A stretch of DNA of 64,000 bases from Candidatus Levyibacteriota bacterium (lineage in GTDB: Bacteria; Patescibacteriota; Microgenomatia; Levybacterales; UBA12049). A program made the translations under genes and the position numbers. This document shows, piece after piece, positions 1-64,000 of the stretch; within the stretch, counting starts at the first letter, position 1, and the number at the start of each line of letters is the position of its first letter. The DNA is taken from NCBI GenBank assembly GCA_016214555.1, contig JACROF010000012.1, forward strand, positions 4,343 through 68,342, in the 5' to 3' direction. Under the pieces are notes generated by a model that made no database searches, had not been told where the DNA came from, and worked only from the letters and a program-made list of their open reading frames with translations.

Positions 1-74
1 TATTCTGGGTTGGATAGGAATCATTGTACTATCATTTCCTGTGGCATTTATCATATCTTTAAAAAAAATCCGTA

Positions 75-614
75 TTAATTTTTCTTAACAACATCGCCAA
101 AACTTTTATATAGTTTTTGAATTTTTGGATCGATGACGATTCGACAATAGGGATTGGTTTGATTGGAGTCGTAATAACCTTGATGGTACTCTTCTGCCTT
201 GGTAAATGACACAAAAGGAATAATCTCTGTCACTATGGGACTTTTGTATACTCCCTTTTTTGTTAATTGTTCTTTAGTAAGCTGCGCAAGCTTTTTTTGA
301 TTTTCATCGTGATAAAAGATAATTGATCTATATTGAGTGCCAGAGTCTGCTCCTTGACGATTAAGAGTTGTTGGATCGTGGAGTTTCCAGAAAATCTCAA
401 GAAGAGTCTGATAGGAGATCGTTTTTGGATCAAAGGTTAGCGTTATTGCTTCTGCATGTCCGCTTTTTCCTCTACTGACTATCTCATAATTCGGATTTGA
501 TGTTTTGCCACCGCTATAGCCTGAGATGACTTCTCTAACCCCCTTGAGTCGTTTAAATATCGCTTCGGTACACCAAAAACATCCACTTGCAAACGTTGCT
601 TTCTCAAGAGCCAT
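75..614 (-). CDS. msrA: peptide methionine sulfoxide reductase MsrA
   Basis: 179 aa; N-terminal GCFWC active-site motif typical of MsrA; overall MsrA-like sequence. Confidence 0.8.
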   Translation of the reverse strand: MALEKATFASGCFWCTEAIFKRLKGVREVISGYSGGKTSNPNYEIVSRGKSGHAEAITLTFDPKTISYQTLLEIFWKLHDPTTLNRQGADSGTQYRSIIFYHDENQKKLAQLTKEQLTKKGVYKSPIVTEIIPFVSFTKAEEYHQGYYDSNQTNPYCRIVIDPKIQKLYKSFGDVVKKN

Positions 615-635
615 GTCTCAATTATACGCGATGTA

Positions 636-1136
636 TTGATATTTGCTATAGTATCTACTATGAAACAAAAAGTAATTGTATTTATAATTTTACTTCTTCT
701 TTTTTCTTCTTTGTTTTTTCTAAATTCTGGTTCAAAATCTCACACAGTGCCTCAGCAAAAACCTACCCCAACCTATATTGAAGGAGCCGCTGAGGCAAAG
801 GTTGTGACCATTAAATTTTTTCAACAGTATGATTCTTGCGTAAAGGAAAAGCACGATAAGACCATAAGTGAACAACAGGAGTTTTGTAGAAAAAGCAATA
901 TTTACGGATCATCAGCGTTAATTAAAAACGTATTATCGCTTTCTGATGAGAAAATAGATCCAGTTATCTGTTCTTCACAACTCCCATCAGGATATCAGGT
1001 TTTTGGTGAGAAAAATAATGCTGGAAGAGTGAGCCTTCGTGTTGCTGAAATGTTTGGCACAGAATCATTTGAAGTAAATGTGCAGGTGGTAAAAGAAAAA
1101 AATGAATGGAAAATAGATAAGATAATCTGTTCTTAG
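636..1136 (+). CDS. hypothetical secreted/membrane-anchored protein (likely starts at internal M, MKQKVIVF...)
   Basis: N-terminal hydrophobic signal/anchor then soluble domain with several Cys; no recognisable family. Confidence 0.4.
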   Translation: MIFAIVSTMKQKVIVFIILLLLFSSLFFLNSGSKSHTVPQQKPTPTYIEGAAEAKVVTIKFFQQYDSCVKEKHDKTISEQQEFCRKSNIYGSSALIKNVLSLSDEKIDPVICSSQLPSGYQVFGEKNNAGRVSLRVAEMFGTESFEVNVQVVKEKNEWKIDKIICS

Positions 1137-1140
1137 ATCG

Positions 1141-1413
1141 TTGACTTCTCAGCCACAATATGCTACTATAGGTTCTCTTATGAAATCTGAAGAAATTTCA
1201 CCGCGAATTGTTATGATCGTTCTGGGCATGATTTTGTCATTTGTAGCTTTCTATTTATCCCTTGTGAGAGTCGATGGAGTAATTCGTAATAACCAAATTA
1301 ATAGCTGTGCAGCAATGTCGAGATTTGAAAAGAATGATAAAAACGATGGATCAACAATAATGTATCCTATACGCGATGTGTTTGTTGATTGCTTAAAGAG
1401 AAAAGGGCTTTAA
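1141..1413 (+). CDS. hypothetical small membrane protein
   Basis: 90 aa, one predicted TM helix; ORF only. Confidence 0.25.
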   Translation: MTSQPQYATIGSLMKSEEISPRIVMIVLGMILSFVAFYLSLVRVDGVIRNNQINSCAAMSRFEKNDKNDGSTIMYPIRDVFVDCLKRKGL

Positions 1414-1432
1414 TACTACTTTATCTAAATGG

Positions 1433-1810
1433 CTATCCAAATAGCTGTTTTTTTAAAGAGATAAAAAGTTTTCCCCAAAAACCTGCTTTTTGAAATTTCT
1501 TATAATCTTCCTTCTTAAAATAATCAATTGTTCCAGGCAATGGAGGATCAATCCAATTTGAGAGAATAAGCCATTCTCTTTTTTCATTTTGCTTGGCAAT
1601 AATTGTTACAAGCGATGGTCCAAATCGTTTTTGAAGTTCGATTGTTCCGGGATTTTTTCCTTGAATATTTTTATCTGGCGATGAGAAGGCTTGCCATGCT
1701 AAATCTTGAGATAAGCCTCGTTGTCCCAATCGCTCAAGAGCATGATTTGTCCAGATAGCACCTTTGTAAAGACGAACAGCCTCAGACATAGAATAAAACC
1801 ATTCTATCAA
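1433..1810 (-). CDS. hypothetical protein
   Basis: 125 aa ORF, non-repetitive composition, no family recognised. Confidence 0.35.
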   Translation of the reverse strand: MIEWFYSMSEAVRLYKGAIWTNHALERLGQRGLSQDLAWQAFSSPDKNIQGKNPGTIELQKRFGPSLVTIIAKQNEKREWLILSNWIDPPLPGTIDYFKKEDYKKFQKAGFWGKLFISLKKQLFG

Positions 1811-1815
1811 ATGTA

Positions 1816-2586
1816 TTACAGAAGTGAAATGGCGTTTGATAGTTCCATCTCACCTATTTTTGTCCTATGTATCATGTAAGTACAAGCGCCACATCCTACT
1901 CGCTCTCCAAGTTCATTAGCAAGGGAGCGAATGTAGGTTCCGCTTGAAACAGTTGCTTGAAATGTCACAACATGAATTTTTTCATGTTCTTTTGAAATTG
2001 CTTCTATTTGTTGCCAGTTTGCAATAATTTCTTTTTGTCTAAAATCTCCCTTGACGCTTTTTATTTCTTTAATAATATTTTGGATGAACTTTTTTTTCGT
2101 TTGTTTTTTGATATCAAGAAAAACAAAATCAAAAATTTTTATTGGATGATCGGGGATCTTTATTGTAGAGAGTTGATTTTTTCTAGCCCAATAGAAAAGA
2201 GGTTTCCCCGCAATAGTTTTTGAGGAATAATTCGGATAAGCTTGGGTATTTTTTGCAAGGAAATACGGTACTTCTTTAGTAATTTTTTCTTTAAGATTTT
2301 CTGGGACACTATTTGTGGATAAAATTTTCCCCATGTGGTCATACGTGTCTGTTTTAAATCCAAATAGGATTGAGAATGTATATACCTTTGTTAATTGCTC
2401 AAAATTTTGTCTTTTTTTATTAGCTTCACCAAGTAATAATAATAAAAGTCCTTGTGCCATTGGATCAAGTCTGCCAGCATAGCTTACTTTTTCACTTGGT
2501 GGAATTTTGTACTTTTCTCTATAAAGATTTATTGCTTGAAGAGGGGTTAAGCATTTTGGTTTGTTGACCAGCACTACATTTGACAT
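1816..2586 (-). CDS. truB: tRNA pseudouridine(55) synthase TruB
   Basis: RLDPMAQGLLLL motif (catalytic Asp region) and C-terminal GTYIRSLANELGERVGCGACTYMIHRTKIG, both characteristic of TruB. Confidence 0.75.
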   Translation of the reverse strand: MSNVVLVNKPKCLTPLQAINLYREKYKIPPSEKVSYAGRLDPMAQGLLLLLLGEANKKRQNFEQLTKVYTFSILFGFKTDTYDHMGKILSTNSVPENLKEKITKEVPYFLAKNTQAYPNYSSKTIAGKPLFYWARKNQLSTIKIPDHPIKIFDFVFLDIKKQTKKKFIQNIIKEIKSVKGDFRQKEIIANWQQIEAISKEHEKIHVVTFQATVSSGTYIRSLANELGERVGCGACTYMIHRTKIGEMELSNAISLL

Positions 2587-2692
2587 GCGCAGATTATATC
2601 ATTGATGTGTTTTATCAGATATTCTAAACAATAGATCAAGCTAAATCTCCTTGCCTCTTGTCAAAGACAGATAAGTGTTATAGAGTAACAAA

Positions 2693-3304
2693 ATGATTGA
2701 CCAAGAGTACCCTCAGTGTAGTCATGACGGATCTCCGCTTGTAATAAAACAGACAAAGAGGTCTCCTGAGCAGCTGAAAAAATCTTTTTATTATTCTGCT
2801 TACTATTTCTGTCCACGCTGTAAAAGAATATACCATGACGAAAAATTTAAAGTGGTCTCAGAGAGGCCTACTCTTTTTAATGCGCCAAATAGTAAAAAAA
2901 TATTTGATATAGAAATATGGACTGATGGAGCATGTAGTAGAAATGGAGCGCCAAATGCAAAAGCTGCATGGGCATTTGTTAGCGGTAAACACGAAGAGGC
3001 AGGATTGGTTGATGGAAAGCAGACTAACAACAGAGGTGAGGCCTTAGCGATCTACCACGCTTTAGTATGGGCTGCTTCAAAAGGTTACAAAAAAATTAAG
3101 ATTAATTCTGATAGCCAGATTACCCTCCATGGCGTTGCTAAAGACCCAAAGAAAGTAAAAGAAAATCGTGATATTTTTGAGAGGATTTATCATACAGTTT
3201 TGAAGCACAACTTAGAAGTTGAGTATGTAAAAGTACTTGGTCACTCTGATAACAATGATAACAATAGAGCTGATGCTCTTGCCGTAAAATTGTCTTTAGA
3301 ATAA
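2693..3304 (+). CDS. rnhA: ribonuclease HI with N-terminal CxxC..CxxC zinc-ribbon domain
   Basis: RNase H fold motifs (IWTDGACS...GEALAIYHAL...INSDSQ...LGHSDNNDNNRADALA) preceded by about 65 aa containing CSHDG..CPRC. Confidence 0.7.
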   Translation: MIDQEYPQCSHDGSPLVIKQTKRSPEQLKKSFYYSAYYFCPRCKRIYHDEKFKVVSERPTLFNAPNSKKIFDIEIWTDGACSRNGAPNAKAAWAFVSGKHEEAGLVDGKQTNNRGEALAIYHALVWAASKGYKKIKINSDSQITLHGVAKDPKKVKENRDIFERIYHTVLKHNLEVEYVKVLGHSDNNDNNRADALAVKLSLE

Positions 3305-3396
3305 GCAAGTACTACTTTCTTCAAAGATGAGTGATTCCTAGTAATTGATGTATTAATTATCGTAGTAAAATCCTATCAATTCGCTATACTGAGTAA

Positions 3397-3945
3397 GTGA
3401 TTTTTTATCTTTTATTTGTCATAACAATTGCGCTTTTGCTTCTTCTCCTATCAATGGTTTGGCCACCAGATAGTCCATGGTCGCCATGGTGGAGAACAAA
3501 TAAGAAAACTGCATTGAAAATTATCAAGCTCGCAAAAATTACTGAAAAAGATTTTATTGTCGACTTGGGATGTGGTGATGGGACGGCATTAATAACTGCA
3601 GCAAAGAATAAGAAAGCGCATGGTGCTGGAGTTGAGATTGACCCCTTTCGAGTATTAATCGCAAAAATAAGAGTGCTTTTAGGTGGGGTTTCAGATTTAA
3701 TTGTCATTAAAAGAGGAAATCTTTTTGATCAAGACATATCAGGCTCATCATTAGTTATTGTTTATCTTATTCCAAAAACACTAAAAAGACTTAAGAAGAA
3801 GTTTTTTGCGGAATTAAAGCCTGGGACTAAAGTCATCAGCTACATGTATCAAATAGATTTTTTACCTGAGGTGGTGCGTGATGAAGATAGTCATGTTTAT
3901 GTTTATCTGATACCAAAAAAGCGAACTAACACTGAAAAAAATTAA
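3397..3945 (+). CDS. class I SAM-dependent methyltransferase with N-terminal TM anchor
   Basis: VDLGCGDGTALITAA glycine-rich SAM-binding motif I; N-terminal hydrophobic helix. Confidence 0.6.
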   Translation: MIFYLLFVITIALLLLLLSMVWPPDSPWSPWWRTNKKTALKIIKLAKITEKDFIVDLGCGDGTALITAAKNKKAHGAGVEIDPFRVLIAKIRVLLGGVSDLIVIKRGNLFDQDISGSSLVIVYLIPKTLKRLKKKFFAELKPGTKVISYMYQIDFLPEVVRDEDSHVYVYLIPKKRTNTEKN

Positions 3946-5290
3946 TGGTGTTAGAAATACCTTCTGAGCGGAATGGAAATTTTTTTATAAGGGTGCAATT
4001 ATTTTTAATGTCTTTGGTGGTCACAATATCAGTATATATTTCTTGACTGATCCCCAGCTCTGGATACGATACCCCTTCTGTGATAAAAAACCCATGATTT
4101 CGCATTAGATCTTTAGTCAGGTGATCTGCATTAAGATAGCCTTTTCTAAAAATATTACTGTTCGTGTCGACAATTTCATTAAGAAGAGGTTTATTTGTTG
4201 CAAGAGCGAGCGCTGGGGTAATTCCGTTAACACCGTACAATACTTTTGGATTTTCTTTATTAATCGTTTTTGTCATTGACTCAATGTCAATGTTTTGAAG
4301 GCTATGATAGCCTGAAAAAAATATCATAATATTTACTATTGCAGCAACTCCAATTATTGTTGTTATGAGATTTTTGTTTATTGAAAAACGAGCGAGAAGA
4401 TCTTTGACAATTTCAGGAAATGAGAGAATAAGTATTGGTATCATAACAACAAGATAGAGATAATAGCTGTCTTTATAGAATAGAAAAAATAGGAGTGAAA
4501 AGAGAGAAAATAATCCAAAGAACAATCTTTTTTTGATCCAAAAAATATTCGCAAACATGAGCAGGAATATAAGCGGATCGTGTTTTATTGCAAACCAAAA
4601 AATATGTAATTTACTAATCCCTTGAGATCTTGTAAGAGAATAAAAAAACACATCTTTCAAAAGATCGTTATAGGCAAGTAGTAACGATGGCAATAAGATG
4701 ATTGCTATGCAGGATAAAAATCCACAAATAAATTTTATCATCCCCTCCCTTTCTTTTATTAGTAGGATACATAAGTAGGAAATCAAAAGAGGAAGAGAGT
4801 ATGCCTTGCTAAGTAATGCAAATGCAGTGAATACTCCTGAGCTGATGTACTTTTTTTCTTGAAAAAATAAATAACTTAAAACAGTACTCAGGCACACTAA
4901 AAAAACTCCGGTCTGATGTTGGGAGGTTGCAAGTATAATAAATGAAAAAAGAAAAATAATAACACCTTGAATGGCATAAATTCTTGGTGATGACTTGATA
5001 ATTATTTTGTAGATAATTAATGCGGTAAATGATGATTCAAAAAACGCTGTTGAAAAATAGAATAAAAGATTTCCATGTGATATTAAATAATAAAAAGATG
5101 CAATATATGGAACAAGAGGAAAGTTAGTAAAAAATACGTCTTTGTAAAGTATTTTTCCAGACAACAATTCCTTTGCTGTATAAAAATAGATGCTAGTATC
5201 AGATGCGCGGACATGAAGAGTGGATAGTTTAATTACGAGAAAAAGTACTAAAATTAGAAAAGGAAAATATTTTTTTAGAAGATAGATCAT
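3926..5290 (-). CDS. polytopic membrane protein, putative GT-C-type glycosyltransferase
   Basis: 454 aa, at least 10 hydrophobic helices followed by soluble C-terminal domain; family not resolved. Confidence 0.4.
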   Translation of the reverse strand: MIYLLKKYFPFLILVLFLVIKLSTLHVRASDTSIYFYTAKELLSGKILYKDVFFTNFPLVPYIASFYYLISHGNLLFYFSTAFFESSFTALIIYKIIIKSSPRIYAIQGVIIFLFSFIILATSQHQTGVFLVCLSTVLSYLFFQEKKYISSGVFTAFALLSKAYSLPLLISYLCILLIKEREGMIKFICGFLSCIAIILLPSLLLAYNDLLKDVFFYSLTRSQGISKLHIFWFAIKHDPLIFLLMFANIFWIKKRLFFGLFSLFSLLFFLFYKDSYYLYLVVMIPILILSFPEIVKDLLARFSINKNLITTIIGVAAIVNIMIFFSGYHSLQNIDIESMTKTINKENPKVLYGVNGITPALALATNKPLLNEIVDTNSNIFRKGYLNADHLTKDLMRNHGFFITEGVSYPELGISQEIYTDIVTTKDIKNNCTLIKKFPFRSEGISNTINFFQC

Positions 5291-6879
5291 TGGTTGTGTA
5301 ATTGAGTTTTTAGTTGCATAAAGAATTGATCTGCTTCCCCTAAGTCATCTAGTTGTTTATCTATCCAGTCAATGCCGCTGCTATTTTCTATTTGCTTGTA
5401 GATTGCATATAGCTTTATATATGAAAGATAAAATGAAGGGTCAATCTCTAAAGATCTTCTATATTCTTTTTCAGCTTCATGTAAATTCCCTAATGAAAGA
5501 TAGGAGTTTCCTAAATTGTAGCGAGATTCGGGATAAGCATCTACAAGAGAAATAGCTTTCTTGTAGGTGATTATTGCATTTTTTGAATCACCATTTTCAG
5601 CATAAGCCATTGCAAGATTGTTGTAAGCTCTCGGGCTTTGAACATGTTGGATTGTTTGGAGATAAAATTTAATTGGGTCGTGCCAGTCCTGATTTCTCGT
5701 AATAGTTCTATACATAAGAAATAAGATATATATGGCAAGAGGGATGAGAAGAAGGTAAAGAAAATTAACATTTTTTTTATAGAGAGAGTAGATGATGTAA
5801 GAAAATAGAAGAAAAAAGCCAACTGATGGAAAGTATAAAAAATGTTCATAAAAAATTCCATTAATAGGAATAAGTCCTGATGTTGGAATAAATGAAATTC
5901 CTATCCACGAAAGAGAAAAAAGAACTATTGGATTTTTTTCACGTTTTAAGTACGCAAATATAAGTGATACAAGTAGGCAAAGAGGTACAATAATCGTAGT
6001 TATTGTACCACGCAAAAAAATAGATATTCCTGAATCTCTTTCCATGAAAAGATTTTTTGGATAGGCAAGAAGATGCAGGTATGTTGGAAATAGATTGATA
6101 AAAGTATTGATTCGAACAAAGATATTTGAGGAATAAATATTTTTAGAGTTATAAAAATTTAATGTATTTGCAAAGTTAAATACTGTAATTCGAAGAAAAA
6201 AGTAGCAAAGAGTAATAAGTGCATAGGGAATTGTGGTAATGACTGCTTTTTTAAGATTATGTTTGTTAAAAAAATAATGAGTTGTTAAGAGTAGTCCAGG
6301 CAACATGAGTGCAATTTCTTTTGAGAGTAGCGCCAGTAAGAGAGAAAGAAAAGATAAAATTTTTGCTTTTTTTTCAGAAGATAGTGAAAAATAGAGAGTT
6401 AGCATGCAAAACAAAAAACTGAGAGGATCCCCTCTTCCCGATGCATAAGAAACAGCTTCGGTTTGAATAGGATGGATAAGAAAAAGCAATGATGTCAAAA
6501 ATGAAAGAAGCCGTTTGTGAAAAAGTTTTTGGAGGAAAAAGAACAGAACTATTCCACCTGCAAAGTGGATAAGGAAACTATTTAGGTGATAAATAAATCC
6601 GTTGTTGCCAAAGAGATGATATTCGATACTGAATCCTAAAAATAGTATTGGTCTAAAATAATTACTTTCTTTTCCTGCTCCTGAAATAAGGCTTTCAGAA
6701 AATATTTTTTGAACATCAAATGTTTTAACGAATTGATTATTGTAAATGAATTGCTCATCATCGAAAAATAAGCCATTTCCTAGGGTGTTTGCGTAGCAAA
6801 AGAAAGTTAGAAAAAAAAGAATTGTTATTAAATAAAGAGATGAAAGTTTTGACAACTTTTTGATAAATTGGATTGACAT
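5287..6879 (-). CDS. polytopic membrane protein with C-terminal TPR repeats (PMT/ArnT-like GT-C + TPR)
   Basis: 530 aa; many TM helices; C-terminal AYNNLAMAYAENGD...YNLGNSYLSLGNLHEAEKEY TPR-like repeats. Confidence 0.45.
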   Translation of the reverse strand: MSIQFIKKLSKLSSLYLITILFFLTFFCYANTLGNGLFFDDEQFIYNNQFVKTFDVQKIFSESLISGAGKESNYFRPILFLGFSIEYHLFGNNGFIYHLNSFLIHFAGGIVLFFFLQKLFHKRLLSFLTSLLFLIHPIQTEAVSYASGRGDPLSFLFCMLTLYFSLSSEKKAKILSFLSLLLALLSKEIALMLPGLLLTTHYFFNKHNLKKAVITTIPYALITLCYFFLRITVFNFANTLNFYNSKNIYSSNIFVRINTFINLFPTYLHLLAYPKNLFMERDSGISIFLRGTITTIIVPLCLLVSLIFAYLKREKNPIVLFSLSWIGISFIPTSGLIPINGIFYEHFLYFPSVGFFLLFSYIIYSLYKKNVNFLYLLLIPLAIYILFLMYRTITRNQDWHDPIKFYLQTIQHVQSPRAYNNLAMAYAENGDSKNAIITYKKAISLVDAYPESRYNLGNSYLSLGNLHEAEKEYRRSLEIDPSFYLSYIKLYAIYKQIENSSGIDWIDKQLDDLGEADQFFMQLKTQLHNQ

Positions 6880-6884
6880 ACACC

Positions 6885-7898
6885 TTATTTAATCTGGAGA
6901 AGTAGTGACCTAAGCTTGTCTGAAACAACATAGAGTTGATAAAGAAGAGGATTAATCACGAGGTCGTAGCTACCAATAAATTCAACGTGTGATGGTCTAA
7001 ATCCCTGTTTGAATCGATGAAAACCAAACCATGGATCAAGCTGATCTGGCTCTGGGCCAAGCGCGCCCCACATGTCAAATTTTTTAAGCCCTAATTTTTT
7101 ACCAAATTTTATTGCTTCCCACATCATAAGGGTCGATGCCATCGTTTCTCTATGTTCACTACTTGATGCACCATATGGATAATAAAGCGTGTCTTTAAAA
7201 ACAAAAAGAACCCATGCTGCAAGCGTTTTCATGTTGTAGTTTGCTATAAGAAGGTGTGAAGATAGCTCATTGCTGGACGCAGTATGTTTGAGAGTCTGCC
7301 ACTGCGCAGTGTGGTAACTAAGGGAATGCGCGTAAAACTTTTGTCTTTTGGTTGTTTCTTTCATAAGGTTAAGATATGTTGTAAATGCCTCATCGGTATT
7401 TTTTTCAGAAACAGATACGTTATATTTTTGAGCAACTTTGATGTTATATCTAGTCTTGGGATGAAACATCTTTAGGAGTTCATCTTCAGATTTAGTGAGG
7501 TCAAGAAGAAATGTATATTTTGTAAAAAGAGGATGTGCAGCTTTCTTAAGCGGTAAAGTCTCTAATATATCTTGATATTCTTTTGAAAAAAGTACATTCG
7601 GTTCGAGCTGAATAAATATGCATTTTTCTCTTTTTCCAATTTTCCTGAGCTCATCAAGCATTTTTTTATCAGGGAAAACTCCTTTTGGAACATACCCAAT
7701 TGACCATATGGTTTTGGGTACTTTGTGAAGTGTCATGGTGAATCCGTCAACAAGATTTGTGTTATCAAACTTTCCTTCTCGAATTACTTTGAGTCCAGTT
7801 TTTTCTCTAAATGTGCCCCATTCATATGATTGAAGTGGGTGAGTAACAAGTTTGTTATATTGTTTTTGCAAGAGATCGGAAAGTGGAAGGAATTTCAT
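6885..7898 (-). CDS. FemAB-family peptidoglycan interpeptide-bridge aminoacyltransferase
   Basis: 337 aa; KTRYNIK and YGASS motifs and overall FemA/FemX-like organisation. Confidence 0.55.
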   Translation of the reverse strand: MKFLPLSDLLQKQYNKLVTHPLQSYEWGTFREKTGLKVIREGKFDNTNLVDGFTMTLHKVPKTIWSIGYVPKGVFPDKKMLDELRKIGKREKCIFIQLEPNVLFSKEYQDILETLPLKKAAHPLFTKYTFLLDLTKSEDELLKMFHPKTRYNIKVAQKYNVSVSEKNTDEAFTTYLNLMKETTKRQKFYAHSLSYHTAQWQTLKHTASSNELSSHLLIANYNMKTLAAWVLFVFKDTLYYPYGASSSEHRETMASTLMMWEAIKFGKKLGLKKFDMWGALGPEPDQLDPWFGFHRFKQGFRPSHVEFIGSYDLVINPLLYQLYVVSDKLRSLLLQIK

Positions 7899-7927
7899 CT
7901 TTATTATATTGTAGCAGTAGCAAGATC

Positions 7928-9772
7928 CTAGAAGTAGTCTTTTGATGTGAATTCAGAGAGAATACTTCTGTTGGTATTTTGTTTGATAAGCTCAGCGGGC
8001 AGTTCAATGACAAAGCGAGAAATCGTATTCGTAGTTTTTTGTCCAAAAAATAATCTTCTTCTGGCATGAGTAAGAAACAGTTTATTTTTTGCTCTGGTTA
8101 TCCCTACATAACAAAGCCTTCTTTCTTCTTCTAGTTCGTGCTTATCCATCAGGGAGCGAGAATGAGGGAAAAGTCCTTCCTCCATACCTATCATAAAGAT
8201 GATGGGGAATTCAAGCCCTTTTGCTGCATGAAGAGTCATCAGGGTGATGGCATTTTTTGAGCTTTTATCCTTTGAAGATGCGTATTCCTGCTCAACAAGT
8301 GAGACATTCTCTAGAAATTCTGTGCTGTCAGGGAAAGCGAGCGCAACAGAGCGAAGCTCCTTAATATTTTCAAGTCGGGCCCTATCATCTTCATCTTTGT
8401 CATCATAGAGATCTAGATAAGAAGTTTCTTCCAAAATTTTATCAAGCAGTTCTATAGTTGAGTGATTCTCAAGTGCTGTATTCCTTGTGAGGAAATCAAG
8501 AAATTTTTGCATTCGTTGCTTTCCAATCTTTTCAATTCTTTTAAGAGCTATAGTTTCATTTTGATTGATAGCGTGTCGAAGGTACGAGAGTACATCTTTA
8601 ATTTCTTTTCTTTCATAAAATCGTGTCCCACCAATAAGAATATAGGGAATGCCGTGATGGAGAAAAGCTTCTTCAATTACACGAGACTGTGCGTTGGTCC
8701 TATAAAGAATGGCTACATCATGAAGGCTGCTGATTTTTAATTCGATAAGAGTTCGAATAATAAAATCTGCCTCATCCTGTTCATTTATTGCTTCATAAAT
8801 TTCTATTGGGTCTCCAGAATCATTTTCAGTCCAGAGCTTAAGGACAGGATGGGAGGTGTTTTTTGCAATGATGGCTGTTGCGCTATCAAGAATTTTTTGT
8901 GTTGATCTGTAGTTTTGTGAGAGAGAGAAAGTTTTTGCATGCATAAAATCATTGGTAAATTTGATAAGATTTCGATAGTCTGCTCCTCTCCAGCTATAAA
9001 TACTTTGTGCAAAGTCTCCTACAACGCAGATCCGTTGCTTTTTTCCAGTCAAAAGTTTCGTTAAAACATATTGCGCCCTATTGGTATCCTGATACTCGTC
9101 GATAAGAATATAGTCAAAATGTTCTTGATATTTACTTAGAACATCAGGATGTTTTCGAAAAAGTCTTACCACTTGAAGGATAAGATCATCAAAATCTAAA
9201 GCGTCATTTTCTTTTAGAATTTTTTGATAAAGAGGATATATTTTTGCAACTGCTTCTTGGAAAACCCCTCTTGCAAATTGGTGATATTCATCGTCAAAAA
9301 TGAGCTCGTTTTTTGCCTGAGAAATAGTTGCAAGAATCGAATGCGGTTTGAAATCTTTGGTCGAAATCATCAGTTTTCCCATAGCATCTTTTATGACCTC
9401 TATCTGATCTGAGTCATCATAGATGCTAAATCGTGTTGAAATTCCAAGATATGAGCCATCCGCACGAAGGATACGTGCGCAAAGTGAGTGAAATGTTGAG
9501 ACAAGAGGTTGTCCAGATATTTTCTTATCAGCGTGACCGGCAATAAATTTCTTAATTCTCTCTTCCATTTCAAGAGCCGCTTTATTGGTGAACGTCACCA
9601 TAAGAATTGACTCAGGGGTAATGCTTTTTTCAAGTATCAGATACATGACTTTATAGGTGAGAACTCTTGTTTTTCCTGAGCCAGCTCCAGCAAGAATAAT
9701 CATAGGACCGTCAGTATATTCGACGGCTTTCTTTTGTTCGTCATTTAGGCCATTGAGCAGCTGTTCATTCAT
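7928..9772 (-). CDS. ATP-dependent DNA helicase UvrD/PcrA family
   Basis: 614 aa; Walker A AGAGSGKTRVLT, UvrD-like helicase motifs throughout. Confidence 0.85.
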   Translation of the reverse strand: MNEQLLNGLNDEQKKAVEYTDGPMIILAGAGSGKTRVLTYKVMYLILEKSITPESILMVTFTNKAALEMEERIKKFIAGHADKKISGQPLVSTFHSLCARILRADGSYLGISTRFSIYDDSDQIEVIKDAMGKLMISTKDFKPHSILATISQAKNELIFDDEYHQFARGVFQEAVAKIYPLYQKILKENDALDFDDLILQVVRLFRKHPDVLSKYQEHFDYILIDEYQDTNRAQYVLTKLLTGKKQRICVVGDFAQSIYSWRGADYRNLIKFTNDFMHAKTFSLSQNYRSTQKILDSATAIIAKNTSHPVLKLWTENDSGDPIEIYEAINEQDEADFIIRTLIELKISSLHDVAILYRTNAQSRVIEEAFLHHGIPYILIGGTRFYERKEIKDVLSYLRHAINQNETIALKRIEKIGKQRMQKFLDFLTRNTALENHSTIELLDKILEETSYLDLYDDKDEDDRARLENIKELRSVALAFPDSTEFLENVSLVEQEYASSKDKSSKNAITLMTLHAAKGLEFPIIFMIGMEEGLFPHSRSLMDKHELEEERRLCYVGITRAKNKLFLTHARRRLFFGQKTTNTISRFVIELPAELIKQNTNRSILSEFTSKDYF

Positions 9773-9825
9773 ACATTATGATAAGAAGTAGTCATTAAGT
9801 AGTTTTGTAAAACTCATTGTAGCAT

Positions 9826-10524
9826 ATGAAAAAACTTTTTCTCGTTGCGAATTGGAAAGAACATAAAACTTTATCTGAGGCGCATCAATTTATGATCTCA
9901 TTTTTAGGAAATGACCTTCTTAGTTATCTTGCAAAAAATGTTTCTGTTGATAGAAAAATAATTCTTTGTCCTTCATTTATACTTCTTCCAGAATTAGCAG
10001 GGTTGCTCCATGAATTTCATTTGTCGGGCAAGATAAAACTTGGTGCTCAGAATATTTCGCCATACCCAGATGGCCCCCATACAGGTGAAGTGTCTGCGCG
10101 TCAAATTGCTGAATTCGCATCGTATGTTATTATCGGCCATTCAGAAAGAAGAAGAGAATATAATGAATCAGATGAAATTTTGGAAAAGAAGGTTTCAGCT
10201 GCTTTGGAGCAAAATATTACTCCTATTTTTTGTGTTTCAGATAAAGATGAGTTTATCCCATCAGGAGTAACGCTTGTTGCATATGAGCCAGTCGATGCTA
10301 TCGGTACAGGATCACCTGATGATCCAAAGAGTGCTCAAGCAGTTGCTAGTTACATAAAAGAAAAAAAACATATTCATTATGTGCTTTATGGAGGAAGTGT
10401 GACATCGAGAAATGTTGATTTGTATATCCAACAACCTGATATTGATGGTGTATTGGTCGGTGGAGCAAGTCTTGACCCTGTTGAATTTTCACAAATTATT
10501 CAAAATGCGAATCCTTTGTTATAA
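9826..10524 (+). CDS. tpiA: triosephosphate isomerase
   Basis: VANWKEH, IIGHSERR, AYEPVDAIGTG TIM signatures. Confidence 0.85.
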   Translation: MKKLFLVANWKEHKTLSEAHQFMISFLGNDLLSYLAKNVSVDRKIILCPSFILLPELAGLLHEFHLSGKIKLGAQNISPYPDGPHTGEVSARQIAEFASYVIIGHSERRREYNESDEILEKKVSAALEQNITPIFCVSDKDEFIPSGVTLVAYEPVDAIGTGSPDDPKSAQAVASYIKEKKHIHYVLYGGSVTSRNVDLYIQQPDIDGVLVGGASLDPVEFSQIIQNANPLL

Positions 10525-10537
10525 TCGATAAATCACT

Positions 10538-11674
10538 ATGCCCACACGTAAAAATAGACAGATAGGTAAGTTCTTAAAACTTCTCCTTCTTTTAATTCTT
10601 ATTGGCGTTGTCCTAAAGATCTTGTTGCTGGTTATTACTTATGCGCCTGTTGCATATCAGTTGGCTTTTGATAAAAAAATATCTCTAAAAAAAGTAGCTG
10701 ATGAGAGGATTAATGTGCTACTCCTTGGTATTGGGGGAGGAAATCATGACGGGCCAAATTTAACAGATACGATTATTTTTACAAGTATTGATCCGAAAAA
10801 TAAAAAAATTACAATGATTACTCTCCCTCGAGATCTTTGGATACAAGATTTGAATTCTAAGATTAACAAAGCATACTCAGATGGTCAGGAAAATGGGAAA
10901 GGACTTGTTCTTGCAAAAGCAGCTGTTGGAAAAGTTTTAGGACAAAAAATTGATTATGGTTTTCGTATCGATTTTAACGGTTTTACTAAAGCAGTTGATA
11001 TGATGGGAGGGCTTGATGTGACGGTTGAAAGAGCATTCGATGACTATGCATATCCCTTGAGTGGGAAAGAGGATGATCTTTGTGGCTATGAAGAGATAGC
11101 TATTGCTAGTTTTTCTGCCCAAATTGCGACAGGTAGTGCAACTGATGCAGATATATTTCCTTGTAGATTTGAACATCTCCATTTTGACAAAGGGCTTTTG
11201 CATATGAACGGAGAGACAGCCTTAAAATATGTTCGATCACGTCACGCTCTCGGACCTGAGGGGTCTGACTTTGCTCGCTCAAAAAGACAAGAGAAAGTCA
11301 TAAGTGCGTTTAAAGAAAAAGTTTTTTCTGCTGGGACACTTCTTAATCCATTAAAATTAGTAAGTCTTTTTGACACCTTTCAGTCAAGTATAGATACTGA
11401 TATTAAGAAAGATGAGTATGATGATTTTGTAAAACTTGCCAACAAAATGAGGGGAGCAATAACAAAAAATTATGTTATCGATACTGGGGATGAGGAAGCA
11501 GATCGACCGGCACTTCTTTATAATCCTCCCCTTACTCCAGATAGATTTGGTGGTGCATGGGTTTTGATTCCAAAAAAAGGAGAGAGTAATTACTCAGAGA
11601 TACAAAATTATGTGAAGTGCTTGGTGGAAAATAGTGGTTGCCTAGCTACTCCTACGCCAATAAGTAAAAAATAA
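10538..11674 (+). CDS. LytR-CpsA-Psr (LCP) family cell-envelope phosphotransferase
   Basis: N-terminal TM; INVLLLGIGGG...LTDTIIFTSIDPKNKKITMITLPRDLW LCP core motif. Confidence 0.7.
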   Translation: MPTRKNRQIGKFLKLLLLLILIGVVLKILLLVITYAPVAYQLAFDKKISLKKVADERINVLLLGIGGGNHDGPNLTDTIIFTSIDPKNKKITMITLPRDLWIQDLNSKINKAYSDGQENGKGLVLAKAAVGKVLGQKIDYGFRIDFNGFTKAVDMMGGLDVTVERAFDDYAYPLSGKEDDLCGYEEIAIASFSAQIATGSATDADIFPCRFEHLHFDKGLLHMNGETALKYVRSRHALGPEGSDFARSKRQEKVISAFKEKVFSAGTLLNPLKLVSLFDTFQSSIDTDIKKDEYDDFVKLANKMRGAITKNYVIDTGDEEADRPALLYNPPLTPDRFGGAWVLIPKKGESNYSEIQNYVKCLVENSGCLATPTPISKK

Positions 11675-11702
11675 ACCCCCAAATAGCAAGCCAATTGGGG
11701 GT
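11675..11702. terminator. GC-rich hairpin downstream of the LCP gene (ACCCCCAAAT-loop-AATTGGGGGT)
   Basis: about 10-bp stem with one mismatch, 8-nt loop, immediately after the stop codon; no clear T-run on the plus strand. Confidence 0.35.
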
Positions 11703-11718
11703 ATGATAATCAATGAGA

Positions 11719-11958
11719 TTACTCTTTATGAGTAAGCCCCAGGTGAACAAGTTTTTCAAGCTCTCCCTCAAGGGCAATAAGGCGAGGCAAGAATCTTCCA
11801 TCTTGATTGTCCCACCAGATCTCAACGCTATTTGCCAGCATTGGTAGATCGTTTTCTCTCAGAGTAGAAATCACATATGCTATTCGTTTTTCGAAGGGTT
11901 TTTGTGCACTTCGAATTGCTCGACGAACGGCTATTTCTGCAAGTTGGAGAAGACTCAA
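11719..11958 (-). CDS. hypothetical small protein in a 354-bp convergent intergenic region
   Basis: 79-aa ORF, non-repetitive, locally higher GC; no homolog recognised. Confidence 0.25.
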   Translation of the reverse strand: MSLLQLAEIAVRRAIRSAQKPFEKRIAYVISTLRENDLPMLANSVEIWWDNQDGRFLPRLIALEGELEKLVHLGLTHKE

Positions 11959-12028
11959 CCTCTTGCCTTTCTTTCATTTATGCGGTCACTTGATCGCAAC
12001 TGGAGGAGATTATAGCAAATATATGTAT

Positions 12029-14248
12029 TTATATCGACATGCGATAGATTATCGTTGCCCCGCTTTGATAAACGACTTTCCCAAGAGTCTTAAAAACAGC
12101 TTCATTAACTGTATATTTTTCATGTTCTAAATTTCCTATGAAAACGTATTGAACTTTATATTTTTTTAACAAAACTAGCGTTTTTTTAATGTCTTTTGAC
12201 TCATACATCTGTTTGATCTCCTCAATTCGAGGAGCTGGGACGTCATATGTTCCTCGCCACAACCATTCATGTACTGTCCAACCAAGAATAGTTGGTAAGC
12301 CAGTGTTTGTTGAGACTCTTGCATAGTCAGTGTAGGAATCTCCTTGAGCCTCAAGAATTACTGGTTGTCCTGAAATATGCTCCTTCATCCATGCAATAGC
12401 TTTTGCATCATCAGGATATCTATCACTAAGATATCTAACGCCATTGAGTCCTTGGTGGTTGTTAAAGTTACCGTAATAAGAGCTCACTGCATAATATGGA
12501 TAAACGAAAACAAGTGAGAGAAGAAGAAGGGTTGTAGTAAAAAATAACATATAGGCAATTTTTGCAGATTTACTTGTCTGTGTTTTAAGAAAATGCATGA
12601 TGCGACTGATGCTATATCCGCTAACGAGCGAAAGCATGATAAAAGCTTGGAAAACAAGTTTAAACATGGTATTTGCTCTGTAATGAGCAGGGTATATATC
12701 TTTTGCATACATAAATTCAGGAATAATGATTAGTATTGTTGAAAGTGCAAAAATCATAAAAATAAAAATATCCGAGGCGTATCGTTTTGTTATTTTTTTA
12801 AGAGTAACCATAAGTGAAATTGCAAAAAAATAGAAAAAACCATATAGAACAAAAAGTTGCCATAATGGTGATTTTTGACAATGGTCTGTCTCAAAAAGAA
12901 ATGGACCAATTTGGCCCTTGGTAACAAGAAAATTAGGAGCACACAAGATACCGATCCCTGACACGAATGGCTTGAAGAATAATGAAAAAGGTAATGAAAA
13001 TATCACAAAACAACCGGCAAGAAATATTATCAAAGGAAATACTTTTGCACTTACAGATATGATCGATGACAGAAGTATTTTTTTATTTGTGAGCGACTCA
13101 TACTGTTGATATGCGAGAAGCATTATCGCCAATAAAAAATAGATTAGACCATCCCATGCATTGGTCATGTACATGCAGGCGAGAAAAAAGCCGAGAGTAA
13201 TAAGAGGTATCGATTGAGAAAAATGTACAGTTATTTTCTTTTTAAATAAAGATATTGAAAGTTTTTTTGTTGGGTTTTGTTTTTTGCTACTAATAAGAAG
13301 TGAAAATATGTAGGCAAGCGTTAGGAGAACAAATGGTATGTCTGTTACGTGTCCATGAAGATCTGAGACTGTCCAAGAGTACATAGGAAATTCATGGATT
13401 GTATTGTGAATAAACCTTGTAGCATTAGGATACCAATAGGAGTTGGGGAATGAGGACGGAGAAAATGCGAGACTCCACATGGGGATGGGATGATCATTTT
13501 CGTATGGTTTAAAAAAGGTATAGAGTGTATGAAGATTTCCAGAAAATGTCACGATGCATGCAGTGAGAATCCCTGCAACAATTATTTTGAATAAATATTT
13601 TTTTTGAATGAATTGGTTATAAAGATTTGCAGCAAGAGAAAAACTACCGACAAAGGTTAATCCTGCAAGTGTTGCTATCATGAGGTTGTAGGTGTATTCA
13701 GACTTAAGAAGTGATAATTTTGTCAGAACAGCCGTAATGAAATGGCCAAAATAATAATAGTTAATAGAAAAAGGAGTAAGCCACATGTCTTTTGGTGGGA
13801 AAAAATCACTACGTAAAATAGAATTAACAAATCCATAATCCATAAATTTTTCCAAGCCATTAATTTCAGGTGAATAAGAACGGATGAATGCCCAGATAAA
13901 AAGGATAACAATAAACAATATTTCTTCAACAACTATCCATCTCCACTGTGTTTTTAGTATTCTAGGTATAGAAATTATTTTTTTAGGATATTTTTGAGAA
14001 AGAAATATTTCTCCAGTAAGAATCAAAGCTGCTATAAGAAAAAGGCTTGCAAAAGAAAAGGGTAATATATGAAGAGTTCCAAAAAGGAGCATGAGATATG
14101 AGACTAAAAGTATTCCGAGACTTTTGCTGAATGCATAACCTTTATCTATAAAATGGTTAAAAAGAACCCCAGTCAAAGGAAGTGTGATAATGCCAACAAG
14201 GAAAATAGTTACCCACCATTGCAGCGTGATAATGAAGTCTATTGTCAT
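12029..14248 (-). CDS. large polytopic membrane protein with C-terminal soluble domain (DUF2298/YYY-like putative glycosyltransferase)
   Basis: 739 aa; about 14 TM helices then about 170-aa soluble tail containing LPTILGWTVHEWLWRG. Confidence 0.4.
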   Translation of the reverse strand: MTIDFIITLQWWVTIFLVGIITLPLTGVLFNHFIDKGYAFSKSLGILLVSYLMLLFGTLHILPFSFASLFLIAALILTGEIFLSQKYPKKIISIPRILKTQWRWIVVEEILFIVILFIWAFIRSYSPEINGLEKFMDYGFVNSILRSDFFPPKDMWLTPFSINYYYFGHFITAVLTKLSLLKSEYTYNLMIATLAGLTFVGSFSLAANLYNQFIQKKYLFKIIVAGILTACIVTFSGNLHTLYTFFKPYENDHPIPMWSLAFSPSSFPNSYWYPNATRFIHNTIHEFPMYSWTVSDLHGHVTDIPFVLLTLAYIFSLLISSKKQNPTKKLSISLFKKKITVHFSQSIPLITLGFFLACMYMTNAWDGLIYFLLAIMLLAYQQYESLTNKKILLSSIISVSAKVFPLIIFLAGCFVIFSLPFSLFFKPFVSGIGILCAPNFLVTKGQIGPFLFETDHCQKSPLWQLFVLYGFFYFFAISLMVTLKKITKRYASDIFIFMIFALSTILIIIPEFMYAKDIYPAHYRANTMFKLVFQAFIMLSLVSGYSISRIMHFLKTQTSKSAKIAYMLFFTTTLLLLSLVFVYPYYAVSSYYGNFNNHQGLNGVRYLSDRYPDDAKAIAWMKEHISGQPVILEAQGDSYTDYARVSTNTGLPTILGWTVHEWLWRGTYDVPAPRIEEIKQMYESKDIKKTLVLLKKYKVQYVFIGNLEHEKYTVNEAVFKTLGKVVYQSGATIIYRMSI

Positions 14249-14790
14249 TGTAAGTCTACTATTTCAGAGAGTTTTGAAATCTGCTTGATGTTATCTGGAA
14301 GCGATTGAGTACTTAATCCTTGGTGGTACCAATAGAATTTGATGTTCTTATTCTTTTTGGCTACATAAGTAAGGAGGTGAAGGTCATCATCTATGTAAAT
14401 ATCCAAATCTAGCATTTTTAGTATCCGATTTTTGAAAAGATGCGGCTGCTCATTATTGAAATTAAAATACATGTTCTCAAAAATTTTATGTAGCCCTAAT
14501 CTCTTTACAAGAGAGAGAGTTTGTTTTTCAAGAAAGCCAAATCTACTAGAGATTAAAAAAAGCTTATTTTTTTTCCTGTTCAGACTTTGGAGAAAAGTAA
14601 TATTTTCTTTAATTGGTGGTCTGAGGTAGTGATTGTGTGAGATTTTGCGAAAGAACTGTTCAGGATGAGATGGAATTCTGTAGAGTAGCTCCCTTTCATC
14701 TTTTTTTCGATAAAGCCTATCAATGAGAGAATCTGGAATCAATGGAGGATAATCAACAAAAATTTTATCTAAGTCAAAACCAATATTCAT
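14245..14790 (-). CDS. HAD-superfamily hydrolase (5'(3')-deoxyribonucleotidase-like)
   Basis: N-terminal FDLDKI DxD motif, later KLFLISSR and DDD motifs. Confidence 0.45.
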   Translation of the reverse strand: MNIGFDLDKIFVDYPPLIPDSLIDRLYRKKDERELLYRIPSHPEQFFRKISHNHYLRPPIKENITFLQSLNRKKNKLFLISSRFGFLEKQTLSLVKRLGLHKIFENMYFNFNNEQPHLFKNRILKMLDLDIYIDDDLHLLTYVAKKNKNIKFYWYHQGLSTQSLPDNIKQISKLSEIVDLQ

Positions 14791-15824
14791 ATTCGAGAAA
14801 TAATGTTGAGGAGTCTAAAATTCCAGCTAGCACGATGAGTGTCTCCTGTTTTGCTATGAATTTTGTTTCTATTCTTCTTGTACCATAGATAGCTCTCCAG
14901 TAAAAGCTCCTTGTTTGATTTTTTTGGGGTCCAGTGTAAAAGTTTTTGAGCTTTTTCTATGGATACATAAGATGGTATAGGCATTGTTTTATAATGCCAT
15001 GCGGCGATAGGTGAAAGATTCAGCACTTCAAGTATTTTGAGAATTACTTGAGAAGGGATAACTGGAAGGCCTGTAATTTTTGATTGAGATTTTTCAGATT
15101 TGATGATAAAACTTAAATCTTTTCTCCACGTTTGATATTCTTTTGCGCCAATATTAAATATTTCATTTGTAACATCGCTTATTAATGCCTTGTAAATAGC
15201 ATCTGCAACATCAGAAACGGCTAGGAGTTGGTATTTGTTGTTTCCTTTACCGAGCACAAAAACTCTTCTACCTGTATATATCGCTTCAAACCACAGAGAA
15301 AATACGCCTAATCTTTCTGGTCCTAAAAAAGTTTTGGGACGAATAATATTTATATCCAGGCCTTTTTGTATAAATTCTTTACAAAGATGCTCAGCAAGCA
15401 ATTTCGATTGTCCATATTGTCCAATTGGCTCCATAGGACTTTCCTCAGTCTCTGGAAGATGCTTTGGGATACCATAGAGGGCTGTTGTAGAAATAAAAAC
15501 TAGCCTTTTAACGCTCGCTTCGCTTGCTGCCTCTAAAACTCTTTTTGTTCCATTGACATTAACACTATAAATTTTCTGCTTTGTTCTTTGAATGGGTAAT
15601 GCAGCTGCTGCATGAATAACATGAGTTACGTTTTTCATTGCGGAGTTGATGTCGTTTTTTTTCCTCACATCTCCTTTAATAAACTCTACATTTCCAATCA
15701 AATCTTTGGCATCAAGTGGGGCTATGTCAAAAAGGGTTACCTTAAAATCCTTTTTAAGCAGCAATCTGGCAACATGAACTCCTAGAAATCCGGAGCCGCC
15801 TGTAATTAAGACATGGGGCCTCAT
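14787..15824 (-). CDS. NAD-dependent epimerase/dehydratase (SDR family)
   Basis: N-terminal ITGGSGFLGVHVARLL Rossmann motif, YxxxK-type catalytic region; 345 aa. Confidence 0.75.
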   Translation of the reverse strand: MRPHVLITGGSGFLGVHVARLLLKKDFKVTLFDIAPLDAKDLIGNVEFIKGDVRKKNDINSAMKNVTHVIHAAAALPIQRTKQKIYSVNVNGTKRVLEAASEASVKRLVFISTTALYGIPKHLPETEESPMEPIGQYGQSKLLAEHLCKEFIQKGLDINIIRPKTFLGPERLGVFSLWFEAIYTGRRVFVLGKGNNKYQLLAVSDVADAIYKALISDVTNEIFNIGAKEYQTWRKDLSFIIKSEKSQSKITGLPVIPSQVILKILEVLNLSPIAAWHYKTMPIPSYVSIEKAQKLLHWTPKKSNKELLLESYLWYKKNRNKIHSKTGDTHRASWNFRLLNIISRI

Positions 15825-15873
15825 AGAAGGTTATTGTAGCGTGTGGTTTTTCTTGATACAAGAAGTAAACCAT

Positions 15874-17568
15874 CTATTTATTCATATTCTTAAAGATAGT
15901 GACAACTGGGTGATCATAGACACTAAATGATTCATCAAGATTTTGGTCATTTAGCTCAAGAGTAGTGAATGGGATTGTAGCAAAGGATGAGAATTCTGCA
16001 ACTTTTTTGTATCCAAGCTTTCCTTTAAATAGGTCATCATAGTATTTAGCAGTTTCTTTGTAACATCTGCCTTTGGGTAGATTTTGGCAGTCAATAAGCT
16101 TGCTAAGTGGCTTATAAAGTCTGCTTGATGAAAGGATTAGGTAGTCACTTTTTTGTAAGGATGATGCAATAATGCTCCATTTCAATGGTGAGTCTGGCTC
16201 ATAAAGTGCAAGAGTCTCGTATTGATAATCGCTTGCGTTAAATAAAGGAAGGGAGTCATCCCAATGCTCAACTGCTATAGTGCTTGAGGAAGGGATGTTT
16301 TTTGTAATCCATATACTAGCCTCATATCGCGTGAAAGGTTTTGTATAGATTGACATAAAGGAGATTGGCCAGGTAAGTACGCCAATAAGAAAAATACATG
16401 CAAGAACCATTTTAGGAGACTTCAGTTTTATAAAAATCTGATAACTTACAAGGCCACCGAAGAGGCAAAGAATTGGATATAGAGGTAGTATATACCTGAT
16501 AAATCCTACAGCAAATTTTCCAACAATTAAAAAATAACTCAAAAAAAAGATCAGAAGTATTAGCTCTTGTTTTTTAAAAAGTCCAGCCTTTTTTGTCTTG
16601 ATATCAATTGCTCTTTTGATAATTCCAAAAAAGCATGTTAAGGCAAGAATTGGACCCATCCCTACAAAAAATACTTGAGTGAGTTCGTAAATATAGGGAA
16701 TCTTTCCTACGTATTGAAGCGTGTAAGGGAAAGTAAAAGCGTTTTTTGTCATTTGCGCTTGGGCTAGAGTTTGCTGCCAAAATTCAGGAAAAGCAATAAG
16801 CACATATGGTTGAAAAACAAAAAATAACAATACTGTCATAGCTCCTGTTGCAAGAAAATAAAGAATAAGTTTTTTCAAAAATGAAGGAACGTGGGCGATC
16901 CAGCTCTTAGGGTGAGGGCTTTTCTTAATGATTAGTAAAAAATCAATGGAGAGGGCGAAGAGAAAAGATACAATCAGTACTGTCGCACTAATTTTTGTTG
17001 AGAGAGACGCTGCAAGACTTGCTCCAATAAGGAGGCTTAATTTTAGAGAAGGATTCTCATAAAAACGTATGAGAAGATATAGCGTGAGAAGTATAAAAAA
17101 AGAAAGTAATGTATCAACTGCATAAAAACGAGAGAGTTGTATTGGCAATACACTTATTCCATAAAAAAAGGCAGCCAGAGCTCCAACTTTATTATTCCAA
17201 AGACGCCTACCAATGAAAAAGACGAGAGACAATATTCCAAGGTCAGCAAAAAGAGAAATAGCTCTTCCAATAATTGTCAAATAGTCATAAGAGAAATATT
17301 CTGGTTTAAAAATGGCAATAAGTTTTCCCACAAAGTAAAGCATGTAGAGAGGTAGTGATCCATATGCAAAAAAATGGGGATTCCAGGTGCTGTTCGGGTT
17401 AAAAAAATCAGCTACTGTTTTTGGAAAAGAAAGTTGATTTGTAAATAGGATTATAGCTCTCTCATCCGGATGCATATGAAATCCATGATCCCAATTTATG
17501 CCATATACTCTCATAAGCCCTGAAGCTATAAAAATTGTGATAAATAAAATCTTGCTATTATTTTTCAT
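15874..17568 (-). CDS. GT-C-fold membrane glycosyltransferase-like protein, paralog A (PMT/ArnT-like)
   Basis: 564 aa, polytopic; first-loop HPDER motif and NPHFFAYGSLPLYM shared with the adjacent paralog. Confidence 0.5.
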   Translation of the reverse strand: MKNNSKILFITIFIASGLMRVYGINWDHGFHMHPDERAIILFTNQLSFPKTVADFFNPNSTWNPHFFAYGSLPLYMLYFVGKLIAIFKPEYFSYDYLTIIGRAISLFADLGILSLVFFIGRRLWNNKVGALAAFFYGISVLPIQLSRFYAVDTLLSFFILLTLYLLIRFYENPSLKLSLLIGASLAASLSTKISATVLIVSFLFALSIDFLLIIKKSPHPKSWIAHVPSFLKKLILYFLATGAMTVLLFFVFQPYVLIAFPEFWQQTLAQAQMTKNAFTFPYTLQYVGKIPYIYELTQVFFVGMGPILALTCFFGIIKRAIDIKTKKAGLFKKQELILLIFFLSYFLIVGKFAVGFIRYILPLYPILCLFGGLVSYQIFIKLKSPKMVLACIFLIGVLTWPISFMSIYTKPFTRYEASIWITKNIPSSSTIAVEHWDDSLPLFNASDYQYETLALYEPDSPLKWSIIASSLQKSDYLILSSSRLYKPLSKLIDCQNLPKGRCYKETAKYYDDLFKGKLGYKKVAEFSSFATIPFTTLELNDQNLDESFSVYDHPVVTIFKNMNK

Positions 17569-19171
17569 AGTTAATTTTGAAAATCATAACTGTTGGTCTA
17601 TCAAAAACATTAACTGTCTGCTCAGGGCCAAAAATTGGATCAAAGGAGTAGGCAATCTTGCACCAAAAGTCGCAAGGCGTCTCATAGATTTTTTTATATG
17701 TAGTTGAGTTGTCTATTTGTTTATATATCTTGTTTCCTTTTGGAAAATGGACAGGGTCATGTAAGCGGGTTTGATATAGTCTTTGACTAGGTAGTACAAG
17801 ATAATCAGATTGTGCAATTTTGTCTTTATATATTGTTAGTGTTGCATCAGGAGAATTATTTTCTAGATCATAAAAGTTAAAAAGCTCAACTGATGGATAA
17901 TATTGATTAAAAGGAATGATGCCAAGGTCATAAATCTCAGAAAGAATTTTTTTATTTGTTGGTATATTTATTTTCGCAAATGTAACCGCCTCAATTCTTG
18001 TGTCTTTTTCAAGGTATACAGTTTTTACAAATGAAAAAGCAAAAACAAGATTAAGCACTCCCGCTATGCCCCCTAAAAATATAAGTGTTTTTTTATTTTT
18101 CTTACTACTCTCATAAATAATTATTGCCGTTAATGAAAGCATGAGATAGATAAAAGGAAGGGTAGGAACAAAGTATCTTGTCCATTGTGCGAAGAGAAAT
18201 GTTTGTGACAGAAATGATGTAAAAAAGAAAATAAGAAGATAGACTAGTTCAATGTTAAATTTTTTAGTAAGAGTGATTATGAGAACTGCTATAGATAATG
18301 GAATTAAAACAGTATGAATTGGGTTAACTAGATGAGGATAGATTTTTAAAAAAGGGAAGACAATTGGAGTTGCGGTTAAAAATTCTCCAGTATAAAAAAC
18401 TACGATCTTTCCAAGAGCTACATTTGATTCATAGGTAATACTATTTATGAAAGAGCGGGTATCAAGAAATGTGAATGGATTAGTAATGCTATAAAAAATA
18501 GCAGCAGACAATAGTGCACCTCCAGCTATAAGAGATTTCTTAATAAGAGTATAATTTTTTTGAAAAAAGATAAGACTAATAAAAGGTAAATAGATTACGC
18601 TTGAAATTTTTACACCGATGAGAACTGAAAGGCTAAAGGCAAGAAGTAAGGCATGAGCCAGTGAGGGGCTTTTTTGATAGAGGAGAACGCTTAAGAATAA
18701 GAGAGCCAAAAAAAATGTTAGCCACATTTCAAATGTCCCAAAATGTGCATACTGAATCATACCTACTCCTGTTGAGGTAATGTATGCGGAAATGATTCCT
18801 GCACTTTTATTTTTTAATAGAGCTCCTATTTTATAGACCAATAGAATTGTTCCACATGAAAATAGAAATGAAAAAAATCTTAAAATTACGACCGCATCCT
18901 CAAATCCTACTTTGTTTGGAGAAATTACCTCTTGTGAGAAAAGGTTTTTTACAAGTCCTAAAAAGAACGTTACATAAATAGGTAGTGATCCATATGCAAA
19001 AAAATGTGGGTTCAATTGATCTGGAAATCTCATTCCAGAAATTGCGTTTGCAATATTTCGCTCATCAGGGTGAAAGAAAAAAGGCGACCCCCAGAAGAGA
19101 TTTACAGCTCTTAAGATCGTCCCTAAAACAACAATAGCTATAAGTGCCTTGTAAGAAAAAGTTTTTTGCAT
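17558..19171 (-). CDS. GT-C-fold membrane glycosyltransferase-like protein, paralog B
   Basis: 537 aa; HPDERNIANAI...NPHFFAYGSLPIYV; same topology as 15874..17568. Confidence 0.5.
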   Translation of the reverse strand: MQKTFSYKALIAIVVLGTILRAVNLFWGSPFFFHPDERNIANAISGMRFPDQLNPHFFAYGSLPIYVTFFLGLVKNLFSQEVISPNKVGFEDAVVILRFFSFLFSCGTILLVYKIGALLKNKSAGIISAYITSTGVGMIQYAHFGTFEMWLTFFLALLFLSVLLYQKSPSLAHALLLAFSLSVLIGVKISSVIYLPFISLIFFQKNYTLIKKSLIAGGALLSAAIFYSITNPFTFLDTRSFINSITYESNVALGKIVVFYTGEFLTATPIVFPFLKIYPHLVNPIHTVLIPLSIAVLIITLTKKFNIELVYLLIFFFTSFLSQTFLFAQWTRYFVPTLPFIYLMLSLTAIIIYESSKKNKKTLIFLGGIAGVLNLVFAFSFVKTVYLEKDTRIEAVTFAKINIPTNKKILSEIYDLGIIPFNQYYPSVELFNFYDLENNSPDATLTIYKDKIAQSDYLVLPSQRLYQTRLHDPVHFPKGNKIYKQIDNSTTYKKIYETPCDFWCKIAYSFDPIFGPEQTVNVFDRPTVMIFKINYEK

Positions 19172-19174
19172 AAT

Positions 19175-20452
19175 CTAGGAGGTGGCTATCTTTGCGATTT
19201 TTTCTCCTAACTCAACTGCATAATTTGTTCCCCTATCCCACGGATATACTTGTTCGATATTTGCCAAAAATGTATGAGGTAGCGGAGTCTTAAAAGGAGG
19301 GATGAGTTTGGAATAATTTGTGGGAATGATCGGTTGTGCGAAAGGAGCTCTAAATACATCATAGGAGATGATATTTTTTTGATAATCAGGATTTATTTTC
19401 TTAAGTAAAGGATCATATCTTTTTAAGAGATTTTTTTTGTCCATTATAAAAAGTTCGCTATGAGGATCTGGGTAATTTCCAACATATACGATGTGTTCAT
19501 TGTTGAAATGTTTTTTATTCATAAGATTTGTGTGCTCTACAACCACCATTACTGGAGCATCTTTTTCGCATATGCTTAACCAGTATGTGTTGTCCTCAAG
19601 CATGTGTTTTTTCAATCTCAGGATCATATTTGTCGCACCCAACCCTCTCAGTCTTACTAATGTTTCTTTATAGCTTTCAGGAAGGTCTGGTGCAATTTTG
19701 AGAAAAAGAAAAGAGGGAAGAGTTACGATTATTCGATCGAATTTTTCAGTCTTTTCTTTGTTGTTTTTTACATAGGTTATTTGAGCGGTTTGACTATCTG
19801 AGAGATTAATTATTTCAGAATTATAGTTGATGACTCCCCCACCATTGCGGATTTTTGACGCAAGAGCATTGGCAAATTTTAGAAATCCTCCTTCTGGATA
19901 AGCAAGAGAAGGAGTTCTCTTGTAGATTCTTGTCCAGAACCAAACAAGTGAAATTTCTGTTGCATATTTTCCCATTTTATTTTTAAGTTGTGGTTCCCAG
20001 AGCATAGAGAAAGCTTTCTCACCCATTGTTTTTTTAAGAAATGAAATGGCATTTATTTTTTCAAGTGGACGCCAAAAAGGATTTAGCTTTAGAAAGGCAA
20101 GGATAAAGCTCATGCGAAGCTTGTCAAGGAGGGGGAGTTTGGGAAAAGAGAGAATTGCCAAGGGCGAATCTAGTTGATAGCTTTTTCCATCCAAGAAAAC
20201 TGAGGTTTTTGGTCTTTTAATTATTACTGGAAAATCAATTTCGTGGGCTAAATTTAGTATATGATTATCGTTTGTGAACCAGTGGTGATAGTGTTTTTCT
20301 AGAGTCCAGTTCCATTCCTTTTCTTTATAGCCAAGAGCAAGCCCTCCAGGATTTGGGTCTTTTTCAAAAATAGTTACCTTATGGCCATTTTTTTGTAGAT
20401 AAAAAGCTGCAGATAGGCCCGTAAAGCCGGCGCCGATTATACCTATTTTCAT
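19175..20452 (-). CDS. FAD/NAD(P)-binding oxidoreductase (amine-oxidase / protoporphyrinogen-oxidase-like fold)
   Basis: N-terminal MKIGIIGAGFTGLSAAFYL dinucleotide-binding motif; 425 aa. Confidence 0.6.
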   Translation of the reverse strand: MKIGIIGAGFTGLSAAFYLQKNGHKVTIFEKDPNPGGLALGYKEKEWNWTLEKHYHHWFTNDNHILNLAHEIDFPVIIKRPKTSVFLDGKSYQLDSPLAILSFPKLPLLDKLRMSFILAFLKLNPFWRPLEKINAISFLKKTMGEKAFSMLWEPQLKNKMGKYATEISLVWFWTRIYKRTPSLAYPEGGFLKFANALASKIRNGGGVINYNSEIINLSDSQTAQITYVKNNKEKTEKFDRIIVTLPSFLFLKIAPDLPESYKETLVRLRGLGATNMILRLKKHMLEDNTYWLSICEKDAPVMVVVEHTNLMNKKHFNNEHIVYVGNYPDPHSELFIMDKKNLLKRYDPLLKKINPDYQKNIISYDVFRAPFAQPIIPTNYSKLIPPFKTPLPHTFLANIEQVYPWDRGTNYAVELGEKIAKIATS

Positions 20453-21843
20453 AATGATTTTTTACCAAGGTGGAGCAGGAAGAAACCAGTGCTTAATATG
20501 ATTACAGAGATTATACCTGAAAAAAGGAGCATTGGACTTCCAGGATTTTCCTCAGGCGGAGGAACACTTTGTGTTAGAAGTGCCGTGGGGACTGGCGATG
20601 TGGGCGTTGGTGAGTGTGTAGGACTCGGAGAAGATGATGGCGCAAGGGTTGGGCTAGGTGTTGGTGTCTGCACTTTAGGAGTAGGAGTAATTGTAGGAGA
20701 GGGGATGACAGAAGGTTCAACAAACTGACTGCCTTCAGCAAAAACAGTAAAGGACCGGGTAATTGTTTGAAGAATGCCGTCTTTATTTTTTGTTTTAATA
20801 GTGATTGTATGTTCACCAGGTGAAAGCTTGGTGTCTGGTCGATAGGACCATGTGCCTCCTGTCCCAGATTTGATTGTCGTTGTGATTTGCTCATCAGAGT
20901 GTATTTCAATCTGAATTTCACTGTTGGGAAGTGCTGTGCCTTCGAATGTTGGTTGGTTATCATGAAGGGGCTCCTCTTTTTCAGGAGATAGGATAGTTGG
21001 GTTACCAGATGTTGATACCTCAGTTGCGCTAAATGAAGGGAATGAGCTTGAAGTATCAGCTGATGAAGATGCAATAGGCGCAGTATGCTGTTCAGCTTCG
21101 GATGTAAAGTCGTAGGAATTTGTTATGGTAACAGGCGGAACGGGGTTAATTTGACTTGGCAAAACGGAGACAGTAGCTTTTCCTTGTGGACTAACTGCGA
21201 GAAGTTTGATGATGCTTTGTGTTCCAAATTTACTATATGAGAGAAAATCTTTCTTTCTGAGAGCATTCAGCGGCATGATAAAGGTCCCATCTTTTTTTGT
21301 TAGTACAGAGAACGTTTGCGTGTCATCACTGACTAAAAATACTATAGTGTTGTTATCTGAGGACCCATCAGGATAGTTAACAGTTCCAACGATCGGCTGT
21401 TGTGAGTTCGGACTTTCAGATAAATGCATTAATGTTTTAATGGCAAATGGTTTTCCTTTATCTAAGAATGTTTTATCTGAGGAAGTAATTGAAAAATAAT
21501 ACTGCGTATTAGGCTCTAAATTTTTAACAGTAATATGATGAATAGAATAAGGCTGTGGAATTCCTGACTGTTGATCTCTGTCATCTAATGCAACTTTTCC
21601 ACCAGACGAAGTTTTTCCATACCCTAGACTTCCTAAGACACTATCTTTGGTTATGTAGGAAACAGTGAAAGACGAGTCTGTTAGGTTAGTTATTCTGATT
21701 TCTTCAGGGGAATATGTTGGAGATGCCTTCGTCAGAAAGAAAACTCCATGGTTAACAGCGTAGTTGAATATGAAAATACCAAATCCAATAAGAATGAGGC
21801 CTAATAGTGTTGGGATTCTTTTATACAACAATGATCCTTGCAT
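20449..21843 (-). CDS. membrane-anchored surface protein with FN3-like and Ig-like domains and PT-rich linker
   Basis: N-terminal TM/signal anchor; purple-acid-phosphatase-N/FN3-like segment (RITNLTDSSFTVSY...NLEPNTQYYFSI); Ig-like segment; PT-rich linker; C-terminal TM helix. Confidence 0.55.
   Translation of the reverse strand: MQGSLLYKRIPTLLGLILIGFGIFIFNYAVNHGVFFLTKASPTYSPEEIRITNLTDSSFTVSYITKDSVLGSLGYGKTSSGGKVALDDRDQQSGIPQPYSIHHITVKNLEPNTQYYFSITSSDKTFLDKGKPFAIKTLMHLSESPNSQQPIVGTVNYPDGSSDNNTIVFLVSDDTQTFSVLTKKDGTFIMPLNALRKKDFLSYSKFGTQSIIKLLAVSPQGKATVSVLPSQINPVPPVTITNSYDFTSEAEQHTAPIASSSADTSSSFPSFSATEVSTSGNPTILSPEKEEPLHDNQPTFEGTALPNSEIQIEIHSDEQITTTIKSGTGGTWSYRPDTKLSPGEHTITIKTKNKDGILQTITRSFTVFAEGSQFVEPSVIPSPTITPTPKVQTPTPSPTLAPSSSPSPTHSPTPTSPVPTALLTQSVPPPEENPGSPMLLFSGIISVIILSTGFFLLHLGKKSL
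20580..20705 (-). repeat. low-complexity Pro/Thr/Ser-rich linker coding region within the surface protein gene
   Basis: encodes SPTITPTPKVQTPTPSPTLAPSSSPSPTHSPTPTSPVPT; generates spurious ORFs in other frames. Confidence 0.6.
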
Positions 21844-21844
21844 A

Positions 21845-22165
21845 TTATATTGCTCCTTCTACTGCAGAGTCAGAAGCAGTTGGCTCTAAGTCAGGTACTA
21901 GTTCGCTTGTAGGAGAAGCATCTGGTGTGTCTTGTTCAGATTGATTCCCAAGGCTGAAGTCAGCCAAAATAGCATCTCTTTTTTTAAGGTCATCAATAAC
22001 ACTTGCATCAAAGGTGGATGAGATAGGTGTGATAAGAAGGCTTTGAGGTTTGGTAAGGGTTGAATTGACTGCTTTACTATAAATTCCCAAGATGATCCAT
22101 ACAAGTATAACAAATGCAGAAGGGATAAGAATATAAAGTAAATTTTTTTGTTGTTGTGGTTTCAT
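21845..22165 (-). CDS. small single-pass membrane protein (possible pilus assembly accessory, PilP-like position)
   Basis: 106 aa; N-terminal TM helix then acidic/Ser-rich tail; sits directly downstream of pilO-like gene. Confidence 0.3.
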   Translation of the reverse strand: MKPQQQKNLLYILIPSAFVILVWIILGIYSKAVNSTLTKPQSLLITPISSTFDASVIDDLKKRDAILADFSLGNQSEQDTPDASPTSELVPDLEPTASDSAVEGAI

Positions 22166-22166
22166 A

Positions 22167-22793
22167 TTATGGTTGATAGTATGCGCTTGCCTGAATGATT
22201 AGCTTTAACTCTCCAGACTTTTGATCTGCAGGAACAGTGAGTGTTAAAGAGGTGATGGTAATAATTCTCTCTATGTTGACAATATCTTCGTAGAATGACT
22301 CCATATCTGATAATTTTCCTTGGATGGTAAGTGCGATAGGTATTTCCTGAAGTGTACTAGACATTTTTTTATGAGTAGCTAGTTCGACAGATTGTGTTTG
22401 TAGCTGTGTAAGAGTGACGTTATTTGTTGATGCAATTGTTCGGAGTTGACCAGCAAGTTTTGTTAGTTCTGCAGATGTAGGAACAGCTTTGTATAAAATA
22501 GGAAGCTGCGAAGACAAGGGTTGGTATGCCTGGTCAAGAAGTGTCATATTGGCAATTTTTGTTTGGAGTTGTTTATCAAGGTATTTGTTGTCTTCAAGCG
22601 TTTTTTTAAGTTCAGAGATGGTTGAAAGCGTTGGACTTATAGCAAAAATACCAAAAAACATACAAGCAGTAATAGTCAAAATAAGCGTTGCATACGTCTG
22701 AACTTTTTCCTCGTGAATATTTGGAAGTGAACGAATATATTTTAGGTAACGCTCTTTTGAAAGCTTACTGAGAAGTTCTGGAGTAATTTTCAT
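22167..22793 (-). CDS. type IV pilus assembly protein PilO-like
   Basis: 208 aa; cytoplasmic N-terminus, single TM, coiled-coil, C-terminal beta-rich domain; 4-nt overlap with the pilN-like gene. Confidence 0.45.
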   Translation of the reverse strand: MKITPELLSKLSKERYLKYIRSLPNIHEEKVQTYATLILTITACMFFGIFAISPTLSTISELKKTLEDNKYLDKQLQTKIANMTLLDQAYQPLSSQLPILYKAVPTSAELTKLAGQLRTIASTNNVTLTQLQTQSVELATHKKMSSTLQEIPIALTIQGKLSDMESFYEDIVNIERIITITSLTLTVPADQKSGELKLIIQASAYYQP

Positions 22794-23362
22794 TGCTTAG
22801 CCCCCTTTTCACCTTCTAACTTACTTTTCCCCAGGACTCCAGATGAGATTACGGCTGCAATTTGCGCTGTCGTTGATTTATTTTCAATTCTATCGATACT
22901 TACCTCAGATAGCTCTTTTTTTTCTTGAATACCTCCTACGAAATCTCTCAAATTTTTTATATCAAAAGCAACTAATTCAATATGGAGAGAATTATTGCTT
23001 ACAGACATACTTTTAATAGAAATGTTATTTTTTTGCGCAAGCAATGTTATGTCTTCTAAGAGAAGGGGAAGAAAAGCAACATCGGTGTTAAGCTTCTTGG
23101 TTTGAAGAAGCCTTTCTTGCAATTGGCGATATGAGTCTTCTTGTTCTTTGAAAGTTTCTACAATTCTTGTTTTTGCTTTAATTTTGTCATGAAGGTCGAT
23201 GATTTGACGATCAAGCGTAAAACGATAGAGAAAAGCGGCAAGCGCAATCGTTTCTGTAAGAATGACTAAAAATCTTCCGCCAGTAATTGCCCATTTAATA
23301 AAAACATCAAGGGAGGGAGTGCCCTTTTTTTTAAGAAGATTGATTGTTAGTTGTTTGGTCAT
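22790..23362 (-). CDS. type IV pilus assembly protein PilN-like
   Basis: 190 aa; N-terminal LTINLLKKK (INLLP-like PilN motif) followed by TM helix and coiled coil. Confidence 0.55.
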
Positions 23363-23537
23363 GGCAGGCAGATTGTGTTTAACAACACAAACACAGCCGA
23401 CAGATAATCAGCCTTATCTCAGTCTAAGATCTTTTTCCTTAAAAGTAAAGAAAAACACTTTTTATTTCATGCTAGAAATAGGCGCAAAATTGTGTTATAC
23501 TTTCTTTGTCCCGAATAGATACGGGATTTTTCTTTCT

Positions 23538-25646
23538 ATGGCAGATACACAACGACAGGTACCACTTGATAAAATCCGAAATATCGGAATTATTGCTCAT
23601 ATTGACGCAGGTAAAACAACAACTACCGAGCGTATTCTTTTCTATACAGGCCGAACTTATAAGATCGGAGATATCGATGAAGGGAACACGCAAATGGATT
23701 GGATGGAACAGGAGAAAGAACGCGGAATTACTATTGTTTCAGCTGCGACTACTACTTTCTGGAAGGATCATCGCATCAATATAATTGATACTCCTGGCCA
23801 TGTTGATTTTACCGCAGAAGTAGAACGTTCTTTAAGAGTTCTTGATGGAGGCATTACCGTGCTGGATGCAGAAGAGGGAGTGCAGTCTCAGTCAGAAACT
23901 GTTTGGCGTCAAGCTGATAAATATAAAGTTCCTCGTATCTGTTTTGTCAACAAAATGGATAAATTAGGCGCAGACTTTCTTGCAACAGTAAAAAGTATTG
24001 AAGATCGACTTGGTGCAAATCCGGCAATTATGGTTCTTCCTATTGGTGCAGAAAGTACGTATGTAGGAAATGTTGATCTTTTGACAAGACAATCAATCCG
24101 TTGGAGCTCTGAAGAGCTTGGAGCAAAGTTTGACCTTTCAGACGAAATTCCCTCCGATATGAAAGATCAGGTAGAAGAGTATAGAGCAAAACTTATTGAA
24201 AAAATTGCTGAGACAGATGATGCACTTTTGGAAAAATATCTTGGCGGAGAAGAGCCTTCAATTGACGAGCTCAAGAAAGCTCTCCGTGCGGCAGTTATCG
24301 CCTACAAACTTGTTCCTATTTATGCTGGAACTTCGCTTCGCAATAAAGGAGTTCAGCCACTTTTGGATGCGGTTGTTGATTTTCTCCCCTCCCCTGTTGA
24401 TCTTAAAGAGGTTACAGGAGTTCATCCCAAAACAGGAGAGCCAGAAGTAAGACAGCTTGTTCCAGATGCTTCATTTAGCGGTCTTGCATTTAAGATCCAA
24501 AACGATCCTCATGTAGGAAAATTGACCTATTTCCGTGTTTATTCAGGAAAAATTGAAGCTGGATCCTATGTATATAACAGCACAAAGGGAGTTAAAGAGC
24601 GCGTAGGAAGACTTCTTATGATGCATGCAAATCAGCGTGAGGAGATAAAAGAAGGATTTGCTGGAGAAATCGTTGCTGTCGTTGGCCTAAAAGATACAGG
24701 AACTGGTGATACATTGTGCGACGAGACAAAGCAGATTGTTTTGGAAAAAATTTCGTTTCCTGAGCCTGTTATATCCCTTGCTATTGAACCTCAAACAAAA
24801 TCTGATCAGGAAAAACTTGGTTATGCCCTTAAAAGACTTACTGAGGAAGATCCAACATTTTCTGTTAAAAGCAATCATGAAACAGGACAGACGATTATTT
24901 CAGGTATTGGAGAATTGCAGCTTGAGGTTATGGTGGATCGCATGAAGAGGGAGTTTAATGTGCTTGCAAATGTTGGTGCGCCGCAAGTTGCGTACAAAGA
25001 AACATTTACAGAAAAGGTAGAGGCTGAGGGTAAATATATTCGCCAATCAGGAGGAAGAGGACAATTCGGACATTGTTGGCTTCGTATAGAGCCAAAAACT
25101 CGTGGAGAAGGAAATGAATTTGTGAGCGAAATTAAAGGAGGAGCTATTCCTGCGGAATTTGTTAAAGCTGTTGAAAAAGGAGTTTGGGAGACGCTTGAAA
25201 ATGGCGTTCTTCTTGGATATCCAGTCGTTGATGTAAAAATTGCGTGCTATGATGGCTCATTCCACGAAGTAGACTCAAGTGAGGTTGCATTTAAGATTGC
25301 AGCAAGTCAGGCGATTCAGGCTGCATCTAAAAAATCCCAAATGAATTTACTTGAGCCTATTATGAAGGTTGAGGTTACAACACCCTCTGAGTATATGGGA
25401 GATGTGATGGGAGATCTTTCAAGTAAGCGTGGGCAAATCGTTGGAACAGAAGAAAGGTCGCGAGCAACGATCATTAATGCGCTTGTACCCCTTGCTGAGC
25501 TCTCAGGCTATGCAACTCAAATTAGGTCGATGTCTCAGGGGCGAGCATCTTATTACATGGAGCCAAGCCATTATGATATCGTTCCAAGAAATATCGTTGA
25601 GCAAATGCTTGCTAAATCCACCTTCACAGGCCGTGTTGAAGCATAA
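23538..25646 (+). CDS. fusA: translation elongation factor G
   Basis: [38 protein letters not shown]...DTPGHVDF...NKMD; about 703 aa from ATG at 23538; the ORF-track start at 23262 is an upstream in-frame extension. Confidence 0.9.
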
Positions 25647-25713
25647 TCCCTCCCTTGACCCTACTCTTTAGCTTCCTTGAGTTTTGATATAAAATAGTAT
25701 ATAAATCACCTTT

Positions 25714-26370
25714 ATGAAAAAAGTTATGGGTATTTTTGCTCATCCCGACGATGAGGCGCTTGGCCCTGCCGGTACTCTTGCAACATTTGCAAAAGATAAT
25801 GATGTTTATCTTATCTGCGTGACAAGTGGTGAGGCAGCGGGTAAAACAAAAGAGGAGAAATTACTCATTGGAGAGATAAGACGAAATGAGCTTCTCAGGT
25901 CGGCAAAGATATTGGGGATTAAGGATGTTTTTTTCTTGGGATACGAAGATGGTGAATTAAAAAATAACATATACCATCAGCTTGCAGATGATATAGCTAA
26001 AAAAATTGAGGAGATAAGACCAGAAATTCTTTTAACGTTTGATCTTAAAGGAGTGTCAGGACATATTGATCATATTACCGTGTCTTTTGTTACAACCTTC
26101 GTGTTTAAAAAGTATTCTTTTATTAAAAAGTTGATGTATTATGTGACCACCAAGGCAAAGAGTGATCGAATGCAGGATTATTTTATCCATTTCCCAAAAG
26201 GCTACGAAAGACAGGAAGTGGACGAGGTTATTAGTGTTGAAAATGTCTGGGAAACTAAAGTGAAAGCAATGCATTGTCACGTTTCACAAATGAAAGATGT
26301 GGAATCAGTTTTAAAAGGAGCGAAAGATTCCCCTAAAGAAGAATATTTCCTCATTGATGAAAAATTATAG
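25714..26370 (+). CDS. PIG-L/LmbE-family N-acetylglucosaminyl deacetylase
   Basis: N-terminal AHPDDEALGPAG motif and downstream HIDH of the LmbE-like metal site. Confidence 0.7.
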   Translation: MKKVMGIFAHPDDEALGPAGTLATFAKDNDVYLICVTSGEAAGKTKEEKLLIGEIRRNELLRSAKILGIKDVFFLGYEDGELKNNIYHQLADDIAKKIEEIRPEILLTFDLKGVSGHIDHITVSFVTTFVFKKYSFIKKLMYYVTTKAKSDRMQDYFIHFPKGYERQEVDEVISVENVWETKVKAMHCHVSQMKDVESVLKGAKDSPKEEYFLIDEKL

Positions 26371-26394
26371 TTGTATTCACGTATAATGTGATAC

Positions 26395-27489
26395 ATGACT
26401 AAAACTTTTTTTCTTGTTATTTCCATTCTTGCGATCATACTTTTGGGAGGAGTTGTTGGTATTCGTTATTTCAAAAATAGCATTAATACTCTTTTTGTCC
26501 AAAGTGCAAATCAAAAACTTATTGCTCCCTCCCCTACTCCTATTGGCCCTGTTGCTCAAAAAATTCACGAGACACTTTTTGTTCCCTATTGGAGCTTTTC
26601 TGATAACTCTGAGGATATAGGATCGCACGCAACAGTTGTCTATTTTGGGTTAGGGGTCAATAGTCATGGAGTTGTCACAAGTGATGAGGGGTATAAGAAG
26701 CTCCCATCATTTGTGAGTTTAACAAAGGGAAGCAAGAAAATTCTTGCGGTAAGAATGACAGATACAAGCTCAAATACCAATATTCTTAAGGATAAAAAAG
26801 CTCAGGAAACCATTGTCTCAGAAGTAATCACTATTGCACGAGACAATGGATTTGACGGAATACTTCTTAATATTGAGGTGTCAGCACTTCCTTTCACATC
26901 GCTTATTAATCAAATAACAGCGTTTAATACTCTTTTTGCAGACAGATCTCACGCAGGCAATTTAACATATAGCATTACTGCGTATGGAGACACGTTTTAT
27001 CGAGCAAGGCCATTTGATATGAAAAAGCTTGGAGAAAAAGCTGATCATGTCTATGTGATGGCGTATGACTTTCATAAAGCAAAAGGAAATCCAGGCCCTA
27101 ATTTCCCTCTCAAAGGGAACGATGTCTATGGGTATGATATGGAAAGGATGATTAATAACTTTGCCAACGTGGTTGATCTTAAAAAGCTAGTTGTTATTTT
27201 TGGTATGTATGGATATGACTGGGTAGTTGATGAGAAAGATGTGGCTCAGGAGATAGGTGCCCCTTTGAGTCTTTTGGAGGTTTCATCAGGAATTGTTGAT
27301 AATTGTAATCATGATTTGTGTAGTTGGGAGAGGGATGGTATTTCCTCTGAGACGAAAGCTGTGTATGAGGATGAAGGACAAAAACATGTAGTATGGTTTG
27401 AGGATAAAGAATCTGTGAAAAGAAAACAAGAATTTCTCAAGCAACATGGCATTGGGGAGTTTGCTTATTGGGCGTATTCCTATTTTTGA
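26395..27489 (+). CDS. membrane-anchored glycoside hydrolase family 18-like protein with degenerate catalytic motif
   Basis: N-terminal TM; FDGILLNIEV in place of DGxDxDWE (Glu kept, two Asp replaced); VMAYDFHKAKG resembles GH18 MxYDxxG motif. Confidence 0.5.
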   Translation: MTKTFFLVISILAIILLGGVVGIRYFKNSINTLFVQSANQKLIAPSPTPIGPVAQKIHETLFVPYWSFSDNSEDIGSHATVVYFGLGVNSHGVVTSDEGYKKLPSFVSLTKGSKKILAVRMTDTSSNTNILKDKKAQETIVSEVITIARDNGFDGILLNIEVSALPFTSLINQITAFNTLFADRSHAGNLTYSITAYGDTFYRARPFDMKKLGEKADHVYVMAYDFHKAKGNPGPNFPLKGNDVYGYDMERMINNFANVVDLKKLVVIFGMYGYDWVVDEKDVAQEIGAPLSLLEVSSGIVDNCNHDLCSWERDGISSETKAVYEDEGQKHVVWFEDKESVKRKQEFLKQHGIGEFAYWAYSYF

Positions 27490-27500
27490 TTAAAAAAAAT

Positions 27501-27530
27501 CCCCGCCTGTATCAATTGACACAGACGGGG
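27501..27530 (-). terminator. GC-rich hairpin (CCCCGCCTGT/ACAGACGGGG, 9 of 10 bp) followed by T-run on the minus strand
   Basis: lies between convergent stops (27489 plus strand, 27539 minus strand); the A8 run at 27492-27499 reads as T8 on the minus strand. Confidence 0.6.
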
Positions 27531-27538
27531 CGTGAGGC

Positions 27539-28576
27539 TTACAAGACCAATGCATAGTCTTGACGAAAGCTATCAAACGCAGCAATTGCGATTGAGAGAG
27601 TCCGATCGTCTAGACACACATGGTCGCACAACATCATGGTGCGAAAGCCAGCGTTATAGAGATAGGCAAGTTCCGAAAAATCAGCACATTCAGGTGTGTC
27701 CTGGGGTTCTCCAGTGATTGGGTTTTTTTGCCCCAAGGAAAGGAAGATTCGTGAACCAACACAGGCCTCGGGATCTTTTTGAATAATCTCCTCAAGTGCT
27801 TGAAGAATGTGATGAGGGCGAGGAAGCTCAACATAGAGGTCTCCCCGTGCCGCCATCAATCTGACGTTTGGCTGTGGCTTAAAGCTCTTTCTGACATAGG
27901 TCATTCCCTTTGGTGACTCAATCTTGAGCATGACTGTTGCGTCGTGCCCAACAAGATCTAGGAATTGCCCTACGTCCTCCTCAGACTCTACATAGGAAAG
28001 AAAGAATCTTGTGAATCCTGCAGCCTTCACCATCTCAATTTTTTCAAGTTCCAGGTCTGTGAAGAGTGGTCCTTGAATTGAGAGGCTAGCATTGCGGATG
28101 CACATCGAGTCGCCTGGTACGACTTCAGATCGAGGTCCATATCGTTTGCCAGGTGCAAAAATTAGCCTCTTACCGTCATCTGCGATAGCTATGAGGATTG
28201 CATGATCTGATCCAGATTTGAGCTCTACTGGAATACCACGGGCTGGATCGACATTTAGAGAGATAGGGTGATTGAGGGTGACTTCCAAATGCGTTGGATA
28301 GTCATGCACCTCTGCAACCCGAATCTGCCGACTTTTGATGTCATACCACATAGGGACAGTGGAATATGTCTTGCGAAGGACCTCAAGGTCCTTCGCAAGA
28401 TCAGAAGGGTTGACCATCGGCCTATTGAGGCGGATGCCGCTTAGGCGATGGTCAGTTGCAAATGTGGCAAAATGCGGCATTGTTGGCCACAAAGTTGCCA
28501 TGAGATCCAGCCTCTCAGGAGTCATAGGAAAATCCTGAGGCTGTGTCTTAAAAAGGTCGAGAAACCGGTTTGGCAT
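27539..28576 (-). CDS. pyruvate-kinase-like (PK barrel) protein with about 120-aa N-terminal extension
   Basis: VMLKIESPKGM and RLMAARGDLYVELP spaced exactly as PK KIEN...MVARGDLGVEIP (22 residues); downstream TMMLCDH resembles PK VMLSGE; start taken at MPNRF (ATG 28576-28574) after a GGAGG RBS; the ORF track extends to 28642. Confidence 0.5.
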   Translation of the reverse strand: MPNRFLDLFKTQPQDFPMTPERLDLMATLWPTMPHFATFATDHRLSGIRLNRPMVNPSDLAKDLEVLRKTYSTVPMWYDIKSRQIRVAEVHDYPTHLEVTLNHPISLNVDPARGIPVELKSGSDHAILIAIADDGKRLIFAPGKRYGPRSEVVPGDSMCIRNASLSIQGPLFTDLELEKIEMVKAAGFTRFFLSYVESEEDVGQFLDLVGHDATVMLKIESPKGMTYVRKSFKPQPNVRLMAARGDLYVELPRPHHILQALEEIIQKDPEACVGSRIFLSLGQKNPITGEPQDTPECADFSELAYLYNAGFRTMMLCDHVCLDDRTLSIAIAAFDSFRQDYALVL

Positions 28577-29537
28577 CTTCATCCTCCAAGAGCATGATCG
28601 ACTTTCCGCTATGATCGCGGGGATCACCAGGGGAGACAGCAAGAATTGTCTTGAGTGACCTGTATGCCGCCTCTACCTGTCCTGGTTTTTGTCGCTCATT
28701 GATCTCATCGTGATAAAAATCAACTTTACCGGTCTTTTTGGCGAAGATACCCAAAATGACATCAACGACTCGGTTGGGGTCACGAAGAATCGCGATGTGG
28801 TCCTCTCCCAGTAGCTTCACCCAGTCAGCATGAATTGCACTACTCTCCGGGTCTAGGGACTGCAGTGAATCAGCAGTCGAATGGCTATAGGGCTTTTGAA
28901 TGAAGTAGACATCGGAGTCTTTATTCAGCTTAGCAAAAAGCTCTGCTGTTGTGATTCGTTCTGTCGTGACCTTGGCAAATTGTTGCGCAAGTTTTGGGCT
29001 CACCTCGTCATATGGTGACTCGTCGCCAAGGAAAATAATGAGCGGTCTTGTCGCATTGGGCATTGAGACGTTGTGAGATACGTACAGTGCAGCGAGCTCA
29101 TAAGACTCAGTGGTTTTGGGGCCACCACCACCTTCATATTTCAATCGAGTTGGGTCGAGTTCCGCCTTGAGATCAGCGCCTTGTGCAAAGGCGTGTCCTT
29201 GAAGCGGATATTTGTCACAGGTTGCATCGCCAACAGCCATGAAAAGGATCTGGGCGTCATCATCAAAGTAGATCTGACGAGCGTAGGTGTCAAGCAGAGG
29301 TAGCTTGCCACGAATTGTGGCTGGCCACTCCTGCATTGATCCGGTGACGTCAATCACAACGATAATTGGGTGCCTACTTGTTGTAGTAATAGTTGCTGCA
29401 AGAAGAGATGAGGCAGATACCCCAGAGCTTACAGCACTGGAATAGCTCCGTCCAGCGTCAACAACGTAAGCGTTGCGTGCAGCAGTGAAATCGCTATCAT
29501 CTCTCCATTCTCTTGGAGTACTGATTGCACTTCCCAT
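28548..29537 (-). CDS. von Willebrand factor A (vWA) domain protein
   Basis: IIVVIDVTGSM MIDAS-type DxTGS motif at the start of an alpha/beta domain; 329 aa. Confidence 0.55.
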   Translation of the reverse strand: MGSAISTPREWRDDSDFTAARNAYVVDAGRSYSSAVSSGVSASSLLAATITTTSRHPIIVVIDVTGSMQEWPATIRGKLPLLDTYARQIYFDDDAQILFMAVGDATCDKYPLQGHAFAQGADLKAELDPTRLKYEGGGGPKTTESYELAALYVSHNVSMPNATRPLIIFLGDESPYDEVSPKLAQQFAKVTTERITTAELFAKLNKDSDVYFIQKPYSHSTADSLQSLDPESSAIHADWVKLLGEDHIAILRDPNRVVDVILGIFAKKTGKVDFYHDEINERQKPGQVEAAYRSLKTILAVSPGDPRDHSGKSIMLLEDEDAKPVSRPF

Positions 29538-29539
29538 CG

Positions 29540-30556
29540 TTAGCTCCTTTCAGCCTTCAGTGGCTTCATGCCGGTATGAAGACGTCCAAACGACTCAAGC
29601 CGAACTCTTTGAATAGTCTCGCAGAGGTCCTCCTTGCCCCAGTGAGGTCTTTCCATCGGATCTTCACGTACTAACCTGCTGATGAATTCGACGAAAGGAT
29701 CAGGGGTCTTTTTGGGAACTTTCTTGTCTTTGACAAGATTTGGGTCGCGCGTGAGCGCGAAGATTAATGTCATACCGAGCGCATAAAGATCTGACTCTGG
29801 GATTGGTGGTTTGCCTGCTATTTGCTCAGGGGGAGCAAAAAGCTCAGTATAACCAATAGTACGAGATGTACCAGTTGGCTTGACTGATGAGAGTCCAAAA
29901 TCGATCAGTACAGCCATGTGTTTGTCAGGCTGCACGATGATATTTTGAGGCTTGATATCTCCATGAATGATTTGATTATGGTGTAGATATGCAAGCGCAT
30001 TAAGTGAGCGCTCTGCTATCCACGAAACTCCTTCAGGATCCAGTGGTCCGAGATCGCCAACAAGTTTGAAGAGGGTATCTCCTGGAATGTAACTCATCAC
30101 AAGCGCAAGGCTTCCATCATCCATTTTGAGCATATCTCTCATGGTGGGAAGCGCGTAGTGACGAAGATCCCATACTACTTTTGCTTCATCGATCAGAATC
30201 TGATTTCTCAGAGTTGATACTTTTGAGCAAAACTTGATACAGACGAGTTCTCCCGTAATCAGATGTTCTGCTTTGTGGGTTGGGCCAAAGCCTCCCTCTG
30301 CGATTTTTTCGATAATTCGATACCCTCCGACAATCATGTCGTCTTTTTTACCTCGATCCCGCATAAAGCGAGCGAGTTTATCCGGGTCACTAATTATTTC
30401 ATATGCAGTATTGATATGTACGAAGATTTCGGGATCACCACCTTTGTCAGGGTGATATGCTCTTGCAAGCCCTTTCCATGCGCCTTCAATGGCAGCAGGG
30501 TCTGCGTTTGGCAATAGACCAAGGGTTTGGAATGGATCAGTAATAACTGTCACCAA
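29540..30556 (-). CDS. J-domain (DnaJ-like) fused to Hanks-type Ser/Thr protein kinase
   Basis: N-terminal AYHPDKGGDPEIF (HPD J-domain signature); kinase subdomains AEGGFGPTH / VCIKF / HGDIKPQNI / DFGLS / APPE. Confidence 0.7.
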   Translation of the reverse strand: MVTVITDPFQTLGLLPNADPAAIEGAWKGLARAYHPDKGGDPEIFVHINTAYEIISDPDKLARFMRDRGKKDDMIVGGYRIIEKIAEGGFGPTHKAEHLITGELVCIKFCSKVSTLRNQILIDEAKVVWDLRHYALPTMRDMLKMDDGSLALVMSYIPGDTLFKLVGDLGPLDPEGVSWIAERSLNALAYLHHNQIIHGDIKPQNIIVQPDKHMAVLIDFGLSSVKPTGTSRTIGYTELFAPPEQIAGKPPIPESDLYALGMTLIFALTRDPNLVKDKKVPKKTPDPFVEFISRLVREDPMERPHWGKEDLCETIQRVRLESFGRLHTGMKPLKAERS

Positions 30557-30858
30557 TTTCTCCTTTCCTAATTATTCCTGCCAGTAGGCAGCGTCTTGGC
30601 TACTATTTATAGTAAACAAGACGCCACCTGCTGACATGATTTTTCGGTACTTTGTTAAAGAACAAAAATTTCTCTTCCATGACATATTAGTCAGGTTTGA
30701 AATTCGTTGGTTATTATAACACATACTACCTATAGTAGTGATTTGTACTTGTATCAAACGCTTGAAGTAGGTGAAAAATTCTTTTTAGAAATCGATGAGG
30801 CTAATTATTTTTTAAAATTTAGCCTCAGAGTTATACAAAATTACTCCTGAAAAGGGTA

Positions 30859-30887
30859 TTGACGCTCGGGGGGAAATGTAGTATCAT
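30859..30887 (+). promoter_or_regulatory. sigma70-like promoter upstream of tuf (TTGACG-17 nt-TATCAT)
   Basis: near-consensus -35/-10 with 17-nt spacer about 55 nt upstream of the tuf ATG. Confidence 0.45.
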
Positions 30888-30942
30888 ACACATAATCTCA
30901 TTGAAATAGATGGGATCTTTTTTTCTTTAAAACTAAAAACAT

Positions 30943-32121
30943 ATGGCAACATTTAATCGAAACAAACCACACGTCAATATCGGAACGATCGGCCACGTCG
31001 ATCACGGTAAGACAACAACAACTGCAGCTATTGCTACTGTTCTTTCAAAGCACGGTGGAGGAGAGGCTAAGAAATACGAAGACATCGACAATGCTCCAGA
31101 GGAAAAGGCTCGTGGAGTAACCATTAATATTTCCCACATCGAATACGAAACAGAAAAGCGTCATTATGCTCATATCGATGCTCCAGGTCACGCTGATTAC
31201 ATCAAAAACATGATTACAGGGGCGGCTCAAATGGACGGAGCAATTCTTGTCGTCTCAGCGCCTGATGGTCCAATGCCTCAGACTCGAGAACACATTCTTC
31301 TTGCATATCAAGTTGGCGTTCCAGCAATCGTTGTTTACCTTAACAAATGTGATATGGTTCAGGACGAAGAGCTTTTGGACCTTGTTGAGATGGAAGTTCG
31401 TGAACTTCTTACCAAATACAAATACCCAGGCGACACAACTCCAATTATCCGTGGTTCATCTCTTAAGGCACTTGAGGGAGATCCAGCATACGAAGAAAAA
31501 ATAATGGAACTTATGAAGACAGTTGATGAGTACATTCCAACTCCAACTCGTGATCTTGATAAGCCATTCTTGATGCCTGTTGAGGACGTTTTCTCAATCA
31601 AAGGTCGAGGAACAGTCGTTACAGGAAGAGTCGAGCGTGGAGTTGTCAAAGTTAACGAGCCTATTGAAATCGTTGGTATGAAAGCAACAACACAAAGTGT
31701 CGTTACTGGAGTTGAGATGTTTAGAAAACAGCTCGATCAAGGTCAGGCTGGAGATAACGTAGGACTTCTTCTAAGAGGTGTTGAGAAGGACGATGTTGAG
31801 CGTGGACAGGTATTGGCAAAGCCTGGTTCTATCACTCCACACACTGATTTTGAAGCAGAAGCATACATTCTTTCTAAAGAAGAGGGTGGCCGACATACAC
31901 CATTCTTTAAGGGATATCGACCACAATTTTATATCAGAACTACCGACGTAACTGGGGAAACTATCCTTCCAGACGGTGTTGAGATGGTAATGCCTGGAGA
32001 CAATACAAAAATGACAGTAAAACTTATTGTACCTGTTGCTCTTGAAGAAGGACTTCGATTTGCTATCCGCGAAGGCGGACGAACAGTCGGAGCAGGTGTT
32101 ATTAGTAAAATCTTAAAATAA
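30943..32121 (+). CDS. tuf: translation elongation factor Tu
   Basis: [21 protein letters not shown] motifs; 392 aa. Confidence 0.95.
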
Positions 32122-32154
32122 ACTATCGCACATTGACTGTCTGTAAGGAGGCAT

Positions 32155-32463
32155 ATGCCAAAAGGAAGAATTCGCGTTCGATTAAAAAGTTACGATGCAA
32201 GAGTCATAGATTCTTGCTGCCAGCAGATTTTAGATACGGCTATTAGGACCGGAGCTAAGATCGTTGGCCCCGTGCCTCTTCCTTCTCAGCGAAGCGTATA
32301 TGTTGTTAACAAATCACCCTTTGTTGACAAAAATGCTCGAGATCATTTTGAGATCAAGGTTCATAAGCGCTTGGTTGATATTATTTCTCCGACTGACAAA
32401 ACAATTGATAGTTTGACTCACTTAGAGTTGCCAGCAGGTGTAGATGTTGAGATTAAGATGTAG
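32155..32463 (+). CDS. rpsJ: 30S ribosomal protein S10
   Basis: RIRVRLKSYDARVIDS...ISPFVDKNARDHFEI...GVDVEI. Confidence 0.9.
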   Translation: MPKGRIRVRLKSYDARVIDSCCQQILDTAIRTGAKIVGPVPLPSQRSVYVVNKSPFVDKNARDHFEIKVHKRLVDIISPTDKTIDSLTHLELPAGVDVEIKM

Positions 32464-32559
32464 TTTTCTACACACCAAGAATCGCATGCCCACATCACGA
32501 ATAATTAAATATGAGGTAAACAAAGCCTAAACAAGGCTCAAATCGATAAATGAGTAGAG

Positions 32560-32584
32560 GTAGCCTAGGGGCTACTTTTTTTTT
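32560..32584 (+). terminator. rho-independent terminator/attenuator hairpin between rpsJ and rplC
   Basis: GTAGCC-TAGG-GGCTAC perfect 6-bp stem followed by 9 consecutive T. Confidence 0.6.
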
Positions 32585-32590
32585 GAAAAT

Positions 32591-33433
32591 ATGAATACAT
32601 TACTAGGAACAAAAAAACAACAAATGCAAGGATTTCTTGAAAACGGAACACGTGTCCCGCTTACGCTTGTCGTAGCTTCAGAAAACGTCATGATGTCACA
32701 AAAGACTACAGATAAAGATCGCTATAACGCAATAACACTGGGCTTTGGTAAAAGTAAAAAAACTTCCAAGGCCCTTTTTGGTCAGGCTAAAAAAGCAGGC
32801 CTTACCTATGTCCCTCAAGCTTTTAAAGAGGTAAAAGTAGATGATTTTAATACGTTTGAAGCAGGAAAAGTAGTAGTAGTTGATGAAGTGTTTAAGCCTG
32901 GCGATATCGTTGATGTAAAAGGTACTTCTAAAGGAAAAGGTTTTGCAGGAGGAGTAAAGAGATATAATTTCCGCGGTGGACCTAAGACTCATGGTCAGTC
33001 AGATAGACACCGTGCTCCTGGATCTATCGGATCAGGAACTACTCCAGGAAGAGTATATAAAGGTAAAAGAATGGCGGGAAACATGGGACATGATACGGTT
33101 ACAGTGAAAAATCTTGTTGTTATCGATGTTGATTCTGCAACCAATACACTCTTTATCAAAGGGTTAGTGCCTGGAATTTTGGGTGGAACAGTTGAAGTAA
33201 CAAAAGTTGGAGAGTTGAAAGGTAAGTATTTTACCCCACTCTACAAGGTTTCGTCTGATACAGCAAATAGCGAAGAAGTAAAAGAGGAGAAGGTAGAAGT
33301 AGTTCAGGAGTCTAACGAGGTTGTTGAATCTGTTGCAGCTATAGATGCTGAACAGCCAAAGTCTGAAGAGCCACAAGCTGAAGCAGTAGAAGAAGTTAAA
33401 GCTGACGAGGTAAAGGAGGAAAACAATGGATAA
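32591..33433 (+). CDS. rplC: 50S ribosomal protein L3 with acidic C-terminal extension
   Basis: GKGFAGGVKRYNFRGGPKTHGQSDRHRAPGSIG core; about 65 extra C-terminal residues rich in E/K/V. Confidence 0.9.
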   Translation: MNTLLGTKKQQMQGFLENGTRVPLTLVVASENVMMSQKTTDKDRYNAITLGFGKSKKTSKALFGQAKKAGLTYVPQAFKEVKVDDFNTFEAGKVVVVDEVFKPGDIVDVKGTSKGKGFAGGVKRYNFRGGPKTHGQSDRHRAPGSIGSGTTPGRVYKGKRMAGNMGHDTVTVKNLVVIDVDSATNTLFIKGLVPGILGGTVEVTKVGELKGKYFTPLYKVSSDTANSEEVKEEKVEVVQESNEVVESVAAIDAEQPKSEEPQAEAVEEVKADEVKEENNG

Positions 33434-34181
33434 AGTAAAAACAGCACCAAAAAAGACTGTCACAAAGGCGAAAAAACCAGCGCGCGTTGTTGAAAGCGCA
33501 GTGAAAGTAGCAAAGATATCATCAAAGGGTCTTAGTATTGATACTTTTGATATTGCAGGTAAAGTTATTGGGAAAACAGAGCTTTCTAAAGAACTTTTTG
33601 GAGTAAAAATAAATAAAGCCTTGATGACACAGGCTGTTCGTGTCTATTTAGCAAATCAACGAATTGGGACACAATCCACCAAAACACGAGGAGAAGTTGT
33701 TGGTTCAACAAGAAAAATTTATCGACAAAAAGGCACAGGGAGAGCTCGTCATGGAGGAATCACAGCGCCAATCTTTGTTGGTGGAGGAGTTGCTCTTGGT
33801 CCAAAGCCACGAAGTCATGCTCTTGACCTGCCACAGAAAATGCGACGAGTAGCTCTTTCTTCTGCTCTCACCAGTAAACTTTCAAGTGATAGCGTTTGGG
33901 TAGTTGATGGTTATGAGAAATTGCCTTTAAAGACAAAAGGTTTTGTAACAGCGCTTACCAAGTTAGGTATCGAGCAGAAAAAAAGAAAAGTACTTTTGGT
34001 GCTCCCAGGAAAGCTTGAGACTCTTCAAAAAGCATCAAGAAATGTAGAAGGTGTTCATTTTATTTCAGCCAATCAGCTTAATACGTATGAAGTATTAAAT
34101 AATCGAGCAATTGTTATTTTGAAATCAGCGCTTGAGACTCTTGAGAAAACTTTTGTCCCAAAGAAAGGAGAGGTAGTATGA
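33426..34181 (+). CDS. rplD: 50S ribosomal protein L4 with Lys-rich N-terminal extension
   Basis: KGTGRARHGGITAPIFVGGGVALGPKPR; about 40 extra N-terminal residues. Confidence 0.9.
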   Translation: MDKVKTAPKKTVTKAKKPARVVESAVKVAKISSKGLSIDTFDIAGKVIGKTELSKELFGVKINKALMTQAVRVYLANQRIGTQSTKTRGEVVGSTRKIYRQKGTGRARHGGITAPIFVGGGVALGPKPRSHALDLPQKMRRVALSSALTSKLSSDSVWVVDGYEKLPLKTKGFVTALTKLGIEQKKRKVLLVLPGKLETLQKASRNVEGVHFISANQLNTYEVLNNRAIVILKSALETLEKTFVPKKGEVV

Positions 34182-34465
34182 GAAATGTGATCCTCTCCCC
34201 TATTATTACCGAACGCTCTATGGCACTTGTCAAACAAGGAAAATTTTCTTTTGCTGTTTCTTCACATGCTGATAAGGAAGCAATAAAACAAGCAGTTAAC
34301 AGCACTTTTAACGTTGATGTGGTATCTGTTTTAACCTCTATACAAAAAGGGAAAACAAAAAGAGTAGGCAAACGAAGAGCAGAAAAAAAGCTTACATCAG
34401 CGAAAAAAGCGGTAGTTACGGTAAAAGAAGGGCAAAAAATTGACATTTTTGATCTTGGAGTATAA
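34178..34465 (+). CDS. rplW: 50S ribosomal protein L23
   Basis: size, position and sequence pattern of L23. Confidence 0.85.
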   Translation: MRNVILSPIITERSMALVKQGKFSFAVSSHADKEAIKQAVNSTFNVDVVSVLTSIQKGKTKRVGKRRAEKKLTSAKKAVVTVKEGQKIDIFDLGV

Positions 34466-34468
34466 TAT

Positions 34469-35236
34469 GTGCCTTCGGTTTTGAAGGAGAAAAATATGAG
34501 AAAACTATTACAAATTAAAAAGAAACATTCAGGAAGAGGTGCATCTGGCCAGGTTGTTGTTCGTCATCAAGGTGGTCAGCACAAGAGATTTCTACGTACT
34601 ATTGATTTCAAGCGTGACAAAATAGATATTGAAGGCAAGGTTGTAGCTATTGAGTATGATCCAAATAGAACCTGTGATATTGCATTTGTTCAGTACTCAG
34701 ATGGCGAGAAGCGTTTTATTCTTGCTCCTGAAGGATTGAAGATTGGCAGTAAAATAAAGGCTGGTTTGAAGGCAGATATTAAGCTTGGTAATGCATTACC
34801 TATGGAAAAAATGCCTCTTGGGACAATCGTTCATAATGTTGAGTTGACTCCTGGAAGAGGTGGTCAGCTAGCAAGAGGAGCAGGAGCTGCTGCTATGGTT
34901 ACTGCAAGAGAGGCTGGATATATTCATCTAAAAATGCCATCAGGTGAGCTTCGAAAGGTTTCTGAAAAGGGTTTTGCGACAGTTGGTCAAGTTGGGAACA
35001 TTGATTGGAAGAATGAAGTGATAGGTAAAGCTGGACGAGCTCGACATATGGGCATTAGACCATCAGTCCGAGGAGTTGCAATGAATCCACGATCTCATCC
35101 TCATGGAGGAGGAGAAGGAAGATCAGGAATTGGTATGCCTAGTCCAAAAACATATGCTGGAAGAAAAGCTGTTGGAAATACACGAAGACCAAAAAAATAT
35201 TCTGACAAATATATTTTACAAAGGAGAAAGAAATAA
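34469..35236 (+). CDS. rplB: 50S ribosomal protein L2
   Basis: RHQGGQHKR...[19 protein letters not shown]; exact start uncertain. Confidence 0.9.
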
Positions 35237-35238
35237 TT

Positions 35239-35523
35239 ATGGCACGCTCGCTTAAAAAAGGTCCATTTATGGACGAAAAATTAGTTAAAAAAGTAATGAC
35301 GCAGAAAGATGGGGGTCAAAAGACAGCTATTAAGACATGGTCAAGGGCTTGTCAGATTCCTCCTGAATTTGTTGGGCACACATTTGCAGTGCACAACGGA
35401 AGAATTTTTGTCAATGTGTTTGTAAGTGAATCAATGGTAGGACATAGGCTTGGCGAATTTGCACCAACAAGAACATTTAGAGGTCATGGACGTGTGGTTG
35501 CACGAGAGATTTCAAAGACATAA
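35239..35523 (+). CDS. rpsS: 30S ribosomal protein S19
   Basis: [15 protein letters not shown]...HNGR. Confidence 0.9.
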
Positions 35524-35533
35524 TGATACAACT

Positions 35534-35872
35534 ATGAAAATAACAGCAACATCAAATCAGGTAAGAATTAGTCCACGAAAAGTAAGATTGGTCGCAGATA
35601 GCGTCCGAAATCTTTCACTTGATGATGCATTTGCATCGCTAAGTGTTACCAGAAAGCGTGGAGCAAGAATTCTTGAAAAGACTTTAGCAAGCGCGGTTGC
35701 TAATGCAGTCAATAATGCAAAATTACAAAAAGAAAAATTGAGCATTGCAGAAATCGTTGTTAATGAGGGTCCATCATTAAAAAGATATCATGCGTCAACA
35801 AGAGGAAGAATTCATCCATACAAAAAAAGAAGTAGTAATGTAAGTGTTATCTTGCAGGAGGTTGAAAAATAA
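35534..35872 (+). CDS. rplV: 50S ribosomal protein L22
   Basis: MKITATSNQVRISPRKVRLVADSVRN; the ORF-track start at 35450 is an upstream extension overlapping rpsS. Confidence 0.85.
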   Translation: MKITATSNQVRISPRKVRLVADSVRNLSLDDAFASLSVTRKRGARILEKTLASAVANAVNNAKLQKEKLSIAEIVVNEGPSLKRYHASTRGRIHPYKKRSSNVSVILQEVEK

Positions 35873-36522
35873 TGGGACAAAAAGTAAATCCACATCTTAT
35901 TAGACTTAAAACCGTTCACGACTGGAGTAGTCGATGGTTTAGTGAGAAAAACTACAAAGAAGTTCTTCTTGAAGACTATGCACTTAGGAAGCTTTTAATG
36001 GAGAGGCTAAAGCTTGCAGGAGTAAGTCTAGTTGAGATTGAGAGATCAATCAATAATGTTAAGATCATTGTTTATGTTGCGCGTCCTGGAATTGTTATTG
36101 GGAGAGGTGGAGCAGGGATTGAGGAGCTAAAAAAGTCGCTTCAACAGTTCTTTATAAAACAAGGTAAAACTGGTAAAATGATGCCTCGATTCGATCTGAG
36201 AGTCGAGCAGGTGAAAGATCCTAATCTTAACTCATATCTAGTAGCAAAGAATATTTCAGAAGGGTTGATCCGAAGACTTTCTTTCAAAAGAATTTTGGCC
36301 CAGACAGCAGATCGTGTTATGAGCTCGGGAGCGCTAGGCGTAAGAGTTGTTCTTTCAGGAAGAATTAATGGTTCTGAAATCGGAAGAAGAGAAAAAATTC
36401 AGGTAGGTACTGTGCCATTATCAACAATTCGAGCAAATATTGATTATGCTGAGTATCCAGCGCTTACGAAAAAGGGATACATCGGAGTAAAGGTCTGGAT
36501 TAATAGACCAGAGGAGAAATAA
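35872..36522 (+). CDS. rpsC: 30S ribosomal protein S3
   Basis: [12 protein letters not shown]...KH domain; 216 aa. Confidence 0.9.
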
Positions 36523-36526
36523 AGCT

Positions 36527-36940
36527 ATGTTAGTTCCAAGAAGAGTAAAATATCGAAAACAAATGAGGGGAAGTATGAAAGGCGATGCATATCGTGGCAC
36601 AACACTTGCTTTTGGCGAGTTTGGCTTGATAACTGAAGCGCAGGGTTGGATAACAAGCCGTCAAATCGAATCTGCACGAAGAGCAATCGCACATTATACA
36701 CAGCGTGGTGGAAGAACATGGATCAGAATTTTTCCTGATAAGCCCGTTACCAAGAAGCCACCAGAGGTCAGAATGGGTGGAGGAAAAGGAGATGTTGAAG
36801 AGCATGTGGCACCTGTTCTTCCGGGAAGAGTTCTTTTTGAGATGGCTGGAATTACATCTGATATTGCCCAGGAGGCGTTGCGTCTTGCATCTCATAAGTT
36901 GCCTGTGAAAACAAGATTTATTACAAAAAAAGGAAGATAA
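36527..36940 (+). CDS. rplP: 50S ribosomal protein L16
   Basis: [15 protein letters not shown]... Confidence 0.9.
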
Positions 36941-36942
36941 CT

Positions 36943-37158
36943 ATGAAATTAAAAGCAAAACAAGAAACAAGAAATATGTCAATTGAAGAATTGAGAAAAA
37001 AGGTTGACGAAACACGAAAAAACTTTTCTAAGTCGATGCTTGATCACAAGCAATTTAAGCTTAAAAATGTTCGATCGCTTACTCATATGAGAAAAGAAAT
37101 TGCAGTAATGCTTACAGTAATTAAAGAAAAGGAGATGCAAAATGGCAAAAACGCTTAA
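36943..37158 (+). CDS. rpmC: 50S ribosomal protein L29
   Basis: 71 aa, position between rplP and rpsQ, L29-like helical sequence. Confidence 0.8.
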   Translation: MKLKAKQETRNMSIEELRKKVDETRKNFSKSMLDHKQFKLKNVRSLTHMRKEIAVMLTVIKEKEMQNGKNA

Positions 37159-37399
37159 AGGATTTATCACATCAACAGGCATGAATAATACAGCAGTTGT
37201 TGAAGTTTTTCGACAAGTACCTCATCCGTTGTACAAAAAATTGTTAAAACGTAGCAAGAAATATAAAGTTGAGACGGAAGGAAAGACGTTGTCAGTTGGA
37301 GATTATGTTCAGATCGAAGAAACAAAACCTATGTCAAAGGATAAGTATTTTAAGCTTGTTTCTATTATTACGAGCGTGAAGGAGGTTTCTCATACATGA
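37142..37399 (+). CDS. rpsQ: 30S ribosomal protein S17
   Basis: [19 protein letters not shown]...[24 protein letters not shown]. Confidence 0.85.
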
Positions 37400-37770
37400 T
37401 TCAACATAGAACAATGCTCTCAGTAGCAGATAATTCTGGGGCAAGAATTATTCAAGTCATTCATATTTTTGGTGGATCAACAAGAAGAAAAGGAACAATA
37501 GGTTCTGTAGTGAATGCTGTAGTTAAACAAGCAACCCCTCATGGAAACGTAAAAGAGGGAGAAATTGTAAAGGCAGTTATCGTAAGAACAAGAAAAGAGT
37601 ATGGAAGAAATGATGGGTCATACATCCGATTCTCAGATAATGCTGGGGTACTTATAGATTCGTTAAAAGATAAGAATCCACGAGGTACTCGTATTTTTGG
37701 TCCGATCGCTCGGGAAATAAAAGATCTTGGTTTTAGTAAGATAGCGAGTATGGCTATAGAGGTTATTTAA
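37396..37770 (+). CDS. rplN: 50S ribosomal protein L14
   Basis: [17 protein letters not shown]... Confidence 0.9.
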
Positions 37771-37778
37771 GGAGAAAT

Positions 37779-38084
37779 ATGAAGTTACGAAAAAATGATT
37801 TAGTCTTAGTCACATCAGGAAAAGAAAAGGGTAAAACAGGAAAAATAGAGAAGATCTTTACATCAGATGCAAAAGTGCTTGTTGAAGGATTAAATCTCTA
37901 TAAGAGACATGTTAAGGCAAGAACTCAGGGACAGAAGTCAGAGATTGTTACCATCTCAAAGCCTCTTCCTGTAGGAAATGTTGCTTTGGTTTGCCCTAAA
38001 TGTAAGAAGCAGACAAGAATTGCATTTATGCTTGTAAAAGATGTTAAACAAAGAGTTTGCAGTAAATGCAAGGCGGAGATTTAA
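37779..38084 (+). CDS. rplX: 50S ribosomal protein L24 with C-terminal CxxC...CxxC zinc ribbon
   Basis: KOW motif LRKNDLVLVTSGKEKGKTGKI; C-terminal CPKCKKQ...CSKCKAEI. Confidence 0.85.
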   Translation: MKLRKNDLVLVTSGKEKGKTGKIEKIFTSDAKVLVEGLNLYKRHVKARTQGQKSEIVTISKPLPVGNVALVCPKCKKQTRIAFMLVKDVKQRVCSKCKAEI

Positions 38085-38086
38085 TT

Positions 38087-38638
38087 ATGGATAATTTACA
38101 ATTACGATTTACTAAAACTATTCAAGCTGAGATTCAGAAGTCATTAGGTATAAAAAATCCTATGGCTACTCCACGACTCGTCAAGATTGTGGTGAATATG
38201 GGCGTTAAAGATGCTGTGGCAGACAAGAAAAATGTCGAGAAAGCAGGCGCAGCGCTTGCTCAAATCACTGGACAAAAAGCACGAGTCGCAAAAGCAAAAA
38301 AATCAATTGCTTCATTTAAGCTTCGTGAGGGTGAACCAATCGGTGTTGTTGTTACTCTTCGAGGGAAAAGGATGTACGACTTTTTTGAAAAATTAACAAC
38401 AATTGTTTTTCCTCGAATCAAAGATTTTCATGGTATCAAAAGAAATAGTTTTGATGGCCTTGGTAATTACACTCTTGGATTTCCTGAGTATGCTGTATTT
38501 CCTGAAATTGATCCATCGACAGTTGAAAAAGCTCAAGGGCTTGAGATTGTTATTGTAACATCAGCAAAAAATGATAAAGACGCTCTTGTACTCCTTGAGC
38601 TATTGGGTGCACCATTTGAGAAAGGAGCATCATCGTAA
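38087..38638 (+). CDS. rplE: 50S ribosomal protein L5
   Basis: MDNLQLRFTKTIQ...NPMATPRLVKIVVNMGV; ATG at 38087 (the ORF-track start at 38066 overlaps rplX). Confidence 0.85.
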   Translation: MDNLQLRFTKTIQAEIQKSLGIKNPMATPRLVKIVVNMGVKDAVADKKNVEKAGAALAQITGQKARVAKAKKSIASFKLREGEPIGVVVTLRGKRMYDFFEKLTTIVFPRIKDFHGIKRNSFDGLGNYTLGFPEYAVFPEIDPSTVEKAQGLEIVIVTSAKNDKDALVLLELLGAPFEKGASS

Positions 38639-38677
38639 GCTTGTTTTTTGAGGCTAAAACACTTATAATGAGAAGCT

Positions 38678-38863
38678 ATGGCAAAAACATCTGATATCGT
38701 AAAGTTTCAAAGAAAACAAAAATTTGACGTTCGTCACGTTAATCGATGTGCTCTTTGTGGCAGATCAAGAGGATATCTTAGACGTTTTGGTCTTTGTCGA
38801 TTATGCTTTCGAGAGAGGGCACAGAAAGGAGAGCTTCCAGGGGTTGTAAAATCTAGTTGGTAA
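38678..38863 (+). CDS. rpsZ: 30S ribosomal protein S14 type Z (zinc-binding)
   Basis: 61 aa with CALCGRSRG...CRLCFRE. Confidence 0.85.
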
Positions 38864-38872
38864 GCAAAAATT

Positions 38873-39262
38873 ATGTATAGCGTAGCAGATTTTGTTATTA
38901 GAGTTAAAAATGCATCATATGCACATCGGAAAGAGGTTATTATGCCTTACTCAAAAATTGTGAAAGCAATTGCAAAGCTTTTGGTAAGGGAAGGATTTTT
39001 GGCTGACGTTCGAGATTCTGATTTTGATGGAAAAAAAGCAGTCACTGTTGGTATCCGATATGTTCGTCGAAAGCCAGTAGTAAATGAAATTGAGATCTTA
39101 TCAAAACCTTCTCTTCGTCTTCACTTTAATAGCAATGAATTAAGAAATGAACAAAGAAAAAAGACATCGACGATTGTAGTTTCGACTAGTCAGGGACTTA
39201 TGACTGCAAAGGATGCATTAAAGAAAGGACTTGGAGGAGAGGTTCTCTTCAGGATTGGATAA
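38873..39262 (+). CDS. rpsH: 30S ribosomal protein S8
   Basis: DFVIRVKNA...GGEVLFRIG. Confidence 0.9.
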   Translation: MYSVADFVIRVKNASYAHRKEVIMPYSKIVKAIAKLLVREGFLADVRDSDFDGKKAVTVGIRYVRRKPVVNEIEILSKPSLRLHFNSNELRNEQRKKTSTIVVSTSQGLMTAKDALKKGLGGEVLFRIG

Positions 39263-39263
39263 T

Positions 39264-39812
39264 ATGTCAAAAATCGGAAAAATGCCAATTGAAATTACTG
39301 ACGGTATTACTGTTACCATTGATGGAGATAGCGTCAAAGTGGTGGGGCTAAAGGGTGAATCATCATACATGCTTCCTGAGGGGGTTATGGCAAAGCAAAG
39401 TGATGGTTTTGTTAGTATTGAGCCTAAAAATAGTAACGACCCATCGTTTGCTCTATGGGGGCTAGCAAGAGCGCAGGTTGCAAATCTTATTGAGGGAGTA
39501 TCAAAAGGGTTTGAGAAGAAGCTTGAATTGCAGGGGGTAGGATACAGGGCACAAATGCAAGGAAATGATCTTGTTCTTAGTCTTGGTTTTTCACATCCAG
39601 TAAAATTTACCCCAAAGGATGGAATAAAAATTGCTGTTGCAGAAAATGTAATTAGTATCTCTGGTTCTGATAAAATGCTCGTTGGGGAAACAGCTGCTAA
39701 GATAAGATCAGTTAAAGAGCCAGAACCGTATAAGGGAAAGGGAATTCGATATGTTGGTGAGCAGGTAAGAAGAAAGGCAGGAAAAGCAGCTAAGGCTGTT
39801 GGTGCAAAATAA
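39264..39812 (+). CDS. rplF: 50S ribosomal protein L6
   Basis: MSKIGKMPIEI...two L6 repeats; ATG at 39264. Confidence 0.85.
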   Translation: MSKIGKMPIEITDGITVTIDGDSVKVVGLKGESSYMLPEGVMAKQSDGFVSIEPKNSNDPSFALWGLARAQVANLIEGVSKGFEKKLELQGVGYRAQMQGNDLVLSLGFSHPVKFTPKDGIKIAVAENVISISGSDKMLVGETAAKIRSVKEPEPYKGKGIRYVGEQVRRKAGKAAKAVGAK

Positions 39813-39813
39813 T

Positions 39814-40155
39814 ATGAATACTAAAAGAGATCGTATAATTACAAGACAAGAGAGAATCCGTCGTCATATCCGGGCTGTTTCGTCGTATCCACGCCTCTCT
39901 GTTTTTCGATCAAATAATCTTATGTACGCTCAGATTATTGATGATAAAGCGCAAAAAACTCTTATTGGCATGAGTGAAGATAAAAAAAATAAAGGCACAA
40001 AAATTGAGCGAGCGCGAGGCCTTGGTCAAACAATAGCAAAGCTTGCTATAGATAAAAAAATAAAGCAAGTAGTTTTCGATAAAGGATCATATGCTTATCA
40101 TGGGAGAGTAAAGGCACTCGCTGAAGGAGCAAGAGAGGGAGGATTAGTTTTTTAA
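39814..40155 (+). CDS. rplR: 50S ribosomal protein L18
   Basis: RLSVFRSNNLMYAQIIDD...AYHGRVKALAEGAREGGL; ATG at 39814. Confidence 0.85.
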   Translation: MNTKRDRIITRQERIRRHIRAVSSYPRLSVFRSNNLMYAQIIDDKAQKTLIGMSEDKKNKGTKIERARGLGQTIAKLAIDKKIKQVVFDKGSYAYHGRVKALAEGAREGGLVF

Positions 40156-40156
40156 T

Positions 40157-40654
40157 ATGGCATATACAGATTTTAGATCACAAGGAAGAAGTGAATTTAT
40201 TGAGCAAGTGGTGAAAATTAGCCGTGTCTCCAAAAAGACAAAAGGAGGCAACAAGGTTGGTTTTTCTGCTCTGACTGTCGTTGGTGATGGAAAAGGAAAA
40301 GTTGGAGTTGGTCTTGGAAAAGCGCCAGATGTTTCAGGTGCTGTGAGAAAAGGAATTCTTCTTGCAAAAAAACACATGATCACCGTTCCACTAATCAATG
40401 GCACTATTCCATCTAGAGTTGATGTTAAGGTTGGCGCTGCAAAAATTATGCTTAAGCCAGCACCTCCAGGAAGTGGAATTATTGCAGGTGGAGCAGTGAG
40501 AAGTGTTGTGGCAGCAGCTGGAATTACGAATATTTCATCAAAAGTTCTTGGAAGCAATAATAAGAACGGTAACGTTACAGCAACACTTGAGGCTCTTCGT
40601 GAACTATCTCATATGCAGGAGAAAAAAGAGGCACTACAAACAAAAAATAAATAA
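40157..40654 (+). CDS. rpsE: 30S ribosomal protein S5
   Basis: VSRVSKKTKGGNKVGFSALTVVGDGKGKVGVGLGKA. Confidence 0.9.
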   Translation: MAYTDFRSQGRSEFIEQVVKISRVSKKTKGGNKVGFSALTVVGDGKGKVGVGLGKAPDVSGAVRKGILLAKKHMITVPLINGTIPSRVDVKVGAAKIMLKPAPPGSGIIAGGAVRSVVAAAGITNISSKVLGSNNKNGNVTATLEALRELSHMQEKKEALQTKNK

Positions 40655-40655
40655 T

Positions 40656-41123
40656 ATGCAGCTACATCAATTACAAAGTATTAGTCATAAAGGAAAGAGA
40701 CGCCTTGGACAAGGTCATGGTTCGGGTAGGATGAAAACAGCGGGAAGAGGAACAAAAGGTCAAAAGGCAAGATATGATATTCCTCTTGATTTTGAGGGAG
40801 GAGCATTACCGCTTATGAAACGTTTACCATTTTTGCGTGGCAAAGATCGAAACAAAAGTATGTATGCTAAACCTCTTGTTATTAGCGTTGGTGATTTGAA
40901 AAATTTGCCTAAGAATAGCGATGTTACCATCGAGCTTTTGACAAAATTCAATCTTGTTGATAGCGACGAGGCTCTTGTTCGTGGTGTAAAAGTTCTTGGT
41001 CAGGGAGAGCTTAGTCAGCCACTTGTTGTTAGATTGGTAGTTTCAAAAATTGCTGAAGAAAAAATTGTCAAAGCAGGAGGCCGAGTTGAGCCACAATCAG
41101 CTGACGTCACTGTAACTGCATGA
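40656..41123 (+). CDS. rplO: 50S ribosomal protein L15
   Basis: [39 protein letters not shown]; the ORF-track start at 40503 is an upstream extension overlapping rpsE. Confidence 0.85.
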
Positions 41124-42409
41124 ATAAATTTTTTACCACTCTTTCATCTGCATTTCGAACACCAGAAGTTCGTCGAAAGCTTATTTACACCGGTGTTATT
41201 TTTTTAGTATTTAGAATATTTGCTCATATTCCAGTTGTGGGTGTGGACGTAGCAAGTCTAAAAAATCTTTTTGCCCAAAATCAATTTTTAGGCTTATTGG
41301 ATATTTTTTCAGGAGGAACGCTTCGAAATTTTTCAGTCTTAGCACTTGGTCTTAATCCTTATATTAATGCTTCAATTATTCTCCAAGTATTAACTATGGT
41401 ATTCCCAAAGCTTGAAGAAATGCAAAAAGAAGGAGAGCAAGGAAGACAAAAAATTAATCAATACACGAGATTTCTCACAGTGCCCTTAGCGGTTTTGCAG
41501 TCAATTGGTATGTATGCCTTATTAAGGAGTCAAGGCATTATTGCTACTCTTTCTCCATTTGAATTAATTACCTTTCTTCTTACTATGACGGCTGGAACAA
41601 TGTTTGCAGTTTGGCTTGGGGAGCTAATAACAGAACGTGGAGTTGGAAATGGAATTTCTGTTTTGATCTTTGCAGGTATTATTGGGAGTCTTCCAGCTGT
41701 TGTAGGGCGAACAGCTGCAACGACAACATCTGATAGCATTTTGGGCGTTGTTTCATTTCTAGTCTTAGGGTTGCTAGTTGTTGCATCAATTATCGTTGTG
41801 AATGAAGCCACAAGACAGCTCCCTGTTCATTATGCTAAGAGGATGAGGGGAAGTAAACTGTTTGGTGGGCAATCAACACATCTTCCTCTTCGTCTTAATC
41901 AGGCTGGAGTAATTCCAATCATTTTTGCTGTTTCTTTGGTTTTGCTGCCTTCTCTCCTTGCCAATTTTATGATTACTTCAAAAAGTCCTCAACTTATTTC
42001 GATTGGTCAGTTTTTAGTGTATTGGTTTAATCCAGACGGTTGGGTGTACAATCTTTTCTACTTTTTCTTAGTTGTTGGATTCACCTTTTTTTATACTGCT
42101 GTTGTTTTTAATCCCAAAAAGATTTCAGATGAGATGCAGAAACACGGAGGTTTTATTCCTGGAATCCGACCTGGAACTCAGACAGCAACGTATCTTAATT
42201 ATATCCTTACAAGATTGACTCTTGTTGGGGCATCATTTTTAGGAATTATTGCTATTTTACCTTCAATTATTAAAAGTATTACGGGACTTGAGACGCTCGT
42301 TCTTGGAGGTACAGGTATTCTTATTGTGGTGAGTGTTATTCTTGAGACCTATAAAGCAATCGAAGCACAGCTTGTAATGAGAAATTATGAAGGGTTTTTG
42401 AAAAGATGA
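41120..42409 (+). CDS. secY: preprotein translocase subunit SecY
   Basis: 429 aa, 10 TM helices, SecY-like conserved loops. Confidence 0.9.
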
Positions 42410-42978
42410 AGATTATATTAATCGGCATTCAAGGAGCAGGTAAATCAACGCAAGGGAAATTGTTATCAGAAAAATTATATATTCCTTATCTATCAACAGG
42501 TCATATCTTTCGTGAGTTGGCAAAAGAACACACTCCCCAAGGTAGATATATCAAAGAGACAATGAATGCTGGTTATCTTATTCCTGATGCAAAGACGCTT
42601 GAGATTGTAAGTGAGTATCTTCACAGACCCGAATATGTAAAAGGTTATATCCTTGATGGTTTTCCTCGTACATCTCATCAAGCAGAGAAGTTTGAGAATG
42701 GCGTTGATCACGTTTTTTATTTGAAAGTTTCAGACAGAGAAGCACTTTGGAGACTCTCGTACAGAACAGGATCAGAGGCTGATGGAAGAGAAGACGAAAC
42801 TCTTTCAGCGATTAGGAAAAGAATTGAACTTTTCCATCATCACACTGAGCCGGTAATCGAATTTTACAGAAAACATCATAAATTAGTTGAGGTTGATGGG
42901 GAAGAGTCAATCGAGAAAATTCACCATACCATAATGGAGCATATTCATAGCGACAAGAATGTTACTCATAAACAATAA
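42406..42978 (+). CDS. adk: adenylate kinase
   Basis: [17 protein letters not shown]-loop; AMP-binding GHIFRE; 190 aa. Confidence 0.85.
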
Positions 42979-42980
42979 TC

Positions 42981-43685
42981 ATGAGAGGATATGTCATCGC
43001 GATTGATGGACCAGCTGCTTCTGGTAAAGGAACGATAGTTCAATTGCTCACAGAGCAATTGCATGGAGTAAATATTTATACTGGTGGGATGTATAGAGCG
43101 CTAGCGCTTGCATGCTTGAGAGGAAAGATTGTTTTTACAGACACAACTAGCGTTTTAAGACTTCTTTCTACATCAGAAATTAGCCTTGGTGATGAGTCAA
43201 ATTTATCTGTTGTAGCAACGATATATCTTAATGGTGAGAATGTAACCGAGGCTATCAAAACCCCTGAGGCAGCAATTGGAGCTGGAAAAGTAGTCCAAGT
43301 TCCAGGCGTGAGAGAGGAAATTGTTAAGCGACAGAAAGAATTGTCGTTTAGGCTTGTAAGCAAAGGGAAAGTTGTCATTTTAGATGGGCAGGATACTGCA
43401 ATGTATGTCTATCCTCAAGCAGAAGTAAAAATTTTCTTAACAGCTTCACAAGAGGTAAGAGCAAAAAGACGACAGAAGCAATACGAAAAACAAGGACTAT
43501 ATAAGTCACTTGATGAAATGTTAAGGGAGATAAAAATACGTGATCATCAGGATTGGTCTCGAGTGTTGCATCCATTATCATCTGATCCCGAAAAAGACGG
43601 ATACTTTTTGGTTGATAGTTCTGATCTAAATGAATATCAAACGAGAGATATTATATTGAAAAAAATTACATCTCTACATTTATGA
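42981..43685 (+). CDS. cmk: cytidylate kinase
   Basis: IAIDGPAASGKGT P-loop, Cmk-like length of 234 aa. Confidence 0.75.
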   Translation: MRGYVIAIDGPAASGKGTIVQLLTEQLHGVNIYTGGMYRALALACLRGKIVFTDTTSVLRLLSTSEISLGDESNLSVVATIYLNGENVTEAIKTPEAAIGAGKVVQVPGVREEIVKRQKELSFRLVSKGKVVILDGQDTAMYVYPQAEVKIFLTASQEVRAKRRQKQYEKQGLYKSLDEMLREIKIRDHQDWSRVLHPLSSDPEKDGYFLVDSSDLNEYQTRDIILKKITSLHL

Positions 43686-44440
43686 TACATATAAAAAACA
43701 AAAAGGAAATTGAAAGCATGAGAAAGGGAGGAAAAATTCTTGCAAAGGCCCTCTACACTTCTCTTGATGCTGCAACTGAAGGGGTTTCTGAGAAGAGGTT
43801 GGACGATATTGCAGAGAAAGTGATGATTGAGAATGGTGGTGAACCTGGGTTTAAAAAGGTTCCTGGATATCATCATGCGATATGTACGGCGACAAATGAT
43901 GTTATTGTCCATGGTATACCAGGAGATTATCGACTCAAAAAAGGTGACGTAATTTGTATTGATGCTGGAGTGTATCTAGACAATCTTCATACCGATATGG
44001 CTGAGACAATTGTCGTTGGCGGTATGAAAGAAGCGCCAAAAGGTGTTGAAAAATTTTTAAACACAGGAAAAAAAGCTCTTGCTGCTGGCATAGCCGAGGC
44101 AAGAGAAGGCAATCGCGTTGGACATATATCACGAGCAATTCAAAAGATCGTAGAAGGCGAAGGATACTCTGTAGTAAGATCTCTCATAGGACATGGTGTT
44201 GGTAGAGAGCTTCATGAGGAACCAGAAGTTCCAGGGTATTTACATGGACCACTTGAAAAAACCCCTCTTTTGAAAAAAGGGATGACAATAGCAATTGAGG
44301 TTATCTATGCGATGGGTGGGCCTGATGTTATGTATGCTAACGATGATGGATGGACTATAAAAACCCAAGATGGAAGCATTTCTGCCGTTTTTGAACGTAC
44401 AATTTTGATTACGTCTTCTGATCCAGAAGTGCTAACGTAA
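43682..44440 (+). CDS. map: type I methionine aminopeptidase
   Basis: HGIPGDYRLKKGDVICIDAG...HGVGRELHEEP motifs. Confidence 0.85.
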   Translation: MIHIKNKKEIESMRKGGKILAKALYTSLDAATEGVSEKRLDDIAEKVMIENGGEPGFKKVPGYHHAICTATNDVIVHGIPGDYRLKKGDVICIDAGVYLDNLHTDMAETIVVGGMKEAPKGVEKFLNTGKKALAAGIAEAREGNRVGHISRAIQKIVEGEGYSVVRSLIGHGVGRELHEEPEVPGYLHGPLEKTPLLKKGMTIAIEVIYAMGGPDVMYANDDGWTIKTQDGSISAVFERTILITSSDPEVLT

Positions 44441-44555
44441 TAATGTTGCTCTTTTGAGGCTAGTTTGCTATAATCAGTTCAGTCTGCTTCATGCAGACAA
44501 ATAGAGACATATTCCCTTGCCCAGGGGTATGTGGTTTTTTGCCTTAAAGGCACTT

Positions 44556-44771
44556 ATGGCTCATCAAGGATCAATAGAAAAAGAAGGAATTGTCAAAGAA
44601 GCTTTGCCCAACACGCTCTTTCGAGTTGAGCTGGAGGATGGGTCAGTGGTTCTTTGTCATTTATCAGGGAAAATGCGTATTCATTTTATAAAGATTTTAC
44701 CTGGTGATAGAGTCCGCATTGAGATGACGCCTTATGATTTGGGAAAAGGAAGAATAACATACAGAGTATAA
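44556..44771 (+). CDS. infA: translation initiation factor IF-1
   Basis: [32 protein letters not shown]...; ATG at 44556 after AAAGG RBS; the ORF-track start at 44517 is an extension. Confidence 0.85.
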
Positions 44772-44780
44772 TGGAGGCTT

Positions 44781-44894
44781 ATGAAAGTACAAGCAAGCGT
44801 AAAAAAACGATGTAACAAATGTAAAGTGATTCGCAGAAAGGGCGTTGTTTTTGTCATTTGTGAAACACCAAAACACAAGCAGCGTCAGGGATAA
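44781..44894 (+). CDS. rpmJ: 50S ribosomal protein L36
   Basis: [37 protein letters not shown], 37 aa; missed by the ORF track because under 60 aa. Confidence 0.85.
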
Positions 44895-44899
44895 AATAT

Positions 44900-45307
44900 A
44901 TGCGTATAGCAGGAATTACCTTACCAGTTGAAAAAAGAGTTGATATTGCACTTACTTACCTTTATGGTATCGGGAGAAGCAATGTTAAGGAAGTATTAAA
45001 AGCTGCAAATCTTGATGGGTCCCTTCGTGTGAAGAATCTCTCAGAAGATGATCAGAAAAGGATTACTAAGGCTCTTGAGACTATTAAAGTTGAAGGAGAT
45101 TTAAGAACTGAGGTAGCTGGAAATGTTAAGAGGTTAAAAGAATCAGGATCGTATCGTGGGTTGCGTCACATGAGAGGCTTACCTGCTCGTGGTCAAAGAA
45201 CAAAATCGAATGCTCGAACAAAACGTGGCAAAAGAATGACAATAGGAGCTATCAAAAAAGAATTAGCAGCAAAAATGGAAGTAGCAGCAAAAACTAGCGG
45301 TAAGTAA
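44900..45307 (+). CDS. rpsM: 30S ribosomal protein S13
   Basis: MRIAGITLPVEKRVDIALTYLYGIG. Confidence 0.9.
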   Translation: MRIAGITLPVEKRVDIALTYLYGIGRSNVKEVLKAANLDGSLRVKNLSEDDQKRITKALETIKVEGDLRTEVAGNVKRLKESGSYRGLRHMRGLPARGQRTKSNARTKRGKRMTIGAIKKELAAKMEVAAKTSGK

Positions 45308-45323
45308 TTTTTTACATAATAAT

Positions 45324-45725
45324 ATGGCAACAAAAAAACCAACAAAAACACCAGGTAAAAAAAAGTCACATCTTATTGTGGGTGAGCATGGTAGAATTTA
45401 TGTAACAGCGACTTTCAATAATTCTTTGGTGAGTATCACAAATGACAACGGTGATCTTATCTCATGGAGCTCTGCAGGAAATTCAGGATTTAAGGGAACT
45501 CGAAAGTCTACTCCTTATGCAGCTTCTCTTGCAGTAGAGAATGCCGCAAAAAAAGCGCTTTCTTTAGGTTTAAAATCGGTAGATGTTTTTATTAAAGGAC
45601 CAGGGTCAGGTAGAGATTCATCATTGCGAGCTATCAAAGGTGCAGGGTTTTCTATAACATCAATTGCTGATATCACTCCGATTCCACACAATGGACCAAG
45701 AGCAAAAAAGAAAAGGAGAGTCTAA
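45324..45725 (+). CDS. rpsK: 30S ribosomal protein S11
   Basis: ATFNNSLVSITNDNGDLISWSSAGNSGFKGTRKSTPYAA. Confidence 0.9.
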   Translation: MATKKPTKTPGKKKSHLIVGEHGRIYVTATFNNSLVSITNDNGDLISWSSAGNSGFKGTRKSTPYAASLAVENAAKKALSLGLKSVDVFIKGPGSGRDSSLRAIKGAGFSITSIADITPIPHNGPRAKKKRRV

Positions 45726-45730
45726 TACTT

Positions 45731-46333
45731 ATGGCAAGATATACAGGACCAAAACATAAATTAGCCCGACGAGAAGGAGTAAATATTCTTGATAAAACAT
45801 CAAACTCTCTAGCTCGCCGACTCAATGTTCCACCAGGCGTTCATGGTAAAAAACCAAAAAGACGTCTGTCTGAGTATGGTCAGCAACTTCGCGAGAAACA
45901 GAAAGCGAAAGCAATGTATGGATTGTTAGAAAAGCAATTTAAAAGATTAGTAACCCATCTTGAAAAGCAAAAAGGTGACACTAGCGAGTTGATGTTGTCG
46001 CTTCTTGAGACACGACTTGATAATCTTGTTTACCGACTTGGTTTTGCAAAAAGTCGTTTTCAAGCTAGGCAATTTGTTTCTCATGGGCATGTGAAAGTTA
46101 ACGGGAAAAGACTTACCATCCCATCGTATCAAGTAAAAATTGATGATGTTATTGAGCTTGATGAAAAGATTTTTAAGACTCCCGATGTGATCTCATTATC
46201 TACTGAGAGCACTGCGCTTGCTTCTTTTATTGAGAAATCGGGTACAAAAGGTAAATTGATACGTATGCCAAAACGTGAAGATATAGTAGTTCCATTCAAT
46301 ACTCAGCAGATTATTGAATATTATTCGAGATAA
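45731..46333 (+). CDS. rpsD: 30S ribosomal protein S4
   Basis: MARYTGPKHKLARREGVNI... Confidence 0.9.
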   Translation: MARYTGPKHKLARREGVNILDKTSNSLARRLNVPPGVHGKKPKRRLSEYGQQLREKQKAKAMYGLLEKQFKRLVTHLEKQKGDTSELMLSLLETRLDNLVYRLGFAKSRFQARQFVSHGHVKVNGKRLTIPSYQVKIDDVIELDEKIFKTPDVISLSTESTALASFIEKSGTKGKLIRMPKREDIVVPFNTQQIIEYYSR

Positions 46334-46348
46334 TGATACAATATATCA

Positions 46349-47296
46349 TTGTCTCTAAAGGAGAATATGAATAATAAATTATTTTTTACAGTTAAAGAAA
46401 TAGTAAATGCGGATGGCTTTGGGGAGTTTGCAATTGAACCACTTGAGCCGGGTTATGGTTATACCATAGGAAACGCTTTAAGAAGAGTGTTGTATTCTTC
46501 TATTTCAGGCGCAGCAGTTACCTCAGTTAAAATCGGATCAGTAAAGCATAAATTTTCAACCGTAGAAGGACTCAAAGAAAATGTTATTGATCTTCTCCTT
46601 AATATTAAAGAGCTTAACCTCAAACTTGCTGACGACAAAGACTCAGGCACACTTACTCTTTCAGTAAAAGGAGCAAGAGAAATTACTGCTGCTGATTTTG
46701 AAGCAACAGATGGAGTAGAGGTTGTTAATAAGGATCATTACATTGGTTCTCTTTCAGGTAAAGGGTCAAAGTTAGAAATGGAACTTCATGTTGAGCGAGG
46801 CACTGGGTATGTGCTTGCAGAAGAGAAGAAGTCAACTGAGGTAGGAAGTATTCAGACAGACGCAATTTTTTCTCCTATTCGTAGAGTTACTTATTCGGTT
46901 GAAGCAACTCGCGTTGGCCGTCAGACCAATCTTGATAAGTTGACAATTAAAATTTGGACAAATGGAACAGTTGATCCAAAAGAGTCTCTTGAAAAAGCAG
47001 CGAGAATGCTTGCTAGTTCTTTTACTCAGATCTTTGAGCCTCAAGTGTCTGAATCTGTTGATGAAGAATCTTCTTTGGTAGGAAATTTGCCAACAGGTGT
47101 TGCTAAGATGACTATTGATGAGTTAGATTTACCAACGAGGATTTATAACAGCCTTCGAAATGGTGGAATTGAGACTGTTGAGCAATTGCTGCAAACACCA
47201 CGAAAAGATCTGATCTCTATGAGAAATATGGGTGGCAAATCAATATCAGTAATTGAAGAGAAATTGCAGGAAAAAGGAATTTCCTTTGCGATCTAA
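46349..47296 (+). CDS. rpoA: DNA-directed RNA polymerase alpha subunit
   Basis: GYGYTIGNALRRVLYSSISGAAV; C-terminal domain present. Confidence 0.9.
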   Translation: MSLKENMNNKLFFTVKEIVNADGFGEFAIEPLEPGYGYTIGNALRRVLYSSISGAAVTSVKIGSVKHKFSTVEGLKENVIDLLLNIKELNLKLADDKDSGTLTLSVKGAREITAADFEATDGVEVVNKDHYIGSLSGKGSKLEMELHVERGTGYVLAEEKKSTEVGSIQTDAIFSPIRRVTYSVEATRVGRQTNLDKLTIKIWTNGTVDPKESLEKAARMLASSFTQIFEPQVSESVDEESSLVGNLPTGVAKMTIDELDLPTRIYNSLRNGGIETVEQLLQTPRKDLISMRNMGGKSISVIEEKLQEKGISFAI

Positions 47297-47432
47297 AAGA
47301 AGCTGCCTGTTATCAGTTATCAGTTTTCAAATTTTTGTTAGTCAGTTTCGGTCATAGAGTCGGATGAACAGATATGCCGATAGACCTGAATACGAGAACA
47401 GAAAACCACGAACTGGCAACTGATTTTTTATT

Positions 47433-47933
47433 ATGAGAAAACAAGTTTTTGGACGTCATTTAAAAAGAGATACTAATGAGCGAAAAGCTTTATTCAAAGC
47501 CCTCGCTTCTTCTCTTGTGCTTCATGAGAGAATAGAAACAACTGAGCAAAAGGCAAAAGCAATTAAAGGACAGGTAGAGAAAATGGTTACGAAGGCTAAA
47601 AAAGATGATTCTAATCACACACGCGATCTTTTAAGAGCACATTTGTCGCATGATGCATTGATAAAACTTATGTCAGATATCGCGCCAAGGTTTGTTGATA
47701 GACCGGGAGGATATACAAGGATTGTGAAAAAAGGAAATAGATTCTCTGATAATGCATCAATGGTTTTTATTGAATGGGTTGAAAAGGGACCAAAGACGGA
47801 AGCAATTCATGATTTAAAAGAGTCAAAACCTAGAACAAAGAAAATAGCATTGTCAAAGACTGCTACTTCAGCAAAAGAAAAAAAATCAACTAAGAAACAG
47901 AAGTTACATACAAAAGAAAAGGATAATAGCTAA
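47433..47933 (+). CDS. rplQ: 50S ribosomal protein L17 with Lys/Ser-rich C-terminal extension
   Basis: MRKQVFGRHLKRDTNERKALF...GGYTRIVKKGNRFSDNASMVFIEWV; about 45 extra C-terminal residues. Confidence 0.85.
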   Translation: MRKQVFGRHLKRDTNERKALFKALASSLVLHERIETTEQKAKAIKGQVEKMVTKAKKDDSNHTRDLLRAHLSHDALIKLMSDIAPRFVDRPGGYTRIVKKGNRFSDNASMVFIEWVEKGPKTEAIHDLKESKPRTKKIALSKTATSAKEKKSTKKQKLHTKEKDNS

Positions 47934-47935
47934 AT

Positions 47936-48361
47936 ATGATAGGTCAAACAAAATCGATCAAGCAATCAGAATTGTCTCATGAGTGGCATCTTGTTGATGT
48001 TTCTGGTCAGACGCTTGGAAGAATTTCTACAAAAATTGCAACTCATCTTATGGGTAAATCGAAAAGAAATTTTGTTAGAAACCTTGATTGTGGAGATTAT
48101 GTAGTTGTAGTTAACGCAAAAGACGTAGCGGTAACTGGAAAAAAAGAAGAGAAAAAAGTGTACGCTCGTCATTCTGGTTATCCAGGTGGATATAAAAGCG
48201 AGACATTAAAAGAGTTGAGGCAGAGGAAGCCAGAGGAGGTTATCAGACATGCAGTAAAAGGAATGTTGCCTCAGAATAGGCTTCGTGATAGAATGCTCAA
48301 ACGATTATTTATTTTTCCAGGAGGGGAGCATACTTATCAAGATAAGTTTGTTCAGAAATAA
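47936..48361 (+). CDS. rplM: 50S ribosomal protein L13
   Basis: WHLVDVSGQTLGRISTKIA...ARHSGYPGG. Confidence 0.9.
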   Translation: MIGQTKSIKQSELSHEWHLVDVSGQTLGRISTKIATHLMGKSKRNFVRNLDCGDYVVVVNAKDVAVTGKKEEKKVYARHSGYPGGYKSETLKELRQRKPEEVIRHAVKGMLPQNRLRDRMLKRLFIFPGGEHTYQDKFVQK

Positions 48362-48363
48362 TT

Positions 48364-48840
48364 ATGGCAATAAAGCAACCAGCAGTTGAGAAAAAAACAC
48401 AAGCAAAAAGAGATTATATTTTTGCGGTTGGTCGTCGTAAAGAGGCGGTAGCTAGAGTGCGGCTCTACGAAAAACTTAGGGAAAAATTTCAATGGGGAGC
48501 AACAGAGATTCATAAGGGAGATATCATTATTAATGAGAAGATGGCTGCTGATTATTTTCCTGGAGAGGTAAGTAGATTTGCCTACACTGAGCCATTGAGG
48601 GTTGCAAATGCCCAAAATAAATACACTATTACTGTTCGCGTTGTTGGCGGAGGAAGGGCAGGGCAGCTAGATGCAGTGGTGGCAGGTTTGTCAAATGCAT
48701 TGGTGGCCGCGAATAAGGACGAATATAGAGCAATTCTAAAGAAAAAAGGATTTCTTACCCGCGATTCTCGTATTCGAGAAAGAAGAAAAGTCGGTACCGG
48801 TGGAAAAGCCCGAAGAGCGAAGCAATCTCCAAAGCGTTAA
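48364..48840 (+). CDS. rpsI: 30S ribosomal protein S9
   Basis: GGGRAGQLDAVVAGLSNAL...KVGTGGKARRAKQSPKR. Confidence 0.9.
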   Translation: MAIKQPAVEKKTQAKRDYIFAVGRRKEAVARVRLYEKLREKFQWGATEIHKGDIIINEKMAADYFPGEVSRFAYTEPLRVANAQNKYTITVRVVGGGRAGQLDAVVAGLSNALVAANKDEYRAILKKKGFLTRDSRIRERRKVGTGGKARRAKQSPKR

Positions 48841-48890
48841 TTTGAACTTCAAAGATACTTGTTGACTCATATAATTTCTTATGTTAGGGT

Positions 48891-49238
48891 GTGATTGTGG
48901 GATTAATTACATACCTCTTTATTAATAGCTTTGCAATATTTATTGCAGCCCAGGTTTTAACAGGAGTACATGTCTCAAATTATCTAACTGCGATTATCAT
49001 CGCTGTTTTACTTGGCGCAGTTAATGTATTTATAAAGCCATTGATACTCTTTTTTACTTTGCCCTTAACAATAATAACATTTGGATTATTTACTTTTGTG
49101 ATTAACGCAGTTCTTGTGTTGCTAGTTAGTAGCTTGGTTCCTGGATTTGTTATAGATGGGTTTGGTTGGGCACTGTTATTTAGCTTAATTATTGCTATTA
49201 TCTCATCATTCTTGAACTCTCTTCTTAAAACAAAATAG
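48891..49238 (+). CDS. 4-TM membrane protein, DUF360/phage-holin-family-4-like (GTG start)
   Basis: 115 aa, four hydrophobic helices, C-terminal GFGWALLFSLIIAII pattern as in DUF360 proteins. Confidence 0.4.
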   Translation: MIVGLITYLFINSFAIFIAAQVLTGVHVSNYLTAIIIAVLLGAVNVFIKPLILFFTLPLTIITFGLFTFVINAVLVLLVSSLVPGFVIDGFGWALLFSLIIAIISSFLNSLLKTK

Positions 49239-49802
49239 CTATTGTATATCAACAACAAGCTCTTTTGCAGTTAAATACCCCCACATGATAGCTGCAGGAA
49301 GTAGGTCCTCAAATTTTTCCGCATTAAACTCCTTTTTCTTTATGCTGAATTTTTTGATGTAACTGTTAGTATCTAGGTGAAATATAAATAAATCTATTAC
49401 TTGACTCACTGGAGATTTGACTCTTACGCCTTCTGACAGCATGTTACCTATTTTTAATCGAGTATTTCTAATATGGGCAGGGTCATTAGCTATTTTATAT
49501 GGAGTATATCCCTTTTCGATTGATCTCTCTTTTAGGAAAATTTGAACACCACAAGCCATAGAGAGATACATTAATCCATAGAGTTTTGTTTTTTCTATCT
49601 CTTTTGATGATGGAATGGGTGAATAAAGTAATTGCGCAAAAATTTCCGCAGATTTTTTACATTGTGTTAATATTTCTTCCGGTAAATAAAATTTTGAAAG
49701 AAGACTATCATGGGTGTATTGATCCATTGAGCCAATTATTTCTTCCCATATCCTCAAGACAGTACCAACACTTTGTCCCTCATCACTAGGCAGGCTTTTC
49801 AT
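49239..49802 (-). CDS. hypothetical protein
   Basis: 187-aa ORF, soluble, no family recognised. Confidence 0.35.
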   Translation of the reverse strand: MKSLPSDEGQSVGTVLRIWEEIIGSMDQYTHDSLLSKFYLPEEILTQCKKSAEIFAQLLYSPIPSSKEIEKTKLYGLMYLSMACGVQIFLKERSIEKGYTPYKIANDPAHIRNTRLKIGNMLSEGVRVKSPVSQVIDLFIFHLDTNSYIKKFSIKKKEFNAEKFEDLLPAAIMWGYLTAKELVVDIQ

Positions 49803-49875
49803 AGTATTACTATATTAAGCATAAAATCTTCAAGAAAATCAAGCAGATCTTCTTTGTATCTTTTATAATGTATGT

Positions 49876-50880
49876 GTGAGAATTTTTCCAAAAAATATTC
49901 TTATTCAAAACATAGACTCATTTTTGTTGAGGGAAAATTTTCTTGTTTCCGCAGTAAGTACAATTTTTATCATTCGTTTTATACTAAAAGTCTCACATTA
50001 TCCACAACTAGGGACTGATAGCCTGCATATAGCGCATTTAGTTTGGGGTGGGCTTTTTATGCTGGCAGGATTCATGCTGATTTTTTCATTTTTGAGCAAG
50101 GGAGCACTAAGTCTGGGGTCAATACTTGGAGGTATAGGCTTTGGCGCATTTATTGATGAGTTAGGAAAATTTATTACAAGAGATAATAATTATTTTTTTC
50201 AGCCAACAATAGCAATAATTTATGTAATTTTCATTATTCTTTATATTTTTTCAAAACTTCTTTCTCAAAGAGAATATATTACTAAGCAAGAGTATCTTAT
50301 AAATGCTCTTGAAATGATAAAAGAAGCAGCAATAAATGATTTAGATAATCATGAAAAAAAGACTGCATTGGTATATCTGGAAAAAAGTGATCAAGGAGAT
50401 CCTCTTGTTAGGCTTTTGAAATCTTTTTTAAAAGATGTAGAATCAATTCCTCAACCTGAAAAATCTTTATGGGGAAATGTAAGAAGTGTAATATCTGAAA
50501 AATATTATCAATTCGCAAGGTCTGAAATTGTCAGAAAATTAATTTTTTTCATTCTTATACTGCAAGTTGCAGTTGAAACATTTTTTTCTCTATCAATAAC
50601 CTCTTTTAATTTTGAGCAAATCTCATTTATTCAACTAGGATTGCTATTGTCAACAACATCATCAACGCTTTTTATAATCGCTGGAGTAATAATGATAGTA
50701 AAAAATAAATATTTTTCTTATATCCTTTTTAAAATCGCAATTCTAATTGGAATATTCCTTACTCAATTTTTTCTTTTTTATCAAGAACAGTTATCAGCTG
50801 TTATTGGACTTTTTGTAAGCATATTACTGTTAGCAGTCGTGGATTATGGATTACATCAAGAAAAAGTGAGGATAAAATAG
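49876..50880 (+). CDS. hypothetical polytopic membrane protein
   Basis: 334 aa; two clusters of TM helices separated by a charged helical segment. Confidence 0.4.
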   Translation: MRIFPKNILIQNIDSFLLRENFLVSAVSTIFIIRFILKVSHYPQLGTDSLHIAHLVWGGLFMLAGFMLIFSFLSKGALSLGSILGGIGFGAFIDELGKFITRDNNYFFQPTIAIIYVIFIILYIFSKLLSQREYITKQEYLINALEMIKEAAINDLDNHEKKTALVYLEKSDQGDPLVRLLKSFLKDVESIPQPEKSLWGNVRSVISEKYYQFARSEIVRKLIFFILILQVAVETFFSLSITSFNFEQISFIQLGLLLSTTSSTLFIIAGVIMIVKNKYFSYILFKIAILIGIFLTQFFLFYQEQLSAVIGLFVSILLLAVVDYGLHQEKVRIK

Positions 50881-51879
50881 TTACTTTGATTCATAAGTGG
50901 TGAAATACTCATAAGCAATTAATGAGATAGATGCTATTGCCTCTGCTGCTTTAGAAGTATTGGTCGTTTCACTCATTGCAACAAAAATATAATCACCCGA
51001 TGGAGTAAATATAATACCCGCGTCATGCTTGTAGCCATACAGCTCTCCTGTTTTGTGTGCTACTGCAATTTCATCAGGGAGATATTTTGGGATTCTGTCA
51101 TTTAATGCTTGTCTCTTGAGAAGTCCAAGCATTTCTTCACTGTTTTTTTCACCTATAATTTCTTTTCGATATAGTTTCAAAAAAAATAACGATATATCTT
51201 CTGCTGTTGTTTTTGGAGGAGACCCCACTTTTGAAGAAGATAGTTTTTCTTGTTGTAAGAAACTCTTTATTTTACTTATTCCAACTTTCTCTGTTAAAAG
51301 AAGTGCTGCGTAATTATCAGAAATAGTAATTGCTTTTTCAAGCGCTTCTTCTACAGAATATGATACTTCCCCTTCTGTTAGCTCCGCTTCTTCGGAGGCG
51401 ATATTAAATTCTTCATTTAGTCGTGGGATAGTGGAAGACAGTTTAGTTTCCAGAGCTAGATTGCCCTTTTCTATTTGATCAAATACGACAGCCATTACCC
51501 ATAGCTTGTAGAGACTTGCGGAGTAATAGATCCTATCAGGGTTATGACGATAGCTCTCTCCAGTAGTTAGATTTATTATGACAAAACTATATGATCCTGT
51601 TAATTTATGTAGTTCACTTTTAATTTTTTCATCTAATCCAGACGCAAATTGAGAAGACACTTCATTGTTATGATCATTAATGCCTTGAATAAGTGGAGAC
51701 ACCACATTTTGATTATTTTTTCCGTGCGATATTAATGACAGAAGCATAGTGGATCCTGCAAGAAGTAAAAAAAAGAGAAAAGAGAAGAAAGCTAAGCCTT
51801 TAATGATTTTCACTTTACACATACTAGCTATCTTATGTGAAATCTTCAACAGGAAAGTAAGGTAAATGGTATAATCCAT
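50881..51879 (-). CDS. class A beta-lactamase-like serine hydrolase, membrane-anchored
   Basis: SxxK (ASLYK), SDN (ISDNYAA) and KTG (HKTGEL) motifs in the canonical order; N-terminal TM. Confidence 0.6.
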   Translation of the reverse strand: MDYTIYLTFLLKISHKIASMCKVKIIKGLAFFSFLFFLLLAGSTMLLSLISHGKNNQNVVSPLIQGINDHNNEVSSQFASGLDEKIKSELHKLTGSYSFVIINLTTGESYRHNPDRIYYSASLYKLWVMAVVFDQIEKGNLALETKLSSTIPRLNEEFNIASEEAELTEGEVSYSVEEALEKAITISDNYAALLLTEKVGISKIKSFLQQEKLSSSKVGSPPKTTAEDISLFFLKLYRKEIIGEKNSEEMLGLLKRQALNDRIPKYLPDEIAVAHKTGELYGYKHDAGIIFTPSGDYIFVAMSETTNTSKAAEAIASISLIAYEYFTTYESK

Positions 51880-51882
51880 AGT

Positions 51883-52893
51883 ATGTTTGTGGATAAAGTA
51901 ACAATTTCTATTAAGGCGGGAAATGGAGGAAATGGAGCAGTTTCTTTTAGAAGAAGCGAGGGAAATCCTCGTGGTGGGCCTGATGGTGGTAATGGTGGCA
52001 ACGGCGGGGATGTGTACATAAGAGGCATCAATGATTTGACAGCCCTATCTCAATTTCAGTTTAAAAAAAAGTGGAAGGCAGAAGATGGTGTTGCAGGTAA
52101 GCGAAAAAATCTTTTTGGCAAGAATGCTGATGATCTTATTATTGATGTTCCGATAGGGACAACGATTTCGCATGTAAACGGTGAGCGTATTGTTGATATT
52201 AATGATACTGACTCGCGGTATTGTATTGCAAAAGGAGGAAAAGGAGGTCGTGGTAATAATGAGTTTAAATCAGCTACAAACCAAACCCCACAATATGCAG
52301 AAAGCGGTGAAATAGGTGAAGAGGTGGAGATTGAGTTGGAGCTGAAGTTAATAGCGCAAGTTGGAATAATTGGCCTTCCAAATGCAGGGAAAAGTACCCT
52401 TCTTTCGTGTCTTACTAACGCACATCCTAAGATAGGTGATTACCCTTTTACTACCCTTGAGCCTAATGTTGGAATGATGGATGGATATATGCTTGCTGAT
52501 ATCCCTGGATTAATCGAAGGAGCGAGTACGGGAAAAGGCTTGGGGATTCGATTTTTGAAACATATTGAAAAAACACTACTTATTATTCATTGCATCGATT
52601 CATCTGAAGGTGATGTAGAAAATAGTTACAAAATTGTCATGAGCGAACTTGAGTCATTTAATGTAAATCTTCTTGAGAAAAAGCAGATTTTAGTCTTAAC
52701 AAAAACTGATAAAATTTCAAAAAAGGAGTTGCGGTCTAAGATTGCAATTATGGAAAAATACTCCTCAAACATTTTATCAGTAAATATATATGATGCAAAT
52801 AGCATTCAGAGTTTTAAGGAATATTTACTAAATGCATTAGCTAAGAATTCTCTACCAACTTCCACCGCCTCCGCCTCCGAATCCTCCACCTGA
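51883..52893 (+). CDS. obg: GTPase Obg
   Basis: N-terminal glycine-rich Obg fold (GGNGGNGGDV), GLPNAGKSTLL P-loop, DIPGLIEGAS. Confidence 0.85.
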   Translation: MFVDKVTISIKAGNGGNGAVSFRRSEGNPRGGPDGGNGGNGGDVYIRGINDLTALSQFQFKKKWKAEDGVAGKRKNLFGKNADDLIIDVPIGTTISHVNGERIVDINDTDSRYCIAKGGKGGRGNNEFKSATNQTPQYAESGEIGEEVEIELELKLIAQVGIIGLPNAGKSTLLSCLTNAHPKIGDYPFTTLEPNVGMMDGYMLADIPGLIEGASTGKGLGIRFLKHIEKTLLIIHCIDSSEGDVENSYKIVMSELESFNVNLLEKKQILVLTKTDKISKKELRSKIAIMEKYSSNILSVNIYDANSIQSFKEYLLNALAKNSLPTSTASASESST

Positions 52894-54595
52894 GCTTCCC
52901 CCTCCTGATGAGCCACTCTTGGTGGGTGTTGCTGCAATTGCTGACGAGAGGGTATTTGAAAAAGAGTCGATAGATTTTGTAAAGCTCATAACTGCAAATG
53001 GAGAGGATCCTCTATACCATTTTGGTTCCTTGGGTTCTATTCCAATATCTTTCATAGCTTTTGCAAATTTTTCGCTAAGACCAAAGATGATAGCGTAAGG
53101 AAGAGTTTCGGTAAATAGATTGTTATTTTCAAAAAATTGCTGTCTATATTTCTCTGCACCACTGATGAACATTTTATAACCGAGAGATCTTCTGTATAAT
53201 TCTCGACCATCTGCTGTTCTCTTAGGCATTCGAGAGGAAAAACCCACAAGAGTTATTCCGCACGTTGCTATGCCAGTAATAACTGCAAACATAGATGGTG
53301 AGACAAAAAAGCCACCTAGAACAAACAAAGAGAATATGGGGAGGCAAGCTAGGAGAATTCCAGTAATTAAATATTTTTTTCGAATTACTTCTGGATTGTC
53401 AAAAAACATCTTACGTTCTACAATTCTTTCATACAATTTTGTTTTTACTAAGGATAGGTCTTTATAAAACGAAAATTTTAACTCTGATAATTTTACGGAA
53501 GATTTATTTTTAAAAAGTTTTTCCAGCAATAATGATTCATAGGCCAATAAAGTTTTTTTATTTTCTGTTTTTTTAAAAATATAATCTATTTTTCCAAAAA
53601 TTCCTATTTTTTTAACCTCCTCAATAACAAGCAGTCCTTTTTGTGCCAGATCTATAATTGTTGCACTAATATCAAGGGTGTCTGCTCGTTCGTCCATCAG
53701 AACTCCCATTTCAGCTGGTCTAATATTATCTGGGGGAGTGAATTCAACGACGACAGTTTCATGAAATTCTTCGGGGGCATTTATTGCAAATTCATAATCG
53801 GCAATATAATGGGGAAATAGTTTATATTTAAATTTTATTCCTTTTTGTTGTGAGGCAATAGAGGGCTATGATTGATGGCTGGAGTAGTTCCTCCAGGAAT
53901 GTTTTGGGCTTAGGAACAGTAAGAATTGGCACTAAACCCTTACTATATCCTGCAGCAATAGTAAAATTTTCTCCAGGATACACTGTGTCTGTTGAGAAAA
54001 CTCCTTGTTTCTCAGAAATTTTTTCGTTACGGCATTGACTGCTTGAACCGTTTTTTCCAAAATAGCAAGCTGTTTGATGGAGTCCAGGAAATGGCAATGT
54101 AAGGACTGCAGATGCTTTTTGTATCGGAATTTCCCAACTAGACCCTGTAACATTCCAATAGAGCTCATCGTATGTGTCATATGGCACAAGAACTCCCTTT
54201 ACTATATATGAAATTTCATATATGTGTTTTCCATCAATTGTTTTGTTAGGATCTCCAATGAGAATACGTATGTTATTGTTATTTTTTTCCTCTCGATATT
54301 TTTCTATATGTGAGTCTCTTAGAACAGCAACATCAGAGATTGTGGTATATTTTTTCTCATCATTATTTGATTGATAAACATAAGGGATCTCTCGATAAAT
54401 TCCATGTTTTTGAGTTGTGTAAAAATCCACAGTTATTTTTTCTACAACGTGAACACTTCCTGTTTTTTCTATAGTTATATCACTATGAAATTCAGATATC
54501 TCCCAGGTTGTTTGAGCAAGGGTAATAGAGGGTCTGCAAATTAGAAAAAATGACATTACTATGATAGCGATTCTTTTCATAGAGTCAGTATACAT
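52852..54595 (-). pseudogene. DUF2207-family membrane protein split into two ORFs by a frameshift (53828..54595 N-terminal extracellular domain; 52852..53709 TM region plus Gly-rich tail)
   Basis: the downstream ORF frame stays open through the whole 118-bp gap up to 53865; Gly-rich C-terminus GSSGGGSSGGGFGGGGGGSW typical of DUF2207; the frames meet at an A5 run near 53842-53846. Confidence 0.45.
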
Positions 54596-54651
54596 GATAA
54601 TGGGCCTTGACGATGTTGTTATTTTTAAAGTAGTATTAATTTCTAGTTAGT

Positions 54652-55194
54652 ATGACGGATGAAATAATTGAAAAGTGTCCTAAGTGTCAAAGTCCTTTGA
54701 GTGATGTTATAACAACTTCAACTGGAAGAAAATTACAACGCTGTTCAACATCTTCGTGGGATGCTGCATCAAGATCAAATGTAGGTTGTGATTTTGTGAA
54801 GTGGCTTGAGGTGGAGCCTGAAGAGCTTGATGAAAAATGTCCAAAATGTGGGGCGCCGCTTGTGTTGGCTGTTACTCGTTTTGGTAAGAGAATGAAAAAG
54901 TGTAGCACTTCATCGTGGGATAAAGAAGCAAAAAAAGCAATAGGCTGTGATTATGTTGAATGGATTAACGGCACAACAGAGTCTCTTGATGAAGAATGCC
55001 CTGAGTGTGGAGAAAAACTCGTTCTTTTTACAACAAGTTCAGGAAAAAAAATGAAAAAGTGTAGCACTTCTGGATGGGATAGGGTAGCAAAAAAGGCTAC
55101 TGGATGTACCTATGTTTATTGGTTAAAACAGCACGAATATCCTGGGGCTCAAAATACAGGCGAAGAATTTCTTCCTCCAGAGCCAGAAGGATAA
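54652..55194 (+). CDS. YrdD-like protein with three tandem topoisomerase-type C4 zinc-ribbon repeats
   Basis: three about-55-aa repeats of CP(K/E)CxxPL...G(R/K)K(L/M)x(R/K)CSTS(S/G)WD...GC(D/T)(F/Y)V(K/E/Y)W. Confidence 0.55.
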   Translation: MTDEIIEKCPKCQSPLSDVITTSTGRKLQRCSTSSWDAASRSNVGCDFVKWLEVEPEELDEKCPKCGAPLVLAVTRFGKRMKKCSTSSWDKEAKKAIGCDYVEWINGTTESLDEECPECGEKLVLFTTSSGKKMKKCSTSGWDRVAKKATGCTYVYWLKQHEYPGAQNTGEEFLPPEPEG

Positions 55195-55242
55195 CCCACC
55201 TCCTCGTTTTTTTTAAAAGTTTCAGTCATAATAATTCTTGTC

Positions 55243-56109
55243 ATGGCCAAGAAAACTCAACAGGGGAAAATAGATATTGCGTTGCCTTCCCCGCATAAAA
55301 GTATTTTAAAAAAAATTTATATAGGGGTGGCTATAGTTTTTATTCTAGTTTTGTTGGTTTTTTATACTGAATCTACAGCAATTTTAGGAACCGGTGGAGA
55401 AAATAAACTGCCATTTAAAATGCTTGCCTCACAAATTATCGATAGCAAAGCAAGTCAGTTTGATATCAGTCAAAAAAAAGATATAGGTCAAGATCCAGAA
55501 AAGAATATTTTAATTGGTCCAATAAAGCTTGATAGCTCATCGTATGTCTACGATAAGTTGCAAGAATCTTCTAAAAATTTACAAACTAGTAGTAACGTTA
55601 GTTTACAAGAGGAATCGCAAAGCAGTGTTTCTTTGGATGAACTATGGTCTAATCCTTTTAGCTTTGTTTCAAAATTAGCTATGACTACAAAAAATACGTG
55701 GGTAAATGATGGGAGAAAGACTACCTTGATAAAATTAGTCGAAAGTGTGTCTAGATATTATATTAGTTTTGGAAAATTTCCAGTGTCGGATGGTGTGTTT
55801 ACTAATCAAGATTATGAGTGGGTTTCGGAAATGGTTGATAAAAATGAAATGTCTGGCGTGTATGAATATGTACTTAGAACAACTTCTCCTGTGGCCTATT
55901 GTGGTAGTAGTAGTCAGACTGGGTACTGCTTCCAAACAGATAATAAAAATGCGATTTTATATGTGAGACTTGAGAAATTCGGAGATAGTGCTCTTTGTGA
56001 GGAGGGCGACATATTTTTCATGTGGTCTTCGCTTGATAATAAGCTTGGATCAGTCTGCCTGAATAAAGAACCAGTAGAGCTTGGCGGATTTGAGTATTTT
56101 AAATTTTAA
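55243..56109 (+). CDS. hypothetical membrane-anchored protein
   Basis: 288 aa; N-terminal TM helix then Ser-rich linker and Cys-containing domain. Confidence 0.4.
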   Translation: MAKKTQQGKIDIALPSPHKSILKKIYIGVAIVFILVLLVFYTESTAILGTGGENKLPFKMLASQIIDSKASQFDISQKKDIGQDPEKNILIGPIKLDSSSYVYDKLQESSKNLQTSSNVSLQEESQSSVSLDELWSNPFSFVSKLAMTTKNTWVNDGRKTTLIKLVESVSRYYISFGKFPVSDGVFTNQDYEWVSEMVDKNEMSGVYEYVLRTTSPVAYCGSSSQTGYCFQTDNKNAILYVRLEKFGDSALCEEGDIFFMWSSLDNKLGSVCLNKEPVELGGFEYFKF

Positions 56110-56524
56110 TTAAATACGGATTTATTTTAAGTACTTCAATAGTTTTAGCTAAAAGATCAGAATGTTTCAATTTTAAAGCGTCATCCTCTGAAATCCATTG
56201 ATAGGTATTATGTTCATTGCTGAGTATAATTTCCCCTCCTGTATACTTACATAAAAACGCAATTCTAACTACAAGTTGATTTTTTGATGAGGAAACATCT
56301 GATGCGACAGAGATTGGATATAGAGGGTCAACTCGTACGCCTGTCTCTTCAAAAACCTCTCGTTTTGTAGCAGAAATTGGATCTTCATTTTCCTCAACTA
56401 AACCACCTGGAAATTCCCACATGAGAGGGTGTGTATCATGCTCTGCTCTTTGAACTACAAGCATTTTTCTTGAGTCATTAACAATTACTCCATACACTAC
56501 AACTAATCTTGTGGCTCTCTCCAT
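56099..56524 (-). CDS. NUDIX hydrolase
   Basis: Nudix box GGLVEENEDPISATKREVFEETGV. Confidence 0.8.
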   Translation of the reverse strand: MERATRLVVVYGVIVNDSRKMLVVQRAEHDTHPLMWEFPGGLVEENEDPISATKREVFEETGVRVDPLYPISVASDVSSSKNQLVVRIAFLCKYTGGEIILSNEHNTYQWISEDDALKLKHSDLLAKTIEVLKINPYLIKI

Positions 56525-56566
56525 AGAGGTATTATAGTTGAATAATCCACAGCTGGATAGGAGAAA

Positions 56567-57688
56567 TTATTTTTTAACCTTCTCATTTATCGATTGGATA
56601 AGGCATGATAAATCTCCATTCTTTACCGAAATAAAAATAGGACTTCTCGTAGTGTATTTTTCCATGATGATATTCTGCTTTTCTTTACTAATCAGATCTG
56701 CCTTGTTAAAAACAAGAATACTAGATTTCGATTTACTAGAAAGTTGATTAATGATTCGATCAACTGTTTGTATTTTTATGTCCATATTGTCGTCATGACA
56801 ATCAATAACTTGTATTAGAAGATCAGAGTAAATTGATTCAAGAAGGGTTGAGTTGAATGCCTTAATAAGGCTTGCCGGTAAATTGTTGATAAACCCAATT
56901 GTATCGCTAATGAGTATCTTCTCATTGCTTTTATCAGATCGCAGTTCTCCAACTCTGCTATCAAGAGTTGCAAAAAGTGCATCTTTTACATATGCTGATT
57001 TACCGGTGAGTTTGTTGAATAAGGAGGTTTTCCCTGCGTTGGTATATCCTACAATAGACACAGTACATATTCCAAGTCGTCTTCGTCTCTCTATTTGCTG
57101 TAATCTGTTTTTGAGTAAGGTTGACAATTTTTTTTCAATGTTTTTAATTTGTTTTTTCCAATGTCTTTTCATCAATTCGGTGTTAGTCTCACCAATTCCT
57201 CTTGTCCCAATACTCCCTCCCTGTCGAGAAAGAACATATCCCATCCCGTAAATACGTGGTCCCATATGTTTCATTGCAGCAAGCTGAATTTGGAGGCGTG
57301 ACTCTACAGTGTTTGCTTGCTGCGAAAATATCTGTAAAATAAGGTCTATTCTATCCCACACCTCAATTCTCGGATTGCTGTGTTGGAACGACTTTCTGAT
57401 GTCAAAAATATGTCCAGGCTTTACTATGTCATCTAAAATCACCGCATCTATTTTTTTAACTGATAATAAGTTACTAATCTCATTTATTTTTCCAGCACCA
57501 AGATACAGGCCTTTATCGTGAACCTCTCTTTTTTGAATAACGTAATCAATAACTTTTCCTCCATATGTTTTTACAAGATCTGATGTTTCTTTAAGCTTAT
57601 AAAATGCTTCTTCGTTCGATAATTCCTTAGGTAGAATGCTTGCTATAAGGAATCTTTGCGGAGATTTGTGAGCTTCTTGCATTGTCAT
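56567..57688 (-). CDS. hflX: GTPase HflX
   Basis: GYTNAGKTSLFNKLTG P-loop, HflX N-terminal domain; start likely at MTMQEAH (about 57688), not the ORF-track 57778. Confidence 0.8.
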   Translation of the reverse strand: MTMQEAHKSPQRFLIASILPKELSNEEAFYKLKETSDLVKTYGGKVIDYVIQKREVHDKGLYLGAGKINEISNLLSVKKIDAVILDDIVKPGHIFDIRKSFQHSNPRIEVWDRIDLILQIFSQQANTVESRLQIQLAAMKHMGPRIYGMGYVLSRQGGSIGTRGIGETNTELMKRHWKKQIKNIEKKLSTLLKNRLQQIERRRRLGICTVSIVGYTNAGKTSLFNKLTGKSAYVKDALFATLDSRVGELRSDKSNEKILISDTIGFINNLPASLIKAFNSTLLESIYSDLLIQVIDCHDDNMDIKIQTVDRIINQLSSKSKSSILVFNKADLISKEKQNIIMEKYTTRSPIFISVKNGDLSCLIQSINEKVKK

Positions 57689-58368
57689 AAGACCCTCTTT
57701 TGTAGTATCTGCGACAATAAGTAAAGAGAGATAATTAGTATAAGATTTACACCAATAGGAAATAGAAGATAAAAACATCCTTTCGAAATTGTAGAAATAA
57801 CATCTTGATTTAGTAGGTGAGTTATTTCCTCAAATGGTATTTTAAATCCAGCAGCATATCCAAGTATTGTCAAAATAGCTATGAAAATTAAAATAAAAAG
57901 TGTTCCTTCAAGGTCTTTTTTGCTTGAGAACATTGTATTTCCGATTTCAAATAATATATAAAGTAGCATTACAATTGCCCAGGGAGAGTTCCAGAGCTTT
58001 TGATTTTCAAAAGTAAAAAGTGATAGGACAATTATTGTTGTACCCATAAGAAATGGTGATATGCCAACAAGAATTCTTCTGAAAGGATCTGTTCGTGCTA
58101 TTTCTACGCTCCCTAATTTTATGCTGTCTCCTTCTCTTTTTGGGAACAAGGACATTTTCCCTGTATGAATGAAAAGTAGTCTTGCTGTTAGATAGTGTGA
58201 TAGTTCATGAATCAGCGTCCCTGGAAAAAAGAAAAATGCCAGTGTGTAGGTAGTAATGGTAATATTTTGAGTCAACTGATACAACACAAGCGAAAGCTTT
58301 TTATGAAGTGATTTTGATAAAAAAAATAATGTAAAAAGCTCTATAAAAAATAGAGCAATTATTTCCAT
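57685..58368 (-). CDS. polytopic membrane protein with HExxH motif (site-2-protease-like zinc metalloprotease candidate)
   Basis: TLIHELSHYLTARLL inside a TM helix; 227 aa, about 6 TM helices. Confidence 0.4.
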   Translation of the reverse strand: MEIIALFFIELFTLFFLSKSLHKKLSLVLYQLTQNITITTYTLAFFFFPGTLIHELSHYLTARLLFIHTGKMSLFPKREGDSIKLGSVEIARTDPFRRILVGISPFLMGTTIIVLSLFTFENQKLWNSPWAIVMLLYILFEIGNTMFSSKKDLEGTLFILIFIAILTILGYAAGFKIPFEEITHLLNQDVISTISKGCFYLLFPIGVNLILIISLYLLSQILQKRVL

Positions 58369-58369
58369 A

Positions 58370-58861
58370 TTACAAATTTGGTTTTGGAGATTGTTCCTCA
58401 GCTTGACTTAAGACACTTACTAGCTCTATCTCAAAAACAAGTGTGGAATTGGCAGGGATAGCTCCTTGAGGCTTATCGCCGTAACCTAGCTCTGGAGGTA
58501 TTGTTAATTTTCTTTTTCCGCCAATTTTCATTCCAATTACACCTTTATCCCACCCTTTAATAACTTCCCCAGAGCCTACTTTGAAAGTAAAAGGTTGCTT
58601 TCTGTCATAAGAACTATCAAATTGTTTTCCACTGGTAAGGTTGCCAACATAATTTACTGTTATTGTATCTCCGTCTAGCACCTCACTCCCAGTTCCTATT
58701 TTTTCGTCTTTGATGTCTAATTTTGAAGTATCAGATGGGTTTTGAGATGAATTAAACGAAACATTTTCCTTAGTTGATTTTTCTTGAGGAATATTAACAA
58801 TAATTACTCCAATACAATAGATAATAAAAGCTATTCCGCAAAAAAAGATTATCCTTTTCAT
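58370..58861 (-). CDS. FKBP-type peptidyl-prolyl cis-trans isomerase with N-terminal TM anchor
   Basis: C-terminal FKBP domain (GDTITVNYVGNLTSGKQFDSSYDRKQPFTFKVGSGEVIKGWD...LVFEIELV); start taken at internal MKRIIFF (about 58861), as the 59056 start would overlap the opposite-strand gene. Confidence 0.75.
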   Translation of the reverse strand: MKRIIFFCGIAFIIYCIGVIIVNIPQEKSTKENVSFNSSQNPSDTSKLDIKDEKIGTGSEVLDGDTITVNYVGNLTSGKQFDSSYDRKQPFTFKVGSGEVIKGWDKGVIGMKIGGKRKLTIPPELGYGDKPQGAIPANSTLVFEIELVSVLSQAEEQSPKPNL

Positions 58862-58914
58862 ATTTTTTGTATTGTACAGGAAAGATCTGAAAAAGTGTAG
58901 AGATATGGTATCAT

Positions 58915-59781
58915 ATGCAAATGACAATATTGCAGACAAGTGGATGGGATAACTATGAACTTTTGGATAGTGGGAATGGATATAGACTAGAACGATTTGG
59001 TAAATATCAGATTGCAAAACCCGACCCGCAGGCAATTTGGTTGCCTCGACTTCCAAAATCTGACTGGGGGGAAGCGGATGCTATTTTTGAAAAAAAAGAT
59101 GGGAAAGAGGGTTGGATTAAAAAGGGAGAAATTCCTGAAAAATGGGAAGTAACATATAAAGACATAAAATTTTTTGCTAAGTTAGCACCATTTAAACATA
59201 CTGGGATTTTTCCTGAGCAGCATCTTAATTGGGATTTCATCTCTGAGAAGATATCATCACGCAAAGAGTCTGTGGCAGTACTTAATTTATTTGGTTACAC
59301 GGGGATCGCATCGTTAGTGGCTGCTGCTTTTGGTGCGAAAGTGACTCATGTTGATGCTTCTAAATCATCAATAGCTTGGGCAAGGGATAATCAGATGGCA
59401 TCTCATCTTGAAGATAGGCCAATACGGTGGATATTGGATGATGCTGTAAAATTTGTTGCTCGCGAAATTCGTCGTGGTAATCACTATGAGGGCATAATTA
59501 TGGATCCACCAATTTATGGTCATGGCCCACACGGGGAGTTGTGGGATTTTTCAAAAAGTTTTCCTGAGTTAGTAAAGTTATGCTCTGAGCTTTTGTCATC
59601 AAAGTCTTTATTTTTTCTTATCAACGCTTATGCGATTTCTTCGTCTGCAATTATGTTGCATAACGTGCTTAGAGACTATCTTCCAAATGGTAATATAGAG
59701 GTTGGTGAATTGGCAATTAAGGAAAAAAATAACAGTGAACGGATGTTGTCTACAGGGATTTTTGCTCGCTGGACTTTATAG
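58915..59781 (+). CDS. class I SAM-dependent methyltransferase (RlmI/COG1092-like MTase domain, DPPIYG motif)
   Basis: LNLFGYTGIASLVAAAFGAKVTHVDAS motif I and IMDPPIYG motif IV. Confidence 0.6.
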   Translation: MQMTILQTSGWDNYELLDSGNGYRLERFGKYQIAKPDPQAIWLPRLPKSDWGEADAIFEKKDGKEGWIKKGEIPEKWEVTYKDIKFFAKLAPFKHTGIFPEQHLNWDFISEKISSRKESVAVLNLFGYTGIASLVAAAFGAKVTHVDASKSSIAWARDNQMASHLEDRPIRWILDDAVKFVAREIRRGNHYEGIIMDPPIYGHGPHGELWDFSKSFPELVKLCSELLSSKSLFFLINAYAISSSAIMLHNVLRDYLPNGNIEVGELAIKEKNNSERMLSTGIFARWTL

Positions 59782-59784
59782 TTT

Positions 59785-59857
59785 GTCGGGGATCGGGGAG
59801 TTGAACCCCAGTCTCACGGCCCCCAGCCGCGAATTCTACCGTTAAACTAATCCCCGT
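59785..59857 (-). tRNA. tRNA-Pro (anticodon GGG)
   Basis: minus-strand cloverleaf: 7-bp acceptor CGGGGAT/ATCCCCG, D-arm with GG, anticodon stem CGCGG/CCGTG with loop CTGGGGG (U33, GGG, G37), T-loop TTCAACT, discriminator A; CCA not encoded; coordinates within about 2 nt. Confidence 0.75.
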
Positions 59858-59987
59858 TTTCTCCAAGTGATTGTATCAAAGCATGTATCATAAGTCATCA
59901 GCAGGATGTAATTATTTTTATGATACAGATTGCATTAGTATGACTTCTTGTAAAAAACACGAAAGATATTTATTATAGTTTAATACT

Positions 59988-61097
59988 ATGGCTCGTTCTT
60001 CAAATAATTCTAAATCTTCTAGTATTGTTCAGCCTCACTCCGATAATGCAAAAAAACTTGAATCAATAAAAATGGCGATGGATCAGATTGAAAAGCAGTA
60101 TGGTCGAGGGTCAATTATGCGATTTGGAGAAGCAGCCGGAAAACTCGATATATCAGTTGTTTCAACAGGATGTTTACCCCTTGATTTAGCACTTGGCGTT
60201 GGTGGTCTGCCACGTGGGAGAATTATTGAAATATATGGTCCTGAAGCATCGGGAAAAACAACAGTTTGCTTGTCAACAATTGCTCAGGCGCAAAAGCATG
60301 GAGGCATCGTTGCGTTTATTGATGCTGAACATGCACTTGATCCATTATGGGCAGAGAGAATTGGAGTAAAACTTGACGAGCTTTTGATATCTCAACCCGA
60401 TACGGGAGAGCAGGCTTTGGAAATTGCAGAAAGTTTGGTAAGAAGTGGAGGCGTAGATGTATTAGTTATCGATTCAGTTGCGGCGCTTGTTCCTCGTGCA
60501 GAGATTGAGGGGGAGATGGGGGATGCGGTTGTTGGACTTCAAGCTAGACTTATGTCTCAAGCTCTTCGTAAGTTGACTGCGGTGATTTCAAAATCAAAAA
60601 CAGTGGTTATCTTTACTAATCAACTTCGACAAAAAATAGGAATTATGTTTGGTAATCCAGAGACAACAACAGGCGGATTAGCTCTTAAATTTTATGCATC
60701 AGTAAGAATGGATATTCGAAAGATTGAAACAATCAAAGATGGTGATAGAGCAATTGGCTCTCGACACAGGGTGAAGGTTGTTAAAAATAAAGTCTCAACT
60801 CCATTTAGGATTGCTGAGTTTGATGTTTTTGCAGAAGGAATTTCAAGAGAGGGAGGCATATTAGACGTTGGTGTTGAAATGAACGTTATAAATAAATCAG
60901 GAGCATTTTTTAGATACAACGAACAAATGATTGGACAAGGAAAAGCAGCAGCAATAGAATGGCTGAAGGAAAACCAAAATGAGACTAAAAAAATTGTTCA
61001 GGAAATCATGAGTAGAAGTAAAGATGGCGGTATGCCAGTTGAAGTTGGCGTAGAGGAAAATGAAGACAGCGATGAAGAATCAACTCCTACTCCATAA
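59988..61097 (+). CDS. recA: recombinase RecA
   Basis: GPEASGKTT Walker A, RecA L1/L2 regions; 369 aa with acidic C-terminal tail. Confidence 0.95.
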
Positions 61098-61102
61098 GGG
61101 TC

Positions 61103-61585
61103 ATGGACCACTTTGAAAATTATTTTACTCTTGCTATTAGACTTCTTGCGAGACGATCTCGTTCAAAAAAAGAATTGATTGATTATCTTAGAAAAAAGAA
61201 AGCCCCAGAAGAAGTTATTGCTAGTGTTTTATCAAAGCTTGAAGAGAAAAAATTCCAAAGCGATGAGGATTTTACTAGATGGTGGGTTGAACAGAGGATT
61301 CGATTTCGATCTAAAAGCGATAGAGCTATTACTGCTGAGCTCTTGCAAAAAGGAATAGAAAAAGATTTGATAAAAAAAATACTCAATGAATTTAATGATA
61401 GTGGGCAAACAGATCTTGCAAAAGCAAAAAAAGTTGTTGAAAAAAAGATTAAGAAATATCAGTCTTTATCAAAAGAACAACAATATCATAAGTTGGGCTT
61501 TATGCTTGCGAGGATGGGGTATAGCTGGGAGACAATTAGACAAGCAATTGACGCATATTACCAAAGAGACTATAATACGGAGTAG
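61103..61585 (+). CDS. recX: RecA regulator RecX
   Basis: 160 aa helical-repeat protein immediately downstream of recA; RecX-like sequence. Confidence 0.7.
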   Translation: MDHFENYFTLAIRLLARRSRSKKELIDYLRKKKAPEEVIASVLSKLEEKKFQSDEDFTRWWVEQRIRFRSKSDRAITAELLQKGIEKDLIKKILNEFNDSGQTDLAKAKKVVEKKIKKYQSLSKEQQYHKLGFMLARMGYSWETIRQAIDAYYQRDYNTE

Positions 61586-61672
61586 AGTAGCAAGAAAACT
61601 GTTACGACCCGTGATATGAAAATTAGCTCATACTCACATGTAGTAATCCAATAAGGGCTTAGGGCCTTCTTC

Positions 61673-62962
61673 TTGTCGCTCCCAAAAAATATGTCAGACT
61701 CACATCAGCAAGATCTACTTGCTTTAGAAAAAAAATTATTAGAACGCCAAGAAAAACTAGAGGCAAAACAAGAGCAGCTTGATTCAGATAAGGAAGCCCT
61801 TGATGAGAAAAGGCAAAAGTATATCTCAAAGCTTGAAGATGTTTCAGGATTGACTCGCGAAGAAGCAAAAAAAATGCTTATCGAAGAGACTGAAAAGGAT
61901 GCTTCTTCTATGATTGCCAAAATTATTAAGGAGAAAGAAGAAGAAGCAAAGGCAACTGCTGATCAAAAAGCTCGTGAGATCCTTGTCGATTCCATGAGGC
62001 ATGGAGCTCTTGACTATATTGCAGAGTACACAGTAACTGTTGTAAGAGTGCCTGATGAGGAAATGAAGGGTCGTATTATAGGAAAGGAAGGTCGTAACAT
62101 TAGGGCTTTTGAACAGGCTACTGGCGTTGATGTAGACCTTGATGAGGAAGGTATAATAAGGCTCTCCTCATTTGATAGTGTTCGAAGAGAGGTGGCGAGA
62201 CAATCTCTTGAAAAACTTCTTAAAGATACCCGCATTCAGCCTTTTCGCATAGAGGAGATAGTCGAACAGACTAGAAAAGAGTTGGAAAAAATAATGCTTG
62301 ATGAAGGGCAGAAGTTGGCGGCAGAAGTTGGCGTATACAATTTACCCTCTGAAATCTACCAAACACTAGGACGATTTAAGTTTAGAACTTCTTTTGGTCA
62401 GAATCTTGTTGTTCATACTCTCGAGGAGACAAAAATAGGAATTCAAATTGCATCAGAAATTGGTGCAGATGTAAATGTGGTAAGACTTGGGTGTCTTTTT
62501 CATGATATTGGTAAAGTTGTTGAGGGTGAAGGAAGTCATGTAAAGCTTGGAGTTGAGTATCTCAACCGTTTTAATCTTCCAGAGACTGTTGTTAATTGCG
62601 TTGCTGAGCATCATGAGGACAAGCCATTTTCATCCGTTGAGTCAGTTATTGTTCATATAGCCGATGCTATCTCGGGCGCAAGGCCGGGAGCCCGTTTTGA
62701 AGATATTGAGAATTACGCTAAGAGACTGAAAGAGATGGAAGAAATTGCAAAAAGATATGAAGGAGTTGAGGATGCTTATGCGTTTGAAGCTGGTAGAGAG
62801 CTTCGTGTAATTATTAATCCGGGAAAACTAGATGATTCACAAACCATAATTTTGTCTAAAAAAATTCAAGAGGAAGTAAGTAGAGCGTTAGCAGTGCCAG
62901 GAGAGGTAAAGGTTACAGCAATCCGTGAATTTCGATCAGTATATCCTGAACATACTATTTAA
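61673..62962 (+). CDS. rny: ribonuclease Y-like (coiled-coil + KH + HD domains, no N-terminal TM)
   Basis: KH motif IIGKEGRNIRAFEQATGVDV; HD domain LFHDIGK...HHED; N-terminal coiled coil; 429 aa. Confidence 0.7.
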   Translation: MSLPKNMSDSHQQDLLALEKKLLERQEKLEAKQEQLDSDKEALDEKRQKYISKLEDVSGLTREEAKKMLIEETEKDASSMIAKIIKEKEEEAKATADQKAREILVDSMRHGALDYIAEYTVTVVRVPDEEMKGRIIGKEGRNIRAFEQATGVDVDLDEEGIIRLSSFDSVRREVARQSLEKLLKDTRIQPFRIEEIVEQTRKELEKIMLDEGQKLAAEVGVYNLPSEIYQTLGRFKFRTSFGQNLVVHTLEETKIGIQIASEIGADVNVVRLGCLFHDIGKVVEGEGSHVKLGVEYLNRFNLPETVVNCVAEHHEDKPFSSVESVIVHIADAISGARPGARFEDIENYAKRLKEMEEIAKRYEGVEDAYAFEAGRELRVIINPGKLDDSQTIILSKKIQEEVSRALAVPGEVKVTAIREFRSVYPEHTI

Positions 62963-63071
62963 AATTTCTTATTAGATTGATATAGCAAAACAATCTCTTG
63001 ACAAGGCCTCATTTTCCCTGTACCTTAGATCTAAACACGCATTTTTGTATCAAAAAGAGGAGGTGATTTAT

Positions 63072-63344
63072 TTGACAAAAAAAGACTTAATTGAAGTTGT
63101 AGCTAAAAAATCAAATTTAACCAATAAGGCTGCTCGAGACTCTGTCCAAACAGTGCTAAATACTATTCGAGACTCTCTGAAAAGAGGAGAGAAGGTTGTG
63201 TTAACTGGTTTTGGAACATTTAGTGTAAGAAGTAGAGCTCAGAGAGTGGGTCGCAATCCCAAGACAGGTGAAAGAATTACTCTGTCAGCAAGAAAGGCGC
63301 CAGGGTTTACTCCCGGAAAGACTTTTAAGAAAGCGATCCGTTGA
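63072..63344 (+). CDS. hup: DNA-binding protein HU (probable TTG start)
   Basis: MTKKDLIEVVAKK...GFGTFSVRSRAQRVGRNPKTGERI; GAGGAGGTGA RBS 7 nt upstream of TTG at 63072; the ORF track extends to an ATG at 63045. Confidence 0.8.
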   Translation: MTKKDLIEVVAKKSNLTNKAARDSVQTVLNTIRDSLKRGEKVVLTGFGTFSVRSRAQRVGRNPKTGERITLSARKAPGFTPGKTFKKAIR

Positions 63345-63361
63345 GTGTTGATTTGATTCAA

Positions 63362-63398
63362 AAAGAGGGAGTTCCGCTACGCGGAATTGCCTCTTTTT
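63362..63398 (+). terminator. rho-independent terminator after hup
   Basis: about 16-bp stem (AAAGAGGGAGTTCCGC / GCGGAATTGCCTCTTT, 2 mismatches), 3-nt loop, followed by T-run. Confidence 0.6.
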
Positions 63399-63415
63399 GT
63401 TATATAATGAAGGAA

Positions 63416-64000
63416 TGGCAGTCATTGTAACTGATCATTTGTCAAAACATTATCAGGTGCATAAGAAAGAGCCAGGATTTATTGGTTCAATCAAGTCATT
63501 ATTTTCACGAAAATACGAAACAGTAAAAGCAGTTGACGATGTCTCTTTTTCAATAAACGAAGGTGAGGTTGTTGGATTTATTGGTCCGAACGGAGCTGGG
63601 AAAACGACAACATTAAAATGCTTATCTGGCCTTCTCTATCCTACAAAAGGTAAGGTTTCTGTATTGGATTTTATCCCATTTAACAGGAAGTCGGCATTTC
63701 TTAAGCAGATATCGCTTGTTATGGGTCAAAAGAACCAACTTTGGTGGGATCTTCCAGCAATGGACACATTTTTATTGAACAAGGAGATTTATCAGATTCC
63801 CACAGGGCAATTTGAGAAGGTTTTGGGAGATTTATCAGATCGTCTAGGTGTTAAAGATATTCTTCATATTCCTGTACGGAAGTTGTCTTTGGGTCAAAGA
63901 ATGAAGATGGAGTTAATTGCCTCACTTCTTCATTCGCCGAAGGTTTTATTTCTTGATGAGCCGACAATAGGACTTGATGTTGTAATGCAAAAAACCATAA
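63416..64000 (+). CDS. ABC transporter ATP-binding protein (partial, runs off window end)
   Basis: GPNGAGKTT Walker A, Q-loop, LSLGQRMKMEL signature, LFLDEP Walker B; no stop before window end. Confidence 0.8.

What the first reader, a model, noticed from the sequence alone, without database searches (positions are those of the whole stretch)
12029..20452. An 8.4-kb co-directional surface-glycan locus made of polytopic GT-C-like proteins plus sugar-modifying enzymes
Six consecutive minus-strand genes with 4-50 nt overlaps/spacers:
- a 739-aa membrane protein with a soluble C-domain
- a HAD hydrolase
- an NAD-dependent epimerase/dehydratase
- two paralogous GT-C-like membrane proteins, each about 550 aa
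- an FAD oxidoreductase

They are immediately upstream of a PT-rich anchored surface protein and pilN/pilO-like genes. The arrangement looks like a dedicated protein O-glycosylation or cell-surface polysaccharide pathway. Such pathways are largely uncharacterised in CPR-like bacteria.
Basis: inference. Interest (0 to 1): 0.6.

Follow-up and report, generated by a model that had tools for sequence, protein, structure and literature searches.

The report
Levybacteria GT-C surface-glycan operon
A tightly packed operon in a candidate-phyla-radiation (Levybacteria) genome encodes three membrane glycosyltransferases and three cytoplasmic sugar-donor enzymes, most likely to decorate a wall-anchored surface protein or the cell wall; the parts are recognisable, but the pathway, its sugar and its target have never been studied.

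Summary
Six overlapping or nearly abutting minus-strand genes lie at 12029-20452. They are the 3' part of a 10-gene array (12029-23362) that starts with pilN/pilO and a PT-rich anchored Ig-like protein.

- The 739-aa protein is DUF2298/TIGR03662. Its AlphaFold model matches only GT-C enzymes (STT3, DPY19, AglB, AftA).
- The two ~550-aa proteins are paralogs with an invariant HPDER loop-1 motif and weak PMT_2 hits.
- The 181-aa protein has a HAD fold and all four HAD motifs.
- The SDR is closest to NDP-sugar 4-epimerases.
- The flavoenzyme belongs to NF005560.

The array recurs in 48 Levybacteria species. A variable slot in it holds GT4, GT2, extra GT-C and methyltransferase genes.

New lead: NF005560 flavoenzymes sit beside enzymes that make polyprenyl-phosphate sugars in Proteobacteria and Actinomycetota. 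Four Levybacteria loci carry a decaprenyl-phosphate-phosphoribosyltransferase-like UbiA gene inside the cluster. This hints at a lipid-linked pentose donor.

The acceptor is unresolved: either the PT-rich protein or a wall polymer. This is a new variant of a known kind, of moderate interest, and everything beyond family assignment is inference.

The parts
12029..14248 (-). 739-aa DUF2298 / Chlor_Arch_YYY polytopic membrane protein with a C-terminal ~150-aa soluble domain. It has a GT-C fold (STT3/DPY19/AglB/AftA-like) and is the putative extracytoplasmic glycosyltransferase.
   Evidence: - Profiles: PF10060 3.1e-91. TIGR03662 509.6 bits against cut-off 300.25, full length.
- Model: AF2 pLDDT 82.7, pTM 0.89.
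- Fold: the Foldseek top 9 PDB hits are all GT-C enzymes, E 1.8e-7 to 1.7e-4. The C-terminal domain resembles the AglB globular domain.
- Invariant motifs in the Levybacteria alignment, also seen in a Lachnospiraceae homologue of 29% identity: FxD35xGY, GLE133KxMD137, NYYYFGH, DLHGH, KDIYP..RANTMFK, GWTVHEWLW.
14245..14790 (-). 181-aa cytoplasmic HAD-superfamily phosphatase. The family has no Pfam or NCBIfam model.
   Evidence: - No Pfam, NCBIfam or PDB-sequence hit.
- 519 homologues, none carrying a Pfam domain.
- Invariant D6/D8, S81/S82, K120 and D134-D136, which are HAD motifs I-IV.
- AF2 pLDDT 89.9. The leading Foldseek hits (E<=1e-3) are almost all HAD-superfamily proteins, mostly phosphatases.
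- Present next to DUF2298 in 48/48 loci, but it was the query used to fetch those loci.
14787..15824 (-). 345-aa extended SDR of the NAD-dependent epimerase/dehydratase family, most similar to NDP-sugar 4-epimerases.
   Evidence: - PF01370 4.4e-44.
- TGGSGFLG and Y137xxxK motifs.
- The nearest solved relative is 8rdg (9.4e-26), a GDP-sugar 4-epimerase, followed by NSDHL and GalE.
- Present in 35/48 loci. A GT4 gene takes its place in 11 of all fetched loci.
15874..17568 (-). 564-aa GT-C-like paralog A. It has TM1, a ~70-aa external loop carrying the invariant HPDER motif, a multi-TM core and a ~155-aa C-terminal soluble domain.
   Evidence: - PMT_2 1.8e-9, 38.4 bits against GA 26.1.
- Homologues carry PF02366 plus PF13231 and are named GT39 or ArnT family by NCBI.
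- Invariant H33 P34 D35 E36 R37.
- Hydropathy supports the architecture.
- Present in 48/48 loci.
17558..19171 (-). 537-aa GT-C-like paralog B.
   Evidence: - 27% identity and E 1e-36 to paralog A over the full length, with the same HPDER motif.
- PMT_2 at only 21.2 bits, below GA 26.1.
- Present in 42/48 loci.
19175..20452 (-). 425-aa cytoplasmic FAD oxidoreductase of family NF005560 (PRK07233), with an amine-oxidase/phytoene-desaturase-type fold.
   Evidence: - PF01593 3.5e-22. NF005560 381.6 bits against cut-off 252.
- Present in 45/48 loci.
- Homologues lie in UbiA/DprE1-like/DprE2-like/extended-SDR/GtrA operons in 4 Proteobacteria, and next to an ArnC/PgfS-like GT2 in Embleya.
20449..21843 (-). 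464-aa surface protein and candidate glycan acceptor. It has an N-terminal TM, fn3/Big_13 Ig-like domains, a PT-rich stalk (~residues 385-425) and a C-terminal motif + TM + basic tail.
   Evidence: - Big_13 1.2e-10.
- 24 of 30 residues are S/T/P, and it is the only such ORF in the 64-kb window.
- All 55 orthologues carry a stalk with 24-35 of 40 residues P/S/T just before an LPXTG-like or xPG[SN]S motif + TM.
- Its stop overlaps the FAD gene start by 4 nt.
21845..22165 (-). 106-aa single-pass membrane protein with an acidic S/T/P-rich tail. It is a conserved member of the array.
   Evidence: No family hit. One TM. Detected in 30/48 loci by tblastn.
22167..22793 (-). PilO-like bitopic protein.
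   Evidence: PF04350 7.5e-14. Present in 40/48 loci.
22790..23362 (-). PilN-like bitopic protein and first gene of the array. No pilM is adjacent.
   Evidence: Weak PF05137 hit (0.008). N-terminal INLL motif. Orthologues are called PilN (weak) in L001. The upstream neighbour is divergent EF-G.
10538..11674 (+). LCP (LytR-CpsA-Psr) glycopolymer-to-peptidoglycan ligase, convergent with DUF2298. It is a possible partner only if the product is a wall polymer.
   Evidence: TIGR00350 5.1e-28. Adjacent in 41/48 loci, but so are TIM and PcrA.
3926..6879 (-). Two further polytopic proteins about 5 kb away: a 454-aa PMT_2-like protein, and a 530-aa membrane protein with C-terminal TPR repeats (an architecture like TfpW/TMTC). 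They are possible additional GT-Cs of the same surface-glycan machinery.
   Evidence: PMT_2 8.9e-6 at 26.4 bits. TPR_8 1.8e-17. Conserved after FemAB in some loci.

Best explanation
This is an extracytoplasmic surface-glycosylation operon run by GT-C enzymes.

**Shown**
- Three polytopic GT-C-type proteins, with conserved acidic motifs in their first external loops and C-terminal soluble domains, are co-encoded with three TM-less (hence presumably cytoplasmic) enzymes. The GT-Cs are paralogs A and B and the DUF2298 protein. The soluble enzymes are a HAD phosphatase, an extended SDR of the NDP-sugar 4-epimerase type, and an NF005560 flavoenzyme.
- All six lie directly behind a wall-anchored protein with a PT-rich stalk.

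**Inferred mechanism**
1. The cytoplasmic enzymes tailor a sugar that is carried on polyprenyl phosphate.
2. The loading enzyme is not in this window. It would be either a GT2 polyprenyl-P-sugar synthase or a UbiA-type phosphoribosyltransferase; both occur inside the cluster in some relatives.
3. The lipid-linked sugar is flipped to the outer face of the membrane.
4. There the three GT-Cs transfer sugars one at a time.

**Acceptor and donor**
- Favoured acceptor: the Ser/Thr-rich stalk of the co-operonic Big_13 protein, and possibly other S/T-rich exported proteins. This would work like the Streptococcus mutans Pgf system or actinobacterial PMT.
- Favoured donor type, held with lower confidence: a polyprenyl-P-pentofuranose made in the manner of decaprenyl-P-arabinose. 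In that scheme the HAD enzyme removes the 5-phosphate and the flavoenzyme carries out the oxidation step.

**My probabilities**
- GT-C glycan pathway using lipid-linked donors: about 0.85.
- Protein as acceptor: about 0.45.
- Pentofuranose-type donor: about 0.3.
For: **Fold and family**
- Searches give the profile hits.
- The DUF2298 model matches STT3, DPY19, AglB and AftA and no transporter.
- HPDER is invariant in 29 homologues of paralog A and is shared by paralog B.
- The DUF2298 motifs are conserved between Levybacteria and Lachnospiraceae.
- HAD fold and motifs.
- The SDR is nearest to a GDP-sugar 4-epimerase.
- The soluble enzymes have no TM segment.

**Locus logic**
- The gene order is conserved in 48 species.
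- A variable slot holds GT4 (11 loci), extra polytopic proteins (15 loci), GT87, PMT_2, SAM methyltransferase, and GT2 genes whose best matches are polyprenyl-P-sugar synthases: AglJ, PpgS, Dol-P-hexose transferase and PgfS.
- Independent, non-CPR support: a full-length DUF2298 homologue on a Pseudobutyrivibrio plasmid sits among wecB, SDR epimerases, two GT2s, a DegT aminotransferase and an O-antigen-ligase-family gene.

**Acceptor**
- The PT-rich stalk is universal in 55 orthologues and unique within the window.
- Precedent: the Pgf system has two GT-Cs and an epimerase clustered with LPXTG adhesins that carry S/T-rich regions (PMC12041528, PMC5856776).

**Donor**
- NF005560 members lie in HAD-UbiA / DprE1-like / DprE2-like / extended-SDR / GtrA operons in 4 of 4 annotated proteobacterial records.
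- An NF005560 member also lies next to a DegT gene and an ArnC/PgfS-like GT2 in Embleya.
- A UbiA gene is embedded in the cluster in 4 Levybacteria loci. Its best matches are the decaprenyl-phosphate phosphoribosyltransferase models (180.7 bits against cut-off 207).
Against: - There is no biochemical or expression data.
- No polyprenyl-P-sugar synthase (GT2 or UbiA) and no flippase was found in the window or within 10 kb beyond either end.
- The paralog A and DUF2298 profiles have no sequence hit to any solved GT-C, even at E<=10. Paralog B is below the Pfam threshold.
- The synteny extends to TIM, PcrA and FemAB. Conserved order in this one clade is therefore weak evidence of functional coupling.
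- PT-rich stalks in Gram-positive wall proteins need not be glycosylated.
- The window SDR is not a specific orthologue of the proteobacterial operon SDR (22-25% identity, E about 1e-6).
- The window HAD shows no specific similarity to the HAD domain fused to UbiA.
- The flavoenzyme is not a VAO-type DprE1.
- The UbiA gene is present in only 4 of about 80 loci.
Confidence: 0.45

Rival explanations
1. The product is a peptidoglycan-linked cell-wall glycopolymer, similar to arabinogalactan, arabinan or a secondary wall polysaccharide. The polymer is started on polyprenyl-PP-HexNAc. The three or more GT-Cs extend it outside the cell from polyprenyl-P-sugar donors. The adjacent LCP enzyme ligates it to peptidoglycan. 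On this reading the neighbouring Big_13 protein is just a neighbour.
For: - An LCP gene is convergent and adjacent in 41/48 loci.
- Variant loci L025 and L035 read: PMT_2 GT-C - 117 aa - WecA/MraY-type Glycos_transf_4 - UbiA - SDR - HAD - DUF2298, and in L035 an LCP gene follows directly (L025 carries LCP further downstream). This gene set is the mycobacterial arabinogalactan logic.
- Having three to five different GT-Cs, plus GT4, GT2 and methyltransferase accessories, suits a multi-sugar polymer better than a simple O-monosaccharide.
- AftA is among the structural matches of DUF2298.
- A FemAB gene is nearby.
Against: - The LCP gene is on the opposite strand and is followed by housekeeping TIM and PcrA genes that are equally conserved. 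The adjacency may therefore be clade collinearity.
- There is no initiating phosphoglycosyltransferase, Wzx/Wzy or ABC exporter in this window's locus.
- The best structural neighbours of DUF2298 are protein-modifying GT-Cs.
- A polymer could equally be built on a protein, as TfpW does on pilin.
Confidence: 0.3
2. The locus is a type IV pilin glycosylation module. The GT-Cs, in an operon with pilN/pilO, glycosylate pilins during assembly. This would resemble Pseudomonas aeruginosa TfpW, which polymerises D-arabinofuranose from a lipid-linked donor onto pilin.
For: - The array starts with pilN/pilO.
- TfpW is a GT-C fed by UbiA, DprE1 and DprE2 homologues (bioRxiv 10.1101/2020.04.19.049825).
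- A TPR-tailed polytopic protein with a TfpW-like architecture lies about 5 kb away.
- The NF005560 and UbiA links to lipid-pentose pathways apply here too.
Against: - No pilin, pilM, pilB or pilC gene lies in or next to the array.
- tfpW-type genes normally sit directly after pilA.
- No sequence similarity to TfpW was tested or found.
- The pilN/pilO linkage may again be collinearity.
Confidence: 0.08
3. The six genes are not one pathway. They are neighbours because gene order is frozen across Levybacteria, and they serve several unrelated envelope or lipid functions. For example, the flavoenzyme and SDR might act on isoprenoid lipids, and one or more of the GT-C-like proteins might be a non-catalytic flippase, as proposed for archaeal Agl23.
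For: - The synteny also covers TIM, PcrA, FemAB and EF-G.
- The promoter and terminator scans are uninformative.
- The sub-threshold best NCBIfam hits of the SDR and the flavoenzyme are the hopanoid-associated HpnA and HpnE.
- Paralog A weakly hits TIGR03663/Agl23, a GT-C-like protein reported to flip lipid-linked sugars (PMC11182771).
Against: - The 4-nt and 11-nt overlaps imply translational coupling.
- The slot between GT-C A and the HAD gene varies in content, yet always holds glycan genes.
- DUF2298 and NF005560 each sit in glycan or lipid-sugar clusters in unrelated phyla.
- The invariant acidic loop motifs argue for catalysis.
Confidence: 0.1

Closest known systems
Streptococcus mutans Pgf protein O-glycosylation system (PgfS GT-A, PgfE 4-epimerase, PgfM1/PgfM2 GT-C), clustered with the LPXTG adhesins Cnm, CnaB and CbpA
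   Same: - Two paralogous GT-C membrane enzymes and an SDR 4-epimerase are encoded next to a wall-anchored surface protein with a Ser/Thr-rich region.
- Transfer is extracytoplasmic, from a polyprenyl-P-sugar.
- GT2 genes found in the cluster in relatives, and the GT2 next to the Embleya NF005560 gene, score best or near-best against PgfS.
   Different: - The Pgf GT-Cs are YfhO-family. Here they are PMT_2-like and DUF2298.
- This window's locus has no GT2.
- The HAD phosphatase and the NF005560 flavoenzyme have no Pgf counterpart.
- The locus has three GT-Cs, not two, and is linked to pilN/pilO.
Decaprenyl-phosphoryl-arabinose pathway with GT-C arabinosyltransferases: Mycobacterium Rv3806c/Rv3807c/DprE1/DprE2 with AftA/Emb; Pseudomonas aeruginosa PsPA7_6245-6249 with TfpW; rhizobial noeCHOP
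   Same: - The overall logic matches: phosphatase, flavoenzyme, SDR and several GT-Cs in one cluster.
- A DPPR-synthase-like UbiA gene lies inside the cluster in 4 relatives.
- NF005560 enzymes travel with UbiA, DprE1-like, DprE2-like and GtrA genes in Proteobacteria.
- AftA is a structural match of DUF2298.
   Different: - The flavoenzyme has an amine-oxidase fold, not VAO-type DprE1.
- The SDR is extended and GalE-like, not classical DprE2.
- The phosphatase is a HAD enzyme, not PAP2.
- No UbiA or GtrA gene is in this window.
- There is no homology to Emb, Aft or TfpW at sequence level.
STT3/AglB/PglB oligosaccharyltransferases and the DPY19 C-mannosyltransferase (GT-C enzymes that act on proteins)
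   Same: - They are the best structural matches of the DUF2298 model (E 1.8e-7 to 7e-6).
- The match includes an AglB-like C-terminal globular domain.
- DUF2298 has invariant acidic residues in its early external loops.
   Different: - No WWDYG motif; the protein has GWTVHEWLW instead.
- No STT3 Pfam hit and no sequence hit to any solved OST.
- TM-scores are only 0.35-0.42.
GT39 protein O-mannosyltransferases (PMT) and GT83 ArnT
   Same: - Paralog A passes the PMT_2 model, and its relatives also hit PF02366 and are named GT39 or ArnT family.
- It has an Asp-Glu motif in loop 1, as in PMTs.
- Its size (~550 aa) and C-terminal soluble domain resemble ArnT.
   Different: - No PMT_4TMC or MIR domain.
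- The profile finds no solved PMT or ArnT.
- Paralog B is below threshold.
TIGR03662 (Chlor_Arch_YYY) and TIGR03663 (Agl23) families of Archaea and Chloroflexi
   Same: The 739-aa protein is a full-length TIGR03662 member with the YYYxG motif.
   Different: - Paralog A reaches only 32.6 bits against TIGR03663, whose cut-off is 126.
- Neither family has a demonstrated transferase activity.
- Agl23 is reported to be a flippase.

Membership tests
DUF2298 (PF10060) / TIGR03662 Chlor_Arch_YYY | Full-length profile match above the curated cut-off, plus the YYYxG motif | tested here: met
   PF10060 307 bits against 27.8. TIGR03662 509.6 bits against 300.25, covering residues 5-737. N163YYYFG is present.
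GT-C superfamily (DUF2298 protein) | Polytopic N-terminal module with the GT-C fold | tested here: met
   The AF2 model (pTM 0.89) gives Foldseek top 9 hits to STT3, DPY19, AglB and AftA, each at probability 1.0. Transporter hits have probability <=0.08.
GT-C superfamily (all three proteins) | Conserved acidic motif in the first extracytoplasmic loop | tested here: met
   HPD35E36R is invariant after TM1 in the paralog A family and is present in B. D35 and E133/D137 are invariant in DUF2298. The external location is inferred from hydropathy and the positive-inside N-terminus, not measured.
GT-C superfamily | Glycosyl transfer from a polyprenyl-phosphate-linked donor | not testable with these tools
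   This needs biochemistry.
GT39 / PMT_2 (paralogs A and B) | Pfam PMT_2 or PMT match above the gathering score | tested here: inconclusive
   Paralog A scores 38.4 bits against 26.1 (met). Paralog B scores 21.2 bits (not met). B is tied to A by BLASTP E 1e-36.
GT39 PMT proper | PMT_4TMC C-terminal module and/or MIR domain, and similarity to solved PMTs | tested here: not met
   No such Pfam hits. The A1 profile finds no PDB chain even at E<=10.
STT3/AglB/PglB oligosaccharyltransferase | WWDYG motif in the C-terminal domain and an STT3 profile match | tested here: not met
   No WWD in the sequence. No STT3 Pfam hit. No PDB sequence hit. Only the fold is similar.
HAD superfamily phosphatase (181-aa protein) | Rossmannoid HAD fold plus motifs I-IV (DxD, S/T, K, DD) | tested here: met
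   The leading Foldseek hits (E<=1e-3) are almost all HAD-superfamily proteins. D6/D8, S81/S82, K120 and D134-136 are invariant.
Extended SDR, NDP-sugar epimerase/dehydratase | TGxxGxxG NAD site, catalytic YxxxK and a PF01370 match | tested here: met
   PF01370 151 bits. TGGSGFLG and Y137GQSK are present. The nearest structure is the GDP-sugar 4-epimerase 8rdg. Substrate specificity was not testable.
NF005560 (PRK07233) FAD oxidoreductase | Score above the NCBIfam cut-off | tested here: met
   381.6 bits against 252, full length. The Rhizobium operon member scores 510.9 bits. The two are 27% identical, E 5e-43.
DprE1 (decaprenylphosphoryl-ribose oxidase) | VAO-type FAD_binding_4 domain / NF053785 | tested here: not met
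   The window flavoenzyme hits Amino_oxidase and NAD_binding_8, not FAD_binding_4.
DprE2 | Classical ~250-aa SDR, NF053786 | tested here: not met
   The window SDR is a 345-aa extended SDR. DprE2 is not among its 25 best NCBIfam hits (45 matched in all). Its similarity to the proteobacterial operon SDRs is only E about 1e-6.
UDP-galactopyranose mutase | GLF domain (PF03275) | tested here: not met
   Only the N-terminal Rossmann segment (residues 2-69) matches UGM chains, at E 0.007. There is no GLF hit.
TIGR03663 / Agl23 | Score above the cut-off (126.25 bits) | tested here: not met
   Paralog A scores 32.6 bits. Paralog B gives no hit.
Pgf-type O-glycosylation system | GT-A polyprenyl-P-sugar synthase plus YfhO-type GT-Cs plus a 4-epimerase next to an S/T-rich wall-anchored protein | tested here: inconclusive
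   The epimerase and the adjacent PT-rich anchored protein are present. No GT2 is in this window. The GT-Cs are not YfhO family. A GT2 is present in the cluster in some relatives.
Sortase (LPXTG) substrate (Big_13 protein) | LPXTG-type motif followed by a TM segment and a basic tail | tested here: inconclusive
   The TM and KK tail are present. The window copy reads NPGSP. 24-33 of 55 orthologues have an LPXTG-like motif and the rest have xPG[SN]S.

The most novel reading that the evidence does not exclude
Levybacteria may build an arabinan-like (pentofuranose) surface glycan by a route that does not use DprE1/DprE2.

1. A UbiA-type transferase puts phosphoribose on polyprenyl phosphate.
2. 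The Pfam-less HAD enzyme removes the 5-phosphate.
3. The NF005560 flavoenzyme, with an SDR, re-configures the lipid-linked pentose.
4. DUF2298 and the two HPDER paralogs act as the transferases that place the pentose on a PT-rich wall protein, on pilins or on the wall. DUF2298 is a family of about 6,600 sequence clusters with no known function and an STT3/DPY19/AftA-like fold.

A corollary is that the six-gene proteobacterial plasmid module makes a second, still unknown lipid-linked pentose beyond decaprenyl-P-arabinose. That module is HAD-UbiA, DprE1-like, DprE2-like, extended SDR, NF005560 and GtrA.
Probability: 0.25. Interest if true: 0.8.

Novelty: new variant of a known kind. Interest (0 to 1): 0.5.

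Why it matters
**Biology of these bacteria.** CPR/Patescibacteria live attached to other cells, so their surface (pili, wall proteins and wall glycans) is the interface that decides host contact. I found no paper on protein glycosylation or GT-C enzymes in this group.

**What this locus offers.** It gives a concrete, conserved gene set to test.

**Three orphan families gain working hypotheses.**
- DUF2298 has 6,654 representative clusters at E<=1e-3 and no functional literature. Here it gets a GT-C catalytic assignment, with named candidate residues.
- NF005560 flavoenzymes are linked to polyprenyl-phosphate-sugar pathways in three phyla.
- A HAD family without any profile model gets a candidate role as a lipid-sugar or sugar-phosphate phosphatase.

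**If the pentofuranose reading is right.** Arabinan-type chemistry, best known from the mycobacterial wall and as the DprE1 drug target, would have a non-orthologous counterpart in CPR bacteria and on proteobacterial plasmids.

Tried and rejected
**Searches that gave nothing**
- Sequence searches of paralog A, DUF2298 and the HAD protein against all PDB chains gave no usable hit, either as single sequences or as profiles at E<=10.
- hhalign of the paralog A family against the DUF2298 family gave only 25% probability, so I do not claim that they are detectably homologous.
- The promoter and terminator scan returned counts at chance level.
- Literature searches for DUF2298 (2 incidental papers), Patescibacteria + GT-C, Patescibacteria + protein glycosylation, and PRK07233 found nothing relevant.
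- tblastn of paralog A against plasmids gave no match.
- The Halarchaeum DUF2298 hit is partial and its context is uninformative.

**Assignments rejected**
- UDP-galactopyranose mutase for the flavoenzyme: only the Rossmann segment matches.
- DprE1/DprE2 homology for the flavoenzyme and SDR.
- Orthology between the window SDR and the proteobacterial operon SDR.
- Specific relatedness of the window HAD to the HAD domain fused to UbiA.
- Agl23 membership.
- STT3 membership.

**Looked for and not found**
- A GT2 or UbiA donor synthase in the window or within 10 kb beyond either end.

Full report
**Observation**

They are 12029-14248 (739 aa), 14245-14790 (181 aa), 14787-15824 (345 aa), 15874-17568 (564 aa), 17558-19171 (537 aa) and 19175-20452 (425 aa). 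The junctions are overlaps of 4, 4 and 11 nt and spacers of 49 and 3 nt.

The same tight packing continues 5' through four more genes. These are a 464-aa Big_13/fn3 protein (20449-21843, overlapping the flavoenzyme gene by 4 nt), a 106-aa membrane protein, PilO and PilN (to 23362). A divergent EF-G gene follows. The natural unit is therefore a 10-gene, 11.3-kb array, and the finding covers its 3' two-thirds.

P0121 and P0241 are 100% identical database entries. They show that the window is from a Candidatus Levybacteria MAG, where these genes are deposited as 'hypothetical protein'.

**What each gene is**

*The 739-aa protein.*
- It is a full-length DUF2298/TIGR03662 'Chlor_Arch_YYY' member: PF10060 at 3e-91, and TIGR03662 at 510 bits against a cut-off of 300.
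- It has no sequence relative among solved structures.
- An AlphaFold model built on 40 homologues is confident (pLDDT 82.7, pTM 0.89).
- Its nine significant Foldseek hits in the PDB are all GT-C glycosyltransferases: yeast STT3, the DPY19 C-mannosyltransferase, archaeal AglB and mycobacterial AftA. The C-terminal soluble domain resembles the AglB globular domain. Transporters appear only at non-significant scores.
- The family has many invariant charged or aromatic motifs: FxD35xGY, GLE133KxMD137, NYYYFGH, DLHGH, KDIYP..RANTMFK and GWTVHEWLW. These are retained in a Lachnospiraceae homologue of only 29% identity.
- Two of these motifs lie in low-confidence loops of the model. Substrate-gated loops would be expected to behave this way.
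- It lacks the WWDYG motif and is not an STT3 family member.

*The two ~550-aa proteins.*
- They are paralogs, 27% identical with E 1e-36 over their full length.
- They share an architecture: TM1, a ~70-residue loop, a multi-TM core and a ~150-residue C-terminal soluble domain.
- Paralog A passes Pfam PMT_2 (38 bits against 26). Paralog B does not (21 bits).
- Relatives of A also hit PF02366, and NCBI names them GT39 or ArnT family.
- H-P-D-E-R directly after TM1 is invariant in 29 homologues and is present in both paralogs. This is the position and chemistry of the GT-C loop-1 catalytic motif.
- The family profile finds no solved PMT or ArnT, so these proteins are remote from characterised enzymes.

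*The 181-aa protein.*
- It has no Pfam, NCBIfam or PDB-sequence hit.
- It folds confidently (pLDDT 89.9) into a HAD phosphatase.
- It keeps all four HAD motifs invariant.

*The SDR.* It is an extended NAD-dependent epimerase/dehydratase (PF01370, 4e-44). Its nearest solved relative is a GDP-sugar 4-epimerase, followed by NSDHL and GalE.

*The flavoenzyme.* It has an amine-oxidase/phytoene-desaturase-type fold and is a bona fide member of NCBIfam NF005560, an unnamed family (382 bits against 252).

The three soluble enzymes have no TM segment or signal peptide.

**Conservation**

I scanned one genome per GTDB species with the HAD family and found 119 relatives. Going by record titles (where informative) and locus content, these are Levybacteria/Microgenomates-type MAGs; many are mis-titled 'uncultured Gammaproteobacteria' or carry other phylum labels. 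I then mapped all window proteins onto the 80 fetched loci.

In the 48 non-redundant loci that span Big_13 to DUF2298, the counts are:

| Gene | Loci (of 48) |
|---|---|
| GT-C A | 48 |
| HAD | 48 |
| DUF2298 | 48 |
| Flavoenzyme | 45 |
| GT-C B | 42 |
| SDR | 35 |
| PilO | 40 |
| LCP | 41 |
| TIM | 42 |
| PcrA | 38 |
| FemAB | 38 |

Two points follow.
- Housekeeping neighbours are as conserved as the glycan genes. Synteny inside this one clade is therefore weak evidence of functional linkage.
- The stretch between Big_13 and DUF2298 is not frozen. It ranges from 4.6 to 9.6 kb, and the inserted or substituted genes are all glycan genes:
  - GT4 in 11 loci, usually replacing the SDR.
  - Extra ~500-aa polytopic proteins in 15 loci.
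  - A GT87 gene and a PMT_2 gene.
  - SAM methyltransferases.
  - Small GT2 enzymes whose best NCBIfam matches, all sub-threshold, are polyprenyl-phosphate sugar synthases: AglJ, PpgS, Dol-P-hexose transferase and PgfS.

Conserved flanks around a variable glycan-gene core is the signature of surface-glycan loci.

**Independent evidence from outside the clade**

*DUF2298.* A tblastn search of DUF2298 against PLSDB found a full-length homologue on a Pseudobutyrivibrio xylanivorans plasmid. It is embedded among wecB, two SDR epimerase/dehydratases, two GT2s, a DegT aminotransferase, a 'glucosyltransferase domain' membrane protein and an O-antigen-ligase-family gene.

*The flavoenzyme.* The same search gave eight full-length hits.
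- All four annotated proteobacterial records show the same six-gene module. The records are Burkholderia stagnalis, Rhizobium tumorigenes, a Rhodobacteraceae strain and Agrobacterium salinitolerans.
- The module is: UbiA-family prenyltransferase, FAD-binding oxidoreductase, ~245-aa SDR, extended SDR, NF005560 flavoenzyme and GtrA.
- Profile scans of the Rhizobium copy show the following:
  - The first gene is a HAD-UbiA fusion (NF006088). Its UbiA half matches the decaprenyl-phosphate phosphoribosyltransferase models.
  - The next two genes are DprE1-like (369 bits against a cut-off of 500) and DprE2-like (168 bits against 250).
  - The flavoenzyme is NF005560 at 511 bits.
- In Embleya (Actinomycetota), the NF005560 gene overlaps by 4 nt a GT2 that matches PgfS and ArnC, and a DegT aminotransferase gene precedes that GT2.

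NF005560 enzymes thus accompany enzymes that load sugars onto polyprenyl phosphate in three phyla.

*UbiA inside the Levybacteria cluster.* Searching the proteobacterial UbiA back against the Levybacteria loci found a 301-312-aa UbiA gene inside the cluster in four species. Its best matches are the three decaprenyl-phosphate phosphoribosyltransferase models (180.7 bits against a cut-off of 207, full length):
- L080: FAD - UbiA - GT-C B - GT-C A - ... - HAD - DUF2298 - LCP.
- L051: PilN - PilO - Big_13 - UbiA - GT-C B - GT-C A - SDR - HAD.
- L025 and L035: PMT_2 GT-C - 117 aa - WecA/MraY-type Glycos_transf_4 - UbiA - SDR - HAD - DUF2298; in L035 an LCP gene follows directly.

*Caveats.*
- The window SDR is not a specific orthologue of the proteobacterial operon SDR.
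- The window HAD is not specifically related to the fused HAD domain.
- The window and 10 kb beyond each end contain no UbiA or GT2 gene.

**The candidate acceptor**

- The Big_13 protein has an N-terminal TM, Ig-like domains, a stalk in which 24 of 30 residues are P/S/T, and a C-terminal motif + TM + KK tail.
- It is the only ORF in the 64-kb window with such a stretch.
- All 55 orthologues keep a stalk with 24-35 of 40 residues P/S/T.
- The pre-TM motif is LPXTG-like in roughly half of them and xPG[SN]S in the rest. The window copy reads NPGSP.
- The closest experimentally studied analogue is the Streptococcus mutans Pgf system. There a GT-A, a 4-epimerase and two GT-C enzymes, encoded beside LPXTG adhesins, O-glycosylate Ser/Thr-rich regions outside the cell (PMC12041528).
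- Against this, the convergent LCP gene and the WecA-UbiA variant loci recall mycobacterial arabinogalactan assembly and support a wall-polymer product.
- TfpW shows that a GT-C can polymerise a lipid-derived pentose directly on a pilin. The two readings are therefore not mutually exclusive.

**Mechanism I commit to**

1. Cytoplasmic enzymes prepare a polyprenyl-phosphate-linked sugar.
2. The sugar is flipped to the outer face of the membrane.
3. Three GT-Cs transfer it there.

The first step is inferred and the donor type is uncertain. A pentofuranose made in the manner of decaprenyl-P-arabinose is the most interesting candidate; an epimerised hexose or HexNAc is the plain alternative. In the last two steps, fold and motifs are shown but activity is inferred. 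The acceptor is the PT-rich stalk of the co-operonic surface protein (about 0.45) or a peptidoglycan-linked polymer (about 0.3).

**Novelty and verdict**

- The gene families are recognisable, and automatic pipelines already name some of them.
- DUF2298 has no functional literature, although it has 6,654 representative clusters.
- I found nothing published on GT-C enzymes or protein glycosylation in Patescibacteria.
- The locus type has clear precedents in Pgf, PMT and the arabinan/TfpW pathways, but it differs from each in enzyme families and composition.
- I class it as a new variant of a known kind, of moderate interest.
- The added value of this analysis is fourfold: the GT-C fold assignment of DUF2298, the confirmed HAD enzyme, the 10-gene extent of the array, and the cross-phylum link of NF005560 (and of the cluster itself) to lipid-linked pentose pathways.

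Noticed in passing
L087, L088, L089, L090 (plasmids of Burkholderia stagnalis, Rhizobium tumorigenes, Rhodobacteraceae SC52, Agrobacterium salinitolerans): A conserved six-gene module: HAD-UbiA fusion (NF006088), DprE1-like, DprE2-like, extended SDR, NF005560 flavoenzyme and GtrA. It contains a full decaprenyl-P-arabinose-type gene set plus a second redox pair, which suggests a further, uncharacterised modification of a lipid-linked pentose. The DprE1-like and DprE2-like scores are below the NCBIfam equivalog cut-offs.
   Followed up: partly
window 22167-23362 (-): pilN (with the N-terminal INLL motif that normally binds PilM) and pilO head the array. There is no pilM, pilB, pilC or pilin gene nearby. 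They are followed by a 106-aa membrane protein and the Ig-like anchored protein, in a PilN-PilO-small-Big_13 order conserved in 30-40 of 48 loci. This could be a monoderm envelope-spanning sub-complex rather than part of the glycan pathway.
   Followed up: partly
window 20449-21843 (-), and orthologues in L001-L083: The C-terminal sorting-signal-like motif of the Big_13 protein comes in two flavours across species: LPXTG-like (for example LPKTGSS, IPASGSS, PPTGS) and xPG[SN]S (for example SPGSS; NPGSP in the window). This suggests either two anchoring enzymes or a relaxed sortase specificity.
   Followed up: partly
window 3926-7898 (-): After PcrA comes a second small envelope cluster: FemAB-family transferase (6885-7898), a 530-aa polytopic protein with C-terminal TPR repeats (5287-6879, an architecture like TfpW/TMTC) and a 454-aa PMT_2-like protein (3926-5290). 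Their starts and stops overlap by 4 nt.
   Followed up: partly
window 25714-27489 (+): A PIG-L family (GlcNAc-type) deacetylase followed by a GH18 glycoside hydrolase lies directly after EF-G. These are further sugar-handling genes close to the locus.
   Followed up: no
window 29540-30556 (-): A 338-aa protein that combines an N-terminal DnaJ (J) domain with a Ser/Thr protein kinase domain. This is an unusual fusion.
   Followed up: no
window 52852-54595 (-) versus L092 2833-4608: In the window, the DUF2207 gene is split into two ORFs in different frames (N-terminal domain at 53828-54595, C-terminal domain at 52852-53709). A Logan assembly carrying otherwise identical genes has one 591-aa gene. 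This points to a frameshift, either a sequencing or assembly error or a pseudogene.
   Followed up: partly
window 15874-17568 (-) versus database entry P0001: The deposited gene call for GT-C paralog A is 546 aa, starting 18 codons downstream, which would delete TM1. The 564-aa start is supported by the conserved N-terminus in 29 homologues (alignment A1).
   Followed up: yes
L004-L083 record titles: Many contigs that carry this Levybacteria-type locus are titled 'uncultured Gammaproteobacteria bacterium', Limnocylindrales, Methylomirabilota, Acidiferrales or even Pacearchaeota. These look like taxonomic mislabels in the deposited MAG records.
   Followed up: no
L002 19071-21701, L003 17143-21695: In some Levybacteria, DUF2298 is followed not by LCP/TIM but by a T4SS-like set (T4SS_pilin, PrgI-like, TraC-like and TraG/VirB4-like ATPase). 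The right-hand boundary of the locus is therefore a recombination or insertion point.
   Followed up: no

Follow-up and report, generated by a model that had tools for sequence, protein, structure and literature searches.

A translationally coupled PilN–PilO module with two envelope proteins, encoded apart from pilM in Microgenomates

The INLLP peptide of PilN binds PilM, as established for the PilM:PilN pairs of T. thermophilus and P. aeruginosa, and INLL(P) is the specific PilM-docking peptide of the known systems. Sortase substrates normally require only Sec and sortase; the Gram-positive LPXTG surface glycoprotein GspA of Actinomyces oris is glycosylated via an LCP enzyme and then anchored by sortase. 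The pilM, pilN and pilO genes are contiguous in most known systems, Saccharibacteria included (PMC11623550). Efficient secretion of the matrix protein BsaC by the monoderm C. perfringens depends on PilM, PilN and PilO as well as on PilA3, PilB2, PilC1 and PilD (bioRxiv 10.1101/2024.11.04.621531).

An ORF check of the window, a 64-kb stretch of a Candidatus Levyibacteriota contig, recovered all four back-to-back minus-strand ORFs that a sequence-only reading of this DNA had placed there:

23363..23538, between the strands: divergent intergenic region, module (minus) / fusA (plus), presumed operon promoter region
22790..23362, minus strand: PilN-type gene, 190 aa
22167..22793, minus strand: PilO gene, 208 aa, overlapping pilN by 4 nt
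21845..22165, minus strand: small bitopic protein gene, 106 aa, in the operon position of PilP
20449..21843, minus strand: large envelope protein gene, 464 aa, in the operon position of PilQ

The junctions measured -4 nt (an overlap) for PilN/PilO and +1 nt for both PilO/106-aa gene and 106-aa/464-aa gene, in agreement with the proposed co-transcription. Upstream, fusA lies on the plus strand with its real start near 23539. The operon promoter is presumed, from position only, to lie in 23363..23538, where a consensus promoter scan scored no better than shuffles.

The same four genes were adjacent, and pilM was missing immediately upstream, in 62 species-representative loci (counting those whose contig reaches far enough) as well as in metagenome contigs, spanning Levy-, Gottesman-, Beckwith- and Shapirobacteria-type lineages. 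The arrangement is not due to chance, since this adjacency recurred in every related locus that reaches far enough. Junctions in the related loci were mostly -4 to +4 nt. The four genes thus form a single module that is translationally coupled and conserved in Microgenomates, which are ultra-small CPR bacteria. It is very unlikely that PilN and PilO serve a pilus while the other two proteins are surface proteins with no relation to them, sharing an operon only because genomes of this lineage rearrange slowly. Gene order is in general well preserved at these loci, where rpsT, MurJ and TIM are also conserved neighbors, and the four-protein interaction is proposed from sequence, both of which suit that reading; against it, the four genes stay joined while both flanks change (upstream, fusA versus MurJ/rpsT; downstream, glycosylation genes versus unrelated proteins), and start/stop overlaps persist although the PilN-type proteins are only about 25-45% identical between lineages.

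The best explanation, which we hold tentatively and with confidence just short of even, is a platform of PilN and PilO to which a PilM from another locus docks, with two lineage-specific envelope partners in the PilP and PilQ operon positions. The single-pass PilN and PilO would pair via their helices and ferredoxin-like outer domains into a membrane platform for a type IV pilus-type machine, and the cytoplasmic INLL(P) peptide of PilN would dock the actin-like PilM, presumably encoded alongside the motor genes. Placed as PilP and PilQ are in diderm operons, the small bitopic protein and the three-domain stalk protein may complete a physical complex of four and link the platform to peptidoglycan, which could provide an envelope adaptor or conduit for a pilus or pseudopilus in a single-membrane organism. 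The intact module between varying flanks argues for this pilus-platform reading.

PilO matched the Pfam PilO profile at 52.5 bits (E 7.5e-14; residues 74-205 on profile positions 16-141 of 145) and is bitopic, with a TM segment at 35-53, so that the PilO-like gene overlapping its neighbor by 4 nt is upheld. The 190-aa protein is predicted to comprise a cytoplasmic N-terminal peptide, a TM segment (its single hydrophobic segment, 26-44), long helices (16-111) and an alpha-beta-beta-alpha-beta-beta domain (AF2 model, pLDDT 85). Its N-terminal 13 residues contain the motif:

23324..23350, minus strand: peptide LTINLLKKK, PilN-type residues 5-13, corresponding to the canonical PilN INLLP motif

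Across 106 homologs, I7 (88%), N8 (99%) and L9 (98%) were conserved, and the full INLLP was present in divergent Microgenomates members. The best Foldseek matches of the model were the periplasmic domains of PilO, GspL, EpsM and PilN, the family profile matched M. xanthus PilN (3jc8_Na) collinearly (E 0.096), and the PilN-type and PilO genes proved to be distant paralogues (hhalign E 6.5e-5). By motif, modeled fold and relatives in the same module that carry PF05137 (PilN), the protein is assigned to the PilN type at the family level; the earlier identification holds at that level, whereas the window protein itself scored 16.6 bits against Pfam PilN, under the 22.8 cutoff. PilO passing Pfam, the PilN/PilO/GspL/GspM-class fold and the INLL(P) conservation all argue for the pilus platform. 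The invariant charged residues in the PilN-type TM segment, unusual in that we know of no canonical PilN with them, argue against it.

The absence of a preceding pilM and the presence of fusA on the other strand had been read correctly. The proposed check for the remaining pilus genes elsewhere returned nothing nearby: pilM, pilB, pilC, pilT, pilin and sortase genes were absent from the window and from the ~10 kb to its left and ~9 kb to its right, and no pilM, pilB, pilC, pilT or pilin gene was found near the module in any related locus examined. In the loci examined the module thus never adjoins pilM or the pilus motor genes, which counts against the pilus platform; pilMNO are usually contiguous. 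In its favor, nearly all Microgenomates are reported to have sortase and CPR bacteria to lack PilQ (PMC6744442), and a complete Microgenomates genome is described with one type IV pilus locus for which PilM is listed but not PilN or PilO (PMC7143001).

The 106-aa protein has one N-terminal TM segment followed by ~40 conserved extracytoplasmic residues (STI...PI.P.FD..TI..LK.R) and an acidic, P/T/S-rich tail. It was found in 58 of ~65 loci with lengths of 63-122 aa, and matched no known family in Pfam, NCBIfam, PDB or PADLOC. A lipoprotein identity was ruled out because the sequence has no Cys. The HMM searches that had been suggested thus supported PilO and, through its relatives, PilN, and gave no PilP homology for the small protein; profile searches found neither PilP nor PilQ homology in the small and large proteins, which counts against the pilus platform.

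The 464-aa protein begins with a TM segment (12-30) or long signal peptide, and its AF2 model (pLDDT 81.6) contains three beta-sandwich domains, matched in Pfam by Pur_ac_phosph_N/fn3 (34.3 bits, 49-124) and Big_13 (42.2 bits, 294-366):

21424..21711, minus strand: D1, FN3 / purple-acid-phosphatase-N-like, residues 45-140, family median identity 53%
21103..21402, minus strand: D2, middle beta-sandwich, residues 148-247, CarboxypepD_reg-like matches in some orthologs
20734..20997, minus strand: D3, Big_13 Ig-like, residues 283-370, family median identity 55%
20554..20733, minus strand: disordered Pro/Thr/Ser-rich stalk, residues about 371-430 (P/T-rich disorder to about 434), pLDDT about 40-50
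20449..20553, minus strand: C-terminal signal, a degenerate LPxTG (EENPG), hydrophobic helix 439-457 and GKKSL tail

The N-terminal anchor, FN3-like and Ig-like domains and Pro/Thr linker described earlier are all present, and D2 had been missed. D1 carries an invariant DDRD...H cluster (D87, D90, H102). Across orthologs, the stalk has a median of ~62 aa (P 24%, T 24%, S 12%). The supposed plain C-terminal TM helix needs revision: orthologs end in LPKTG, LPATG or LPPTG followed by a helix and basic tail, and five of five tested matched TIGR01167 LPXTG_anchor (17.4-24.0 bits; cutoff 15.9). The window protein, which did not match this model, retains only the invariant G435 of LPxTG, and this comparison of sequences identifies its C-terminus as an ancestral LPXTG sortase signal, now decayed to EENPG. 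Foldseek returned only tandem FN3/Ig arrays, ruling out an enzyme identity, an alternative that the sequence-only reading had raised.

A homolog search for the large protein found 627 sequences; the 120 matches listed were 404-499 aa long and had an identical set of Pfam domains. The family has 36 invariant columns, and median identity was 42.7%, against 39.8% and 35.3% for PilN and PilO, so by sequence the large protein evolves no faster than either. Conservation of this strength suggests a structural component, not cargo or an adhesin. An adhesin for episymbiotic host attachment, as once suggested, does not fit because all loci examined have one copy of the protein per module, its length is uniform and it is conserved like PilN/PilO. 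Its conservation, the lack of an enzyme fold and the LPXTG anchor of orthologs favor the pilus platform, and the module is probably the envelope-side part of a Microgenomates type IV pilus-like machinery, not a variable adhesin. Closer to the earlier idea, PilN/PilO could belong to a pilus or pseudopilus machine working as a T2SS-like piston, with the large protein as a dedicated substrate pushed through the wall and then anchored. We regard this as improbable. BsaC secretion is an experimental precedent in a monoderm, and the layout of N-terminal signal, folded domains, PT stalk and LPXTG is classic for wall-anchored proteins; however, Sec and sortase normally suffice for such substrates, the conservation just described speaks for a structural part, and the N-terminal KRIPTLLG is highly conserved, as cleaved signal peptides seldom are, which suggests that this segment is kept as a TM partner.

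The transcription unit is wider than the four genes first delimited, continuing co-directionally through a 4-nt overlap into FAD-oxidoreductase, GT-C/PMT, epimerase and DUF2298 genes:

12029..20452, minus strand: co-directional operon continuation, FAD amine-oxidase-like through DUF2298
19175-20452, minus strand: FAD amine-oxidase-like, junction with the 464-aa gene -4 nt
17558-19171, minus strand: first GT-C/PMT_2-like, junction +3 nt
15874-17568, minus strand: second GT-C/PMT_2-like, junction -11 nt
14787-15824, minus strand: NAD epimerase, junction +49 nt
14245-14790, minus strand: protein of no named family, 181 aa, junction -4 nt
12029-14248, minus strand: DUF2298, junction -4 nt
10538..11674, plus strand: LytR-CpsA-Psr (LCP) family gene, Pfam 109.5 bits, beyond the operon end

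Like the four-gene conservation without an adjacent pilM, the unhurried evolution of the large protein and the ancestral LPXTG signal, this extension is new relative to the sequence-only reading. Glycosylation of the stalk is plausible because PMT-type GT-C genes adjoin the Pro/Thr stalk, and these enzymes, with the FAD oxidoreductase, epimerase, DUF2298 and adjacent LCP proteins, probably glycosylate the stalk and/or build a wall polymer around it. The LCP gene holds the same position in relatives as a conserved module neighbor across Microgenomates, MurJ lies upstream in most relatives, FemAB is also a conserved flank, and more PT-rich proteins, ending in LPxAG, come after the module in distant lineages.

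These surroundings suit wall biogenesis equally well, which weighs against the pilus platform. A recruited PilN/PilO-like pair might, independently of type IV pili, organize how the co-encoded glycoprotein or a wall glycopolymer is secreted, O-glycosylated and attached to the wall through sortase/LCP, its INLL binding another actin-like protein (FtsA, MreB) that positions the process at wall-synthesis sites. We consider such a scaffold possible, if on the unlikely side. The 4-nt overlap into the glycosylation genes, the MurJ, LCP and FemAB flanks, the additional LPxAG proteins, the atypical PilN TM signature and the lack of adjoining type IV pilus genes in the loci examined speak for it. On the other hand, the glycosylation genes are frequent but not universal partners and are dispensable, many loci holding the module without them; INLL(P) is specific to PilM docking in known systems; and all PilN/PilO family members known to us work in type IV filament or T2SS machines.

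Set against known systems, the module has several partial parallels. GspL/GspM periplasmic domains of the T2SS GspL-GspM(-GspC) platform were among the best structural matches (TM-score 0.73-0.74, target-normalised; rmsd 2.2-2.6 A), and both platforms would be tied to an envelope-spanning partner, whereas the module lacks the cytoplasmic GspL domain and GspC/GspD homologues and its host is a monoderm. With LPXTG glycoproteins such as A. oris GspA, the large protein shares the order of N-terminal signal, folded domains, Pro/Thr-rich wall-spanning stalk, LPXTG, hydrophobic helix and basic tail, along with adjoining LCP and PMT-type glycosyltransferase genes; it differs in the degenerate window motif, the conserved N-terminal segment and a strict coupling to PilN/PilO that we know of for no sortase substrate. 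C. perfringens BsaC secretion (bioRxiv 10.1101/2024.11.04.621531) likewise takes place in a monoderm, with machinery containing PilM/N/O assisting a matrix/surface protein across the wall, but the cargo has an operon of its own, away from the pil genes, and PilM/N/O belong to a standard type IV pilus locus. Clostridium and Saccharibacteria TM7x loci 1 and 2 (PMC11623550) have in common a single-membrane envelope, PilN/PilO and no PilQ; their PilM/N/O stand beside pilB, pilC and pilins, whereas at every locus examined the module PilN/PilO lie away from pilM, pilB, pilC and pilins, their coupled partners being wall-protein and glycosylation genes. Compared with the type IVa PilM-PilN-PilO-PilP(-PilQ) systems of P. 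aeruginosa, M. xanthus and T. thermophilus, the operon lacks pilM and continues into glycosylation genes, its third protein is neither a lipoprotein nor a PilP beta-sandwich, and its fourth, which is no secretin, combines three FN3/Ig domains with a PT stalk and an (ancestral) LPXTG signal. The PilN-type protein and PilO nevertheless share the topology, fold class and N-terminal INLL(P) of those systems, and the order of PilN, PilO, a small protein and a large beta-rich envelope protein parallels N-O-P-Q.

Four closely packed genes on the minus strand make up the module, and the operon continues past them, through a 4-nt overlap, in the direction of an LCP (LytR-CpsA-Psr) gene on the opposite strand:

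22790-23362, minus strand: ORF of the PilN-type protein (190 aa)
22167-22793, minus strand: ORF of PilO (208 aa)
21845-22165, minus strand: ORF of the small bitopic protein (106 aa)
20449-21843, minus strand: ORF of the large protein (464 aa)
12029-20452, minus strand: continuation of the operon after the large protein (4-nt overlap)
10538-11674, plus strand: LCP gene

The junctions within the module are -4, +1, and +1 nt, and fusA (actual start, ~23539) lies divergently upstream. Promoter and terminator scans gave signals not above those of shuffled sequence, an Rfam search of the region and the window recovered tRNA-Pro as the sole RNA, and PADLOC returned no defence-system match. A scan of species-representative genomes identified 62 module loci, mainly in Levybacteria, with some in Gottesman-, Beckwith-, and other Microgenomates. 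The four genes were adjacent, with their order kept, in every locus whose contig extends far enough, and their junctions were mostly -4 to +4 nt. The same arrangement was observed in metagenome contigs and in three contigs carrying an INLLP-type PilN of other Microgenomates. Set beside this recurrence, a mere co-location of the four genes is very unlikely. The upstream flank in most loci consists of MurJ (minus) and then rpsT (plus), and in the window subclade of fusA (minus). Annotation in these genomes mostly labels the module genes "hypothetical" or "fibronectin type III domain protein", which our analysis corrects; the product of locus tag HZC02_03240, on a 299,555-bp contig, is identical to the PilN-type protein of the window, which derives from a Candidatus Levybacteria MAG.

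The PilN-type gene belongs to the PilN family, the Levybacteria branch of which has drifted under the Pfam cutoff. The sequence-only reading had recognized a PilN pattern in this product, and that assignment held at the family level (motif, fold, and relatives with PF05137); the window protein alone scored 16.6 bits against PF05137, under the 22.8 cutoff. Since PilN-type homologs from the same module carry PF05137, the family is connected to PilN although the window member is sub-threshold. An exhaustive PilN-type profile search retrieved 876 cluster representatives at E <= 1e-10; canonical INLLP was present in more divergent members among the matches listed, and all 120 homologs listed for the INLLP-type subgroup carried PF05137. 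The window N-terminal peptide, TINLLK, corresponds to INLLP ahead of the transmembrane (TM) segment, with the proline changed to lysine in the Levybacteria subclade and kept in other Microgenomates members. Across 106 full-length homologs, the I, N, and L positions of the S/T-I-N-L-L peptide were 88-99% conserved. A profile of 42 PilN-type sequences matched M. xanthus PilN (3jc8_Na) collinearly at an E value of 0.096. In the AF2 model (pLDDT 85) the N-terminal peptide is free, helices span 16-111, and there is an alpha-beta-beta-alpha-beta-beta (H-E-E-H-E-E) domain. This agrees with the PilN/PilO/GspL/GspM fold class, in which a TM segment and coiled helices are combined with an outer domain of ferredoxin-like (alpha-beta-beta)x2 topology. 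Its best Foldseek matches were the periplasmic domains of PilO (3jc8_Oa, 2rjz), GspL (5hl8, 5n7l, 2w7v), EpsM (1uv7), and PilN (4bhq). Residues 24-51 contain invariant polar, charged, and Phe positions (G29, R30, E37, F44, R47, F48, and D51), and the invariant residues of the TM region are common to the whole Microgenomates family, the INLLP-type included. Such polar and charged invariants in and around a TM segment are unusual, and a matching conserved charge, sought in the other three module proteins, was not found.

The second module protein is, as judged by its profile match, clearly a PilO: Pfam PF04350 covered residues 74-205 at 52.5 bits (cutoff, 22; E 7.5e-14), which supports the PilO-like gene proposed earlier. 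Its predicted topology is bitopic, with a single hydrophobic segment at 35-53 and a K/R-rich N-terminus. The PilN-type protein and the adjacent PilO are distant paralogues (hhalign E 6.5e-5), and the pair belongs to the PilN/PilO class and would work as its members do.

The earlier observation that no pilM precedes the pair was borne out and extended, as pilM was absent from the window, from both edge extensions, and from the upstream region of the related loci, where no PilM-sized gene on the same strand was found in ~60 loci. The search for pilM, pilB, pilC, pilT, and pilin genes in the window and just outside it came back empty: PilM, PilB, PilC, PilT, PilD, and sortase were absent from Pfam scans of nearly all the larger ORFs in the window, motif scans of the window ORFs revealed neither pilins nor another PilN/PilO, and no type IV pilus (T4P) genes were present beyond the window edges (~10 kb left, ~9 kb right). 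No class III signal peptide (G|F/M-T-L-x-E) was found in the four module proteins or in any window ORF. The INLL(P) peptide, the N-terminal cytoplasmic peptide of PilN, anchors PilM to the membrane platform in T. thermophilus and P. aeruginosa, and its near-perfect conservation argues for an existing PilM-like partner. PilM, PilB, PilC, and PilT are reported to be widespread in CPR, and as a group these bacteria have PilM/N/O and lack PilQ (PMC6744442). A complete Microgenomates genome is described as having one T4P locus, for which PilA, minor pilins, PilD, PilB, PilT, PilC, and PilM are listed but neither PilN nor PilO (PMC7143001). In the window, recA and recX (59988-61585, plus) are adjacent, and in Saccharibacteria TM7x such a pair borders T4P locus 2 (PMC11623550); the window pair is followed by RNase Y, HU, an ABC transporter, and an AddA-like helicase, with no T4P genes within the next ~9 kb.

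In the small protein, which contains no Cys, an N-terminal TM segment precedes ~40 conserved outer residues and a tail rich in P/T/S. It gave no match in Pfam, NCBIfam, PDB, or PADLOC, and its identity as PilP was ruled out by the missing lipobox Cys together with the lack of any match to PilP or to another family or PDB entry. A pilin identity was likewise ruled out for both the small and the large protein, in which the class III signal is absent.

In the AlphaFold model of the large protein (pLDDT 81.6), a TM helix (10-31) is followed by three beta-sandwich domains (D1, D2, and D3); residues 375-437 are disordered, and the C-terminal part is helical. Pfam placed Pur_ac_phosph_N/fn3 at 49-124 and Big_13 at 294-366, and Foldseek returned only tandem FN3/Ig arrays (among them contactins, fibronectin, SiiE, SbsB, and Bap). 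An enzymatic identity, under which the surface protein would have matched a known enzyme family, was ruled out: Pfam and NCBIfam found FN3/Ig-type domains only, and no catalytic fold or profile was matched. The sole enzyme-associated match was to the FN3-like N-terminal domain of purple acid phosphatase, which is not known to be catalytic. Secretin and N0/N1 domains, which characterize PilQ, were absent from the Pfam matches (Big_13, Pur_ac_phosph_N, and fn3 only). The hydrophobic segment at the N-terminus may belong to a cleavable Sec signal peptide, as a conserved small-residue x-A | S/G-P site follows ~14 residues on, but it is long, and its conservation (KRIPTLLG) is unusual. A search with the large protein retrieved 627 homologs, and the 120 listed are 404-499 aa long with the same domain set; an alignment of 51 sequences contained 36 invariant columns. 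Median identities to the window proteins, taken over 46 loci, were 42.7% for the large protein, 39.8% for PilN, and 35.3% for PilO, and D1 and D3 reached 53-55%, at least the level of triose-phosphate isomerase (47%). Being conserved as PilN/PilO are, the large protein is unlike a host-specific adhesin; the surface adhesin suggested earlier is thus not borne out, and a fast-evolving adhesin was ruled out. A cargo model for the large protein has an experimental precedent in C. perfringens, where secretion of BsaC requires PilM/N/O (bioRxiv 10.1101/2024.11.04.621531), and we consider it quite unlikely here. On contig L071, a second, shorter Big_13/Big_6 protein (400 aa; 5448-6650) is encoded upstream of the module, beside GH39 and cellulase-like genes.

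The C-terminus of the large protein, read by the sequence-only reading as a TM helix, originated as a sorting signal. In many orthologs, LPKTG, LPATG, LPPTG, or IPPTG stands ahead of a hydrophobic helix and a terminal basic tail, in line with the sortase sorting motif LPXTG, whereas the window protein ends in EENPG, a hydrophobic helix, and GKKSL, with only the invariant Gly (G435) left. TIGR01167 (LPXTG_anchor; cutoff, 15.9) matched five orthologs at 17.4-24.0 bits and did not match the window protein or one close relative, which shows that the signal is ancestral in the family and degenerate here. Ahead of the signal, the orthologs carry a stalk with a median of ~62 residues, 24% Pro and 24% Thr. 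No sortase was found in the window or beyond its edges (~10 kb left, ~9 kb right); sortase is reportedly near-ubiquitous in Microgenomates (PMC6744442). Cys-rich and PT-rich secreted proteins follow the module in loci of Gottesman-, Beckwith-, and other Microgenomates (L061, 12782-14704; L063, 12832-17826; L064, 12807-15176; L066, 6764-9204), and several of them, ending in LPxAG or LPxSG and a hydrophobic helix, make this group likely to be further sortase substrates.

The downstream flank varies. A FAD amine-oxidase-like gene is next in 43 loci, usually with a 4-nt overlap, and precedes GT-C/PMT, epimerase, 181-aa protein, and DUF2298 genes; some other loci carry an 8-9-TM protein and a canonical PMT. 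In the window, the FAD gene (NCBIfam PRK07233, 381 bits) is followed by two GT-C/PMT_2-like proteins, a NAD epimerase, the 181-aa protein, and DUF2298. The 181-aa protein has an N-terminal FDLDK motif and is possibly HAD-like. In most loci that extend far enough, the region ends with an oppositely oriented LCP gene, which in the window is followed by FemAB, a TPR protein, and a further PMT_2 gene (3926-7898, minus). By analogy, the combination of FAD oxidoreductase, epimerase, and GT-C proteins recalls polyprenyl-phosphate sugar pathways such as DprE1/DprE2, which together with GT-C arabinosylation modifies P. aeruginosa pilins. The coupling of the module to glycosylation genes and its MurJ/LCP flanks keep alive a rival explanation, in which the module would be a pilus-independent scaffold for a wall glycoprotein; we regard this as unlikely.

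Elsewhere in the window, a GC-rich island at 27539-30556 (minus; 0.48 versus ~0.36 elsewhere) encodes three proteins, namely a 367-aa protein with a weak pyruvate-kinase-barrel match, a 329-aa protein containing the vWA-type motif "VVIDVTGSM", and a DnaJ domain fused to a Ser/Thr kinase; no RNA gene was found in it. A DUF2207 membrane protein is split into two ORFs (52852-53709 and 53828-54595, minus) in the window, whereas a Logan contig of the same sample carries it as one gene of 591 aa (L070, 1718-3493); either a frameshift or a difference in assembly is indicated. Nearly the whole window (1-64000) has positive GC skew, whatever the gene orientation, and a strand composition disparity was reported for a complete Microgenomates genome (PMC7143001).

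In the simplest reading, which we favor tentatively, the module would supply PilN and PilO to a machine encoded elsewhere for its remaining parts, and the small and large proteins, at the pilP/pilQ positions of diderm operons, may connect the platform to the wall. The broader proposal is that PilN/PilO, uncoupled from PilM and sharing an operon with the small bitopic protein and with a three-domain protein that would be glycosylated and tethered to peptidoglycan, form either a wall-spanning T4P adaptor or a filament-independent scaffold, and this we put forward as possible but doubtful. If true, the adaptor version would be a hitherto unrecognized component that functionally replaces PilP/PilQ in a single-membrane bacterium. 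The scaffold version, which is more radical, would represent the first PilN/PilO pair outside a type IV filament machine, serving wall glycoprotein assembly, and a pair acting without a pilus would extend the range of functions known for the PilN/PilO fold. Attachment, motility, and DNA uptake of CPR bacteria are believed to depend on type IV pili. The envelope of these bacteria consists of a single membrane, a wall, and a surface layer, without PilQ, and the module may provide the part that connects the pilus machine to this envelope and lets it cross. By tying PilN/PilO to a wall-tethered beta-sandwich protein and glycosylation genes class-wide, it becomes a concrete candidate for this missing envelope part and offers four defined proteins that can be sought in proteomes and cryo-ET maps and by interaction assays.

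Taken as a whole, the module is a member of no described system, and our literature search found no description of such a module. It lacks the defining features of PilP, PilQ, GspL, and the pilins, and the window protein differs from LPXTG sortase substrates in that its signal is not intact. In the T4P alignment subcomplex (PilMNO[P]), pilM adjoins pilN, whereas in the module it does not. PilP is a lipoprotein with a C-terminal beta-sandwich HR domain, and what the small protein shares with it is its position in the operon.

What the first reader, a model, noticed from the sequence alone, without database searches (positions are those of the whole stretch)
27490..30560. Compositionally foreign three-gene island (J-domain::Ser/Thr kinase + vWA protein + pyruvate-kinase-like barrel protein) inserted between fusA and tuf
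Hand counts of several 60-nt lines inside 27.5-30.56 kb give about 50-53% GC. Flanking membrane genes are about 20-37% and even the highly expressed ribosomal genes only about 42-45%. Codon choice shifts to CGG/GCC/CTG-rich.

The block holds three co-directional minus-strand genes with 2-30 nt spacing, so it looks like an operon. It ends in a GC-rich hairpin plus T-run at 27501-27530. Its upstream side is a 386-bp control region (30557-30942) shared divergently with the tuf promoter. That region contains inverted repeats CTGCC-AGTA-GGCAG (about 30578-30592) and GAGGCTAA-14 nt-TTAGCCTC (30797-30826).

The gene content is a signalling-type triad: a J-domain fused to a Hanks kinase, a vWA/MIDAS protein, and a divergent pyruvate-kinase-fold protein. 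I do not recognise this combination as a described system. vWA plus kinase pairs are known signalling modules, but the J-domain fusion and the pyruvate-kinase-like partner are unusual. Its position inside the normally conserved fusA-tuf junction and its foreign composition argue for horizontal acquisition. The function could be a stress or anti-phage signalling module.
Basis: partly seen in the sequence, partly recalled or inferred. Interest (0 to 1): 0.85.

Follow-up and report, generated by a model that had tools for sequence, protein, structure and literature searches.

The report
Mobile kinase–vWA–mini-pyruvate-kinase gene cassette
A horizontally acquired three-gene operon (a chaperone-linked protein kinase, a metal-binding adaptor protein and a stripped-down pyruvate kinase) sits beside the tuf gene of a Levybacteria genome; the same undescribed cassette recurs in at least ~90 sampled loci of ultra-small bacteria and archaea and huge-phage-like contigs, and its function is unknown.

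Summary
Window 27,490-30,852 is a compositional outlier: GC 0.477 against 0.366, GC3 0.41-0.48 against 0.276±0.030, and the top tetranucleotide outlier (z 4.9). It holds three minus-strand genes. A is a J-domain fused to an active Hanks kinase. B has a vWA fold with a MIDAS-like DxTGS motif and matches no Pfam family. C is a pyruvate kinase A+B-domain core with catalytic residues intact and no allosteric C-domain.

Relatives with 90-95% identical fusA and tuf carry fusA-PIG-L-GH18-tuf without the block, or with other cargo at the same spot. Three independent assemblies reproduce the junctions. So this is a real insertion at a cargo hot spot, not a chimera.

The order A-B-C is conserved in about 80 of 87 non-redundant loci from Patescibacteria, DPANN archaea, a 485-kb GenBank 'uncultured phage' record and huge-phage-like IMG/VR contigs. 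The three genes co-evolve, and no fourth gene is conserved.

No defence-database match beyond generic kinase hits and no paper describes it. Defence-island context is rare.

My best reading, which is inferred, is a self-contained PEP-driven NTP-generating enzyme controlled in trans by its kinase and vWA partner. It resembles TerY-P triads but fails their membership tests. I rate it a new variant of a known kind; function is untested.

The parts
27490..30852 (.). Inserted block: operon plus its own upstream region. It is absent from, or replaced by other cargo in, close relatives.
   Evidence: Homology to empty-site relatives L098-L108 ends at 27,485-27,491 and resumes at 30,853 (30,809 in L101). 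The GC steps are and the tetranucleotide z of 4.9 is.
27501..27530 (-). Intrinsic terminator of the operon: 13-bp stem with 8 GC pairs, then a T-run.
   Evidence: I3
27539..28576 (-). Gene C: a mini pyruvate kinase of 345 aa with A+B domains only and no allosteric C-domain. Alternative start at 28,525.
28548..29537 (-). Gene B: 329-aa vWA-fold protein with the MIDAS-like motif D63-x-T65-G-S67, plus conserved disordered N- and C-terminal tails. It is a new sequence family.
29540..30553 (-). Gene A: a J domain (HPD at residues 35-37) fused to a Hanks Ser/Thr kinase. 337 aa from GTG 30,553; the ORF extends to TTG 30,556.
   Evidence: DnaJ E 7.5e-11 and Pkinase E 1e-33. The catalytic K108, D200, K202, N205, D219 and E244 are invariant or nearly so (78-80 of 80 kinases). 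Start.
30578..30636 (-). 59-nt hairpin (24 bp) in the 5' leader of gene A, ending 9 nt upstream of the purine-rich RBS region at 30,557-30,569.
   Evidence: (I1). For the 130-nt leader, MFE is -42.3 against -24.3 for shuffles, z = -5.5. There are 2 compensatory pairs among the window, L178 and L179. No Rfam family matches.
30713..30721 (-). Candidate extended -10 promoter element TGTTATAAT for the operon.
   Evidence: Conserved in the window, L178 and L179. Coordinates. The consensus scan did not list it because no -35 was found. It is inferred.
30797..30826 (.). Inverted repeat GAGGCTAA-N14-TTAGCCTC, lying between the operon promoter and the tuf promoter.
   Evidence: I2. The second arm is not conserved in L178, so its function is doubtful.
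30859..30887 (+). tuf promoter TTGACG-17-TATCAT. This is the right-hand boundary, belongs to the host backbone and is not part of the island.
   Evidence: It lies inside the segment conserved with empty-site relatives.
26395..27489 (+). GH18 gene. This is the left-hand boundary and belongs to the host backbone.
   Evidence: Pfam Glyco_hydro_18 E 1.4e-22. It is syntenic in L008, L098-L104, L178 and L179.

Best explanation
What it is (shown). A three-gene operon was acquired horizontally into the GH18-tuf cargo hot spot of a Levybacteria lineage. It is one copy of a widespread, strictly conserved and undescribed cassette found in Patescibacteria, DPANN archaea and huge-phage-like contigs.
- A is a catalytically competent Hanks kinase, here carrying an intact J domain.
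- B is a stand-alone vWA protein with a MIDAS-like site and conserved disordered tails.
- C is a pyruvate-kinase core that keeps the catalytic residues but lacks the allosteric C-terminal domain.

How it most likely works (inferred).
1. C is the enzymatic output. It transfers phosphate from PEP to ADP or other (d)NDPs, giving pyruvate and NTP.
2. C has no effector-binding domain, so it is regulated in trans. The kinase phosphorylates B and/or C. The vWA MIDAS site binds an acidic or phosphorylated motif, so that B clamps or releases C in a phosphorylation-dependent way.
3. Where the J domain is intact, it recruits DnaK either to remodel this complex or to direct the kinase to DnaK and its clients.
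4. The net effect is a portable, self-regulated module for energy and nucleotide supply. Huge phages would use it during takeover, and some ultra-small cells keep it as an accessory.
For: HGT and insertion.
- GC, GC3 and tetranucleotide composition are all outliers.
- Close relatives have empty or differently filled sites.
- The same junctions appear in L008, L178 and L179.
- Across 72 loci, triad GC tracks flank GC (r = 0.95, mean +3 points). The window has the largest excess, +11 points.

The cassette behaves as a unit.
- The order A-B-C is kept in about 80 of 87 non-redundant loci and in phage LR745208.1.
- No fourth gene is conserved.
- Pairwise distances of the three proteins correlate at 0.57-0.76. 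In the Mantel test, 0 of 500 permutations reached the observed value.

C is a competent pyruvate-kinase core.
- K201, E203, D229 and S258 align to PykF K220, E222, D246 and T278 and to yeast pyruvate kinase.
- The motifs GIRLN and FDxKGRQLR are invariant.
- The protein ends after the A domain.

The kinase is active. The catalytic residues are invariant or nearly so (78-80 of 80 kinases).

B is vWA with a MIDAS-like site. D63, T65, G66, S67, D104, E135, D172 and E173 are invariant. The termini are conserved but have low pLDDT.

Nucleotide and energy theme.
- The paralogous B' subfamily sits next to PurA-like enzymes in Vibrio phage Va1, in the mycobacteriophage Bxz1 cluster, and beside the triad in L043 and L054.
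- In the huge-phage-like loci the cassette lies among ThyX, DHFR, Thg1 and Srd-like takeover genes.
Against: - No biochemical evidence exists for any step.
- C scores below the curated pyruvate-kinase cut-offs: 22.6 against 30 bits, and 30.7 against 306. Its substrate could therefore differ.
- The HPD motif is intact in only 47 of 80 kinases, so DnaK coupling is not essential to the system.
- The kinase's targets and the B-C contact are not shown. No multimer model could be run.
- I could not test whether triad-bearing genomes lack a canonical pyk or ndk.
- Restriction to CPR, DPANN and phage-like contigs, together with the sporadic distribution, would also fit a conflict system.
- L180 lies next to Shedu-type SduA_C, PLD and TraG-like genes. 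Three DPANN loci lie next to an E1/JAB module.
Confidence: 0.4

Rival explanations
1. Anti-phage defence or abortive-infection system. The vWA protein and kinase sense infection. The unregulated pyruvate-kinase core is then released to drain PEP or distort nucleotide pools, or the kinase phosphorylates translation or chaperone targets, and growth stops.
For: - Distribution is sporadic and HGT-prone, and the block sits at a cargo hot spot.
- The kinase resembles defence kinases at the domain level: mad6 at E 3e-37, and PD-T4-6.
- TerY-P-like vWA, PP2C and kinase modules are reported as stand-alone defence systems (PMC11090510).
- L180 lies next to SduA_C (Shedu), PLDc_2 and TraG-like genes.
- An E1/JAB module is adjacent in 3 DPANN loci.
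Against: - B and C match no PADLOC model at E <= 0.1.
- Only 3 of 146 immediate neighbours hit any defence family. Most neighbours are housekeeping genes.
- In most loci GC matches the host, as expected of a long-term resident.
- I found the cassette only in CPR, DPANN and phage-like contigs, whereas defence systems usually cross phyla.
- B-like partners occur in lytic jumbo phages beside nucleotide enzymes.
Confidence: 0.2
2. PEP or energy-status sensor. The pyruvate-kinase-like protein mainly binds PEP or nucleotides as a ligand and controls the Hanks kinase through the vWA adaptor. The output is protein phosphorylation, for example of DnaK clients, rather than metabolite conversion.
For: - The operon starts with the kinase, and the kinase is the most sequence-constrained signalling part.
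- vWA-kinase pairs are known signalling modules.
- In mycobacteriophages the kinase and B-like protein occur without a pyruvate-kinase gene.
Against: - All pyruvate-kinase catalytic residues and the lid domain are invariant across about 85 sequences. This argues for catalysis rather than mere binding.
- C is the most conserved of the three proteins, with mean pairwise identity 0.57.
Confidence: 0.15
3. Ordinary housekeeping: C is simply the glycolytic pyruvate kinase of these reduced organisms, with two regulators.
For: - Some sources annotate family members as pyruvate kinase.
- In most loci the cassette has host-like GC and housekeeping neighbours.
- A crude NJ tree largely separates an archaeal clade from bacterial ones.
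Against: - Close relatives of the window genome lack the cassette at this site.
- A pattern-limited scan found only 70 loci among 185,579 species representatives. This is a lower bound.
- In the window the block is compositionally foreign.
- The cassette is carried by huge phages.
- C fails the curated pyruvate-kinase cut-offs.
Confidence: 0.1
4. Assembly chimera or contaminating fragment joined into the Levybacteria contig.
For: The GC steps at both borders are sharp.
Against: - The GH18-C junction is reproduced in three independent assemblies: L008, L178 and L179.
- The A-tuf junction is reproduced in L178, whose tuf is 94% identical.
Confidence: 0.02

Closest known systems
TerY-P triad: TerY-type vWA, PP2C phosphatase and Ser/Thr kinase (Anantharaman et al. 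2012, as summarised in PMC11090510). TerY-P-like modules are reported as stand-alone defence systems.
   Same: It is a three-gene cassette built on a stand-alone MIDAS vWA protein and a Hanks kinase. It is mobile and is proposed to act as a phosphorylation-dependent switch. A PP2C gene is adjacent to the cassette in 5 of about 73 loci.
   Different: - The third gene here is a pyruvate-kinase core, not PP2C.
- The kinase carries an N-terminal J domain rather than a C-terminal zinc ribbon or OB fold.
- B matches no TerY, PADLOC or Pfam vWA model.
- Distribution is CPR, DPANN and huge-phage-like contigs.
Canonical pyruvate kinase (PykF/PykA; Pfam PF00224 plus PF02887)
   Same: The A-domain TIM barrel and B-domain lid are present. 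The catalytic Lys, Glu, Asp and Thr/Ser and the R-x-N and D-x-K-G motifs are conserved.
   Different: - There is no C-terminal allosteric domain.
- Identity is about 16-21%, and scores are below the family cut-offs.
- It is always encoded with a kinase and a vWA protein.
Kinase plus B'-type vWA plus PurA-like gene sets of jumbo phages: Mycobacterium phage Bxz1/LinStu gp257-gp260, and Vibrio phage Va1_038/039
   Same: The vWA proteins are homologous at 27-39% identity, and all match phrog_2971. In the mycobacteriophage a Hanks-type kinase is immediately upstream. A purine-nucleotide enzyme is immediately downstream.
   Different: The partner enzyme is an adenylosuccinate-synthetase homologue, not a pyruvate kinase. 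No J domain was detected. All are annotated hypothetical and none has been characterised.
Eukaryotic GAK/auxilin-type kinase-J-domain proteins (from my own knowledge, not tested here)
   Same: A protein kinase domain and a J domain occur in one polypeptide, coupling phosphorylation to Hsp70 recruitment.
   Different: The domain order is the opposite, the kinase families are unrelated, and there are extra PTEN and clathrin-binding domains. No homology is implied.

Membership tests
Hanks-type Ser/Thr protein kinase (PF00069) | Score above the Pfam gathering cut-off, with the catalytic Lys, HxD Asp, Asn, DFG and APE Glu present | tested here: met
   117.1 bits against a cut-off of 31.7. K108, D200, K202, N205, D219 and E244 are present in 78-80 of 80 cassette kinases.
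J domain (PF00226) | Score above the cut-off and an HPD tripeptide | tested here: met
   42.4 bits against 27.8. HPD lies at residues 35-37 in the window protein. It is intact in only 47 of 80 family members.
vWA / integrin-I domain superfamily | Rossmann-like vWA fold with a MIDAS motif (DxSxS...T...D) | tested here: met
Pyruvate kinase (PF00224 / TIGR01064) | A+B domain fold with catalytic residues | tested here: met
Pyruvate kinase (PF00224 / TIGR01064) | Whole-protein score above the curated cut-offs | tested here: not met
   Pfam 22.6 bits against 30. TIGR01064 30.7 bits against 306.4.
Pyruvate kinase (PF00224 / TIGR01064) | C-terminal alpha/beta allosteric domain (PK_C) | tested here: not met
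   The protein ends after the last barrel helix at residue 327. There is no PK_C hit. Family lengths are about 305-410 aa.
Pyruvate kinase (PF00224 / TIGR01064) | PEP + ADP -> pyruvate + ATP activity | not testable with these tools
   This needs an enzyme assay.
TerY-P triad | TerY-family vWA protein | tested here: not met
   B matches no PADLOC family at E <= 0.1 and no Pfam vWA family.
TerY-P triad | PP2C phosphatase gene in the operon | tested here: not met
   There is none in the window operon. PP2C is adjacent in only 5 of about 73 loci.
TerY-P triad | Kinase fused C-terminally to a zinc ribbon or OB fold | tested here: not met
   The kinase ends about 35 residues after the Pkinase match and has an N-terminal J domain instead.
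Known anti-phage defence systems (PADLOC-DB v2) | All components match the models of one system | tested here: not met
   Only the kinase domain hits generic kinase models (mad6, PD-T4-6, MkoA). B and C have no hit.
Horizontally acquired genomic island | Atypical composition, plus absence from the same site in close relatives | tested here: met
Horizontally acquired genomic island | Mobility signatures: integrase, a tRNA target, flanking direct repeats | tested here: not met
   There is no tRNA within 29 kb, no meaningful flanking direct repeats and no integrase ORF in the block.

The most novel reading that the evidence does not exclude
The cassette, together with its B'-PurA-like sister module, defines a previously unrecognised class of portable purine-nucleotide and energy-charging units. 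In each unit a dedicated MIDAS-vWA partner, often with a J-domain Hanks kinase, gates a minimal nucleotide-metabolising enzyme. Here that enzyme is a C-domain-less pyruvate kinase acting as a PEP-driven (d)NDP kinase. Such units would be exchanged between huge phages and the ultra-small CPR and DPANN cells, and would give both a host-independent way to make NTPs.
Probability: 0.2. Interest if true: 0.8.

Novelty: new variant of a known kind. Interest (0 to 1): 0.66.

Why it matters
CPR bacteria, DPANN archaea and huge phages hold large numbers of conserved genes of unknown function. Here is a compact three-gene unit that is strictly conserved and co-evolving, is shared by all three groups and can be tested directly.

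If the mini pyruvate kinase is active and gated by its kinase and vWA partners, three things follow:
- It shows how allosteric control of a central metabolic enzyme can be replaced by trans-acting phospho-signalling.
- It gives a new family of minimal pyruvate kinases.
- It identifies an auxiliary energy and nucleotide module that phages and episymbionts trade.

If it proves to be a defence system instead, it would add a metabolic effector of a new type. Either way, the B family is a vWA clade with no Pfam model. It has about 1,600 cluster representatives at 50% identity (E <= 0.001).

Tried and rejected
- A single-sequence scan of viral contigs with C found nothing. The profile scan was needed.
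- The afdb50 fold library was unavailable. The BFVD search gave only generic viral vWA matches.
- Seven literature searches found no description of the triad. The Kaur 2020 and Krupa 2005 papers mention vWA-kinase links but not this cassette.
- Rfam gave no family for the leader or anywhere in the block.
- Flanking direct repeats are only short chance-level matches.
- A search for a conserved fourth gene found none. PhoU occurs in 8 loci, PP2C in 5 and E1 in 3, each lineage-restricted.
- Adjacency to translational GTPases was considered, because the window block lies beside tuf and fusA and EF-G follows the cassette in L079, L087 and L091. I rejected it as roughly chance level: 8 of 87 loci against about 9% expected by my rough estimate, and those three loci form one clade.
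- Structured 5' leaders are not general to the cassette: median z is -0.6, and 10 of 72 loci have z < -2.
- Loss of the J-domain HPD does not follow the bacteria/archaea split.
- L069 has a stand-alone divergent C homologue with uninformative neighbours.
- The MAG labels Gammaproteobacteria, Spirochaetales, Binatia and Methanosarcinales on some loci are doubtful. L008, labelled Gammaproteobacteria, is 77% nt identical and syntenic to the window over 7 kb.

Full report
OBSERVATION

The window is AT-rich. GC is 0.30-0.44 in 1-kb windows. The exact proteins of the block are on record as Candidatus Levybacteria MAG proteins MBI5044918.1 to MBI5044920.1, on a 299,555-bp contig.

In 200-nt windows GC rises from 0.355 to 0.485 at about 27,500, stays at 0.435-0.515, and falls to 0.32 after about 30,560. 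The block averages 0.477 against 0.366 for the rest of the window.

GC3 of the three genes is 0.41-0.48. The other 52 long ORFs give 0.276 ± 0.030 with a maximum of 0.323, and even tuf is only 0.314. The 3-kb window 27,501-30,500 is the top tetranucleotide outlier, z = 4.9. CGG, CGC, CTG and CTC are enriched; GCC is not.

ANATOMY

Three minus-strand ORFs fill the block.

Gene A (29,540-30,553) has a DnaJ domain at residues 7-61 (E 7.5e-11, HPD at residues 35-37) and a Pkinase domain at residues 79-303 (E 1e-33).

- Profile alignments place K201, E203, D229 and S258 on PykF K220, E222, D246 and T278, and on the equivalent yeast residues.
- The N-terminal motifs GIRLN and FDxKGRQLR are invariant.
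- The protein stops at the end of the A domain, so the allosteric C-domain is absent.

Signals around the operon:
- A strong terminator at 27,530..27,501 closes it.
- Upstream lie a conserved TGTTATAAT element at 30,721..30,713 and a 59-nt leader hairpin at 30,578-30,636. The 130-nt leader folds with z = -5.5, and there are two compensatory pairs among three relatives. No Rfam family matches.

IS IT AN INSERTION?

A scan of metagenome contigs with the neighbouring GH18 protein recovered relatives whose fusA, tuf and S10 are 88-98% identical to the window's.
- L098 reads fusA-PIG-L-GH18-(502 bp)-tuf.
- L101, L102 and L104 have only 134-176 bp between GH18 and tuf.
- L099 and L100 carry an APH-like phosphotransferase there.
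- L108 carries a 594-aa unknown protein plus a GNAT acetyltransferase.

Nucleotide homology with all of these stops at the GH18 stop codon (27,485-27,491). It resumes at 30,853, just upstream of the conserved tuf promoter. The block is thus cargo at a hot spot.

Three independent assemblies carry the same cassette at the same place.
- L008 is 77% nt identical over 7 kb and shows the same GC step.
- L178 carries the cassette between tuf (94% aa identity) and GH18.
- L179 also has APH and GNAT genes upstream of the cassette.

These results rule out a chimera. They also show that the insertion predates the divergence of these genomes. I found no integrase, no tRNA and no flanking repeats.

THE CASSETTE ELSEWHERE

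C has 672 database relatives at E ≤ 0.001 and B has 454, all of similar length and nearly all unnamed. The top 120 relatives of A all combine DnaJ and Pkinase. A full-library profile search for B gives 1,610 representatives of 50%-identity clusters, 383 of them at E ≤ 1e-30. Almost all are stand-alone proteins of 300-350 aa.

Pattern-limited scans returned 70 genome loci and 19 IMG/VR loci.
- The genome loci come from many Patescibacteria classes, Woesearchaeota, Nanoarchaeia and AR15, plus a few MAGs with doubtful labels.
- The IMG/VR contigs range from 6 kb to 442 kb; most are 46-442 kb.

The 485-kb GenBank 'uncultured phage' record LR745208.1 has the same three genes in the same order.

HMM and phmmer mapping shows kinase-B-C in about 80 of 87 non-redundant loci. 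Most of the exceptions are cut by contig ends, and in four loci the kinase is divergently oriented. Clustering of all flanking ORFs finds no fourth conserved gene. The distance matrices of the three proteins correlate at r = 0.57-0.76, and in the Mantel test 0 of 500 permutations reached the observed value.

Triad GC follows flank GC across 72 loci, with r = 0.95 and a mean excess of 3 points. The window's excess of 11 points is the largest. In most hosts the cassette is therefore an old resident, whereas in this Levybacteria lineage it is comparatively recent.

A crude NJ tree largely separates a DPANN clade from CPR clades, with viral contigs scattered through both. The window and L008 sit together on a long branch, and no donor is evident.

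ARE THE VIRAL CONTIGS PHAGES?

Their flanks are almost entirely co-directional. They encode the following:
- nucleotide and DNA enzymes: ThyX, DHFR, a DNA methyltransferase, HNH and endonuclease VII nucleases;
- takeover-type genes: Srd-like anti-sigma proteins, ADP-ribosylglycohydrolase and R2K ATP-grasp enzymes;
- translation-related genes: Thg1, EF-G, EF-Ts and aminoacyl-tRNA synthetases.

This is typical of huge phages. I did not see hallmark structural genes within ±8 kb, so the classification stays probable rather than proven.

FUNCTIONAL CLUES

Kinase. The catalytic residues are invariant or nearly so (78-80 of 80 kinases), so the kinase is active. HPD is intact in 47 of 80, so DnaK coupling is optional.

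Neighbours. The immediate neighbours are mostly housekeeping genes. PhoU appears in 8 loci (DPANN), PP2C in 5, ThiF/E1 in 3 and EF-G in 3-4. Only the E1-E2 proteins hit PADLOC. One locus, L180, lies beside SduA_C, PLD and TraG-like genes.

A sister module. A paralogous vWA subfamily, B', is 36-49% identical among its members and 27-33% identical to B. It lies immediately beside PurA-like adenylosuccinate-synthetase homologues in four settings:
- Vibrio phage Va1;
- about 200 Bxz1-cluster mycobacteriophage records matched by B; in the one inspected, LinStu, a kinase precedes it;
- CPR locus L043, next to the triad;
- CPR locus L054, next to the triad.

This vWA clade therefore recurs as the partner of small purine-nucleotide enzymes.

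INTERPRETATION

Shown:
- the identity of the three proteins;
- the integrity of the catalytic and MIDAS-like residues;
- strict operon conservation and co-evolution;
- horizontal insertion at a hot spot;
- distribution in CPR, DPANN and huge-phage-like contigs.

Inferred:
- C converts PEP plus (d)NDP to pyruvate plus (d)NTP.
- Lacking its effector domain, C is gated in trans by phosphorylation and by MIDAS-mediated binding to B.
- The J domain links the system to DnaK.

I put this at 0.4. The rivals are defence or abortive infection (0.2), a PEP-sensing signalling module (0.15), housekeeping glycolysis (0.1) and an artefact (0.02).

COMPARISON WITH KNOWN SYSTEMS

The nearest described system is the TerY-P triad of vWA, PP2C and a kinase fused to a zinc ribbon or OB fold (PMC11090510). 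Related vWA, PP2C and kinase neighbourhoods are also described (PMC7159879).

The cassette works like these in having a MIDAS-vWA protein plus a Hanks kinase. It fails each membership test:
- B is not a TerY-family protein.
- The operon has no PP2C.
- The kinase architecture is different.

C is a pyruvate-kinase homologue at the level of fold and active site. It fails the curated family cut-offs and lacks the C-domain.

No paper in the searchable library describes the triad.

VERDICT

This is a real, horizontally acquired copy of a widespread but undescribed three-gene cassette. It is a new variant of the vWA-kinase signalling theme, with a novel enzymatic third component. Interest is 0.66.

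Noticed in passing
window 27,490-30,852; loci L098-L104, L108, L179: In this Levybacteria-like lineage the GH18-tuf intergenic site is a cargo hot spot. It is empty in four relatives. It holds an APH-like phosphotransferase in two, a 594-aa unknown protein plus GNAT in one, and APH, GNAT and the cassette together in another.
   Followed up: yes
L181 3333-5415 (Vibrio phage Va1); L097 2667-6383 (Mycobacterium phage LinStu); L043 193-4795; L054 1469-3846: A paralogous vWA subfamily (B', with N-terminus MGGGxW..DAY) is always adjacent to a PurA-like adenylosuccinate-synthetase homologue. This holds in jumbo phages of unrelated hosts and beside the cassette in two CPR loci. L043 also has a second, kinase-less vWA plus mini-PK pair.
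   Followed up: partly
window 30,578-30,636 (minus strand) and 30,713-30,721: The operon leader carries a 24-bp hairpin that is conserved with two compensatory changes in L178 and L179, downstream of a conserved extended -10 element. It matches no Rfam family and is not present upstream of most other cassettes.
   Followed up: partly
L005 220-8333 (also L029, L032): In some DPANN archaea the cassette's kinase lacks the J domain. There the cassette is preceded by a 447-aa unknown protein, a JAB peptidase and a ThiF/E1 enzyme (PADLOC E1-E2 models), and it is followed by a CYTH protein. This may be a ubiquitin-like conjugation or defence module.
   Followed up: partly
L079 8924-11005, L087 8932-11016, L091 8878-11022: In one clade of IMG/VR contigs, an EF-G gene immediately follows the cassette. 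EF-Ts, RNase HII and aminoacyl-tRNA synthetases lie nearby. So these contigs are either huge phages rich in translation genes or misclassified cellular fragments.
   Followed up: partly
L008 (CAYWEJ010000008.1) and other loci: Several MAG contigs titled Gammaproteobacteria, Spirochaetales, Binatia or Methanosarcinales carry the cassette. L008 is 77% nt identical and syntenic to this Levybacteria window, so at least that label is doubtful.
   Followed up: partly
window 23,262-25,646 and 32,591-33,433: The fusA ORF as listed (794 aa) has a long N-terminal extension that is probably not translated; the conserved EF-G sequence starts near 23,544. The L3 homologue carries an acidic C-terminal extension of roughly 70 aa, as judged by eye from the translation.
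   Followed up: no
L180 1-3424 and 9129-9665: The nearest non-lineage relative, at 55% identity, lies beside TraG/VirB4-like, M23 peptidase, SduA_C (Shedu), PLD-like, NUDIX and YfbR-like HD genes. This is a context typical of mobile elements or defence islands.
   Followed up: no
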